From NCBI GenBank assembly GCA_002633005.1, contig NMRA01000053.1:444131-508130 (forward strand): a stretch of 64,000 bases of DNA, given 5' to 3'. This stretch comes from Phoronis australis (lineage: Eukaryota; Animalia; Phoronida). Shown here piece by piece: positions 1 to 64,000 of this stretch. The stretch's first letter is position 1; each line of letters opens with the position of its first letter. The translations under genes and the position numbers were made by a program. The notes beneath the pieces were generated by a model. That model was not told the DNA's origin, made no database searches, and worked only from the letters and a program-made list of their open reading frames with translations.

Positions 1-960
1 GTAAACCCAAGACACTTACAAAGCACTTCTTGTAAAAAATCTTCGCTTATGGAACCAAAGCAAAGAATTCTATCCCTTAATTGATACCCCAACCTCACTG
101 ACCAATCACTTTAGTGCTTGGGTATGTTAGTAATGTCTGGTGCACACTTGACATAAACTCGCCCTTCACTCGCCTGATTTTTTGAGTGGTCTTGATTTTT
201 TCGCAATTCTTGCATCAACGTAACACACCTGTGACTCCATTTATTTACCTATAAAAAGCAACCAATGAAAAAAATTTCGAGGAACAGCACGCTTTTGATC
301 CTTCATGCTGTCGCTGAGTTCGGTATAAACAAATACAGTGCTGCCTCCTCTCCACTTTCTGTCCAGATGTGAACTCAAGAAATGCTAGTTAAAGCTGCTT
401 TCCGTTCAAAAAGTCAACTTTTGATTTGGACCTCTTTCCACTGAAAATTGGGCTCAACTTGTTAATTACTCAGATGGGGACTGTTTTTTTTTTTGGTTAG
501 CAAAGAACTGACAGTTAGTTTATCCTGGACACCATGCTTACTTAGAGCTTAAAATGACACACCCTGACTGTGTCAACTTGCAGAGCCTGATCTCAAGCAC
601 TAACAAACTGTTAGTTCTTTCAACACCCTGAAATAAACTACAATTTGAATAAGGTACAATTTGAGACCAACTTCCCCAGGGTAAGTGGAGTAAATAAACA
701 ACTGTTATTTGTGATGGAAGTTGGGTTTATAACCACTTTAAACGAGATGGAAAAGTTTCCTGGCCATGATAGCACTGGATTCAACCTTCAGGTGACAGAC
801 AACCTGCCACTGAAATGAACAAGTCAAATTTTTGAAGGACTGACTGACCTCAGGTATGATATTCAGAAGCGTTATTGACTGGAAAATTATAGTTTTTTGT
901 GGCCCACAAACGTAATAACTGCTTGGCAAGAAAAACTTATGAGACGGAATGCAGTTTTAA

Positions 961-1133
961 CTATTCCGTCAACGCATGAGAGGTTCTCATATGATGAGTC
1001 AAATTGTCCCTCCGCTTATATGCCTTTGAGCACACGGAACACTTGTGCCGAACGCCGAAATGTTTCTCTTTGATATGGCGTACAACGTCCCTTTTCCAGA
1101 TGTATGGGCTCCAACAAATGCCACACGAAAATC
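961..1133 (-). CDS. Alternative 3'-terminal exon ZF-1, two C2H2 zinc fingers
   Basis: Acceptor ttctttattctag|GA TTT (phase 1); (G)FSCGICWSPYIWKRDVVRHIKEKHFGVRHKCSVCSKAYKRRDNLTHHMRTSHALTE*; two CxxC-x12-HxxxxH fingers then stop; the ORF-track start lies in the polypyrimidine tract. Confidence 0.88.
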
Positions 1134-4100
1134 CTAGAATAAAGAACACCTATGAAAAATGTGCGATGATGATCACTAGCTTTTTCACTTTCCAACTCCA
1201 TTTTAGTTAATGTAATTCTTCACTTTTTTGCACGAAATTAATTAAATATATTTTTCCGAGAGTCGGGGTGCGCCAAGTGAACGCAGACTTCGCAGTGGAC
1301 AGGTGTAGAAAATTGACCAAGCATCGCCACCTGCACGTGTGTTAATTTAACGAAATATATATGATCCTAAGTATATTAGCGACACCTTTAATCCAGGCCA
1401 CCCCTTTCACCAGCATGAGATATACCGCATAAATGGATGAATTAAGTGGTGAATATACAATGTTCAGACTATAAACATCACAGTATGGTATTATGATGTC
1501 TATGGTTCAGACCTTTGTTGACATAGTAAAAAATATGTGTATGTAATTAATGACATGGCTTTGCATTGACATTTTTCAAAGGGGAAAAACTGACTGCGTG
1601 TTTATTAGGTCAGGAACGAAATTCTCACCAGGTAAATGAGGGATAAAAACACTTTTCAAAATAATTTTTGGTAGGCGAAATAAGAAATAAAATCTGGACT
1701 TCCGGAGAGGTAAGTCATTGGATACTGTCACAATCAGTAATGTTATCTGTTGAAAAAATTCACCTAAGTTATCACTATGCATGTGTACCCGACTAACCTA
1801 AGATCCCAGGCTGAGCTATTCAGAATTCATAGAGGTTAATAAAACAATTATCATCTCCAGCAGGACCATAAACCCTTTGATAAGCTGTACTTATTTACAC
1901 AGTCCAATTGGAGAACTCATGACTAGGGGCAGGTTCACAAGAACTACTTTCACTGACCTTGCAATTGTCATGTTCAAAAGTCCCATTGTGAGTTAAGGAC
2001 ACTTATGATTTACAAGCATTTGCAATATTCTAAACTACTATTCCAACTTGCTACCCCCTCCAAGACCAAACTCTAATGTTTAAGACCTTTTCTACTGATG
2101 TTGCACATGGATCTGTGGAAAGTAGTAAACTCAATGTTACAATAAATAATGAAGATTCGGTGCTTTTGAAAGAATTTCATCCATGAGTGATTTTTCACTT
2201 TTGTTGCCCGTTGACAACACTGATTTTTGAAACACTGTTGCTTGATTTAAGCAACTGTATAAATTTTCTTGATAGCATTAGTTTCGTTAGTTGTCAACAA
2301 GCTCTTTAAAAAAGCCTGATTTACCATTAGCGTAGACTAAATGTTTAATAGCAGCAACATTGATCTCATCAAGTTATCATTGCACATTTATTTTTCTCAC
2401 ATGACCTGGAATGTGTTACGACACGACTGGTTAATAACATCGAGTACATAATTTTTGTGATATTACATGGGCGAATCTATCACAAAGTAGTGCAAATAAG
2501 AAATCTATACGCCTTACATTATATTATTTGCAAAGCAGTAATGCCAACAACCAAACAATGCCAGAATTTCGAGGTGACACGGTTATGATTGAAAAATCGG
2601 GTGTCGCAACTGTACACACTCCCATTCGAAAGAACATGCAAACAACTTCTTAAACGGACTCATCTTCGGCCGTGAATTCCATATTCACGTTCATTCAAAT
2701 GGAGGCGAATCCCAACTCAAGAAACTTCACCGTGAGACTGACTAGATGTGCTGTTAATTCAGTGGTCATGCGGGTATTCGGGGATCCCCTGCTGACTGTG
2801 TTATTTATAAACATAGTTATTTATAACATTTTTAAGTTTTAATGTTAAAACTTCAAAGAGTATTGATTAGATTCTAACTTGAAAGGTTGTTTCAAAAGCT
2901 AAACGCAATTTACAATTGCTAAGTTTAAAATGAAATTATTAACAAAAAGTAACTGTCTGTTTATATTTTGAATTGTGTGTTTTTACAAAAGTTACTTCAA
3001 GTGATTGAAAGTTTTAGGCACGTTGAGTTTTCCGGCAGACATGAAATTCCCCAAGACATTTTGCCCATGTCATAAACCAGAGACAAGTGTAGGATTCTCT
3101 ATAAAAGCCCTGAATAATTACAACATGAATTTCTAAGCCTTGAACGTTTTTACAGAAAAATGTACTAGACACTTCAAACCCAAAAGACTTGTCACAATGC
3201 ACGAAAAACTTCGTAAACACAAATTCTAGCGTAGAGCAGTCAGGAATAAAGGCCCTTTCATACTGACTTAGCTAGGGTAGATGTAAACTTCGAAGTTAAT
3301 GAACCGATCATTCTGACTTCAATAGTTAACGGACATTGAAGTAAACAGCAACTGATGTTGATGTCAGCGAAGTAATCACAAATTAGCGCTGATGCATCCT
3401 GTACACGCTAAGGTTTTTTAAAATTGACAATTTGGGGACATTTAGATTGTGCTAACTGACATGAAACGTATTTCTAATTTGATAGGGTTATTTGAGCAAA
3501 ATATAAGCAATTATTCACGACGATGCTGCCCCTTTCTTGTTGACGATAACAGTGGTTCCTGGCAATAACTTCGATGAGATGGAAGTTGACCATTCATACT
3601 GCATCACAGTATCAATGCTCCGCTGTTAAATCCACCTGTTTACCGCAAAGTTAACTGGCGCTGTTAACTTTCGATTCAGAACTAAAATTAACTGTTCTTA
3701 CTGACCGCAACTCCCTAAAACATCGAAGCATCGACATTCAGGCCCTTTCATACGAATGTCAATGCTTCGATGTCGATTCTTAAAAGAGCGAGAGAGATGC
3801 GCAAGAAATGTATATTCATCAACATAGAAATTAGTGACGCTTATGGTTAAAAAATAACCAGAACTACACATCAACTGCGGTAATCAACTTACCATAAATC
3901 CAAGCAGAAATGTCAACTTTAAACTAAGTTATACTGACCACTGTTTAGGTCATATCACTATTACATTATTACATGTGCACCATCAGACATCATGTTTTAT
4001 AAAATGGCAAACCTTGAATGATTTGAAATAATTTTGCAATCCTCTCATAAATGGTGACGTAAACACTTCTTGTTTTCATCATATAGAGTGGAACTCGTAG

Positions 4101-5486
4101 GTATTATCTTTTTCACTTAGCAAATTGCTTTATTCGTTTTTTATCTGACTTTGAAGTTGGCCATATTTGGTCTGCCAATATAGCACTCAACGATACTGTG
4201 ACCATTTGCAGCTCAAATGAATAACTCATTCTAGTACAAACAAGTTACATTGTTGTTGAAGCTGTTACACCTTGTTATATACATGAACAACACTTAATTT
4301 ACATCAGGAACAGAAGTGTAGTCATGTTAAGACTCACAGGACGCCGTCCCCCAACTTTTTACCACTGGGCAGCAATTCCCGTCAGCAAAATTCTATTTTT
4401 CAGCCAAATTGCAGTAATTTTCGCCTTGTTTCATGTCTAGTGTATCTTGCCCCAGTACTAAGTACTTTGGTTATTTGGTTCTACACACAGCATCACCCCT
4501 GGTGTTTTTCACTTGAATTAGACCTCTGATCAGGACATCAAGTCCTTAAAAATGACCAGCTATGGAGAGTTGAACTGCTTTCAAACTACAATTGTTCAAT
4601 GTTTAACCTATTATATGAATTGTGTAAATGTGGATTAAAACTTAGGACCAAGAAGATCAGTTTCTTTTTCCACCAATTCATGTCCACTTTGCCAACGAAT
4701 TAGTAAATTCAAAAACACCTAATTTTTCGTTAGTTCAAATCTAATTTATTGTTCCTTATTGTTTGACTGATTCACAGCAACAAAGTAGCCACAAAGCAGT
4801 CCTTGCTGTTATAACCTATGACCCCTACAGGAAATCATCACCAACAGGATACAATGCCACTGACACAGAAAATATTGACTTCCATTTCTTCATAAAAGAT
4901 AAGCAGAGTAACACTTAATTAATACTTTACTGTTTAGTCTTATAACATAAATAACACCTGACACTATTTTGAAATACTGTGAGTGCACACATTGTTAAAA
5001 GCCTTAAAAATTCAAAGCTGGATTACACTAAAGTTTAACTGTCAATATTCAATTCTTCGCGGACCGCTTTGTTATTTAAAAAATTCCCTTGCTCACGTTA
5101 TTTTGAATTGTTGCCAAATGAACCTGCAACTCAAGTCAGAGGCAATGCAAACATGCAGCACTTTCGAATTCTTGTTGGTAATGAATTTAGAATTCCACCA
5201 AGGTAAGGAATTTGCAGCTTTAAAAAAGGGCAAATTTTTCATTTAATTTTGACCAAATGTTTGAGACTTTACCAAGAGATGTTGAGGCAGTCAAAATTGA
5301 ACAATCTATTTCAATGTGTAAATTATTTTTAATCAGGGCATGGACAGGATTAATGTCTTGCAATCGCTAGTAACCTGGTTGAGGTTAATTTGCATTTTAG
5401 GCAGCGAGTATGACGGGTCTGGAAATGTCCCTTTACGAAAAAGCAATTAAATTCACCAAATCAAAAAAGTTCTGGCAGTGTCTGCG

Positions 5487-5662
5487 TTATTCCATTATAG
5501 AGTTGTGACACTTCAGAAGGTGAACTTTAATAGTGTATCCGTGGGCAAATGTCTTCGGACACATGGGACATTTGTGGCGAATGCCGAAATGGTTACTCCT
5601 GATATGGCGAAGAAGGTCCTTTCTCCAGGCGTAAGAGTTTCCACAAATGCCACATTCAAAGC
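5487..5662 (-). CDS. Alternative 3'-terminal exon ZF-2, two C2H2 zinc fingers
   Basis: Acceptor ttttttgttttag|GC TTT (phase 1); (G)FECGICGNSYAWRKDLLRHIRSNHFGIRHKCPMCPKTFAHGYTIKVHLLKCHNSIME*; hand-translated, not in ORF track. Confidence 0.88.
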
Positions 5663-7633
5663 CTAAAACAAAAAATATTTATGACAATTCTGTGGTTTCC
5701 AAATTTTATCCGAGACCATTGAAATGTTACTAGTAGCAGTTTGCCACAGTGACCCACTCGGCGGAATGACAAAACAGCCCAGAGTCAGAAATAAAAAACA
5801 AACGAGTAAAAAACAAAGACTTTTATTTGTAAAATCATGTTGAGCACCATAACAATAGCTGTAAAAACATCTAACAGCATACACAGTTTGTCACTTGTTA
5901 CCCTTCTTCCTCAGTTATTTACGGGTCCTTCACAGAGTCTCCATAAGCTTTCATTTGCATTAACTGTATTTTTTGTCTCAATGTGAATAAAGTGTATTAC
6001 TACGAATACTCATTTCTCTAGTCCTGGGGCCTATTTCATGAAAAATGACTTAAGGTTTAATTCGAAAATTTCGTCTCTTGCTGCACAAATCGGATGTTCC
6101 TAATAACAGATTCGTTTCATTTTAGCAAAGTACAAGGTCTCTCAGAATATACACATCAACGCGAATTAATCAGATACCCTGTATGGAGTGCAGTTAAACT
6201 GCAATGCGCCTACAATGTCATTGTGAAAACTTTACTCAGTAATATCAAAGTGGGAGCCTTAAGACAAAATATCTTTTCTTGAAACCGACTTTTTCCCGTG
6301 TTGCAACCATACACAAGGAGTTGATACAGTGTATATCCTACCATTTTAAAAACCCAAATAGTGCTGTGTCATAAACACAACAAAAATGAAAGCCATTTGA
6401 GGATTGATACTTGCCGAAATTTACAAACTTAGAACTACAGTTTGACAACAAATGCAAGAACACTAATGAATGGGACAGCACCCAAAATACCGCCGATGAC
6501 AACAGTGATGAAAGCGTAAGCAACTCAATGACGCTGACAAAGAATGCAAAGAGACAAAACTGCCAATGACATCAAGGCAATTGAAAATCTTGAGTAACTC
6601 AAGAACAGTAAATTGTAGCCAATAACAGATTGTGCATTTCCGATAACTCTTGATGCTCAGGTCTATATACATACGGAATTTCAAAAGCATCCCTCACAAG
6701 ACTGCTGAGCTGGAGCTCCATGAATTGCAAATTTGAAAATGGTTGTCACAGCGCCATCTTTGGTCTGCATTTCGCGCAAAAGCTCTTTACAAGATACATG
6801 TTGTGCATAAATCTCATGTCGATCGGACATAAGAAGCAATCTGCAGCATGCGTAAAAACAAACAAAATTCATGACAGAGCAACATACTTAAAGGAAAAAC
6901 TTCATTTCACCAAGTAATTATCGAACAGAGTAATTTAAAATAAAGTTCTCAAAGATCATCACTTTTAAACGTGACAAATACACAATAAAACATAGCTGAT
7001 ATAGGCGTAGCTTCATAAACACGTGCATGGGCCTAATTACGCACATATATGTACCGAAGCACATAAGTGATCCACGTCAATGAAATAGTATGATACTAAC
7101 AAGCAGTAGGTCAGTAAAAGCATGGTTTGTGTAAACTCTAAATCAGTGATTAGGCAGTGGAAAACTAAAACTCTAGTTACAAAGACGAACTAATCGTTTT
7201 TCCAGGACACACCAAACTGAAAGGCTATCTGTGGTTGGTTGCGCATTACCCAAAAGTTGGATAAGTTGGATACGAGACATTATCTAACCTGAGAATTACT
7301 AAAGCTTCAGTCCCATATCACCTATAGCCATGTCACAAATTCAACTCAACATTAGGGAGGCAGAAAATGGTGTTGAATGGTTTATCCAGCTGTTGTTAAG
7401 TTAGGCCAGATACACTTGGCTGCACATAGCCTATCAAATTACATGGCGATGACATTGCAACCAACATAGTAAAAAATGTTTTGACATTAGAATGACCAAG
7501 TGTTAGATGATTTTGATAAACAACAATTATCAAGGCAGCAGAGGACAACAGCAGGATAAGTGCCCAGCTGATACAAAGCTTTATGGGTAAATACCACAAA
7601 ATTAGAATGGTGCTGTGACATTTCGGGATGTGG

Positions 7634-7797
7634 TTATGTATGCATGTTTTGCATATGTATTCTGAGACTGTACTTCTGATTAAATGTCGAAGAACACAAG
7701 TGACAATTGTAGCGAATGCCCAAGTGATTAGCTTTGATATGGCGATGGATTCCAATTCTCCAGTTGTAGTTCTTTCCGCAAATACCACAAGAAAACC
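7634..7797 (-). CDS. Alternative 3'-terminal exon ZF-3, two C2H2 zinc fingers
   Basis: Acceptor ctttttgttctag|GG TTT (phase 1); (G)FSCGICGKNYNWRIGIHRHIKANHLGIRYNCHLCSSTFNQKYSLRIHMQNMHT*. Confidence 0.88.
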
Positions 7798-9075
7798 CTA
7801 GAACAAAAAGTAATCATGACTAGTCTGCTGTGAGGCTGAAAATTACCCTAGTGTGTCTGAGACATGGCTAATGTAGAAATGTCAGCGTGATTAGCTATAA
7901 AACAAGTAGTATTAGACAGGCTATATGCCAAGTTTAAAGAATTGGCAAAATTCGAACTAGTTAAAACAGAGAAATCCCATACCTGGTCAATAAAGTTTTA
8001 TAGGTTCTGCAGATGTGCTTAATGTAATATGCCTGGGGAAATGTTTCTTTCAATTTGACAAAACAGCTTTGATGAACAAGAAAACATCAATTACAGTAAA
8101 AAAAACTTCAATCTTATACACCGTACTCCTCTGAAACAGTCCCTTGTTTTAACAAAATTCTCAACAAAATAAATTTCAACTTTATCCCATTTTTTAATGT
8201 TCGCTTGTTATCAAGCAACATTTGGTAAAACCGACCTCTTGTCATAATGTACCTGCATTAAGCTTATGGAAAATCAAAAAAACAATTTCAGCAATTGTAT
8301 AAGAAATATTCTTTAGTTAAAAGTGTTTAGGGCAAGTATAACATGTCACTATAGACCAAGCAGAACCAAATCTTAGTATAGCTAAGCTTTCAAGTCTGCC
8401 GGACTCCTGCTCGAAGGAGTTGGCGAAGCTGCTTGGAATTTAGGTTTTCGCTTAGGCGAACCCTGAAATATGATTTCAGACTCTCTCTCCATCACAAGAG
8501 AACAAGGGATCCATACATATCCCAGCACTGTGATACTAAAATTAAAGCCAACGGTGGTTACTGCAGAAACCATAGAAAATTTAGTTCATAGACATTATGT
8601 GGAATAATTCCAAATTCAAGGTAAAACAAGATTTTCACAAGTAAAAGCTGAAGACCACATTCTAAGCCTGAAATGCTCAATGATACCTTGCTAAGGCGTG
8701 TGAAATGAAGGTCAAGATGGACTCGAAAGCTTGGCTCCTCACTAAAACTATGGTTGCTATCGAAATAGGAGACTGACCTCACGTCATATCAGAATATCAG
8801 TGTCAGATAATGAACCTTCCTACCACCTTTATGACAAGTATTATCACAAGTACATGCCACTGTACAGTGAGCCCCGCTCTGACTGAGGTATTTACATGCA
8901 ATACTGGTGTAAGGAAGGCACTGACATCATAGCTTATTACAAGAGTACTTTACATCGAAATTTGTTAATCCTTTATTTTAATGCCAATAACATTTTGCTG
9001 TTATACAGTGAGTTGCAGCGGTGATACCTGAATGTGTCGTGACCTAATGAAACTGTTACTTGTGTGGCGGCTTAA

Positions 9076-9511
9076 GCGCTGTTTACACTTCAAAAGTTGA
9101 CACAGATCAGCTGACATGGAACGACATGTTCCAGTGTGTAAATGGGACCGACACGGAGCAAACTGAAACCGCGGTGACAAATTTTGCCACCCGTTTGTGA
9201 GGTAGACTCTACCGTAGAGCAATTTGCGCACGAACATCTTGCTCCGTGTCAATTATAAGTCTAAACGCGAAACTGGGGCAAGGTGGAAAGGATCATCTCT
9301 ACTGCGCTTGCCTAATGACCTACGTATGGGTTCTTTGTCTCTGCAACTCTCGTCATTTGTAAACCTGCGCATGTACGATCCAGTCTCTCCAGCTGCAACT
9401 TCCGTCTTGCCACAGTTAGTGAGTTGTGTGTGTAAACAGGCGCTTGACACGGGTCAATTTGCTCCGTGTCAGTTGCGCCAGGCGGGCCAAATGTTGATGT
9501 CTAAACGGGAC
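9076..9511. mobile_element. Degenerate PIF/Harbinger-like non-autonomous element
   Basis: Imperfect termini gcgctgtttacac ... gtctaaacgggac, left end preceded by taa; internal motif ttgctccgtgtc recurs in both orientations (~9150, ~9240, ~9460). Confidence 0.4.
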
Positions 9512-9643
9512 TATAGAAGGGTGTCAGCCAATTAACCTTTCGAGATACGTTCAATTATTCACTGCATTATTACCTCCACACAAAAGAGTTGAATTCGGGA
9601 TATGGCTAAGGAAGCAACAAGTTACAGCTTCTCATTACATCTA

Positions 9644-9804
9644 TCAATGCAACTTCTGTAGATGGGTTCTGAGACTAGACGTCTGGTTAAATGTCTTAGA
9701 ACACAAGTGACATTTGTAGCGAATGCCCAAGTGATTAGCTGTGATGTGGCGGTGTATACAGAATTTCCTGCTGTAGTTCTTTCCACAAATACCACAAGAA
9801 AACC
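9644..9804 (-). CDS. Alternative 3'-terminal exon ZF-4, two C2H2 zinc fingers
   Basis: Acceptor ttctttgttctag|GG TTT (phase 1); (G)FSCGICGKNYSRKFCIHRHITANHLGIRYKCHLCSKTFNQTSSLRTHLQKLH*. Confidence 0.88.
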
Positions 9805-10863
9805 CTAGAACAAAGAACAATTATGACAAATCTATTGCGAAATTATAGCCTAGAGCCTGCGAGATATGGCTGAGGTTAAAGTGTAGGGTGTCCAAAAGTG
9901 AAAAATTTAAAGTCACAAGACTAGAGAACATGTAGCTATCTCCATCTGGTGTTTCAATAGGGAACCACTCTATTCATAAACTGCAAGCAACCGTATTGAT
10001 TTCAGCTAATTCATTTGCTCAATTTTTTAACTTTGGCAGAAGGAACATGTCATCCTAGGCTTCATTGACAAAAATATGTGCAAATAGCTCTCATGCACTA
10101 GCAGTCAGTTTCCAATGACTGCTCAGTCACATGACCTTCGCAGTTAACAATTAGAGACCAACAGGTCACACCACATATTACCCTAAACTAAAGCCTCCTA
10201 AACCAACTTGACTCTCAATTCAGGTGAGCAAACACACTGCACATTTAACACTATGTACGTTTAAATGTAGTTTAATTTCTAATTTGAAGCTGTTTTTTTT
10301 CAAATTAACACATTTTTCGAAAATTAATCAAGAGTATCATTATGCGTGTTACTTTACAAGGGTTTAAAGGGAAACAATTCCGTTTGTTGATGTTCCATGA
10401 CAATAACTGGGACATTCTACTGTCTGGTATGACAATAAGTGGGCTCTACCAAGAGACGAATAATGCCATACCAGTAGGTGGATACCCACGGAGATCTGGA
10501 CACCAACGTCACCAAGGAAAAGACAACTGATTTACACTTTTAGCTGCTATTTTGATTATGAATGAACCTTGTAGGTTTACAAAAATAAATTCTACCTAAT
10601 GCAGTAGCGACATACTTCACCATCATCAGTTCTGAAAGCTGACTTCAAGTTGTATACTATAACTCAACATTGTCAGCATACAATAAATCAAGCGTAACAT
10701 GTTTGAAAAATACAAATGTTTATTTTTCAAGATAAATTTTTAAACAAAGTTAAACTGTTGAAACAAATGTTATTCCATCAGCTACAAACTATGCAAAAAT
10801 ATATGTAGTATCAAAATTAAAACTAGGGCGAAATCTTCAGCCGCCAAAAACTAGTGCATAAGT

Positions 10864-11012
10864 TTATCTAAGTTCTACAGAATGTGGTTTATATAAAGTC
10901 TGGGAAAATGTGATAGAACATAATGTGAAACATTTCATTTTGTATACCCAAGTGAATGGCTGAGAATAGCAATTCTCCAGTGGCAGTCCTTTCCACAAAT
11001 ACCATAAAACCC
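10864..11012 (-). pseudogene. Decayed zinc-finger exon copy (ZF-psi)
   Basis: Nucleotide-level paralogue of ZF-3/4/5/6 (ggtatttgtggaaag, tggagaatt, cacttgggt, acattttcccagac); acceptor changed to gttcgag; frameshifts and deletion of the RHIKAN segment. Confidence 0.7.
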
Positions 11013-12483
11013 CTCGAACAAACAACAATAGACCTGCGAAACACCAGGCCAAGTGGAAATTTGTATTTTGTTCCACTTCTCTATACATCATGGTGCTTCT
11101 GTTACTGCGAAGCAGGCGAGCATTCCATAAAGACAAGATCACGCAAGACTGCGTAAAATATCTCAATGTGTCACAAGCAAAACACATGATCATACCATCT
11201 TCCTTTGTGAAGATCCTGTGTCCATGGAACTCGGCTCAGGAATTCTCCTGAGGTTTGTAGGACCTCATGACAGTTTTCTAGTGCATGGCTATAGACCTCA
11301 TGCAAGGTAAAAAATTCCAATTTTGGGACAAAAATAATTGCTAAATTGCTACATTTCTGTTTTTAGAAACTTACCACCCACGATATTGCAAATGCTCAAA
11401 ATTTCACCAAATGTTGCCGTACAAATGCTGAACACAAACTAAATTGTCCTTAAGTTATTTTGTTGAGAAATTTGACAAAATGAAATTTAATCTGCCCGCC
11501 ATATTGTGTACCAAACTAAAGATATTTTCCACACCCAACACTTGACCCATTTCCCATGCTCCATTGGGACACTCCTGAAGAAGACCACTGCGGACAAGTT
11601 GAGCCCTGATATGTCCAATGAGGTCGAGAATGGCAGGGCATGGTGCAATAACGGTATATCCATCTACAGTGTTTGCCACAGATTGTGGTTATGTGCCATT
11701 TGAGGCACCTCAAAGACGACACATTTGGAGTTCACAACTGCATCACTTAGGATGTAATTTTGACGAGACGTTGTAAAAAATAAAACCAAGTATATTAAAA
11801 TTACTGAGTTTCATTTCTTGGTAATCTTCCTTATTTTCAATTGATCAAGTCAGATTTGCCTCAGTTTTCCAACATACCATGTGCATCATTCTAGTTTAAT
11901 AGATAATTCACAGACTATTATGAATGAACTCCAAGAAAGTATAATGGACACAAACAAATTTGAAAGGTGGGATCATGGTACCCCACTTGGAAGACAGTAT
12001 GGGTTGAACAATGGCCCGGGTGGCTAACACCCCTGTCCTTTCAGTACATAATCACTGTTCACTCAAACACTGCTGATTGACAACAATACTCTGGTCTTCA
12101 TGCATAGGGGGTTGTACATGACAGGAAAGTCAAACTACCTTTACTAGGCTAAGTAACTAGCTTAACTATAAAGGTTAGTGAACATTCATGCCACATTTTA
12201 CGGCCATTTTCACTGCTACAATAAAATCTGACCAATTTAGGACAAAGTATGGTGGCCAAGTAAAATGAACATGTTTTTTTCAAGTAAGATAATATCAAAT
12301 AAAGATTCTTTATTATTTTTTAAATTCTTCATCAGAAAATGCTTTGACTTAATGGTGAGCACTCACAAAACTGTAAGACGTCTTTAAAAACTGTACAAAG
12401 TTCATTACTGGCAACCACTATTGACCAAATTAGGAAAGATTTTACTGCGGACAGTCACTAAAGCTTCAGCCTCACAACACTAA

Positions 12484-12644
12484 TTAATGCATGGTCTGCA
12501 GATGGGTTCTGAGGCTAGACGTCTGGTTGAATGTGTTGGGACACAAGTGGCACTCATAGCGAATACCCAAGTGATTAGCTTTGATGTGGCGTTGGACACT
12601 GATTCTCCAGTTGTAGGTCTTTCCACACATACCACAGAAAAACC
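12484..12644 (-). CDS. Alternative 3'-terminal exon ZF-5, two C2H2 zinc fingers
   Basis: Acceptor ttttttgttctag|GG TTT (phase 1); (G)FFCGMCGKTYNWRISVQRHIKANHLGIRYECHLCPNTFNQTSSLRTHLQTMH*. Confidence 0.88.
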
Positions 12645-14814
12645 CTAGAACAAAAAACAGTTATGACAAGTCTTTGACGACAAGCCTCGTAAATTTAAAG
12701 ATCTCTTGAGCACTGTTCAGGTAACAGTCAGGTAACATGACTGTTACCTTAGGACAAAGACGAATGTCAAATGTTTTTGTCCAACAGTCACAAAAAATCA
12801 AGAAGTGAAATGAGGTAACTTGATACTTGCTATTTTTTATGGTTATACAGTGATGGGAATGGAGCTCACAGGTATTATTTTGGCCAATTTTAGCCCCGTG
12901 TAGTGCGCAGTACAACTTACTGTCAGACATGGGCAGGATTGAGCAACCTGTCTAAATATGGTTAAGCCAGGGAACAAGCAAAAGTACACACATCTAAGAA
13001 GCAGGTTATCCCCTGAACTGCAAGTTCAATGACATTTCTTTCAGCCAATACACGATATAATCTGTTCACTTCAGTTCAAAGCTGAATAGTTTTCTAAATT
13101 TCCAAAGTGGCCAAGTTCTAACATTGGCATACTTGACACATAAATGAACAACAGGTCTTTTTACCATAGAGGAACAAGTTTCAACAACAAACTAAGAAAA
13201 CATGGAAAGGTTCACTGGTAACAAGTTACCATCAACTACCATAAACTTCTAGTTTAGCACCCTATGTGGTTAAATTAGCAACTTAAAAAACCAGGAGGTA
13301 GGTCCTACAATTCTAGCGAGACGGGCATTCAGAAAGACATTAGAACATTTATTAGTTTTAAGAAAGTCTCGATCGCATAAACTGGGTACGGGCGCTGAGC
13401 AGACCACGGACAAGAACGGTAGTGGGCATGTGACCTTCGTAGTCAACAAGATTTAGCAACAACTTCATCACAGGAAGCTAAAACCCTGATGACACCACCT
13501 ATAACCTCATGTAACCACAAGGGTCGCCTAGCACGGACCTGGACACAGATCTTACTCAGGAAATGATGTACACTTACAGTTCTACATTTTGATTTACAAT
13601 CAAACAAAATCAACAGCATCTTCATCACCAATTCTAACACCTAACAAGGAACTAGAGTTGCATTATAATCGGATTACATTATAAATCACATTAACACTTT
13701 AGAAAAAGATAAACGTTACATTCCTAAAATAAAAATGTTAACAAGATCACTCTATGCAACAGGTATCGTTACAGAAGCTATAAACCTAGTTAAAGCCACA
13801 TGCAACATCGTCTTTAAAAACCCTTGATTTGGTCTGTGTCCCTTTAACAAGGCAATTTCCTCATAATGCACTGTAAAACCATGGACAGCTTCAATCAACA
13901 GTATGATTCAGTTGTTAACTTAATTTATTCCAGTTCGAGGCCACAGTTCACCTAAATAGCGCTGCTAAAGCTGCGGACTATAAACCAACCTTCCATCAAA
14001 AATTACGAACTTTTGATTTAGACCACTTAACAGAAATAAAACCCAAGCATTGCGCAGACCTTGTTTCTTGCGAGAAAAGCTAGAAATTGCAAGATCTAAC
14101 AAAAATCATGGACTAAAAGGTGCGTATGCTCCAGAGCTTATTAGCCTGTCCTAGTAAGATGGCGGCCACTGAAGTGATTGGTCGACGAGGTCAGAATGTT
14201 GAATTATGGGATTGAATCCACCGTTTCCATTGCACAAATGAAGATTTTCTAGCATGGGTGCCAGCTAATGTCTTGCCGTCTACATAACTCAACCCAGGTC
14301 TCGATTTATTAGACATAATTTTTTGGCTTGGGAAGGATCAATAGATCATTAAAACCTTACAGCAGGCTAAAAAAGTGGACTTATCATGGCCGGTTATTTT
14401 ATACGACGATCATGATCTCAAGGAATAATCAATGGATTCTGACAAACGCAGACAGACGATGGTCCACAAGTACAAAGCAAATACCATGGAATTCCTTTGC
14501 AAGCCTACTACACCAACAGATACTTGGCTATGTGTTTCCGACCACAACGAGCAGCATTATCAAACCGTTGTCGAGCAGGAAATGAACTGCAAACTTAACA
14601 GTACATCCACGATACCAAGCCTCATGCCAGCCCATTGACATGCCAAGCTTCATTCAAGATGCCTGATAGACTCAGACACCATAATAAAAAAATAATTGCA
14701 GGTGGTCTGATACACGTTGTATCAGACGTGCGCAGGCCTCGCATGTGGGCCCATTGCACTGATCACCTGGAAATATTTTTATGCTTATTAATATGTGGTT
14801 AAAACCGAGCTGAG

Positions 14815-14925
14815 GAGCTGGAAACCTGGCTCAAGGGTTTAGCAGTGTGACATGGTGGGACTTGAACCCACGACCTCGAGTAAAGAAAGCGGGCACTTAT
14901 CAATCAGGCCACACTGCCTCCTCTC
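14815..14925 (-). mobile_element. tRNA-derived SINE 5' fragment
   Basis: Minus strand has A-box-like tggcctgattgataag, B-box ggttcaagtccc, then CORE-like cccttgagcc; no complete cloverleaf. Confidence 0.6.
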
Positions 14926-15433
14926 AGACACCATAGGTGCCAGTGTTATTTTGTGTTGTACTCTTTTGCCTGGCGAAAAGAGTGGCTGCTCTGGTACGCT
15001 ATTTCACAGCACAAATAATGGTGGGAACACTATCTGCGTGTGATTTGCTTGTATTTGAACGTTTTGATAGTGTCTACTGGTGGTCTAGTGTTAGGAGTGA
15101 ATAAGTGAGGCAACGCATCTGTAAGTCACATGCGCTGTCATCCGTGCACAATCTATATGTTTAGTTATTAATTTACAGTACATAATAATAGAAAAAATAA
15201 AAATATTTATGCTACATTATGAAGGTGAACTTCATTTACTTTGTGTTGATTTATCTAAGCTAAGCTTCAGCTTTTATCAGTGATAAGCAATTTCTCCATG
15301 TTGTTGAACCACACAAATTCAACTGACTTTCCACTTTCAATACATACTTTTACTCAAGCTAAAATCTAATGTTTTGAAGATATTTGGCTCAATACACTAG
15401 TTGATAGACCTACATAACCCTAAGGAACAGGCA

Positions 15434-15557
15434 GAGACAGGCCTGGGCCGAGACAGGCCTGGGCCGAGACATTCCTGGGCCGAGACAGGCCTGGGCCGAG
15501 ACATTCCTGGGCCGAGACAGGCCTGGGCCGAGAAAGGCCAGGGCCGAGACAGGCCTG
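15434..15557. repeat. Minisatellite, 16-17 bp unit (gagacaggcctgggcc)
   Basis: About 7-8 tandem copies read directly. Confidence 0.9.
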
Positions 15558-15694
15558 GTCAGAGACCAGTTATATAGTAGTAAACTAAAGTAAGTGCTCT
15601 TAATCAAATGTTTTCCTTGAATGGAAGGTGGTTTATACCTATTTCAGCACACAAGTACTATGAAATATGTTAAGAGACAATTTCAGCTTCATAG

Positions 15695-15867
15695 CTAGTC
15701 CATTAGGTTATGGAAGTTCTGTAGATGTGTTTTAATATAAGACGTCTGGGAAAATGTCTTCGGACACATAGGGCATTTGTGACGAATGCCCAAGTGATTT
15801 GCTTTGATATGGCGCCGCACATCGGGTTTCCAGTTATAGGTCTTGCCGCAAATGTCACAAGCAAACC
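15695..15867 (-). CDS. Alternative 3'-terminal exon ZF-6, two C2H2 zinc fingers
   Basis: Acceptor ttttttgttctag|GG TTT (phase 1); (G)FACDICGKTYNWKPDVRRHIKANHLGIRHKCPMCPKTFSQTSYIKTHLQNFHNLMD*. Confidence 0.88.
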
Positions 15868-15941
15868 CTAGAACAAAAAATAATTATGAAATACGAGTGA
15901 GGACTAGTTTACTTAGTCAACGCATGTATCTTACAATGAAA

Positions 15942-16263
15942 GTTTTCGTCCATTCAACCCTGTTGTTTAGTCAAACTGGATAGACTGAATAGGTGGTGCC
16001 ATGAGTGATGTCATGAGAGTGAAGGTGAGAGCCCTCTGTAGTCATTATCCTTCTTTCAATGCAGCGTAGGTTGTACTCATCTTCTCCCTTCTGACCTCAC
16101 AACAGAGAAGACAAGTGCCCTCTGTAGTCATTTCCCCCTTGCTATGTAGCGCAGGATGGACTCATTGGCACTTCCAGAGGGTACTCATCTCCGTCCGATG
16201 TAACACCACCTACAGACTCCATCCAGTTTGTTAAAGACAACACTGAACAGAGCGGTCGAAAAC
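15942..16263. mobile_element. Degenerate MITE-like foldback element
   Basis: Imperfect inverted ends (ttttcgtcc...caaactggatagactgaataggtggtg / caccacctacagactccatccagtttg...ggtcgaaaa) with an internal direct repeat (gccctctgtagtcatt x2). Confidence 0.45.
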
Positions 16264-17870
16264 ATTGACTGCAAGGTATGGGGGTCTCAACTATAACGAA
16301 ATGAACCCTCACTCATATTTCACTGCCTACCATTATCGGTAAATTTCATCAACTTCAGAAAAAATAGTTGCTAAAGTTTATCTTTTTCCGTTTTCAAAAG
16401 CTTCCAATCGTGTTGTAAATGCCCAGTTTCTTAAAACAGAACTTAGAATTATATTTTAACAATAGGTTTAATACCACTTATTTGTAAAAAATGCATTGTC
16501 GAGATTTTACTTTTTAGTTAAAGTACAACTATTGCAAGCCCTTTTGTGTAACATATACCACAGTGTGTACATAAAAGGACAGGAGACAACTGGGATGTCT
16601 GAAACGTAAACAAACTAAAGAACTGAAGCTGCTAATAACAGAGATTAGACAGCACTCAGCTAGGGAAACAGCCTACTCTCTACGTGACTGACGGCCATAT
16701 TGCTTTCAGCTCAAAAATGGCACCACCTATATGACCTTAAATTTTCAAACAATATAATTAAACCTTTTCTTTTGCCTCAGCCTCTGTGGTATCCACGTTA
16801 AAGAAGTGTTGAAACCAAGTCAATTATCACGCACACGACCTTTTGAGTGTCCACGCCCTGGAGCATGAACTTATTTTATAATGCCCACCACGACAAGATG
16901 CACATGAACGAAACCCTTTACAAATGACAACAGAGAATGTGCTTCACTTAGAAGATTGAACACACTGTTTATTATCATGATGATCACATAGCAAATATTT
17001 AATGTTGAGAACCTGATTATTTAAATTTTTACAAGCAATTGAATTGAATGGAATCATTTAATTTACCAATACTTGAGCAGAGTGCATAACCTTGGAGGCT
17101 TGCTATTTTCTCATTTCAGATTAGTTTACACAACTTGCCCACTGTTGGACATTCAGTCATTCAGTCCAACAGATGCCGTATTTAATCAGACGCCAAATAT
17201 GAAGATAAAGTGTCAGAAAAGACTTCAATCACCACACACAATGAGTCATTCAATGAAAAATCAACATGATGGCGGTTCTGCATAAAATTTTTCAGTTTTC
17301 AAACCAGTTTTTAAAATTTTTACTAAGACTAAGCAACACATAGTTGCACTGTCATTATGGGCGCACACAAATCAAAAACAGAATTTTAATAATTATTTTC
17401 CCCCAAATGTTAGCCAAATGCACATGCATTTATAAGTCATCCGAATAATTGAAATGATCACGACTGACCTGTACAAACTGAAAATAAATTTACAAGATAT
17501 TTAGCAGTCCCTTACAATGATTTCATTATTAATAATGAATTCCGCCAATATTATAATATCATGTGTCTACACGGAAATTTTACAATTCAATAGACTAAAT
17601 TACACTTAAAATATCCTTTACTAAGGCTCCTTTGTGCAATTAGTTCAAATATGCCGTATTTACTGTCTCTAATGAACTCGCACAGTAATAATGATCTCAC
17701 TAATGTTAACAAGTGTACAAACACAAAATGACACATTCTGCAAAGCAAATGCAATTCTTCAGCAAATGTTTGCTCGAGGTTTTGTACAGTTTACCGTGAA
17801 GTAATTTGCTCCCGGTATGTTTCTGTGCACTATAGGACAGTCGTCGCGAGAAGAAAAAATTGTCCTCAAA

Positions 17871-18067
17871 TCATGGCGTGACCACTCGAACGTTGTTCGT
17901 TATGCCATGGAACTTGAGTTCATGCACTCTCAGCTGTTGCTTCCACTTAAAAGTCTTGGAACAATACGGGCACGACTCCATTATTCCAAAATGCACAGCG
18001 CGTAGATGACGGTTTAGGGCGGATTTGCTCAAATAAGATTTGTCTCCACACAGGCCACAAAAGAACC
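17871..18067 (-). CDS. Alternative 3'-terminal exon ZF-7, two C2H2 zinc fingers
   Basis: Acceptor ttttttgttttag|GG TTC (phase 1); (G)FFCGLCGDKSYLSKSALNRHLRAVHFGIMESCPYCSKTFKWKQQLRVHELKFHGITNNVRVVTP*. Confidence 0.88.
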
Positions 18068-18252
18068 CTAAAACAAAAAAATCACTTTAAATACTGGAGT
18101 TCCAAAAAATTCATGTGTGTCCACTACAGACCCCTGAGATACAACAGCAATTGGCCAATTGGAAATGACGAATTTTATTTCAATAAACAAACATAACCCT
18201 CTGCACTGAAACTGAAGAAGCTTCCCAAGTGTGACTGCGGATTAACATGTGT

Positions 18253-18412
18253 GGGTTGTCTGGTGAATGACTGTGTTGTCTGGTGAATGACAGGGTTGTC
18301 TGGTGAAAGACAGGGTTGTCTGGTGAAAGACAGGGTTGTCTGGTGAATGACTGGGTTGTCTGGTGAATGACACGGTTGTCTGGTGAATGACTGGGTTGTC
18401 TGGTGAATGACT
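18253..18412. repeat. Minisatellite, 20 bp unit (gggttgtctggtgaatgact)
   Basis: Eight tandem copies read directly. Confidence 0.92.
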
Positions 18413-18905
18413 GGAAGTTTGTGGCTATGACTGCCTTGTACCTATGAACTATAAAAATGTAAATAATTAAATGAAACAAGATTTATATTATTTCACTCAA
18501 GTACAATGCCAGCTTAACTAATTTGAACTGAAGATCCACTTTATCTTTCAAAACTGATTTACAGCTCCACTATCAACTAAAGGTAAGTTTCAAGCTGACA
18601 CTGAATATGTCAAATACTTGAATGATAACCAGCATCAACAGGTAAGTGAATAACACATCACCCCCTCCCCTCGGGGGCTATAATTGAATACACCTGGAAC
18701 AGGCTATATTAACATCAACTGTAACCACCCTTTAAGTTGTAGACTGGACATACATCAAGGATTTCTAAACTTTTGTTTCAGCTCCGCTAATAATTCATCT
18801 GGAGTCATCCCAACAACAGGTATGCTTTCTCACAAATGTTCATCCCACTGTTGTGATATATGTGCTTAAACTGTTTCTCAGAAATTTCTAGTTCATTTCG
18901 ATGAC

Positions 18906-19093
18906 TCAAACAAATTTGTTCTTAGAAATCTGATGCTTAGTTTCCAGGTGGCGATGAACCTGATGCCTCCACTTGAATTTCTCGTCACAAAACGGGCACG
19001 ACTCCAAGATACATAAATGAATTGCCTTGATGTGGCGTCGTGCAGCCACGCTCGACTTGAACTGACTCTGGCAAATTCCGCACACGAACTGGC
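18906..19093 (-). CDS. Alternative 3'-terminal exon ZF-8, two C2H2 zinc fingers
   Basis: Acceptor tttccattttag|GC CAG (phase 1); (G)QFVCGICQSQFKSSVAARRHIKAIHLCILESCPFCDEKFKWRHQVHRHLETKHQISKNKFV*. Confidence 0.88.
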
Positions 19094-20347
19094 CTAAAAT
19101 GGAAACAACGCTAAGTCGGTTGTGGGTCGTCGAAACTGTTTCACATCTATTTTTACATATATGCAGAAAATAGCCGAATCAATAGAAATTAAAGTGAAAC
19201 TTTATAATGCGGCTCAAGTATCAATAGAATTCAGCGACCGAGTTAACTAAATAACCAGTATTTTATTTATGATTGTCCTCATTTCGTTTTCGTGAAAGAA
19301 ACTGCGTTTACTTCCATGCTATACGTGTGCTCTGGTCACCATGGTTTCTATTTCTAGGAATCTTTGCATAAAAAATTGAGAAACAGTGTACCATGAAACT
19401 AGGGAAAATGGACACTAAAAATACACCTTTAAAATTGTTGCAACACCGGTATTGATAAATAAGATTTTCAATTGAGCTGAAAGCACTTTATACCGAGCAT
19501 GAACTCAAAGCAATCAAGTCCAGGTAAGAAGAACAGTACGACACAAAAAACCATCGGCACTCACGGTAAACAGAAATGTTCAAAGGGAAAGACTAGATAC
19601 CATCTGAGAGCAGCCAATGGAAATTTACCACTAATCAAAATGGAAGACCAGATAAGATCTATGAAGATCACTTTCCCAACACTGACAGTGACACAGTTGC
19701 ACCAAGAGGCTCCAGAAAAAAACACTGCAGTCTCAGGAATGCTTCACAAACATTTTATTGACAGCTACACGGGGGATGGACAATTTCTTAAGAAGCACTT
19801 TCTTGAGCCAGAAACAGCCATGAGCTTCACTCTAATCATAGTATAACCACAGAAAACAAGAAATGATAACTTGTGTTATTGGCAAGGCTCAAGTTTGTAA
19901 GGATAATAAAAAACATTCAACACAATCCTTGTGTGAAACAGGGTGTCAAAAGTAATAACCATATCATCTATTAAGCGCTCAATACAACTAACAAGAGTTG
20001 CCCCCCCCCCCCTCCCCTACTGCAGTTGTGGAAGACTAACACGGTATACAGAAACAACAAAGAGAAACTGATGGACATAACTGCTCATTGATCTGATGGG
20101 AACTCATCATCAGCTTCTGACAGCACCTGTCCAACAGGCAGTCACCACATGGAAGTTTCTAATACGCTGTCTGATTTGATGGAAAATAATCATCACCCAA
20201 ACACAATCTACAGGGAATAACAAGAACATCCTCACAGGCCTTTCTAACTATTGGTCATCAGTGAAAGTTTCTGAGATGCTGTCCGATACGATCTCACCCT
20301 AAAATAGTAACAGTGCATATACCGAACAAAGAGCGTGTCCGACCTGT

Positions 20348-20538
20348 CTAACTGTTAGTCATCTGATGGAAGTTTCTGAGGTGCTTTCTGATCTGAGTCT
20401 GCCACTTGAATGTGGCCGAGCAGTGCGGACAGCTGTATCTGATTCCAAAGTGTTCGGCGCTGATGTGACGCCTCATGTTATACAAATTGTACTTGCGAGT
20501 GCCCTCGATACACTTCCCGCATAGACCACATATGAAGC
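20348..20538 (-). CDS. Alternative 3'-terminal exon ZF-9, two C2H2 zinc fingers
   Basis: Acceptor ctgttgtttgtag|GC TTC (phase 1); (G)FICGLCGKCIEGTRKYNLYNMRRHISAEHFGIRYSCPHCSATFKWQTQIRKHLRNFHQMTNS*; first finger has an insertion between CxxC and the helix. Confidence 0.88.
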
Positions 20539-23500
20539 CTACAAACAACAGAACACAACGCGTCAGCACCCGATGGCATACCTGAAACCTAGGAAAACTC
20601 TTAACGTAGACTACGATATGAATGTTTTCCTGAAAAAGCGACCGGTGCGAGAGCATCGTATGGTATTTTCAATACGCTGATATGTGCATGCCCGCGATAA
20701 GTATCATTGAGTAACTAGTTTATTTGGAAGATTTGTGAGGCAAAATGTAAAAAATAGTGTCAGCCTGAAACTACACACCAGCCAAGAACAGACCTACCAA
20801 ATTACATGAGGATGCTGAGTTTAGGAGATTCAGGTGAGTAGATGCCAGACAAGACATGCACACATAACCTATATATAGGCACATAAAAATGTCAACTTTT
20901 TAATTCACGTCACAGAACAAGTGAAACTTTCTGAAAAAGGAATTTCAAATACCCTTTTAGTTATCACATCAAATCACACAATTTCAATTGCTAAAAGTGG
21001 ATTCAGCAAATAAGGCCACCAGTTGAAATCAAAAATCATACTCAAACACTGAGGAGCCTCAACTAATCAGATCAAATATGCAAGGCATATTAACCAATAT
21101 TAACCATTCAAAGCTCATCTACAGAAAGTCGTAAATCAAAGGACTTCAAGACTAGCTATCAACCTTCAACATACACAATTTGGGACAGTCACAAATGTCT
21201 GTTAGAGCAAATCGATGGATATCTCTCACGTAAGTGGTGCATAATTGTAGAGACATCATCATTTCACCAGTTAGTGACCAGGAATGCAACAACGCTAAGT
21301 GTTTGCATTTAGTAGGCCTACTTCACCAAAAAAACCACCAATCCTAACCAGTGGTTGGCACACAAAGCTCACAGGACTGATTAGCAGAGATAGTGAGGAC
21401 ACAGTGCACTGATACCTGCTCTATATGCACGTCATCTATTGTTATTTGTACTTAATCATTGACAAATACACAGTTATTGCAAGTCACATGGTGTTTTTAC
21501 AGGTTAAGTTTACTGCAAATTCACACTTCATTCAAAATACTGATGTACAGGTTATAAGTGCTTGCAGAGTCATGTCACAGTCAGACTACAGGACAGACTA
21601 AGTTAACACACAAGGCATTAAAATTGGGGACTAAAAAATCAAGACTGGGCCTCGACTTTAATACCAAAGTTTTATTTGGATAGGTTGCTATACAGGCACT
21701 ACTACCTATCATCGTCACAAGGTAACACAGGAAAAACAGTCATATCAAGCCCATTTGGTAACGGCTATGCAGAAGTCACAGACCACAGATCTATTCTCTT
21801 CCGTACTTATGAACGTAGCTGATGAATCAATAATGAAAAAGTGACTATCAATGATTGCAAGACAACAAAGCCTCGTTGATACTCGAGTACGTGAGCAAGC
21901 ATAAGGAAACATCGGAAATCGAACATAGCACATCGTGTTGATTCGCGCACAGTCAAAGGAAACAGCACGAAATAAGGTCACCAACTGGGGACTGTGTGCT
22001 CCCGTGTATTCCAAGAACATAAAAGTAGACACACACTTCCAGTTGTTCGTTATGCTGAAATGCCAATGAACCTCAGGTCTACCATTTTGTGCATATAAGT
22101 TTGCTTAAAGCCACAAGCAGCGCCATCTATGATAATTGTTCTGCTTCAAGCTTTGTGGTGGAACCTTTTGTTTCTTTATACTGTGAGATAGCTTTCCTAC
22201 TAAAGAAGGACTGGAGTTCTTTGATCCCTTCATCCTGGAGATTCACCAGCACTAACTTTATTTATTCCACATTGAAGTTTGTGACTTCAGCTCTACATCA
22301 CTAGTGCTGCGTCAGACGCAACTCATTCTCTGATTTTGACCCAAAAAACAGGCATAGCTGAACGTTGACCGATTGCATTTGAAGATTACAGCCAATATCC
22401 CTAGATTTGAGAAATTCATAGTGGCTATCTTAATTTGCACAGAGCTAGATATCAAGAACACAGGGTAGAAACTACGCCAAATTAAAAGCCAAAAAAAGAG
22501 AACACTTCAAGCTACCGTTAATTTCCGATAAAAACTATGGAACAAATTTGTACAAATGATTAATTCTCTGAAAAAGACGAAGTTAACTGGCTGTACAATT
22601 ATGCACTGGTCAGTTGAATTAATAAATGATTTGCTTAAAAAAAGTTAACTGGCCGACTCATTCTCTGGCCTCATTTGCGATACACGAGTCCGCGCTTTTT
22701 GTAAACACACACAAAATTTTATCATAGGACCATACAAATAAGGTATCCAATCGGCAGCATTTAAGCAATGAAATTGGAGACTAGACGTTTGTTCATTTGT
22801 GTAAAATTTACATTTACACTTTAAATTAATTTTCATAAAAATGAATTACAACAGTTGCAGCACGAAACATCACTCACGGACTAAATCTAAGACAACACGT
22901 ACTGTTTAGCCAGGAATACGTTCCATCGGAAATTTACGGCAGTAATCATACACATTAGAGGAACACCAAACAAAAATGAACAGAAAGCTAATGTTAAGAA
23001 GTTATCAGCATCTACTCAGGCCTCCCCCTCCCCCCAAAGATTTGTAACAAAACAGAGGAAACACACTTCTAAAGCTATTTCTTAAATACAACATACACCC
23101 ATGATCAAAACTTGATGACCATTCCAGTTATCAAAGCTGTTTCATAAAATCGAAAACCCGGAGTGTGGGTGATTCAAAAACACAAATTCAATGCCTTGTA
23201 CACAATCATAACTGCCAATAGTGTGAAATTTACACCAGCAACACTGTCACTCAGTTTGAACCAGCAACACTGTCACTCAATTTGTCTGGTGTTCCTTATT
23301 CTGAAAGCTGAAAGCTGCCATAAGGTCCATCAAAGAACATTTCGTTTCAACTGGGGCCATATGCACTGTTCTGAAACTAATCAGTCTCAAATGTTCTTGG
23401 CTCAGATTAGAAGTGATTTAAACGCACAGGGGAAAGCCCACCACGTTCTTCATCGTCGCGCATGAAATGAACAGTCATGTCAAATCAAAATAGACTCAAG

Positions 23501-25048
23501 CAGGAGTCTTTGACAGAGTGGAGATTTATAGCAGCTTGCAATGGTCTACTTAGTTCAACACCCATAACACATGAAACAAGTAACCTCCTTCATGCCTGGA
23601 TAATGCCTCAAACTTAAAACTGACTTAACCGCTAAAGTTTTCCACAGAGTGGGATTGGGACCCATTTGGGCGAGGAGAAATTCAGATTACTTGGTAGACA
23701 TTCGGAGTACAATTTGTTTCAGTTTTCATTAATGTAATAGTTTCCCATTCTGTGAGTAGTGTGAATGAAAATTATTCAAAGTCATTCACGAGTCCATTTG
23801 CCGTGACAACCATCTTAAGACTAACTCGCCTGTAAAATTCTCTACAAGAATTGGAACACTTCACCTGCTCATGATATTCCTGCAATGTATTTGTTACTAA
23901 CAATTTAACAGCTGAAATCCATTACATCCACACTCCTGTAGGGCACTGAAATACCTTTAAAAATCTCAGGTCTACAACAGCATACAAGATTCAATTTTGA
24001 ATTCAGGTGACAGCACTCTGCCGAGATAATGACGTTTCTATATCAGGGTGTTCCAGCAAAATCAGTCAGTGTGGATAGGGGCAAGGCATGTTTTCACTTC
24101 ACACCATTTTTTAGCATTCCAACCAAACACCCATAATTTTTTATTACTTTGGAATGCAACCAGTTTTGTCAAATTATGTTTGGCCACTTAAAATACCAAT
24201 AGTCACTTGATCTCGACTTTACAAAATAATCCCACTTCCTTATTCATGAAACCACTATGTCATTGTCACTGGTGGCGCTTTGGACTAGACAGTTTCATTG
24301 TTTATCATCAACACTTTCATCATGGTCAACGTTAGCTCCGACAATGTTGCCGACATTGACACTGTTAGTTCATCGGTGTTCTCCGAGCGTAGTCACTGTT
24401 GACGCATCACCATCAGTGTCTTAGCCTTGCTGGCAGCATCGTGCGTGTCATTGTCAGTTTAAGTTGTTGTTGTTGTGGTCCTCAAGAATGTCCGAAGTAT
24501 AGTCATTGGTGTCATGGACATCCGTCGTTTTTGGAGTAGTTGCCATGTCATTCTTCCTTATTCAATTTCACCAAGTGTCGCACTACCCGCGTTTTAATTT
24601 TTCTGCTCTGAATACAACCACCAACCATTTAGGTATTTCAAGTGTATTCCCAAACTTCATACAGATTTTTCTGGCACAGCTCTCCAAAGGATTTGAGTCA
24701 ACTTCATATTCATTACGCCGCATCTTAAATGTCAATTGTCATATAGTGTTTGATTTTACTTTATTTCTGTTTCTGTTGACGAAGGATGTTATTATATCCC
24801 AAAATTTCAGTTGATCCATTCTTGTTGTTTTATTTACCTATATATAGTCAACTTCTAGTAATTTTGTAAACCCACTAGAGGACTACAAATAAGGCACTGT
24901 ATGAGGCAAATCCATGGTTCAAACTCAAATCTTAAAATTGAATCATTTGAATTCCATGTTGCCTAATAACTCAGGCACTGTTCACCATGCATCAGGGTGT
25001 TGAACGAACTAGACACCGAACATACAAATAAATGCTAGAATGGCTCAC

Positions 25049-25304
25049 CTGTCTCTGTCTGAATCGTGTGTGTCTGTAGCAGGTCGTTTACTGAGTCTTT
25101 ACTTGGTGTGTGTCGAGTTGCAGCTTGGGGGCTCGGTCTAAAACCAACAGAACACATCTTAAGCAAAACAACAAGCGCTACCAACAATGTAAACAGCACT
25201 AAAGTAATGATAATTTCTGACAAATTGCTCGATTGCGAAAGAGCATCAAGAATTCTGTCGACATGTACAGTGTACTGCAACACACTGGCAAAATTGTTTC
25301 CAAT
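25049..25304 (-). CDS. Candidate internal exon encoding a hydrophobic, TM-like segment
   Basis: ttccattctag| 85 open codons incl. IIITLVLFTLLVALVVLL ... ACA G|gtgagc; no partner exons identified. Confidence 0.3.
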
Positions 25305-27604
25305 CTAGAATGGAACTTGCACGCTAATTCCTTACCTCTGAGACTGGTAGGTCAAATTAGAAACAAAACACATAACAATGATATGACTATAACGCAGGTT
25401 GAAAATTGCCAGATATTTTCAAGAACAAATTTTGTGTCGAAAATGATCGGCCGTAAATCACTCAACTACTTCCAGCAAGTACCATGACGTGGTGTTGAGG
25501 AATAACATTGGATGAAGCAGGTTATGTGAGCTCCCAAGGAACGTCATTAGTGCGAAGGTCACCCATTTGCTTTCACATTTACAAGTTGTCAATGAATACA
25601 ACTACACTTTGTTTAGCGCAGATGATGTTCTAATAATAGCATTGTTGTTTAGTTCCTTCTATACATTAGCATAGTAAGGAACATGCAAATATAGTCTTTA
25701 AGCTCTGAATAGGTTCTCTTTATTTCAACTATGCAACACTAGTTTATTTGAAATTGCTTCTACCGTAATGGGTCCCGCAATAGCAATATGGATATTCTGC
25801 AGATGTTTGTTTCACTACTAAACATACGTAAGTGCTCAATTTCATGTAAATCCTTTTGCAAAATAGCATGAAATCAGTGAAAAACTGAATTGCCACCAAG
25901 GCATATACAAATATCAAAATTTCAAAAGGTTACGAAAATTTGCCATGCTGAGTGGTTAAAAACCCACCCTTATTCTATACTTCTTCTACTTGTACTTTCA
26001 ATTTTCCCACATCAGTGTAGGCAGCAAGCCAAGGAGATTCTTTGATATCAATGTGAATGAAATTGGATATGCACTAAGCTGAAGCATTGGATAAATAGCA
26101 TAAAGTAAACATTTGGCCATGTGTAAGATAACTGGCAAAATTTCAAAAAAAAAACATTAAAAAGAAACATTAGAATATTAAAGCATCACAAAAACCGGAA
26201 AGTGACATCAAAGTAATTCGTCTCTATTCTGTAAAATGGCTGCCTGTTGTAAACCTCAGTTATATCACCTGTTACTAAAGGCCATTTATAGCAGGTGCCC
26301 AGAAATTACCCAGAAAGTTTTGCAAACATTGACAACCATGAAGTTAAACAAACAACAAAATGAAAAATTGGGTCCACAAAGTAAACATGAGCAATGAATC
26401 ATTGAGACGTCAACTTGTGACATCGAGAATCCGCTAATTTTGACTACATCCTAGTATCAAACATATCAATCAAAATGTCCAACACATCAAAGAATTTTCC
26501 GTTCAAAAGTTAATTTATATGTTTGCTTGGATATACTTAGCCGTTCGCCCAGTCGCCAATGCAGCTAAAAAGGTAGAAACAAGAGTAAACTCACTCAACA
26601 TGAAGGGAAATGTGATTTTATTCCATTTTCTAGTGCATACATGCATTCCTGCATAAATGACAAACACGCTACGATGTCACTTCACATTCTTTTTCAAAAG
26701 CAGAAATACAACTTGAATCCATATCTCCAGATGCCACTATGATGGCTACATCAGTGGATATGTAAATTTATCCCATACGCATTGAATCTGTCGCAGGAAA
26801 AACGGCCATGTAATAATGTTTTCCGTATTCACCTCCCGCACTACTTCAACAGCGACCTCTGACATGGAAAGTTCAAAAGGTAGGTCGACTCGACGTCTTC
26901 AGCCGGTTCGATCATCAAACTTTCCGAATATAGTTTAAAGTAATACAGTTGCAGCAGTGTAACTAACACTTGACATGCAACCAGGCCCTAAACGTAAAAT
27001 CTAGAACAAAACTGTTAATTATAAGACATGTCTCAGTTTCCTGTTGCTGAATACTATATCGTCTGCAACTCAGGTGCCGATTCCTAGGAAACTAAAATAT
27101 CAAATATTGTTGTTTTTTTAACTATTTCCAGGAGATGTTACAAGTTCACTGCACAGTTGCCGTTGTATTCATTTTTGCTACCTCTTTTCAAGAAATAAAT
27201 CGTTACTTTTAAAACTGTTTCTTTTACAAGAGAAAACTTGCAACCTAACGGGCAAGTACATACATATAGGATGTGATCCACCAGTCTTGGTGAAGTATTT
27301 AAAAAATCTGCCGAAAAAATGAAAGAAACGTAGGGATTCGATGCGCATGGGATAAATACAAAACGTACATGAAGTAATATCCCACTCGACCTTATTCCAG
27401 GTATCGACTGATACCAAAGGTCGAGGTCGATATGCGGAATAATGTTTCTTCATGTACACCACTCTCAGTACGTTTTGTGTATGTCTCTCAGTCACCCCAG
27501 AGGAAAAGTGCCTGTACCTTCTAACGGTAAACGGAAATTTTTGCAGCATTTTTTTACTATGAGGGTACTAATTTTTGCATTTATTTTTGCTTAGAGGGGA
27601 AGTT

Positions 27605-27857
27605 CATGCGCGCACCCAGCCTAAAATATAGGGGGGCTCGAATTTTTCGATATGCGTACCTTTTGCTGAAAGAAATCACAGAGGACTAAAAAAAAAACGG
27701 GGCCACTAGGTTCAGGCCTACGAATTCTGCATCCGCAAACTTTCTGTGGATTTTGTCTCGTTTACTCGGACTTTTTGTTTCACTGAGGTGACCTTTTTGC
27801 CCAACTCGCCAAATTGGGGGGCTCAATTTGAGCCCCCCAAGCAGGGGTGCGCCCATG
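27605..27857. mobile_element. hAT-like MITE with 6-bp TSD
   Basis: TIR catgcgcgcaccc / gggtgcgcccatg; gaagtt duplicated on both flanks; second family member at 40331-40562. Confidence 0.8.
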
Positions 27858-30800
27858 GAAGTTGAGTAATGTTTACTTCACAGCTTTTTATAACAATGCT
27901 CTTTTATGCTTTCACAAATAAGCAAGAACCAACTTTAAGTTAAACAATAAAAAGTAACTAATTGTTTTACAACCACCATTTATTTGTACAACATCGAGTG
28001 AAGATGACCTGTTGTCACAGAGATGATTATCAGCCTAGCTACACCTTTGGTGCCAACATGCTATGCATTGTCATACTGCATGGCTTAGGAAGCCAACATC
28101 AAGACAATGGTTCACAAGCACAGAACAATGGAGTTCTTAGTAAACATCCATAGAGAAAATAATTTTTAAAACTAGCTGCTAAATATGCCCGCCCTACTAA
28201 CACCCTAAAGTTAACCATTATTTTACATAAGGAACAGACCCCCACTCTGTAAAACAAAATCCACTTTTTGGCACAGCGATGATGGTTTTAGCTACACAAT
28301 GTCTTATATTTCCCACAACAGTGCATACTGTCACATCTTTAAATTTGACAATTCTGTCTTTCTTGTTTTTCAATGAATAAACAAGAAGAATAACACTCAA
28401 CTGTTCTTTTAACGGTGTTGCTGACGACGGTGAGCCATGATTATCCCGATGAGGTAACTGTTTGAATGTGGTCTGCTTGAGACTTGTGAGAGAAACGAAC
28501 AGCAAGTTAATCAGTGAAAAGGTACTTTCCTTTACGTTTCTATGCTCTGCCGCATAGCTTTTCATAATTCTCCTCTTGTAGAACTTGTTTGTGTGCCATT
28601 TTCACCTGCAGACGCACATAAGTTTTCTTTTATACTTGTCTTTCCAATATGCGAGAGTGACATCATAAAACTGGTTCTAGCACTCCTGTAAGTGGCACTT
28701 GATTTATAATGAAACCAGTGTGTGACGTTTCCAGTATCTCGTGTCTATCGTCAGTGTGGGTATACACACAATATTTTTGTCAGTTATCTGATGTTAAAGC
28801 CAGGAGGGTAACTTTTGAGTGTCCAGAGCATTTTTTGACCTGATGAGGGGAAATTCACAATTTTCTAATATTTCTGAGGGGAATGGGGCCGAATATCGGC
28901 TCCAATCTAAAGAGATTGAGGGCCCTGTATATGTGTGAGTTTGTGTGCGTATACGAAATGTAAGTTTTTGTTCATGCTGTTCCTTCAGGGTTAACAACAC
29001 AAGAGAGCTTTGTAAGAGTCATGTGATGAGTTATCACGTACAATTAAGTTAAAAGTATGAACCTGCTTTCTGCACTTGCTGAAGCAAATCGTCCATGGCT
29101 GAATGACAGTTACTTTGGATAACAGTACAAAAGTTAGATAACATATAAGAGTATATGAAAAACTAAGGTTACGTAGGACCTTATTGAGAAGTCTGTATTT
29201 AGCTAACTACTGGAAAATTCTCCAATTTGGGACAGCGAAAATTAAATTACTTTGTTTAAGGTAGGAGCTTGACCCAAATTCTAGAAATAGCCAATATTGG
29301 ACGTCCCAAATTCAAGAATCACTGGAACTATGCCAAAATTACCACTCTGTAGATTGAAAGTAAACTGTCCGAAATTTTAAAAATATGGTGAATGCCGGAA
29401 TTACCCTTGTCCTAATTTCCAGAATCAAGAATTTTTTGTGGGAGTTTCCATGCCCCAAATTCTAGAATTTTACTGTAACAACAAAACTATAGATTTTAAC
29501 CCAGTAAAAGAGCATATTTTCTGAAAGTAGAAAGCTTGCCGAAATTAGATTTTTTACTCTTCACCAACCTCATACTAATTGGACCACGTGACGTCTTCTT
29601 TGGAAAAAATTAACGAAAAAGAAAGATACTACAGCATCAATAACATGACCAACCCAAATGTTCAAGATGGAATCTCAAAAAACGTTATTTCAGTTTTTTG
29701 TTTTCATTTAGTAGAACTTCTGACTTTCTTTTCATGAAAATCACCCAAGTCCAATTATTTGGCCAAACAGGTTGCTGTGACACACTAAAAGCGGTCGTAG
29801 AGAACACTGCACCCTCATGTAAATTGGAACATATTAAACACAATTCCTAAAAAGAGTTTTGGAGGACAATGCATACAGCATGGTGCCTGAATCCGATAAG
29901 CCATTTGTGATATTATGTTCCAGCGGTGGCCCAATTTGGACATTTTGCTTGGCTCTACATAACCTCAATTTTGACCAACTAATCAAAATGCTTACTTTGC
30001 AATATCTCCATGCTGTACTTAAAGACAACAGCAAGTGAACCGCGTTTTAGTGCGGAACTACTTTCTTTCAAATCCAACAGAATTATTCTTGTTAATATGC
30101 AACCTTACACTTAAGTTTATGAGATTCCAATAAAATCTTGGCTATCAGCTAGGGAGAGGTCAGGTCACATCGCATGTTACCAGGTAATTTAAGCTCTCCT
30201 GTTAACCTTAACTTTCAACCCAGCACAGATGTGAGAGCACTCCCGACTTTATTGTGAACAATTGGGCTTCAAAGTAAAACAGCACTCATGAGTGCTCATA
30301 ATATCAGGTGTTTATATTTAACCATACTGATAAAATGCAAGTAAAACTAATTCATTTTTTACATTATAATAAAGGGTCATTAAAACAAATTTGAAATCAC
30401 AATTATATGTTAATGCCAAAGTGAATCAAATAAGACATCCACAAAAGCAACCTAGAGTACTCTCCTCTTTTCTAAGGAGGTATGGACTCACAAAATATGA
30501 TACATCAACAATGAACAGAACACTGACTTAAATACAAATTCTAAAATGTTCACAAACTAGAACAATATTGATTTCAGTAATGTTTACACTATAGCCTGTG
30601 AATATACAATACTGTTTACAATCAAGTGTATATGTACACGAGTAAACCTCCATTTTGGCACAAAACCTACACATCTTGGCGTAAAACTACACTTGGGTGC
30701 ATGTTTAGATAGGTAATGGTCATTTACCGAGATATCGCATTTTGAGAATCAGTCTTCTCCACTGAATAGCTGGCATCAAACTGATTCTCAAAATCAGGGA

Positions 30801-32814
30801 CTCGTATAAATAGTTATTGTCTTTACACACTGAATAAAGCTAGACTACTACAATATAGGAACCATTTTTGTTTGAATAAAAACCTCCTAAGAAATAATTC
30901 AAGCTCGAACAATGACGAGACTTCTAGCGACACAACCAGCGCAACGTTTTGCAGCCAATTGTATTTTGTATAAGTTTTTCCAGCGTGAAAATGTTACATA
31001 TCATGGTGCCTAGTAATCGACTGACTAAATATGAAATTCATTTTGCAAACTGGAAAGAAGTGCTCTTGCAACTCGGGGAAAGTTATCTAATGAAAACCAT
31101 GCAACGTCTTTATTTCCAACTAAATGACTAGCTCCAACGGCGGTCTGATACGTAGATTGGCTGCTTCACGTGTAATATGTTTGGGCAATTCTTGGCGACC
31201 TATTACAGAAGGTTATTTGCAAACCGAGATTTCTCAACTCATTCTTAGTATTGAAATTTTTTCATTAAGTATGTCAAACCATCAGTCCATTGGTTTTCCT
31301 GAACTAGTCACTATTATCCTTTAGAATAGTCTCTCCAACAATCCTTAAGAGTCTATTTCCCAGAAGCAGCCCAGTTTCAAGCAATAACAGAATAATCTTA
31401 CAAGGTACGGTTCCTTGTGTCACTTCTACATCCAGAAATGTTAAAATGACTTAGAGCAAATCTCGTTTGTTTCCCCCATGCGAAAACGATGCAACTGCGT
31501 TTACACCCGACCTCGGTACCACCAAAACGGCATTAGAGTACTTTGGACACGAGATTTGCAGTTTTCAGTAACAGTGCAGATTTTTGCGTATTGAAAATTC
31601 AAACTTTTCAGCATGTTAGCCTGTTGAAACTGTGTTTAGCTGGTACTTTTCCTAGTTACGTTGATCATAAATTTTTAGAATTCTCAAGTGTTCAATTGGT
31701 GTACCGCACTTGTAGTTGTTGTTAAGATCCAACGGTAAGGTTCCTTACAAAACTTGAATAATTATGCTAATACATGCAGCAATGGTAATATATACCATGA
31801 ATCATGTTGAGTCAGGTACACGAGTTCCTTGCTTCAAAAGTTATGCTGTTTCTTAAAACAAAAAATGTATCTGTAAAAAGTGCTTGTGACACTTCACAGG
31901 ACGTTTTACACCAGATGACATGTTCTTAACTATTCAGAAGTTTGGAATAATTGTTCATTGCAAGTGTCTATTAAATGATAAACACGAACCACCGTAATAC
32001 CTGTCAAAAAAACCTCGACGGTTGCCGATGACTCAACGTGCCACGAAGTCAGTGTGGTCACCATGTGCGGAAGAAAACAACGCGCTATAAACTGCACTAT
32101 AAATTCGATGGTGTCTTCCATAAGGCACTGCCATTATTCAGAATAACGTTGCAAAAACAGATGTTCCCCTCTTACAGAAGCTATTTTCTTCCCAGCTCGG
32201 AATATGCAGCCTCTCACGCTTTGTTATTTTGACAACAGTACATATTTAGCCAGAGATAGCCGGAATTGAATGAAATATTAAACAATTCACCAACAACAGA
32301 AGTCGTTGCTAATATAGTATAGGCTGGTGATGATTAATGTCGAAAGAAGCCTTGCGATTCGTCAATTATCTTGCTACATTTAGAATGAATCAAGCAAGTT
32401 TGACATTGGAGCTCACTTTTAAATAAAAATAATTTGAATACATTTTTTAATTTTCAACTTTAAAATTTTCTTCCATTTCTATTATTAGCTTATAAGCAGT
32501 TTCGAATTTCCGTATTTTTTCCTGCCTTTCCTTTTGCGTATCGTACAAAGATCTGCTAACCCACATTTACATTAGCGTATGGTGTACAACTGCACATTCA
32601 CCGACCAGGACGCTTAAATTAGGGAACTCCAAAATCAGGGCTGAGCATTAAGCAGAGCATGGGCGCTTCGTTAACAACATAAATCAAGAACGAAACAGTT
32701 TGACTGTTTTCAGCAACTGCTACTTCAGCATGACTTCAAACATCCGAACAGGATGTCTCATGAAAGAAACCACCAATTTTACGTCTTCGAATTTTTTAAC
32801 AGCATAATCTCTCA

Positions 32815-33098
32815 GGGCTGTTCCAGTAAAATCAGTGTGGGAGGGGGGGATGGCAGTAGAAATAAAAATTCATGGGTGGTGGTCTTCAGAAAAAACTCAA
32901 ATTATGGGTGGTCGTTCCTGTAAGAAGTGATGCATTAAAAATGGGTGGTATTTTTTGACCTGTTAATGTTGACAGGTTGGTTACTTCAGCCGTCAAAACT
33001 AAAAAAATGCAATTGGCATATATCCCAACTAATATGGGCGGTGGGTACGAAATAAAAGTGCCTTCCCCCCTCCCATACAGATTTTGCTGGAACAGCCC
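32815..33098. mobile_element. MITE with 3-bp TSD (Zator/PIF-like)
   Basis: ~30-bp TIR gggctgttccagtaaaatcagtgtgggaggggg / ccccctcccatacagattttgctggaacagccc; TCA on both flanks; truncated relative near 24045. Confidence 0.8.
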
Positions 33099-33560
33099 TC
33101 ATCAGATTTCCAATTAGACCTTCCAATATTTTCTAATGAGTGCATTTCTGCAATTAAAAAAAAACAGTTCAAGCTATGGAAAATCCCAAATGTGGGTTTT
33201 TAATAATTTTAAACAAAATTTTGATACAAAAAGTTTGATGAAAAGCACTTTTTCACTATCAATGTACTTTTCAAAAAAAAAACACTTTCACCAAAAACGC
33301 ATGGTCACGTGCCTACGAGAATTGCATAATGTTGTGAACGATAAGAACAGCTTTGCCTCAACTCCTAGTTTCAGTTGGTTAAATGAAGACAACATATTAA
33401 TAAGGGTACAATACATGACTACAAAAGATACTTGTCTGGATCTAAATGTGAAACACAGGGGAGCGAAAGTATTATTTCGCATGCACATCAATAGGCCTAA
33501 AATGCATGCATGCAAATATGGTTAACTGGTAGGAAGCCTCACTAATGTATACAACTTAAG

Positions 33561-33784
33561 TTACAGCTTAACATATAAGGCTGATCGATTCAATATATTC
33601 CTTTTTAACTTCAAAGGAGTTGTTTCGTCATCAAAATCGATTTCTTCTAACATCCTGTTTGCTCCAGCTCTGAAGAAATGCACAGTAGTGGACCGTGGAC
33701 GTTGGAACTCTCTTGACAGAAACTGCTCCAAATTCTCCCTGTTTAATGATTGAGGCACAGTCACAGTCCTCACTCTATAGTCAC
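33561..33784 (-). CDS. Terminal exon, C-terminal part of a predicted beta-grasp (ubiquitin/PB1-like) domain
   Basis: Acceptor tttttcttattcag|GT GAC (phase 1); (G)DYRVRTVTVPQSLNRENLEQFLSREF...VHFFRAGANRMLEEI...TPLKLKRNILNRSALYVKL*; fold inferred from strand/helix pattern only. Confidence 0.65.
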
Positions 33785-34000
33785 CTGAATAAGAAAAACA
33801 TTGGGAGTGTATATGTGAATTGGTGTGAAAGCTGAGTGAAAAGCAATTGCACAGCAAAACAAGACATTAACTTAACAAGCCTGCACATTTTCATGTTAAA
33901 TAAATGAAACCGGTCCTCACACAACATTAAATTCTTTATGTCTTTTGGAAGAATTTTGAGTAAATAAATTGACTAGTGTACAATGTGTAATTAAACCTAC

Positions 34001-34125
34001 CTCTCAGACGCACTGGCATGATTGTGGTCCATTCTTCTTTCAACAGACCAATCCTCAAGGTTACTCTCGAAGCTGGTTTCGACAGGATAACTCTTGCTCC
34101 GCTTTCACCATGACACCGTGTACAA
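34001..34125 (-). CDS. Internal exon (phase 2 to phase 1) linking the linker exon to the 33561-33784 exon
   Basis: gaaattccag|T TGT ACA ... CTG AGA G|gtaggt; CTRCHGESGARVILSKPASRVTLRIGLLKEEWTTIMPVRLR; phases match both neighbours. Confidence 0.6.
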
Positions 34126-35257
34126 CTGGAATTTCAAAATGTGTCCAAGATTGATGAATAACATATTGACAATTTGGCTTTTCTAGTTTTATGAAATAGA
34201 AATTGAAATAAGACCAAAACAGCTCAACACAACACATGAACAGCAGAGATAAAGTTGACATGAGGATCTACAGGATTTCAAACACCATTAAGAGTCACCT
34301 AGTTAAAACGAACTGACCATAGTATGAACAAGCTCTACAACTACACTTGTTTAAACATGAACGTCTTTTGAATTACATAGAATTTCAGAGACAAAAAGAT
34401 AGCAAAAGGGGAAATTCTTCTGAAATGAGATCTGCAACTTTTTCCTGGCCAGACTTTTAAGGGTACGTGCCCAATCAATGCCTACAGTTAACAATAGCCA
34501 ATAATGGCACTTTGTATCAATTTGCAACCTAACATGAAAACAATAAGGTGCTAAGCTTAGCCTAACCTTAATGACATAAAACTACTCTGAAAACTTACGG
34601 ATTTGCGATGTGTCTCTCAATGCCGTCATCTTCATGCAGTCAATTATCAGCACTGGAAAATCTGCTTGTTTCGATAAAAATGTTTTCAATTCTTTCCTGC
34701 AATGCAACTGTTTGATCGCAAGTCCTTGCTGTACCATTGTTCAACTTATCAGTTCAGTTGAAATCCCTAGACATGAAAATTTGACCCTTATTGGTTAATA
34801 CAAAGAGAAAGGGCACGTGACCCTTCTGGCTAATCAGTGTCGTGTCAGGTGTCAAGTCTACTGACACGTTCACCAACTCGTATGGAATCATAAATTATCA
34901 TGTGACCAGCTTACTCCCTCTTACAGATTAATGGGACAAACACAAAGTAACTTTGGTGCAATTACAAGTCAGAATTGATGCTTCTACCTGAATTGCTTTA
35001 AAGTTCTTCTGTAGGATTTCCATCGGTAAAGCAGCAATCACGTATTTACTGCAATACATTTGGCCATGTTTACTGCAGGCTAACCTAATCACAGAAATTT
35101 ACAATTCTATTAGACCCTACATGTTCAAGCCAAAGTTGAAGCTTATTGCTAAACTTCAAATTGCCCATTCCTAAAATTTTTAAAATAGGTCAGGGGATAC
35201 TGACAACTGAAAACGAAAAGACAAAATATCTAATAGATTTAACATTTGATCACTTAC

Positions 35258-36005
35258 AGAACACCCCTTTGTGCCACACCTCCCGTTGACCTGACTTGTG
35301 TTGAACTTGGACCTCGACTGCCAGAGGGTGTCATAGATGAGATATTGGGCGTTACCCCTGTACTAGTCTGCGCAGCATAAGATGTGCTTGGTGACTGCTC
35401 TACAACTGCCGTGGCTGCATCTCCAAGCCACATACTTTGTTCACCACCCAGACGGTCCCCATCTTCAGACTCCACAGACATAAGCAAACCAGGCTCCTCC
35501 TTAATGTTCTGTTCATTTGTTACACAACTGGATGGTGATGCCGCCATCAACGTGGAAGATTCTGTTGATGAACCGGCCGCTGTGTAATCAGTCTCTGATG
35601 TCCCCGACTGTGTGATGGATGGGACACTCACAGTGGACACTTCCGTTCCTGCTGTCAGAATCACTGGTTGAGAGTTTGAAACACTAGGTCCACTACCACT
35701 ACTACTACCACTTCTAGCATTTACAATTGTACTACTTTTACTGCTACGGGAAATGGCGTTCTTGAGAAGATTTGTCACACTTTTTGGTCGTGCTGGCCTT
35801 GGTCGATTGTTGAGCGACACTGGCCGTGAGTAGGGAGCCCGGAGGCCCCTCCGACTAGGTGGCACTGATCGCATAAATGTACTGTTCGTGCCCAAATGGC
35901 TAGCTGCCTGGTGGCCATGGAAACTGTCTGGCAAACTGCGCGGCCAACTGACTGGTTCTGCTGGAGTTGTGTACTGCCAGGCGTCTGAGCCGACACCTTC
36001 GCTGT
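35258..36005 (-). CDS. Large Ser/Thr-rich low-complexity exon (transcription-factor-linker-like, IKEEP SUMO consensus)
   Basis: Acceptor ttttgtccatttgtag|AC AGC (phase 1), open 748 nt, donor GTT CT|gtaagt (phase 2); contains the 226-aa ORF of the track. Confidence 0.75.
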
Positions 36006-38295
36006 CTACAAATGGACAAAATCACACAGTATTAGCACAGTAAAAGTGGCTCTGAATTCCAGTATATACATACTTATACCAGCAACTGAATATGATAACT
36101 TGTTCACACAAATAAATCGTGTTTTTCAGGTGACCAGAGTTCCCTGGTATATTTCCAAGCCAAAGACCATAATCTCCACTCCATAAAAGCCAAAATGTTT
36201 TAGCAGCTAAATCATCAGTTAAAAGGCGTCTTTTCACCAGTTACACAAGCAGAGGTTCTGTGTGGCTAATTCTCCTTAGGTAAAGCTGTAATACTCCTTT
36301 AAAAGAACACTCTGTGAAGTAAAACTTCGCTATTAAAGTTTTATTATGAAAGTAAGTGAACGGTGGCATTAACCTTCAGTGAGAATCATATGTCCGTAAA
36401 CTTTGTACTCGGCAACCTTTAGGTCTAGCCAAGCGACGAAACTGGATATGAGCGAGCCCTTTGCTTGCATGATCAGAGAACAGAAACCAAGGCGTAGATG
36501 TTCTATATCTCCCATTTTGACGAAGAGCAATCAATCTTGTCAATCTGCAAACGCAAACATTAAAGGGTTATTGCATACTTGAACATAATCTTCGAAATTT
36601 TGATGAGCATACAAAATATAGGCTCCAGGCAGGTATAAAGGGATCAAAGCTAGCTTCCAGCATACACTTTTCACATCACGAAAATGGCCATCACAACGAC
36701 TGAACTTCAATCTGTCCTGAATTGTTTTCTCACATCAAAAATGCACTGAGTATGATTTGAAAACGAAAGGATGATATTACATCAGTTAGCATATTAATAC
36801 TAGCACTGAAAGTACTTAAAGTTTACTTTATAGACAAACTGGCCTATAAAACATCAACGTCCAGATGTCAACAAAACGCGATATCGGACCTGAAATCTGT
36901 TATCACCTGGATGGATATTAACGATAGACAAATAGAATACAGTAGCTTTTGTTAATCTGCGATGATGAGTGGTAGTTTTGGAGTTATGGAGGAACCCCGG
37001 AAACATCAGTACCAGTTCAAATGGAAGCAAGTTGTCTATCAAAAACAACAAGCCTTAACAAGCGAACTTCGAATGGAACTCCTACTTCATACCCGGATAC
37101 TACTATTTTTTGAATCCTCTAGCCACGGTGACACCAAAAATGTATTGACTTGTACAGATTGGTTCCTTCTTATTCGTAAAGTCCGAAATCATGTCCACAT
37201 GAAGTCAAGTGTTTTTGAGGACGACATTTGTCTGTGAAAACACGCAGAACTCTTGTGTTTTTTTGAGGAAGTTTTGAAGAGGCAGTCCTTTAAATGACTA
37301 CTGATGTTTTTTACTCACGTTTCCCTAATGTGCCATGCGGTATCATCAATACACTAGCCAATTTTGGCGTCTTTTGACATGCATGATCATTGTAGTTATC
37401 ATTCCTGCCGAGAGGTGTCACAGTTTTATAACGGTGGTCATCCGAGATAGCTTACTAGCAAAACACCTCGAACAGTGAATGCATGAATAAGAAGCGCCTA
37501 ATCACCACGATGAGAGGATTCAGGAAATAGAAATTTCAAGTATGGAGTCAGATTGTAAACAATAACCTTTAACAATTTCCCATGATTTTTACCTCATTCT
37601 GATTTTTCAAAAAAATCAAAGAAATAGATGTTTCGAACCGATAACATCTTCTGCTGTTCAGAACTACGAAAATGTATATGTATATCATTTTTAAAAAATT
37701 CAAACTACACAGAGTAACTTCAGTTTTCATTGAAATACCGTTTTTTTTTCTTCTTGTAGTTGTAGCACAATCATCATGGATCTAGGTCAACTAATTAGGT
37801 CAAACTCAAAGCCACAATTCAAAATCGTGTAACAAGATTCAACTTCTAAGTATTTGCTCCGTTGCTTTGAAAATTCGACACATTGATATCTCAAAAAAAT
37901 AAGATTCTCCAACAACAACTGAATAAGACATACAAATCAATCGGTAACCCAATCGTCTTCAAGAGTCATGGCCGCCATGTTTGATATGTGGATTATTCTT
38001 TGTTTGGCTGGGGAAGTCATCTTTTTGGAGCAAACCTTAAGATCGAACAAAGCCATTTGAGGGGCATTACTTGCAAAAACATCAAACGTCTGGCTTTACA
38101 TGATTTTGGAAGCTACTGGCCCGACAACGAAGACAAAACAAGAATGAAAATATTCTGGAACTTCTAGTGGAGAGGCGTTCAATTTCAAATTCGAGCATGT
38201 GAACTCGGACGCGATTCAAAACTTGAAATAGTTAAAAATTAGGCGAAGCAGCATTATCTGATTTGTAACAGACTGAGGGACATCAACTCACTTAC

Positions 38296-38308
38296 ATCGA
38301 AAATTCAT
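38296..38308 (-). other. Candidate first-exon end: ATG AAT TTT CGA T|gtaagt (phase-1 donor)
   Basis: Consensus donor GTAAGT with an ATG that is in frame with exon 36005; CRE-like tgacgtca at ~38420; no transcript support. Confidence 0.3.
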
Positions 38309-38449
38309 CAATTGAAGCACACCTGTCACTAATTACGTTTCTTTTCGTCGCAAACTCAAAACTTATGAAGTAAAATGACGGAAATCTTCGCTGGAAAATT
38401 CTGCAAATCAAGGCGACGTGACGTCACTCGTGGCGGTTGCAGGTGGCGC

Positions 38450-38720
38450 TGCTGTGCGTGAACTTGGAATCCTCGACAAGTTAACTCAGATAATCACTGC
38501 ACTAAATCAAATTAAATGTTAATAAAATACTGTAACTTTTAACAAACCTACAACTACAGGCGATCTTGTTCACCAATTTATTTAACTGCTCACATATTCC
38601 TCCGATTTTGTGTCACAATGAGGCTTACGGTAAAGGAAAAAAACGGTAAGGCCAATAATTACGAAAATCAGATTTAGACTGAACAAAAAATTCAATTCCA
38701 AGTTTATGCATGCGCGATCT
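38450..38720. mobile_element. Partial, inverted copy of the MITE at 43129-43545
   Basis: Shares in reverse complement ctgcactaaatcaaattaaa, cacatattcctccgatt, ttacggtaaa and aattccaagtttatgcat blocks. Confidence 0.65.
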
Positions 38721-40330
38721 CCTCATTTTGAACTTACTTAAACCATTTATGTTGCTTCTAAGTCAATAAACAATGTATTTATTGTCATTTGAATTTTGAG
38801 TACATTTTAGGGACAACCAGTAGAAAGTCAGATAGGCAAAAATCGCCTAGTGCACTTTACTGTTCGGTGATCGCGAGTCTGATGCTCTTAACTCCAGCCT
38901 GCAACTGTGTTTACTGAAGCGTCGTCAGTGAGAATTTCTAATTATTAAAAAACATCGATGATTCAGTCGATTTCCGTAGGTACATGAACATGTAAATCCG
39001 GCAAAAAAATTCATTGTCAAAGCAGAACATCATAAGCAATTCCTGAGTGAAGACATGCTCTCAGATTCTTGACGAGAAGGAGACGGGGTATACCACGGGT
39101 TTGGGAACGTCGGGAATTCATTAAGCTCGTGTTAACGTATTGTCACATTCTAGAGGTAGCTATTATGGTTTATGAGTTTAACTTGAACCCCAAAAATCGC
39201 TGAAGTCCGTGTAATGTGCAGTACTGATTACGTAATTAATCCGTTGAACATGTACTCTGAACACTGTTATCAAATTAACGATCATCAAAGAAATACCACT
39301 CTTAACATACATTGGAAAAGGTATCGATATTTTTTCGTTATGAAAAAAATAATGGGTAAATATTCATTTTACTTGCCCCCGCTTTCCACGGCCCTGTTAA
39401 TGTAAGATGAAATCAGTTTTTGTTTCATTTTGTTATGAGGGATGGGTAATTAAAGCTAACTAAATCCGAACATCAGTCTTTCAAACTAAACGTAGGAGCT
39501 CAAGTGTTTACACAAATTGAGCTTCTGTAAAAATATTTTTCAATATTGCATTATTCAAAATAATTCTATTTTAAGATGTTCTGCAATACTCGATTTCTTA
39601 CATAAATAAACGTGAGATTTGCCAAAGTTCATATTAGATTTGAAATCCTTTTTCTCCAAGGCACCTTGCCTCGGCGTCAATCAGTGTTCAGCAGATTTAG
39701 GGTACAGCTGAATCGGGCTGGTATATCTTTTGCCTAAAAGTAGAAAGTATCTTAGCAATTACCGTCCCATTTCACATTTTTCGTCAATTGCTATCACATT
39801 TTTACATGTTGTCGATGCTGCCTATCTGACAAGTGAATGCCGAGCCGGCGCAAAATGAGTTTTTCCAAGAACACAAGTGCAGACTCACGGTGGCTAGCCC
39901 ATTAAACGGTCCCATATATAAGTGAGGGAAGCACTCTTTGGTTTCGAGGAGTGCAGATGGTGTTCATACAAGCTTTCAGTTCGCTATATTCTGGATAATG
40001 TACTTGAAGTTCACTAGTCACCAAGGGGGGCAAGCGTATTGCAAGAGACTTTTAAGTCTCATTTGACTCTAGCCTCAGTGATTATGATGGCGGCCGCGAA
40101 GACGCAGCCCTCGTATTGTTCAATGAGAGTGAAACGCGTAACAACTGACTCGAAACGATTGATTCTAGACACCAAGCAACAATTTTATCATGCTCATAAA
40201 TAATGAGACTGACTTTGGCAAAGGCGTAGTTCGCAGATCTGCTCACCATGACAAATATTCGGATGCCAACGGAAGAGTGACACTGAAGACAGCTTAAGAC
40301 GATCCAACTGCGGTTTAGACATGTCAAATA

Positions 40331-40562
40331 CATGCGTGCATCCCGGCAGCCTAAAAAATGAGGGGGGCTCGAATATTTTAGAATGTGGGTACGTTCAGAA
40401 AAGCTATGAATGATACATTTCGCCTTTTAATAAAATTTTGTCTCGTTTTTTTATACTTTTCCGGCGGAGATTTTGTTTCTCTGAGGCGGACCTTTTAACC
40501 CACGGCACTTCGCCAAATGGACGACTCGTTCGAGCCCCCCAGACTTCCGGGGTGCGCGCATG
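40331..40562. mobile_element. hAT-like MITE, same family as 27605-27857
   Basis: TIR catgcgtgcatccc / gggtgcgcgcatg; aaata on both flanks; shared internal gggggctcgaat and ttttgtctcgttt. Confidence 0.75.
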
Positions 40563-41394
40563 AAATACATGTACTTTTGTGCAACATAGGCCTATCTTTG
40601 TTTCGTTTTATTCAACACAACCACTACACATTTTATGCCTCCCCCCATATTGTGTGCCCCATCAGAAACCCCTCTTATTTTCTTGACCTCATTACGGCGT
40701 ATTCCCGTTGCTCTCAGGTTGATCAATTGATAGCCCAACAACAAGTTGGGAAGATGACCCCTGTAGCCAATATCTTACACGACTGATTAACTCCATTCTG
40801 GCATTCATGGTTAGAGGGTCAGCCCCGCTCTTTCGTTCGTAAGTGCTCTTATCTCCAGTTCGATCGTTAGTAGCCCCGGCTGACGTCGACTGGGCTGTGC
40901 TGTCAGTTAGAAATAAAAATCAAGTTATAACATATGAACAGAAAACCAATAGCATTTCTGAAATCCTTGTCAAATTGTGATCATGTTTAATTTTTGAATC
41001 GCCAAAAATACCGGCAACTACAACCGAAGTTACGACAAGTCTATTCTTCCCGAACGTGCCCATTCGCTTAAAATTGGGTTTGACCATCTGAATAAGCCAG
41101 GTAGATAATTGGCCTGCCTGTTGTCATACCAGACAAAAGACTGTGCTTGGCAGTTAACAAAGAAGATGTATCACAGTAGACTGGATCTTTGTGACCAGCA
41201 CATTGCCTCACTAACCTCAGCCTGAACAGCTGATCGCCTTCAGGCCGGGGACAGTCAAAAATTAAGTAGTTTGCTCAAGGTACGTCACCAATTAGAAACA
41301 TCGCCGACGTTATAGGCACCGATGTCGATTGATAACGCAATCTCTAACCAAAACAATCGTGTAAGGTATAGCACTCTTTGAACCCAACACTATG

Positions 41395-41631
41395 CAGTGG
41401 CAGATCAACGTTTTCAGTAAGGGGGGCTTAGGATATTTCGTGCCCTTCCCCGGCCGGCGAGGCCGCGTAGCACCGAGCCGTCGGGGAGTGAGAGTAGGTC
41501 GGGAGGGGGTTTCCCTCCTCATTAGTAGCTGATTTCGTTTTCCTGGCGACATTTTTGTAATTTTTATTTGTGATCCTGTCCGGAGGGGGGGGGGGGTTGA
41601 ACCCCCTGAACCCACCCGTAGATCCGCCCGG
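41395..41631. mobile_element. hAT-like MITE (CAGTGGCAGATC...GATCCGCCC type)
   Basis: Imperfect TIR, poly-G plus gaacccc subterminal motif; accounts for most of ORF 41310-41714. Confidence 0.55.
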
Positions 41632-41699
41632 CTCTGCACAATGAACCGTTGAGCGGCGTAGGTCTCAGGGCATCGGCGGCCCTCCACGCGGGCGAACCC

Positions 41700-42800
41700 G
41701 TTCGAAGTATTCACTCAGAACTACGTTTCGTACTAAATTTGACAACGGTAAACTTAATTACCGAACGGCCGTGGTGGAAAAAAAAATAGCGCCTGGAGTA
41801 TGGTTGTACGACAGGCCAGCAAATCATGTAGGTTACTTGTTACTGCAACGGCAACCGGGCGGCGGGATGGCAAATGACGAATTCAAATCGGACTAGACTG
41901 TGGCCCCTAATGTCAATTCTTTTTTACGTTTGCCTCTAAGTCTTTGGAATTTGCTAGCTTATTTTTATGAAATTTGGCAAAAAGTTATTCTTTGCAGACC
42001 TGACGCCACCTCTTCTGAATTCAGGGCTTTTTTTGGTTAGCCTCCACTGGAGTCAGTGAATCGGCCGCGGCCGAGATGCCGCGGTCCATAGCGAGTTCCG
42101 TGACAGTTGGCCGCCGGATTTTCCCCTTCAGTTTCACTTTAATTGAATTCCTCTCGTACAAAAATAATCCCAGAATCCATCCAAAAGTTCTTTCTACATT
42201 TTCTTAATCTCAGTTCCCGATCACTGCCAATTTCGTAGTTCGCGTTTTAGTCATTCGGAACTCTACCGTCTCAGTTAAACGACCAGGAGTAAACGAAGAG
42301 ACTTGTGTTGACTAATAATACACATATTTAGCATGTTCAAAAGTTAGTTGGCCATTTTACTCCGTCTTTAATTTGACACGAATTTCACTGTGGCTAAGGC
42401 GGCTCCCTCGAAGCTGCTCCGGCCTCCGACCGTACTTTGGCTGGAGATCAACTTGGCTGCGATCTGCGATGTTCACCGCAAGGTGACGCTACAGAAAAGA
42501 AGACGAAGCAGCTCGCTTGCTGTGCTGGAGGAAGCATTAGTACGTAGCGTAGGCCTATCCTCTTGGCTTTTGGATGAATATCGAACAATTCCCGTATGTC
42601 ACTGATCGCGTGTGAATCCAGACTCTGGTAAACGAGGAAGTCACAACAAGTGAGACCGAACCGAACTTGTGAATTTGCGGTCACTCGTTGAAGAGTGATT
42701 AGTGAAGGACGAAGCGAAAACAGATGTTGTGAACGGGCTCCCATCTGTCAGTGTGAGTGCGATCCGTAGGTTTATTTCGTTTTCAATCATATGTGAGAGT
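41700..42800. promoter_or_regulatory. CpG-rich candidate promoter / first-exon region of the plus-strand gene
   Basis: Local CpG enrichment (tcggccgcggccgagatgccgcgg ~42061), candidate donor gtgagt at ~42753, strand composition switches around here; TSS not determined. Confidence 0.35.
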
Positions 42801-43128
42801 TGAATCAATTTGTTGCACTGGTCGGATAACGACACGGCGGTCCCTGATTCTGAGAAACAGGCAATCACTGAATAACGGGCCCCTCAGGCCTTTTTCTGTG
42901 GATGAAACTGGTTCTCAAAATAAAGGACTGCTAATGGCGCTACATATACATCCAACCAGCACTATAAGCAGTAGCAGTGCCCAATTTGGTTATGGTATTG
43001 TTATGGAGATTAATTGGGTTTCATTGTGGCAGTGCAATCACAGGTTTGCTGACTACACTATGCTTAGAGTTATAGACTAAGTCGTGCAGGCCCTACAATG
43101 TATTGGCCTGTCCTGGATATGGCGCAGC

Positions 43129-43545
43129 TGCTGTGCATTTTATTGGAATCCTGCTTAATCTCAAGACCGCGTATGCATGAACTTGGAATTCAATATTCAA
43201 GGCAACCAGGTGACATGTTTTTGTTCAGTGTAAAGAATTTTTGTAATTGTTGCATGGTGGCCTCATGATCCATTTTCTTTTTTACCGTAACTTGTGTCAC
43301 AGAATCAGAGGAATATGTGAATGTTTAAATCAATTATTTTTTGATGAATATGATGGCCAAAAGTTGGAAAAAGGTTGGTTCAAATTAACAATATTTTTTG
43401 TTTAATTTGATTTAGTGCAGCGCAAGTTTTTATCAACGTGAACATGATTATTTGAGTGAACTTGTCAAGTTTCCAGGTGTTTTTCAATCTCATGCATACA
43501 CTATCTTGAGAATAAGCAGGATTCCAATTAAATTCACGCACAGCA
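43129..43545. mobile_element. MITE with ~35-bp imperfect TIR
   Basis: tgctgtgcattttattggaatcctgcttaatctcaaga / tcttgagaataagcaggattccaattaaattcacgcacagca. Confidence 0.7.
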
Positions 43546-46317
43546 AGATCACTCTCATTTTAAGGCATTTACCTTCAATGCAACCCAAGTGTCAAGCACT
43601 TGTCCTCAGGCTGACCCATCAGGTGAAAATGTACTTGTGTAGTCAAATTCGCATCATGTCCTAATTGGTGTAAATTCAGAATTGTAATGCTGGCCAACTT
43701 TGTTTTGATTTGCAATCACAATGCTGACACCAACAAATTATTAAAAAGGTCAAATATCAGTCAAGTGTGGGATGTTCTTTTCTGAACCCAGGAGTGCCTG
43801 ACAGCTTGAAAAGTAGGCCATAGTAATTTCTACCCCTGTGAAAGGAGAGAGATCAATTGACTATAACGCTAATTTGCTTGGCTAGTCAGCTTCGCTAGCT
43901 GTGCATGAGAAGAATCGCATGCTGACACTCTTTACCAGTCGAGTTTGGGCAACTCAGCTGTTTCAGTTCACTAACCTTAAAGTCTGAAGCTATCTTCAAA
44001 GAAACCATCTAGCTTCAGGTTATGTTCTGTTCTCTGGAGATTAACTTGGGTACAATCAGGCGTGAAATTCATCATAAACAGGAGGGTTGTAAAAACTAGC
44101 GTCAATTTTGTATTTTTAAAATTTTCATTTTCAAGGTTTTTAAGTTTGGTGCAGAATTTCATTAATTAAAAAAAAAAAAAAACAATTAGACACAGTTGTA
44201 TTTATTTTCTGCTAACCTAAAACAAGTTTAATCAATTTGATTAGATATTTTATCTTAAGTCAAAATAAAGGTGACAATTTCTATAAACATTTTTCTAGTG
44301 AACACCTAATTGTATAGATTCTCCAGGTCTAACACAACATTTAGATTGTGTTCACAGCTAGTTTTATGAAGTGGCAATGCTGTATATTTGATGTCCGTCT
44401 TGACATTTGGGTGGTACTTATGATATAGACTCACTGTAATACCGTTACTGGTGCGTTTCATACTGTTTTGATCCATGGGGTTTAAAATGTCAAGAGATTA
44501 GATTTTAAGCAGTAAGGTTTCTACCGTATTTAGAAGTTACACGAGGCAATGTTGTTTAACTTCTTTTTTCTTGGAATGATGCTTAGTGACACTTTTATTA
44601 TACAGTTGTGTAATTTGCAGTAACATTTTGCCAAATGATTTTCATAATTAGGTGGACAGTAGTGCTTGTCAAGCCTGTTACTTTTTGAATGACAAAAGTT
44701 TTGTTCAAGTGTTGAGAATATTCATTTGTCTTCAAATATGTTGTATTAATATGCACTCAAGAAAAAATGCTTAATGTCAGTCATTAAGCAAAAAAATTAA
44801 AAAAGAAGCATGTGGTATTTTATTTATTATTGTAATATTTAGGTTGGGGGTAGCCCCATTAGTTCACAGTTCACACTACTTTCCATGGGGGTCCTCACTG
44901 GATAACTGATATTTTATTCTCTAACTTGGCATTTGGCTAAAGAGAATGAATTACTTATTTTGTAAACGTGAACAATGTAAAAGAGTCACGTATATCTTTA
45001 GAAATGCGTGACTTTCGTGTAAGAGTATTATTCACGGCATGAATTTCTGTCAAAATTTATTTTGACATATTTTGTCAACATTTTCAGTACAGATTGTCCC
45101 TATTACATGATATGGCTGAAACACCTGTAATGGAATTCATGACTAATTTTATATTGAAACATATCGTGACAGAAAGATGTTTTTTTAGAGTTATAAATGT
45201 ATTTTTGGAATGAAGATGTAATACCAAATTTAGTTTAAGATTTCAAAGGCAGCAAAACTATGATCTTCTTAACTCGTATTCTTTACAGTTCATACTGAAG
45301 CTGTATCTTGAAGAAACTAGGTTGGCTGTTCAGCTGCGCTCAATTTCACATTGCGGGGAAAAATGGGTGGACATATAAAGAAAAGGTGTCTCTTGGAATG
45401 AGATTAATATATGAGAAAGTTTAATGAAGGGTTTCAATATGTACTGGATTGACTTGGGGTCTCACTAGAGGAACAATGGCAATGGCATAAAGGAAAAGCT
45501 AACTGACAACTAGTTTCGAATGTCACTTTCGTTACCATAAGTAAGAGGATTGGTATTCCTAATTAGATTGATAGTCGAAGCTCTCTCTTAAATTTTTGCT
45601 AAGCACTTTCATGGAGCTACATGCTGATTTGAGAATCATTTTCTTAGTACACTAATTCACATAAAAGATTACATAGTCAAAATTTCTCGTCAGCTACGGC
45701 CAAATAAACGCTGTGAAATGCGCCTACTCTGAGTATCATTCTCTGAAGTTGTCCATTTGGACTTTTTATTGTGAAAAAATATATTTTCTGTAATCACAAG
45801 TTAAACTCGCTCTCTCTTCATTATGCATTTTGTCACTTGATTATTTCAGTTGTCGCACTACACAAAACGATCTCCGCATTAAGCCAACTTCACACCTGTC
45901 TTTACTGGCTGAAGATATTTAAAGACATGTTTAAAAACCTGACTCTCGAAAGAAGTTGAAAGCATTTCTTGACGACTATGGAGGGTGAGCTGTGGCGTTA
46001 ACATATTCTATATACTAATGTACTTGTTTCATAAAGGTGGCTTTATATACATGTAGCTGTTTAATCAATGTTAAAGCCACATCCAATGAGTGGGTAAAAT
46101 CAAAACTGCAACTAAAATGAATCATGTTTGTGCTCAAGGAGCTAGGTTCTTAGGTAGTCCATGAACACTGCATCACCCAAAGTGTAATTGCTTGGAATTA
46201 ACAACTGTTAAGTCACAACAAAACGTTGATTTTTAAGAATGGTGTTATTTGTGACTTTTAAGTACTTGTTAATTATGTTTTATATTTTTGTGTTTTTATT
46301 GCAGTTGAAGTTTGTTC

Positions 46318-46372
46318 TTGTTGTTGTTGTTGTTGTTGTTGTTACTGTTGAAATTGTTGTTGTGTTGTTGTT
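46318..46372. repeat. (TTG)n microsatellite immediately before an acceptor
   Basis: Direct reading; source of the poly-V/poly-L in ORF-track entries 46239 and 46312. Confidence 0.9.
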
Positions 46373-46377
46373 ACCAG

Positions 46378-49300
46378 GTCACGACAAGGTGCAATACTCA
46401 GCTCTTGCTGTCCATGACACGGATTCAGACTCATCCTCTGACAGCCAGTACATCAACAGAAACAACAATCAACAATCTTACAACGAAGGCGAATCAATCA
46501 AACTTCAACGTCTCCAACCTCATAACAAGACTCGGAAGAAAGAACAACAACAAACTGACAGACAGGGTGTGAAAGTGGCCCAACCTAAAGTGAAAAGAGA
46601 TATTTGTCTTTGTTTCTGTGTCTTCATAGTGGTTGTGACTTTGACTGTCGGATTGGTTGTATTTGGGCTAAATGACCTGCTCAAGTCTCTTAAAGACGAA
46701 CAGCAATTGTATCCGAAGACGCCACCATGGACAAAGACATACGATGATTTCAGTGAGTTTGTGTAATCCCCATGAATCGCATACATGTTCTACAGGGAAT
46801 GAAACTGAATAGTCACATCCAAAATACCACTGTGCTACTCTGATTCCTTGTTATTTACGTTCGGCAATTCTTCACTTATTTAGCAAATCTTATGACCGAC
46901 AAGTGAAATTCTATTTTGTCAAATTTCTCCACAAAAATAAAGATTTAACTGAAAATATGAGTCCATTACTAATATGGTTTGTACTGTGAAGATCAGCCTT
47001 TGAAAAAAAAAGGAAAATGACAGTTTTAGCAAATATCTTCATGCACAATAAGTGGAGAATTACCATATATTCTGTACACCTGTGTTCTCATTATTGTCAT
47101 AATTTTACACCTGAATTAGTTTCTCATTTGTTATTCTAAGCGCTCCCCAAGTGTTACTGTTGCACACTCATGTAATTGAATATCTAACACAAATATTGAT
47201 GAGCTGATATGAGAGCAATAAATAGTCCAACTCACATCAGGAGTATGCTGGTGACCTGACCTTTTAAAAACTAGATCAGTCATTGAAGAATCTTTCTCCT
47301 CTGCAGAAAAGTCTGTTGTAGCTTATCGAACAAAGGGACAGAATGTTCTAATTTCATACTAGAAGATTCATATTTGCGGTACGTATGGTGCTCTCTTTAA
47401 AATGTCTAGATTTTTTAGAAAAAACGCAATCACATTATCATGAGCATCTGGTCATTATTGATGAGGTTGTAGTAAGCTTCTGTAATCAACAATGTTTTTT
47501 AAAAGGGTTTACAATTAATCAATTAATACTTAAAAGTTATGTAAGAAATATGATCCTTGGTAAGGCAGGTAGCCAATTGACTTTTAAGTGCTTTCTCTCC
47601 ATCTAGCAACAGATGCGTACCGTGTGGTTGACATTGACGATGATGGTCGAGATGATGTTGTGGTGTATATCTCTCGACCGCTCAACATAGACGACTTACA
47701 GAGTGCGGAAAGAGCTGAAAAATTTTGTGGGAAATATGGTTGGTGGTTTTTGTTTCATCTTTTATTTTTGAAGAATTTCATTGGTTTGCATGTTCAGTTG
47801 CCCCTACATATAATAAACTGTATGTATCTATGCGCAACATTACACCTCGTGTTTTAAAATTTGGCAGGACTTCCCTAAAATAACTCCTGAGTTGTTGTCT
47901 TTGGCAGAAAAAGATGACAACATGATTGTCATATCTATTGGACAAAGGATCAGCAAGACTTCTGATCAAATATTCGGTATCGGAAAAGGTTATGGCAGAG
48001 TTGCCGCTCACACCATTAAAAACATTGTCTAGGTTGTGGATCAAATTGATTGTGGTTAACCGTTTCTTAGTGTAGGACGATGGACACACCAATTCACAGC
48101 ATTGTAAAGTTGTGGCAATGTAATGTCATTTAGATTTTATACTATGTGTGACCTCATTTTGTCTGTCATACTTCAAACCAAAAGGTGAAAGTTTATCAAT
48201 ACAGATCGCCTCGTGTTTAAAGGTATCATATTTCATCAAAGACGCGAAAGTTTGATTTAGATCCATTACCGCTATATGAAACTAGGTTCACCTTATTGTT
48301 TACTAAGGAGAAGTGGTTTTAACCCAGGGAAGAAGTGATTCCTAGTTTATAATATTGCTTGGGATGATGTTGTGTGGATAAAATGACCTGCCGTTACAAG
48401 TAGCTTGTACTTTCCATGTTAAGAAATCACCTTTAAGTAGGGACCACTATCGGTGCTGTAACTGGTCTGAATCAGAAGGCAGTCTTATTGCAACTGAACT
48501 ACGTGAAGTGAATACTATTCATTTGAGAGTGTCAAGAGAACTTGCTGATACTGTAACTCTCTCAGGTTCTAAATATTCATTAGCGCAGCAATTTCTGACT
48601 CAGTGATGCTCTGTTCGGAACTTCTTGGCATGCAAATTTGTTACAGATATGCCTTTGTTAGAGGTATTGCTAAGTGTTTTATCTGTATACTCAGATTCTT
48701 GTATCTCCGTAGGCATGACCCGACCGTGTTATGGTGCCGTCATTGGACTCCGAGGCTATGATGGTAAGGAACTGTGGCGTACTTACATCGACTCCATCGT
48801 ATTTGAAATTGTGTGTCAAGGAATTGACATCAATGGAGATGGCAAAGATGACTGTCTTTTGGCTGGAAGGATTTCTACTATGACAGCTGTCAATCCAGTG
48901 AATGGTGAGTTTCGGTTGGTGTGTGGTGATGCTCATTTCTATTAGATTCATTACTGGTGTTTACTCCTTGGGAATATGGAGTGAGAGCACTCCCTTTACC
49001 ATGACAATGTGGGGCTGACTTAAAGGCTAGAGTTTTTAGTCCTTTGCTAAGGATTATTCTGCCTAGATAGCCACGGATGGTAGCCCCTGAGCTTGTTGTA
49101 CATGACCGAACATCAAGTACTGAAAGTTGCTTTCCAAATTGCGAAGCAAGCTCTTTTTTGCAGCCTGTTAAAAACTTTATCTGAACATGAAGCTGATACC
49201 AAAACGTAGACTGCCTGACCTTCTGCCTTCCTTGTCCTTTACTACTAGTAGTATTATATTAAACGTCATTTGCTTGCATCACTTCCTGCTTTTGTGAGAA

Positions 49301-52300
49301 AGAGAGTTCTGCACAGTGCAGTTTGTCGCATTCACACACATTGTGTTTTCACAAAACTTCACCAGACACTTGTGGTTAGGAGTGGTGCATCCTGGAAATT
49401 GAAGCGCTCTCTCCAGTAGCAAGTGGCCTAGATTATAAGGCCATACTCAACTATAAGGCTATGGCCTTACATTCTAGGTGATACGGTAAATCTGAAAAAG
49501 TCTAATCTAATTCAGTGAGAATCTTGGAATCTTGAGATGCTGAGAGAATTTAGTCATATCTTTTCCCCAAACTATGTATCCAGTCAAGACGGACATTTTG
49601 TTTCCATGCCCACGTTACTGTTACCATGTTCATTTTTCAGGAAAGATCTTTTGGCACGTAGAGCGTAAAGATTTAGAGAGCTCATGGAACATTTTTGCTC
49701 CTGCTATTTTGCCTGACGTTGACAATGACAATGTCCCTGACCTTCTTATGGCACATGGAGGAGACCCAAGTTATCCACCAGAGGTCAGTGTCATAAGAGA
49801 AGTTTTCACTTCAAAATTGTGAAAAGTAGAATCTTCGATTGTATGAGATAAAGAATTTATCTCCGTCATAGTTGCATTGAAAGAAGGCGAAGAAGGATTG
49901 TGTTTCTCATTCAAAGAATTATAAATAATTTACTTACTGTAAACATTCTTCAATTTGGAAAAAGCAGTTGCTAAACTTGGTATTTTTGTGTTTACCTGAG
50001 AGGTTTGGAAGTAGTTTATCCCGTTCAATCCGCCATATTTGTGATCACATCACGTGACTTAATGGTTTCATTACTTTGCTGTACGAGGTTTACCAACAAT
50101 CAATCACTAATACCTGTGCAGTACAGGCCATGCTTGTAACAAAGTTAAGCTTTCTTCTAGCATCATGCAGCGCCATCTGTGAGAACCATTGTTTTGTTAC
50201 ATGTTTGGGTTAATAGTGGGTTGTCTTCCTAAATACACGTCATGAAACCATGAATGTATTACTATTTATAGGCTGCTTCAATGGAAATGCTCTCTTCTGT
50301 TAAAAAAGTTTATCCCAGTTTGAACTGTGCGATCTCTACTTGACTTTATTAGATCTACCTGGAACTGTAATAGTCAGTGTCACTGAAAAACTTGACGAAA
50401 TAAAATTATACTTTTCCAGCTTATTTGTGCTAAATTAGATAACAAAATTCTTGTTGTATCTATTTCCACAGATCCATGATCGTCGGTCGGGCAGATTGTT
50501 CCTTATATCTGGTGCACACGGCACTATCATTGGCCATCGATACTACAGTATTCCTGAAAGCAAGGAGACATACATGTCACCAGTATTACATCACTGGGCA
50601 GACGGCACTCCAGTCATTCTGTTTGGCAGTGGTGGTGAGACAGTCCCAGGTAGAAATTGTTTAATATGAGCACCAACTAGGGTTATACTAATATCACCTG
50701 GCAGAACAAAGAGAAATTCACAATCCAATGTCGTGGCAATGACTATTTTACTCAATTTTTTGAAGTAAATGCTATGAAAAGTATTGAAAACTTGTCTTGT
50801 ACTCAAGTTTTGGTTTTGGTTACTTACCATGATTGTAAATGTGTTCTCAACTTTTTGCTCTGGTGAGTTGTGATTTCTGCACTTGAAAAGAACTATCAGT
50901 TTGCTATTTCTTGAGAGCATGCTCAGATCATGTTGTGGCTCGCCAACTTTTGAAGTCTTGTCTCAAGTACTAATCAATTGTCAGTTCCATTCAAGCCTCG
51001 TCATGGTCTCTATTTTGAGTAACGAACAGGTTGAGACAAATTTCATACCTTCAAATGGTTTAAGTAATCTTTTGACTGAGGATGCATTTATAGCTGCTTT
51101 CAAGATGCCTTAAACGTGTCTTCTACTCAGCTTGCTCCTTACCAGGCTTAGAAATTATTTCAGGGCTTGGGAATACCTGTCATTTTGTTATTGGTTGAGA
51201 CCAGGCTAAGCACATAAAATGACCAACCGGGTCAGGCCAACTTGTCCCAAGCAATAGCTTAGTGTCCTTCCCAGCCCAGAAATAGCTTCAGTCTGTAAGA
51301 ATTGAAGTGAGACCTGTATAAGGTTTAGTAGCTTAATGGTGACATTTTTTACTGTAGGCAAGTTGAGAGCAGCTTTATTTCAAACAAACATTGGTACCTC
51401 CGCTTAATATTGTGGTGATTGTGCAATATTTACGATGATCCTTTTTCGTCGAATCAAAAAACTGATTATAGACGTTTTAATACTGAAATTACGGACGTGA
51501 AGCCCATTTTATCGAATGTTGCAAATTCAGCTGCTGTAGCTAAGACAATTGTTGGCACAAATGCGTTTATCAATAGCAAAACAAACATTGGAACTGACTT
51601 TCATATTCAGACTTTACTTTAGTGAACATTGTATGTTAAAACAGAAGTCATAACTAAGACAAGAGTTAATATCTTTGATGAAACGGGCCCCTGACCTCTA
51701 ATAAGTGCTTTGTCAGTTTTTGAACTTATGAATAAGATAAAACGTAGTCTTCTGTATTGGTTTTGATTTTTCTGAGCTGTAAAAATGTACATTACAGGTT
51801 CTCTCTACGCCATTACTGTGGCTGATTTCTACCGCTACGTTTTCAATGTGTCTCGTGATCATCCCGTTCCAAGAACGATCGAAGTGAAAAACAGTAATTC
51901 ACAGTGGGGCAAGCTGGCAACTGACGACGACGGGGTGTATGAAATATACAGGTGTGTGCTCATGACTTAAAATGAAGACTGCAGGACACCCAATGTCTTC
52001 GTTGCATCTGATGTGTTCAGGCTACAAGCATCCGATATAAACTCATGGAAACCCCCATGTATAGAATATAATCATCATTTTCTTTTTGAAAAATGAGATT
52101 TCACCATAGACAATTTGTTATATGTAGAATACAATTCAGATGTGCATGACGAATGCTTCCAGTCTTGTGCTAATTAAATTTATCAAATGAATGGAACTTT
52201 GGTCATTTAGTCATAAATGATTTTCTTTGATAAGGCGTTGTTTAATTATTCACTTCATTTACTATATGTCTAAAGGTCATCAGCAGAGTGCATGCCTTCG

Positions 52301-55300
52301 ATATTGCTTTTTCGAATTTGGTATTTGTTTTTATTATTAATTGTTAATCAAATATACATTTTTACAGACTGCAATGGATAGGAGTCCTTATTTTTTCGTG
52401 TTATTTATATACTCTTTGTCAAAATGGAATTTTATTTGTCTCTTTTTATTTTTCGTGTAATATGCTGTCTACTTTTCTGTATTAATAGTAAGAATCATAA
52501 AATTTTCACTCAGTAGATCAATTTCATTTCATGTTGCTTACTTGGCAGAGCCCAACTTAAAGGTGTCATGGTTCCCCCGGTGTTGGTGGACATGAACGAG
52601 GATGATGTCCTTGACCTTCTGGTTTCAACGTTCGATGGAGTCATGCTGTTGCTTGATGGCAAAACTTTGGACGTTATGTGGAGCGTAAACTTCCCTGGGC
52701 ATGAGAGCTACAGGTTAGATCTTTGGTGTTGCAATGCTCACTCATCTTGTATGTACTGTATTACATTACATGGGGCTGAAAGGTCTATAATTTGACTGCT
52801 GTTAAACTGCTGTCGTCTTCTTCCTTTCTAAGATTAACAATGATGTGTGGTAAATATGTAAAACTTAAACCTGTGATGTGGCCAATAGGTGGTGTGCAGA
52901 TCAGACTTAAAATTTTTTGTAATATTTGATGTTGGGATGAACTGACAACTGCTTATTCCTTTAGAGTACGTAATGACCGGCAGATCAAGTCAACTGATTG
53001 ACCACGGTCATTAACAAACTGTGGATTCTTTCCAAAGCCAGAATGCAGATTTATTGCTCCTTCAAGTGACAAGAAGCAGTTGTTAAAAGGAAGTGGATAA
53101 TCTCATTCCAAAATTACATGGCATTGTTCATCAACCATGGAATTTACAGACAATGCCTGACACACCATGGTCAGAATGCAGGGTCAATGGGTAAAACAGA
53201 TTCACGGTGTCGGGCTTGCTCATAAAGATTGAAGCAACTTTTTGTGGCAGTTTTGGATGGAAAGAAGTGCATCCGAATATTTGTTTTCTTACAATACTTT
53301 CTGTGGTGTACTTAGTCACACAATAACAGGATGTTTGTAGGTTGTTATTGTTTATGAGTTCAGTAGTTTAATTGGTATTATGTCATGCGATTCCTGGTAT
53401 AGGAAGTGTGTCAGAGGTAACGCTTCATATGTTGTTATGTAGTTGTGTGTGTATATATTGTTATGATATGTAGAATAAATCAGTTCAGTGTTCAGTTCAA
53501 TTCTGTTCGTTTCACTGCGTAGTTCATGGAGTGTCTACTTTATTTGACAAAGTAAGATACACAACAGTGGCGACGAGATGACTGCGAGCTCACAAAGTTA
53601 CCTGCCCCCGTTTTCCAGTGAATATGATGGTAGCGAGGAGTGGGAATGCTACTTGGAAAGATTTGAACTGTTTCTAGAAGTGAATGGGGAAACAGATTTC
53701 ACGAAGAAGCAAGTGGCAGCAATGTTCTTGCATTCCATTGGCAAGAAGTATTATGGAATTGTACGAAATCTGGTTAGCCCAGCCAAACCCAACCAGAAAA
53801 CATACGTAGAGTTAAAGGAAACTCTGACAAAACACTTGGCAGGACCACGACTGACAATCGCGGAAAGGCGAAAGTTTATCAAACGAGACCAAAATAGAGG
53901 TGAGTCGATTACGGACTATGTAGTCGCGCTCAAACACCTCAGTCTTACCTGCAAGTTTGGTGATAAACTGGACGAGCAATTGAGGGACAGACTTATTAGC
54001 GGAATTGCTAATGAGCGGACTTCGCTAAAGTTGCTTGAGAAGTCAAGGGAAAAGGAACAGACGTTTAACAAAACTGTCGAGTTCGCCTTAGCCAGAGAAA
54101 ATACTTTCATGGAAAACAAAACCATGAAAGGTGAAATAGCTTCCATTGACGTAAAGGTGGTAAAGGCCAAAAGGAAAAATTGGGATCAGAAAAGCCGGCG
54201 AGTTGACAATCCAAAGGCAAGACCAAAGGGGAAAGCCAGCACCGAGTGCTACAGATGTGCCAAGCCCTCACACCATCCAGATGAATGTTGGTTCAAGAAT
54301 GCAACGTGTCACAAGTGTAAGAAAAAGGGGCACATTAAAGTTGCATGTGGGAGACAGCCTAGCACGAGGCGTATACTCCAAGCTGGAGGCGACCCAAACG
54401 ACAGCGAGGACAGCGACACAGAATATAGCGTAAATAACACGGGAACAGATGACGCTATCTACGTAACACTAAATGTTGGTGGTCATTATCTAGAGATGGA
54501 AATGATGACAGAGAATTTGTGGACAGTGAAATGAGTCAATCGGAAGAGAGAGTTGTTGAATCAGATGTTACTGAGGAACCTTATGTTGAATTAAGAAGAT
54601 CAACAAGGAATAGAAAACAACCTGTTAGATTTGGATATGATGACTAATATGTTAGTGTGCATGTAATTAATATAGTGAACTTGATTAGTTTATTTTCTTA
54701 ACAAGAGCCTACTTTATATTTAGTGAGGGAGAGTGTGGTGTACTTAGTCACACAAAAACAGGATGTTTGTAGGTTGTTATTGTTTATGAGTTCAGTAGTT
54801 TAATTGGTATTATGTCATGCGATTCCTGGTATAGGAAGTGTGTCAGAGGTAACGCATCATATGTTGTTATGTAGTTGTGTGTGTATATATTGTTATGATA
54901 TGTAGAATAAATCAGTTCAGTGTTCAGTTCAATTCTGTTCGTTTCACTGCGTAGTTCATGGAGTGTCTACTTTATTTGACAAAGTAAGATACACAACACT
55001 TTCTCTTGTTGCAATTTTAAAAACATGTTCACTGTTGAAAGCAGCATAGCTGTAGAATTTCTGTTGATCAGACATTATCAACCCGAGTCAAGGTGGCCTC
55101 ATTGTTCTACAGTATATATAAGTATTGCTCAATTTTCAGTACACCAGCACCTGGATATTTTAATGATGATGATGTGTTGGATTTCATGTCACACTGGAAC
55201 CATGGAGCCTGGGAGAAATACAATTTATCTAAGGTGAGGCATATGACATAAGATGTGAAGCTGCTTTCTTATTTGCTGATGGGCAGTTTTTTGTCGTACA

Positions 55301-58300
55301 GAATGAATAAATACACATTTTCAGTCAGCTAATACCTTGACTGATGGTAGCTGCAGCTACAATGTCGGGTTGCTCCAAACTTGGAATGGATCGTATCTTC
55401 CTCAGTTTCCGATCATGATTGTTTCACATGCTAAATTGAAGCTCATTCCCATCATTATCCTGTGATGGTATTAGTCCAACTGTGAGAGCACAATGCAACT
55501 TCACCTTGACCCAGTCTCAAATGTGTTTGCACCAGATGGGTCCAATTAAAATAGATGGAATGTGTAGTTTCTTTTAGTAACTCAATGGTCATTTCATGAT
55601 AAAATGATGACAAGGTTGTTCCAAAGTAAAAAAATGCTGTAAAATTTCAATTTTTGTCCATACGTCAAGTGAATTGTTGGTGGCACTGAACCTTTGTCTA
55701 CAAAGAACTCAGTCTTCATGTTGTAACACGGAGTTGTTCAATGGGACATCATTACATTCCTGAAATTATTCTATCACAATAGGAGCTCATTTCTCAACCC
55801 TTAACTCAAAATAATCATATGGGTTGGGATTTGAATTACAGAAACTACAAGCCTGTTCACTATTGTGGCCAGCTTTTTTTAGAACTTTTTTGAGGACTGG
55901 GGAACAAACTGATGGGACTGTAGTTATATTCACTGTGCGCTGTTTTCAACATAGGTTGACTCAGTGCGCTGTTTTCAATATAGGTTGACTCAGTTATTTG
56001 TGTTTATTGGAATATTTATCTTTATGTTATATAGGGCCCAGAAAAATTTCCAAATTTGACCAACTTTTTAACATCATATTTCAGAAAAAGCTTGTAGGAT
56101 TCTTATGAAACTTTCAGATTCTTTGCTTTTCGCGCAGTTCTCCAAAACACTGAAAGGAATTGGTTTTAAAATGTCTCACTTTTGAATGAGGGCTATCAAA
56201 AATAGGAGTCGTATGTTTTAATGGACAAAAGTTTATGAAGTTGGACAAACCGAAATCGAAGAGATAATTTAGAAAACTGAACAATGATTTTGAGAGTGCA
56301 CCTTTAATGTTAAAATCAAACAGAATTTGGCCATGTTGTTAATACCGTTGTTTTGCTATGAACGAACCTTCCTTTTGCTAAATTTTAGTGAAAAGACATG
56401 GTCACATGACCCAAATAATGTCAGATTCATGTAAAGTTAAAAATCTAGTTCTACATTTTTCCTATTTTCAAAAAGTACTTTTACCAAGTTAAAATCAATA
56501 CTTTTGTAGATATTTGGATTAGTGTACTGACTTCTTTAAAAGGCCATACATAACCTTGATATTCTAAATACCCCTAAAGGATTTGTGGAGTTATTTGAAT
56601 GGGGGAACATATGCATCTGTGTTAGGTTCTCTTTTCAGGCTGTAATCATAGACGGCAAGGATGGCTCTGTGATATGGTCTCTAGAGACTGCCACATATGA
56701 AATGGCTTCTGACTTGGTCGCACGGTCCACTAGGCCCTTCTTAGATGCATTTATCTTCCGAGTCAGAGGACGAACTCAAAATCATGACCACACTGAGGTA
56801 AGGTCCATAAGTGCGTTGTTTGTTTATTTGTTTGCACACTATCAGATTTACTTATTGTTGTGTTGGTTTGTTTTGTTAGAACTGCTTTTGTGGTTGAATG
56901 TTATGTCTATGTTATCACGTAAAGTTTGTTAATGGGCGATGCAACAGTATATTACCTCCCCGTTACAAGAAAAATGTTGAGTAATCAAATTTCAATCCCA
57001 TTTGTTGACTACAATTATTTATCTCCTAATGGTGAAGATCTGCCAGACTTTGTGCAGAATGGAGACATTAAATATTGTGAATTATCATCTTGTTGTTGTT
57101 TATTTCCTCTTTTTTCGTGGTCTAAAGTACTAAATGCTATTATGCAAAATGAATTTGCTGTGATTAGGTGATGTTTATTGTTGCATTGCAGTGTGCTTTC
57201 ATCACTTGTACTTGGTTAATTTTCCGTTTCCATTTTCCATTCGGTGAATTTACTTGTTGCTTGCAGAATGTTTTCCCAGGGACTCTGATTCTGTTACGTT
57301 ACTCCTCATTTCTAACTTCACAATATATGATTTTCTTAATGTCGGAACCAAATGCAATGTGGTTTCAGAGGGAAAAACGTCACATGGGGAATACAGGTAT
57401 TATATCTGTGGCAATAGTCTGGTATAACGTGCCCCTATTTTGAGAACCAGTTGAGGCCTGTTATTCAGTGGAGAAAACTGGTTTTCAAAATGGGGAATAT
57501 TTTATCAGACTATTACCATATCTGCTGCTGCTTGCATCTTTCAGCTTAGTCGACTCGGTCTGTTTATCAGCTTTCTGGTGCATATCTTTACAGCAGAGTG
57601 GTGTGCATTAGTCTTAAATTCTACATGGTAAAAGATACTTTAAAAAAGTCGAACATGTCTTACCCACTGTGAAGTCATTGAAGTTCTTCCTTGTACAGCC
57701 AGATGGCAGCACAAGTCTGGCATGTGACCAGCTTCAATTGCCTTGCAGAATTCTCTTATGGAAATCGGACTCAGCTTTTACACAATCCATATAGTAAAGT
57801 GTTTTTGGATTTCTGATTACTGTGACTTTTCCTGTCAAAGTCACTTTTGCAAGGGGAGGGTCGTTATGATTACCTTTCTTGGACTATAAATAAACAATTT
57901 TCTACAGGCATCTTGTTATCAGATGTTGCTATCTCTTCCTACAATCTTCTTATCATTCTTCAAACACAGACACTGTTGCGTGCAAGGCTGTTTAATCTCA
58001 ACTCTATCGAACACTTCAGCAGTCTATGCAATACAATGGCAACTGTTCACCTGTGCTGGGTTGTATAAAAGTTTAAAACTTAAATACTACAAAAGTTTGA
58101 TTGTTGCGTGACATCAGGTACATTGTTCAAGAATGTCGGCGTGACACGTGACGATGCGACGTCATTGTTGCTTGTCAGCGTAAAACCTTTATGTGACCAG
58201 GCTGTGTTACTGGTGACCTCCTTCTTTCTTTTTGCATCCACCTTGTCAAGTCACTTCAATTTTGCAGCGGATGACTTTAGGGGATACAGACAAAGTTTGG

Positions 58301-61300
58301 AATTCTCACGTTTGGTAAAACATCTCTATGCTTACAGACAAATTTGCCTTACTTTGCATTCATTAGTTTGTACATGATGGGTTTTGATTTTAAAAGTGGG
58401 GACCTTGACTGTCGAATTGTTAGTTTTTGACTTGTAATTTTTTCTCCTGTTGACACACCCACTTAAAGGATTATCAGAATGAAGATTCATTGGTTGTTAT
58501 AGATACCCGGTATAATAGTTAACTCTGCAGCACAATTTAAATCATTTTTAAGAGTACTCGTGAATGCTTATCATTAAATTTTCTTGAACAGGTATCGTTG
58601 TGCACTGCTTAGATAAACATTATTCAACTATTTTGCTCTGTTGCTTTGCTTTTCTGTGGAGCTGTGAGGTGGAGGTGCAGGGTTACTTATTATGCGCCCA
58701 CATATTTATATGTGGACACATTATGCCGTCATCTCTGTCCGTCCGGGCGGCGACCATCTGGCTTCCGGCGTCTGCTGCTCTATCTCCAAAACCCTTTGAC
58801 ATACGTTCATGAAATTTGGCACATATGTTCCATTCATGAATGAGATGGCATGAGCAAATTTTGGGACAGATCCGAGTACCGGTGTGCCCCCTAGTGGCAA
58901 TTTAATTTTTTACGCTTACCTTTGTATCTTCAAAAGTCCTAAATGGATTTTTATGAAATTTGGTACGTAGGCACCTATTAGTAAGATGACGCTATCCTCC
59001 CGTTTTCGGATAGATTCGACGTAGTTTGAGCCACCTAGTGGCCATGTTTAGTGTTTTCTATCAACCAAACCGCTCAAAGGATTATTGTGAAAATTGGCAT
59101 ATATGTGCTTACTATGAAGAGGACGGTTGACGATGATTTTCCGATGATTTCGACTACTGTGACGCCTCCTAGTGGCAGTTTTGTTTTTGTTGCGCCTATG
59201 GCTGTATCTCCTAAACCGTTCGCAGGAACTTTGCTTAATTTAGCAAGTGTATTTATGTGTTGTTGACTACGGATGACGACGACTTTCAAACAGATCTGAC
59301 TACTGCTGGCGCCTCGTTGTGGTAGTTTTGTTTTGCGCCCATAGTGGTGTCTCTTAAACCCACTGTAGGATCTTTACTAAATTTAGTAAGTGTATTTATA
59401 TGAAGATAACAACAGACGACGACGACTTTTAGGCGGATCCAACAGACACTGTGCCCACTAGTGGCAATTTCATTTTATTCTGTTTTCCTTTGTTTCTCTG
59501 AAGTTCCTTGACAGATTTTTATGAAATATGGCAAGTTCCTGTTTTTGGACAGATTGTGTGTTTTTGCGCCATCAATTTTTCCATTTTTATGATACAAATA
59601 AATAACCCTTATAGCACACCATTTGCAATGCATTCGTGGGCGCATTTCAATGCTCCGCGTTGCTCTTGTTGCTCTTGTATATATGTTTTCCTGGCGCCTT
59701 AATAATTCATATAGTACAAAGCAATGAATGGACCAAAGAAGAAGCGAATAAAGAACACTACCTGATCATGGGTATAATGTCCAAATTTCAAGTAAAAAAG
59801 TGGGTCGCAAATTTTGATGTAGAGCCTACTTGAACGCCAACACGTGTGAAGTTTGTAGCTGCGATGTTTTGTGCGTCACTGTGGACACAACAAATCCGTA
59901 AATTTTCAATTTAACGTAACGGACAGTTAGGCCTATTGTCTTACATTAGTTTACGTCACCAAGTAATTGCTTATACGGTGGTCTATTCAGATTTTTCTCA
60001 TATTCACTGTCTTTCCAGAAATGTGCAAAATTTCACCGCGTGTTTGTTGATGATAGCTGTACTGTAAACTTAATTGAGTAAATTTGTCTTCTTGTTCACT
60101 CTTTTTGAAAACTTTCTATCAAATAAAATTAGACTGTTCTGCCCTATTGTGTTCTAATTTGAAGAGAATTTTCCATACTTTTGATGTCATGACAAGCCCA
60201 TATTCGAAACGCGCTTAAATCCTCTTTGCATATCTTGCTTCATTATTGCTGGGACCTACTTTGTAGCCCAATACATGTTCAAGGAAGAATTGACAATGTG
60301 TTTTGAAATTATTTATTGATTTATTATGTACTTTGCGTTCATTTGTTTTGAATAGCTCTTATCTAAACCATGCAGACTTTGGTAAAAATTAGCACTGAAA
60401 TGGTTTATTATGTGATTTTTAACATTCCACCTCCAATGTGGTACGCAAGCTGGTTTAGGGGGTTTCAGAGGAACCTGAGCTATCAAACGTGATTGCAAAA
60501 CAGCTTGTCAGTTTTCCAGTGGTCACAAATGTTCTTAGCTACTCTTGAGCACAGCATTCTAGTTCGGCTGAAATGGAGAGACAGAATCTGATCACAATTT
60601 AGAATTTGACCGCCTGTTACCATATCAGTCAGTGACTCGATCTAGTGTCGATTTAGGGATCTAGCCTATTTTCAGTCTTGTTGGCTTTGTCATTAAAACT
60701 CACAAGTCTGCTACGGTAATTTCAATGATTCAGTCTTCAGCAACAAAAATTTTGTTAGGTCCACTCAAGCTTAGCAATCTCTCCTCTTCAGTTTCAAAAT
60801 GATTAAGTGTTTCTGATATCAAAAATCGACAAGGGCAGATGCATTGGGACAAGGCTGGGTTACTTAGCAACAACGATATAGCTAAGTAACCAGGTCCAGC
60901 TATGTGGACTTAGGTTAGGTGTCTTGAGTTGTAACGTTCTTTTTATGACCTTAACAATTTTTCTTTAAACTTAGATAACGAAGACCACAATCGGCCTGTG
61001 TGTCGGGACGATCTCATCGCAGCTAAGTCTCTTGAGGTCTTCCTGGTGACCCGACTGAACACGCAGCAAATGGCGTTGGTTGTGGATGGCACCGCTAAGA
61101 AGTACTACTACAGTATGTCTCATCGTTGACTGTGTATAACGTATTAGTCCATGTACTAGTTAAATGCTCAATTTACCAATGATAATATAGGGGTATTCAA
61201 AAGTGCCAATTTACAGAAACTTGAAGGTAGACATTATGTCTTTGTAAGTCAGAATTGTAGTATATTCTGTATTTGTCAATATAACCCCGCAATGGAGCAC

Positions 61301-63138
61301 TTACCAATCTGACTGGATCTTAGTCCCACAAATTATCCTTTGGGTTTTGTATAGTGGAACACTTTAAATGTTATTCACTGCACTGCTGTGGAGGGGGGAG
61401 GGCATTAATGCTTAGTGCTATTTCTTGTTAATTCCTTGTAACATACGGTTCAAGGTCCCTATTGCTAGGAAAAGTAACTTGATTGATTGAAACAAGAATC
61501 ACCAAAAACGTAATTTTACTGCTTTAATCTTCTCACTCCGGGGTACACTGTGACTGCAGACCCTCACTATCAGAACTCTTCAATTTAGATGTAACTAGCG
61601 AAAACATCCGCAAAAGACACGGGGATGAAGGGGATGAGGAGGTGGAAAGTGGTCCTGCTGATAACGAGACTCTTTGTGCCATCCTTGAGACTAACGAAAG
61701 GATTACAGGTAAGAGTCATCATTATCATCAATGCCTGTCACCCCTACAAGGGTATAGGCCACGAATCAGAGATTTCCATTTTGTTCTGTCCTGGGCGATT
61801 CCTTCTAGCTGTCTCCATGAGTATCCTAACCTCTCCATGTCATCGGTGATGCATCTTCTCCAGGTCATTCGTGGTTTGCCTCTATTTCGTTTACCCAGTG
61901 GGTTCCACTTTAATGCGTGTCTGGAAGTGCTACTTGTTGGTCTTCTTAGTATATGACTAATCCAGCGCCATTTCCTTCGGTGAATCTCCACTTCCACTGG
62001 TGTCTGTCCTGTTCTTTCCCACAATTCTTCATTTCTTATCCTTTCTGGCCACTGTATCCTCAAAATTTTTCTCAAGCATGAATTGACAAAAGTGCCCTAA
62101 TTTTCATGAGACCCCTCTGTATTATTCATACCATATTTACTACTTCATTCACTACATGAATGTAAGAAACAATGATCAACTCCATATTTACTAGTGATGC
62201 AAAGGTCCTTCCCATAGAAATGCCCGCATTCGGGTAATCAGTTGATCCTTTATGACACGAATGCACTCATGCTGATGAACTGCCCGCAATCTGTTCCGAT
62301 GTCAGGGCCTTTATTCTTTAGCTTCGCCTTGGGAATATTGAGCTGTGCATTAGTGCAATGTTTACTGTCTACAATGTCATCAGTGATCATCTGCACCACA
62401 CCCCACTATGCTGTGTTGTCTCCTCTTGTTTCATGTACAAACTCGTTGACAAATGAAAGACTGACAAGTCAGTCTTTTGTATTGGAAATGGTCAGTTCTT
62501 TCATGAACGTGTTCAAAAAAGTCTGCGGTTCTATGTATTGGTTGGTGACTTGGAAGACAGTAGACTAGTTTTGTCTTTGGTGACAGGTTAGAAAACAATA
62601 GTTCAGTTCTGTGTCCATATTCATCAATTCGAAAATGACAGATTGTGCAGTTGGGTGTGGGCCCCCAAGACGACCTTTTCTGTATTGCTGTTGTAGAGGG
62701 ATAAAATGTCTCCCCATTATTAGATCCATCAATTTCCATCATGATTCTGGATCGACATCTGCTTAACTTGCCAGCATGAAAATTGTCATCTTGTTGGAGA
62801 CGTGTGACCTGTGTCATAATGTTCATTGTGAAATATGCTTTCCAGGAGCAATTGGTGACCTGGACGGAGATGGTAGTCCTGACATTGTCCTTCCTTTTGG
62901 ATCATATGCTTTGATCAAGGACAAATCTGGCAGCTATGTAGGAATGAAGTTATTCGCAAAAATTTTGAAAATCAACTTGTCTGATTTGATCAGCAACCCC
63001 AGATGGATTTCTGTGAAAGCCAAGACGGATATAGAGGACCGACACAATGAGTTACAAGAAATCAAGTTGCGTCCCATGTCACAACAACCTTGGACAGGAT
63101 TTCTTGGCAACGGGAATAGTGTTTATGAAAAGACGTGA
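46378..63138 (+). CDS. FAM234: FAM234A/B (ITFG3)-like FG-GAP-repeat beta-propeller type II membrane protein, multi-exon, start codon not located
   Basis: Phase-consistent GT-AG exons: 46378-46752, 47607-47738, 48713-48904, 49641-49783, 50472-50649, 51798-51951, 52549-52713, 55140-55233, 56639-56797, 57369-57396, 60975-61112, 61589-61708, 62846-63138. N-terminal TM (ICLCFCVFIVVVTLTVGLVVFGL); repeated Ca-binding loops DIDDDGRDD, DINGDGKDD, DVDNDNVPD, DMNEDDVLD, YFNDDDVLD, DLDGDGSPD; motifs ETYMSPV, LFGSGGET, C-terminal QPWTGFLG. Family by recognition, not by search. Confidence 0.8.
53302..54998 (+). mobile_element. Gypsy (Mag-like) LTR retrotransposon, internally deleted, gag only
   Basis: 265-bp LTRs 53302-53566 and 54734-54998 (TG...CA, two differences seen), 5-bp TSD ctttc, PBS tggcgacgag (tRNA-Ser GCU type), PPT agtgagggagag; lies in the intron between exons ending 52713 and starting 55140. 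Confidence 0.95.
53578..54534 (+). CDS. gag: Retrotransposon Gag (318 aa) with two CCHC knuckles and a protease stub
   Basis: WECYLERFELF, QNRGESITDYVVALKHLSLTCKFG, LRDRLISGI; CYRCAKPSHHPDEC and CHKCKKKGHIKVAC; ends IYVTLNVGGHYLEMEM, just before the expected DTG. Confidence 0.92.
   Translation: MTASSQSYLPPFSSEYDGSEEWECYLERFELFLEVNGETDFTKKQVAAMFLHSIGKKYYGIVRNLVSPAKPNQKTYVELKETLTKHLAGPRLTIAERRKFIKRDQNRGESITDYVVALKHLSLTCKFGDKLDEQLRDRLISGIANERTSLKLLEKSREKEQTFNKTVEFALARENTFMENKTMKGEIASIDVKVVKAKRKNWDQKSRRVDNPKARPKGKASTECYRCAKPSHHPDECWFKNATCHKCKKKGHIKVACGRQPSTRRILQAGGDPNDSEDSDTEYSVNNTGTDDAIYVTLNVGGHYLEMEMMTENLWTVK
55935..55995. repeat. ~29-bp tandem duplication
   Basis: gtgcgctgttttcaa(c/t)ataggttgactca twice. 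Confidence 0.85.
58690..59670 (+). mobile_element. Helentron-associated (HINE/DINE-1-like) non-autonomous element
   Basis: 5' ttatgcgcccac with hairpin, (gtcc)n, internal degenerate repeats (gaaatttgg ... cctagtggc), 3' gtgggcgcat sub-TIR followed by short stem and ttgtt. Confidence 0.7.
61716..62092 (-). mobile_element. 5'-truncated RTE-clade LINE, 3' end
   Basis: RKILRIQWPERIRNEELWERTGQTPV...RRKWRWISHILR...ALKWNPLGKRNRGKPRMTWRR...IAQDRTKWKSLI, followed by a (TGA)n-like tail. Confidence 0.9.
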
Positions 63139-64000
63139 TGGTGGTTGTGGTGCTGTTTGGAGCTGTGTGCCAACTATTATTTGTCTAATTGGATAGCAGG
63201 AATAGTTTAGCCAAAAGTACATGTATGTTCATTTGTCAGTATTTTTATTGTTGCAATACTATCATGTTGTTACGGTTACTCTGCTGTTGTTATGGTGCTG
63301 AAGAATATTAGTTTAGGTTGTGCTATTTTTAGCTTTCATACTTATGTCAGAACTGAAGTTTTGGTTAGTGGCTATACCACAGACTTAAGTTAAAATGGAG
63401 AAATGCGGTATTTTCTGGAGTTTGAAGTGTTAAATCGACTGGGAGAAGTAAATATGTGTAAAACAAACACCTTGTACCTTGTCAATATGTACACAAACCT
63501 GTGTGTGCCAACTACCACCATTATGATGAAAGCTGATCTAGTAATTTTTTGTGGATTAGGGCAATTATCCCATTAGCCATTAATTCAATACAGATGAACA
63601 TAAATTCTGGATGTGTGAAATGCTTCTAAAATGAAGCAATCTCTAGAGAGCATCTATCTACATCTGCCAGTGCTGCTGGTATGACTGCTACGCAACATTC
63701 CTTTGCGCACATGACATCTCTCGTTATCCATAAAAGTCTGTAGGCTTCACAAATGCTCTTTTAGCATTATAGGCTAAAACAATTACACCAGACATTTGCA
63801 GACTACATAAGCTTGATCCATTGCACAAAACACTCCATTTGAAACTCATGAAACCTTCTTATGTGTTTATAGTAACCAGGCTCTTGCTGAGAGAATGTCC
63901 AGAAATTCATGTAGACCATATTCCTCTGCAGTTGATGGTTGGCATGTGATCCAAGTTAATATCCACAGGTAGTGTCCATAGCCAGTAGTGTAGTGCAGTA

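Follow-up and report, generated by a model that had tools for sequence, protein, structure and literature searches.

Organization of the locus

The window, a 64,000-nucleotide stretch of the Phoronis australis genome (assembly GCA_002633005.1, contig NMRA01000053.1, positions 444,131 to 508,130), carries on its minus strand three constant exons and, downstream of them, an array of exons that each encode two C2H2 zinc fingers. The first constant exon (36374..36544, its 5' edge at 36544 placed from sequence only) holds the start codon (ATG at 36515-36513), codes for a short N-terminal head domain and ends in a donor seen as a joint in RNA. The second (35258..36005), of 748 nt, has both ends set by RNA joints and encodes a low-complexity linker, rich in Ser and Thr, in which we take the motif IKEEP to be a SUMO-type consensus; it matched no Pfam family, and a homologue search, a weak negative, returned nothing. 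The last constant exon (25049..25137), of 89 nt, has RNA joints on both sides and a phase-1 donor (AG/GTGAGC). A first-pass annotation of the window had predicted a constant N-terminus; exons coding for one lie at 25049-36515, and RNA reads join them to one of the array exons. Neither these exons nor a broken tenth finger copy had figured in that annotation.

Nine intact units, all on the minus strand and separated by spacers of 0.8-4.4 kb, make up the array: ZF-9 (20348..20538), ZF-8 (18906..19093), ZF-7 (17871..18067), ZF-6 (15695..15867), ZF-5 (12484..12644), ZF-4 (9644..9804), ZF-3 (7634..7797), ZF-2 (5487..5662) and ZF-1 (961..1133), the last of these 24 kb from the constant donor. ZF-8 is assigned as an alternative last exon by an RNA joint. 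ZF-7 and ZF-9 are putatively assigned by sequence and frame fit, the first finger of ZF-9 having a 17-residue loop. ZF-2, ZF-3, ZF-5 and ZF-6 are probable last exons on sequence, frame, acceptor and pattern of codon change; ZF-1 and ZF-4 are likewise probable on frame and on Pfam zf-C2H2 matches (E 5e-8 and 6e-9, respectively). Every unit has a T-rich tract and an AG acceptor on its 5' side, opens in phase 1, encodes two fingers of the HxxxxH type and closes with its own stop, as the annotation had it for all nine. The opening is G followed by F-x-C, with GQFVC in ZF-8. Three of its finer points need qualification: the stop, described as immediate, is present throughout but lies 0 to 11 residues past the last His; the H(F/L)G(I/V)R-like linker between the fingers is departed from in ZF-7 (HFGIMES) and ZF-8 (HLCILES); and an in-frame Met upstream of the acceptor, said to be lacking, is lacking in eight units but present in ZF-9, within 44 open codons 5' of the acceptor.

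The pattern C-x2-4-C-x12-H-x3-5-H, which misses the longer-looped first fingers of ZF-7 and ZF-9, gave 16 matches in six frames, every one within the nine units; 40 local shuffles averaged 0.25 matches, with a maximum of 2. A profile scan of the window placed all ten copies on one strand and downstream of the constant donor. The tenth, on the minus strand at ~10852..11028 (nhmmer E 5e-13), is of the ZF-3/4/5 type and aligns as DNA with ZF-4 and ZF-5; it has several frameshifting indels and a decayed acceptor, and illustrates how decay looks in this array. A homologue search with ZF-9 found no relative (a weak negative), and AATAAA/ATTAAA was absent within 1.5 kb of ZF-3.

A candidate further 3' end without zinc fingers lies on the minus strand at 31100..34125, as an exon at 34001-34125 and a last exon from 33784 (stop at 33564), with an open frame when attached to the 35258 donor. 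It matched no Pfam family and had no joint among those listed. Minus-strand depth is 1.4-4.3 in bins 31141-32474 and 33142-33808, and reads reach an AATAAA at 31114.

Splicing and conservation of the finger exons

Transcription was assessed in three raw-read runs picked by species label, together with contig evidence from a second study, over a stretch that took in the constant exons and ZF-7 to ZF-9. The joint 36374/36005 was covered by 15, 9 and 16 reads in the three runs and by one contig of the second study, and the joint 35258/25137 by 9, 6 and 17; read depth over the 748-nt exon was ~14-33 at the sites listed. The constant donor was joined to ZF-8 (25049/19093) by 2, 4 and 5 reads, two of which, in run X1, have one common start. 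Constant and ZF-8 joints alike have GT..AG ends on the expected strand, and the ZF-8 joint passes over ZF-9, which is nearer to the donor. The split reads at acceptors that the annotation had proposed as a check were thus obtained for ZF-8, but not for ZF-7 or ZF-9, among the joints listed; the ZF-8 joint was the only one of the nine present there. A contig of the second study lies on 17801-18012, over ZF-7, and stranded depth is 3.9-4.8 in the ZF-7 bin, which also contains the likely ZF-8 3' UTR and a minisatellite. ZF-9 depth is within the intron background in X1 and X2, or at most marginally above it. The 11 reads on the ZF-8 joint, set against 32 on the preceding constant joint, amount to about one-third (rough interval 19-53%), and therefore most transcripts end elsewhere.

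Any of the nine exons joined to the 25049 donor gives one open frame with a single stop, for predicted isoforms of 379-391 residues. The annotation had taken the units to be mutually exclusive last exons; the joint that skips ZF-9 bears this out for ZF-8, and the shared frame extends it by inference to the other eight. We put at roughly 85% the probability that this is a single gene, with three constant exons spliced to ZF-8 and, likely one at a time, to the eight others, for about nine proteins.

Sequence change among the exons is consistent with their use. The eight frames other than ZF-8 are intact at pS of 0.24 to ~1.0. With ZF-3 to ZF-6 pooled, pN is 0.15 at non-contact codons against a pS of 0.41, and 0.28, about twice the non-contact rate, at contact codons; non-contact pN is below pS in 35 of 36 exon pairs and equal to it in one. 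Acceptor positions -12 to -1 are mostly invariant or nearly so, and past about -25 the intron's similarity has fallen to background level. The set of residues at helix positions -1, 2, 3 and 6 differs in all nine exons (position +6 of finger 1 is Arg in every one), and the nine finger pairs are accordingly predicted to bind different DNA sequences. Change at the contact residues stays below the silent rate (pN < pS) and so gives no demonstration of positive selection there. The array may have grown by tandem exon duplication, since the neighbours ZF-3 to ZF-6 are the exons most alike and one copy has died.

Three other readings were weighed against the single-gene model. We regard it as very improbable that only one to three finger exons work (ZF-8, perhaps ZF-7 and ZF-9) and that the others are leftover duplicates, rarely or never spliced. 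The solitary ZF-8 joint and the copy already broken would fit such a history; the intact frames, the constraint on non-contact codons and the kept acceptors would not, and ZF-8 leaves about two-thirds of the transcripts over the last constant joint to be explained. Independent small genes, each finger exon having or ending one with a private upstream ATG exon, are exceedingly improbable. The spacers could hold small exons and the upstream Met of ZF-9 could serve as a start, but profile and acceptor scans between the units found no other finger, no repeated upstream exon and no convincing coding exon. The annotation had itself named private ATG exons, or a lack of spliced expression, as what would overturn its reading; neither holds for ZF-8, which is spliced in RNA to the distant shared front.

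Trans-splicing of finger exons from separate transcripts with promoters of their own, as in mod(mdg4) and partly in lola (PMC11426971, PMC13490949), is very improbable here. The nearest known systems do so, and short joint reads read alike for cis and trans. Against this, the donor lies upstream of all ten copies and on their strand, so that cis splicing suffices, and every intron bin over 19135-24470 has low minus-strand coverage in X1 and X2, as for one long pre-mRNA. Under the single-gene model the ending would be chosen in cis, with acceptors and poly(A) sites competing on that pre-mRNA. RNA pairing of the docking/selector type, looked for between the 500 nt that follow the donor and the 400 nt upstream of each acceptor, was rejected for these stretches, as none beat its best shuffle: with 6 shuffles each, eight of the nine were no stronger, and the remaining case fell within the shuffle range or only 0.2 kcal short of it.

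The head domain and its molluscan relatives

The head, of 46-47 residues, is bounded on its C-terminal side by the low-complexity exon and is not a BTB domain. It belongs to no Pfam family (0 families at an E threshold of 0.001) and is predicted to form two helices in a hairpin (pLDDT 92). A longer, BTB-containing N-terminus supplied by upstream exons was discarded, because two in-frame stops lie just 5' of the ATG with no AG between them and it. A PDB sequence search with the head alignment returned only an ion channel (E 0.08), Foldseek with the model gave nothing under E 4, and an Atlas search gave no usable match; a wide structural search yielded nothing beyond generic hairpins, the best of them with Z 5.3, rmsd 2.8 and 43 aligned. 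Prediction of a two-copy complex, run with no alignment, gave a score (0.01) that speaks neither for nor against pairing.

All 70 named relatives of the head are molluscan and are spread over bivalves, abalones and octopods. They start at the same place, with the core F-x14-F-x2-W-x-D-x-K-x-A-x2-K-x2-G at the very N-terminus (eight invariant columns in 12 sequences), and the window's head is identical to 44 other members at 15-23 of 44 residues. The conserved core ends at a phase-1 intron, and in short database ORFs the likeness stops immediately past a shared Gly/Asp/Glu position. In a tree built from 44 aligned columns of 45 head sequences, too short an alignment for taxonomic placement, the window's head groups with six ENA/Logan sequences (local support 0.97), apart from the named bivalve, abalone and octopod sequences.

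The window's gene has the layout of this family, a low-complexity linker followed by a DNA-binding-type C-terminal module. Its relatives bear C2H2, Psq-type HTH, DUF3504 or BEN-labelled ends, the Mytilus "BEN" label being a UniRef name for a domain that a Pfam scan did not detect. In database gene models, the isoforms of several share their front and differ in their DNA-binding-type end, as with the Psq and C2H2 tails of Potamilus P0071/P0072. Mytilus californianus LOC127730005 has 11 annotated proteins identical to residue 419, followed by two modules, of which one has 5 different tails and the other 6, and alternative ends are common to the Mytilus species in such models. LOC127730005, LOC143063003 and LOC134707891, which are related to the window's gene by head sequence, have the same N-terminal head, linker and alternative C-terminal ends; in Mytilus, however, the swap affects just the last 24-55 residues, in two tiers, whereas here it takes in a whole finger pair.

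Comparison with insect isoform-switching genes

The switching of DNA-binding ends by splicing is characteristic of a small number of insect BTB genes that specify neuronal identity and sex-specific wiring; fruitless, broad and tramtrack have alternative finger ends of this kind. ZAD-, SCAN- and KRAB-headed finger genes diversify mainly by whole-gene duplication and have long finger arrays. All of these combine a lineage-restricted N-terminal module with a finger end, as here, but with a different head. Drosophila lola, with a Tramtrack-group BTB, is described as having 20 isoforms, of which 17 differ in their C-terminal C2H2 fingers (PMC11426971), and mod(mdg4) as having at least 30, mostly with FLYWCH ends and trans-spliced (PMC11426971, PMC13490949).

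The window's gene shares with lola constant N-terminal exons, a low-complexity linker, an array of alternative C2H2 last exons and possibly a finger-less end as well. It differs in its head, a 46-residue predicted helical hairpin in place of a BTB of ~120 residues, with named relatives that are molluscan, whereas the TTK-type BTB is described as arthropod-specific (PMC11426971). Its variable exons are closely similar copies of a single two-finger exon, and the array shows no sign of needing trans-splicing. The likeness to mod(mdg4) lies in one front with many DNA-binding-type ends by alternative 3' exons; the gene has no BTB, its ends are C2H2 and not FLYWCH, and its exons are all on one strand in order. 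Measured by the features of the Tramtrack group, it lacks the N-terminal TTK-type BTB, has constant 5' exons with alternative 3' exons (one variable joint observed, eight inferred) and has different DNA-binding-type domains in the variable exons (nine residue sets, binding predicted). The annotation's lola/mod(mdg4)-style system thus stands in layout but not in its BTB, the head being another domain: the gene works like lola and mod(mdg4) and is not a member of that group. A literature search of main article texts found no BTB-less array of this kind in print.

By analogy, the head may be a partner-binding module in the role that the BTB has in lola, and isoforms could therefore pair and combine their specificities. 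We give even odds to a broader proposal, that molluscs and related animals possess an undescribed counterpart of their own to the Tramtrack-BTB system of arthropods, with a dimerising helical head of ~45 residues, C2H2, BEN-type, Psq or transposase-derived ends and repeatedly grown last-exon arrays, evolved independently of lola and mod(mdg4). Such arrays would vary whole finger pairs here and single recognition helices in mussels, and the DNA-binding specificities from one locus would form a combinatorial code. If true, the presence of this design on an unrelated head across bivalves, abalones and octopods would mean that an entire regulatory strategy had evolved convergently, and that loci labelled "uncharacterized" or "dentin sialophosphoprotein-like" conceal many transcription factor specificities. 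Being close relatives, the nine finger pairs also form a natural series for tests of the C2H2 recognition code.

Finger exons and the splicing of ZF-8 to a shared front

The first-pass annotation had described nine zinc-finger units between 961 and 20538, and all nine (ZF-1 to ZF-9, numbered left to right) were found on the minus strand, each with a T-rich tract plus AG, phase 1, two C2H2 fingers and a stop. Translated in six frames, the window has 16 matches to a strict C2H2 finger pattern, every one of them inside these units, versus a mean of 0.25 in 40 local shuffles. A DNA profile built from the nine exons and searched against the window detected a tenth copy at ~10852-11028 (E = 5e-13), broken by several frameshifting indels, and beyond it no further match below E 0.1. 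Pairwise protein identities are 32-73%, with the top values among adjoining ZF-3 to ZF-6, as tandem duplication of exons should make neighbors most alike. Acceptor tracts are conserved among the finger exons and the intron farther upstream is not. The claim that no unit has its own ATG held for eight of the nine exons, which lack an upstream in-frame Met, and failed for ZF-9, which has one. Minisatellites of 16 nt (15414-15589, directly behind ZF-6) and 20 nt (18233-18452, between ZF-8 and ZF-7) accompany the array.

RNA data comprised three 2026 runs under the same species label (~18-19% of each read) plus contigs from one older run. Placement covered 17801-37800, and thus the constant exons and ZF-7 to ZF-9. 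The reads are stranded and lie on the minus strand over the gene’s exons. Three junctions with GT..AG ends join these exons: 36374/36005 (15, 9 and 16 reads in the three runs, and one contig), 35258/25137 (9, 6 and 17 reads) and 25049/19093 (2, 4 and 5 reads, both reads of run X1 having the same start). The last connects the constant part with ZF-8, bypassing ZF-9, and so confirms for ZF-8 the predicted splicing of a constant N-terminus to an array exon. The ZF-8 junction has 11 reads and the constant junction before it 32 (34%; rough interval 19-53%), so most transcripts terminate elsewhere. The ZF-7 bin has a depth of 3.9-4.8 on the correct strand, but also includes the likely UTR of ZF-8; a contig from the second RNA study spans 17801-18012 in the ZF-7 region, and ZF-9 depth is marginal. 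At least 15 junctions fall in 17801-37800; among those listed, three are on the finger gene, most others come from repeats and none leads to ZF-7 or ZF-9. Small inverted-repeat or high-copy elements at 32814-33099, 43133-43537 and 27605-27805 carry hundreds of foreign reads on both strands; since they attract reads from elsewhere, local depth there is not that of the finger gene.

Gene model and its proposed alternative ends

The constant frame runs from an ATG at 36515 (exon 36374-36515, encoding a 46-residue head domain) through a low-complexity linker (35258-36005) and exon 25049-25137, for 326 codons plus one base, and all nine finger exons extend it unbroken, which would yield products of 379-391 residues. 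A longer head spliced on from upstream is ruled out by two in-frame stops close before this ATG, with no AG following them. We consider one gene with many alternative ends very probable (about 0.85). A single promoter, close to the divergent FAM234 gene, would drive a long pre-mRNA. Splicing would join the three constant exons, donor 25049 would select one of nine acceptors, and the transcript would be terminated behind the selected exon. Because every finger exon has its own stop, the choice is exclusive, and isoforms would have head and linker in common, with their two fingers as the sole difference. RNA pairing between the donor side and the acceptor sides was not above shuffles.

Judged from open frames, an additional finger-less end (31100-34125, minus strand) may branch from donor 35258. 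Exons 34001-34125 and 33784-33564 form an open frame when joined to this donor, and stranded reads extend down to an AATAAA at 31114; none of the junctions listed for 17801-37800 supports this end. By eye its last exon resembles a ubiquitin-like fold, a likeness with no database support. An alternative junction, 35258/33784, would give an immediate stop, and its product would be head and linker only.

A possible non-coding first exon lies at 38295-38430 (minus strand), with a TGACGTCA box upstream and a GTAAGT donor. The divergent FAM234A/B-like beta-propeller gene (46230-63138, plus strand; Pfam PF23727, E = 1.3e-6, one exon) is a synteny marker. One of its introns contains a short, recently inserted LTR element that lacks pol (53302-54998), in which two 265-nt direct repeats, 99% identical, flank a 328-codon gag-like frame. 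A minus-strand fragment near the right end of the window (61728-62096) resembles the terminal part of an RTE-type LINE reverse transcriptase.

No two of the nine exons have the same residue set at helix positions -1, 2, 3 and 6, numbered by the canonical C2H2 code; at +6 of finger 1 all of them have Arg. Among ZF-3 to ZF-6, pS is 0.41, and pN rises from 0.15 at non-contact codons to 0.28 at contact codons. The finger scaffold is under purifying selection and the reading positions change faster, which falls short of proof of positive selection. Each isoform’s finger pair is predicted to read about six bases.

The head family and swapped ends in molluscs

A Pfam scan of the 46-residue head matched no family; its predicted structure has helices at 2-16 and 19-39 (pLDDT 92). 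Searching 1.84 billion representatives yielded 26 proteins with E no higher than 0.001, 21 with the same N-terminal core; the other five (P0002, P0013, P0015, P0018, P0020) were repeat-rich chance matches and were excluded from later steps. A 12-sequence profile picked out 86 longer proteins from 7995 scored candidates. Seventy of these are named, all molluscan (mussels, scallops, clams, Solemya, abalones, octopods). Their C-terminal ends include C2H2 arrays, Psq HTH, DUF3504, an HTH_32-like domain and modules labelled BEN by UniRef, in which a Pfam scan did not detect BEN. By these matches the window likely comes from a mollusc or a near relative. In a short tree the window’s head clusters with unnamed database sequences, apart from the named classes. 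The family is expanded in Solemya velum, where at least 11 proteins carry the window’s head type, with C2H2, DUF3504, HTH and other ends.

PMC11426971 gives lola 20 isoforms, 17 with differing C2H2 ends, and mod(mdg4) at least 30, mostly FLYWCH, both using trans-splicing; its title calls TTK-type BTB arthropod-specific. Further comparison literature is PMC13490949 and 10.1101/132027. The proposed equivalence with these loci stands for the way of working, a design already known from flies, but not for their defining BTB domain, which is replaced by the Pfam-less head; by analogy with BTB, the head may mediate pairing. Titles and abstract openings, with few subscription papers and without supplements, yielded nothing on point for such arrays or this head outside insects. 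The window contributes a read-supported constant-to-variable junction and a tie to a named molluscan family.

Isoform comparisons among the relatives rest on database gene models. The 11 proteins of Mytilus californianus LOC127730005 are identical up to residue 419, past which one module has five tails (break ~557-561) and another six (break ~526); M. edulis, M. galloprovincialis and M. trossulus carry matching tails. Protein isoforms X1 and X2 of LOC127729511 diverge past residue 505, the pair P0010/P0030 diverges at residue 334, and the ends of Potamilus P0071/P0072 are Psq or further fingers. In Mytilus P0074-P0095, P0116-P0119 and P0124-P0137, differences are confined to the last 24-55 residues of the BEN-labelled module, a two-tier swapping at no fewer than three loci. 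The swapped tail is probably the recognition helix of that module, and the variation constitutes a second diversification system, possibly a larger one.
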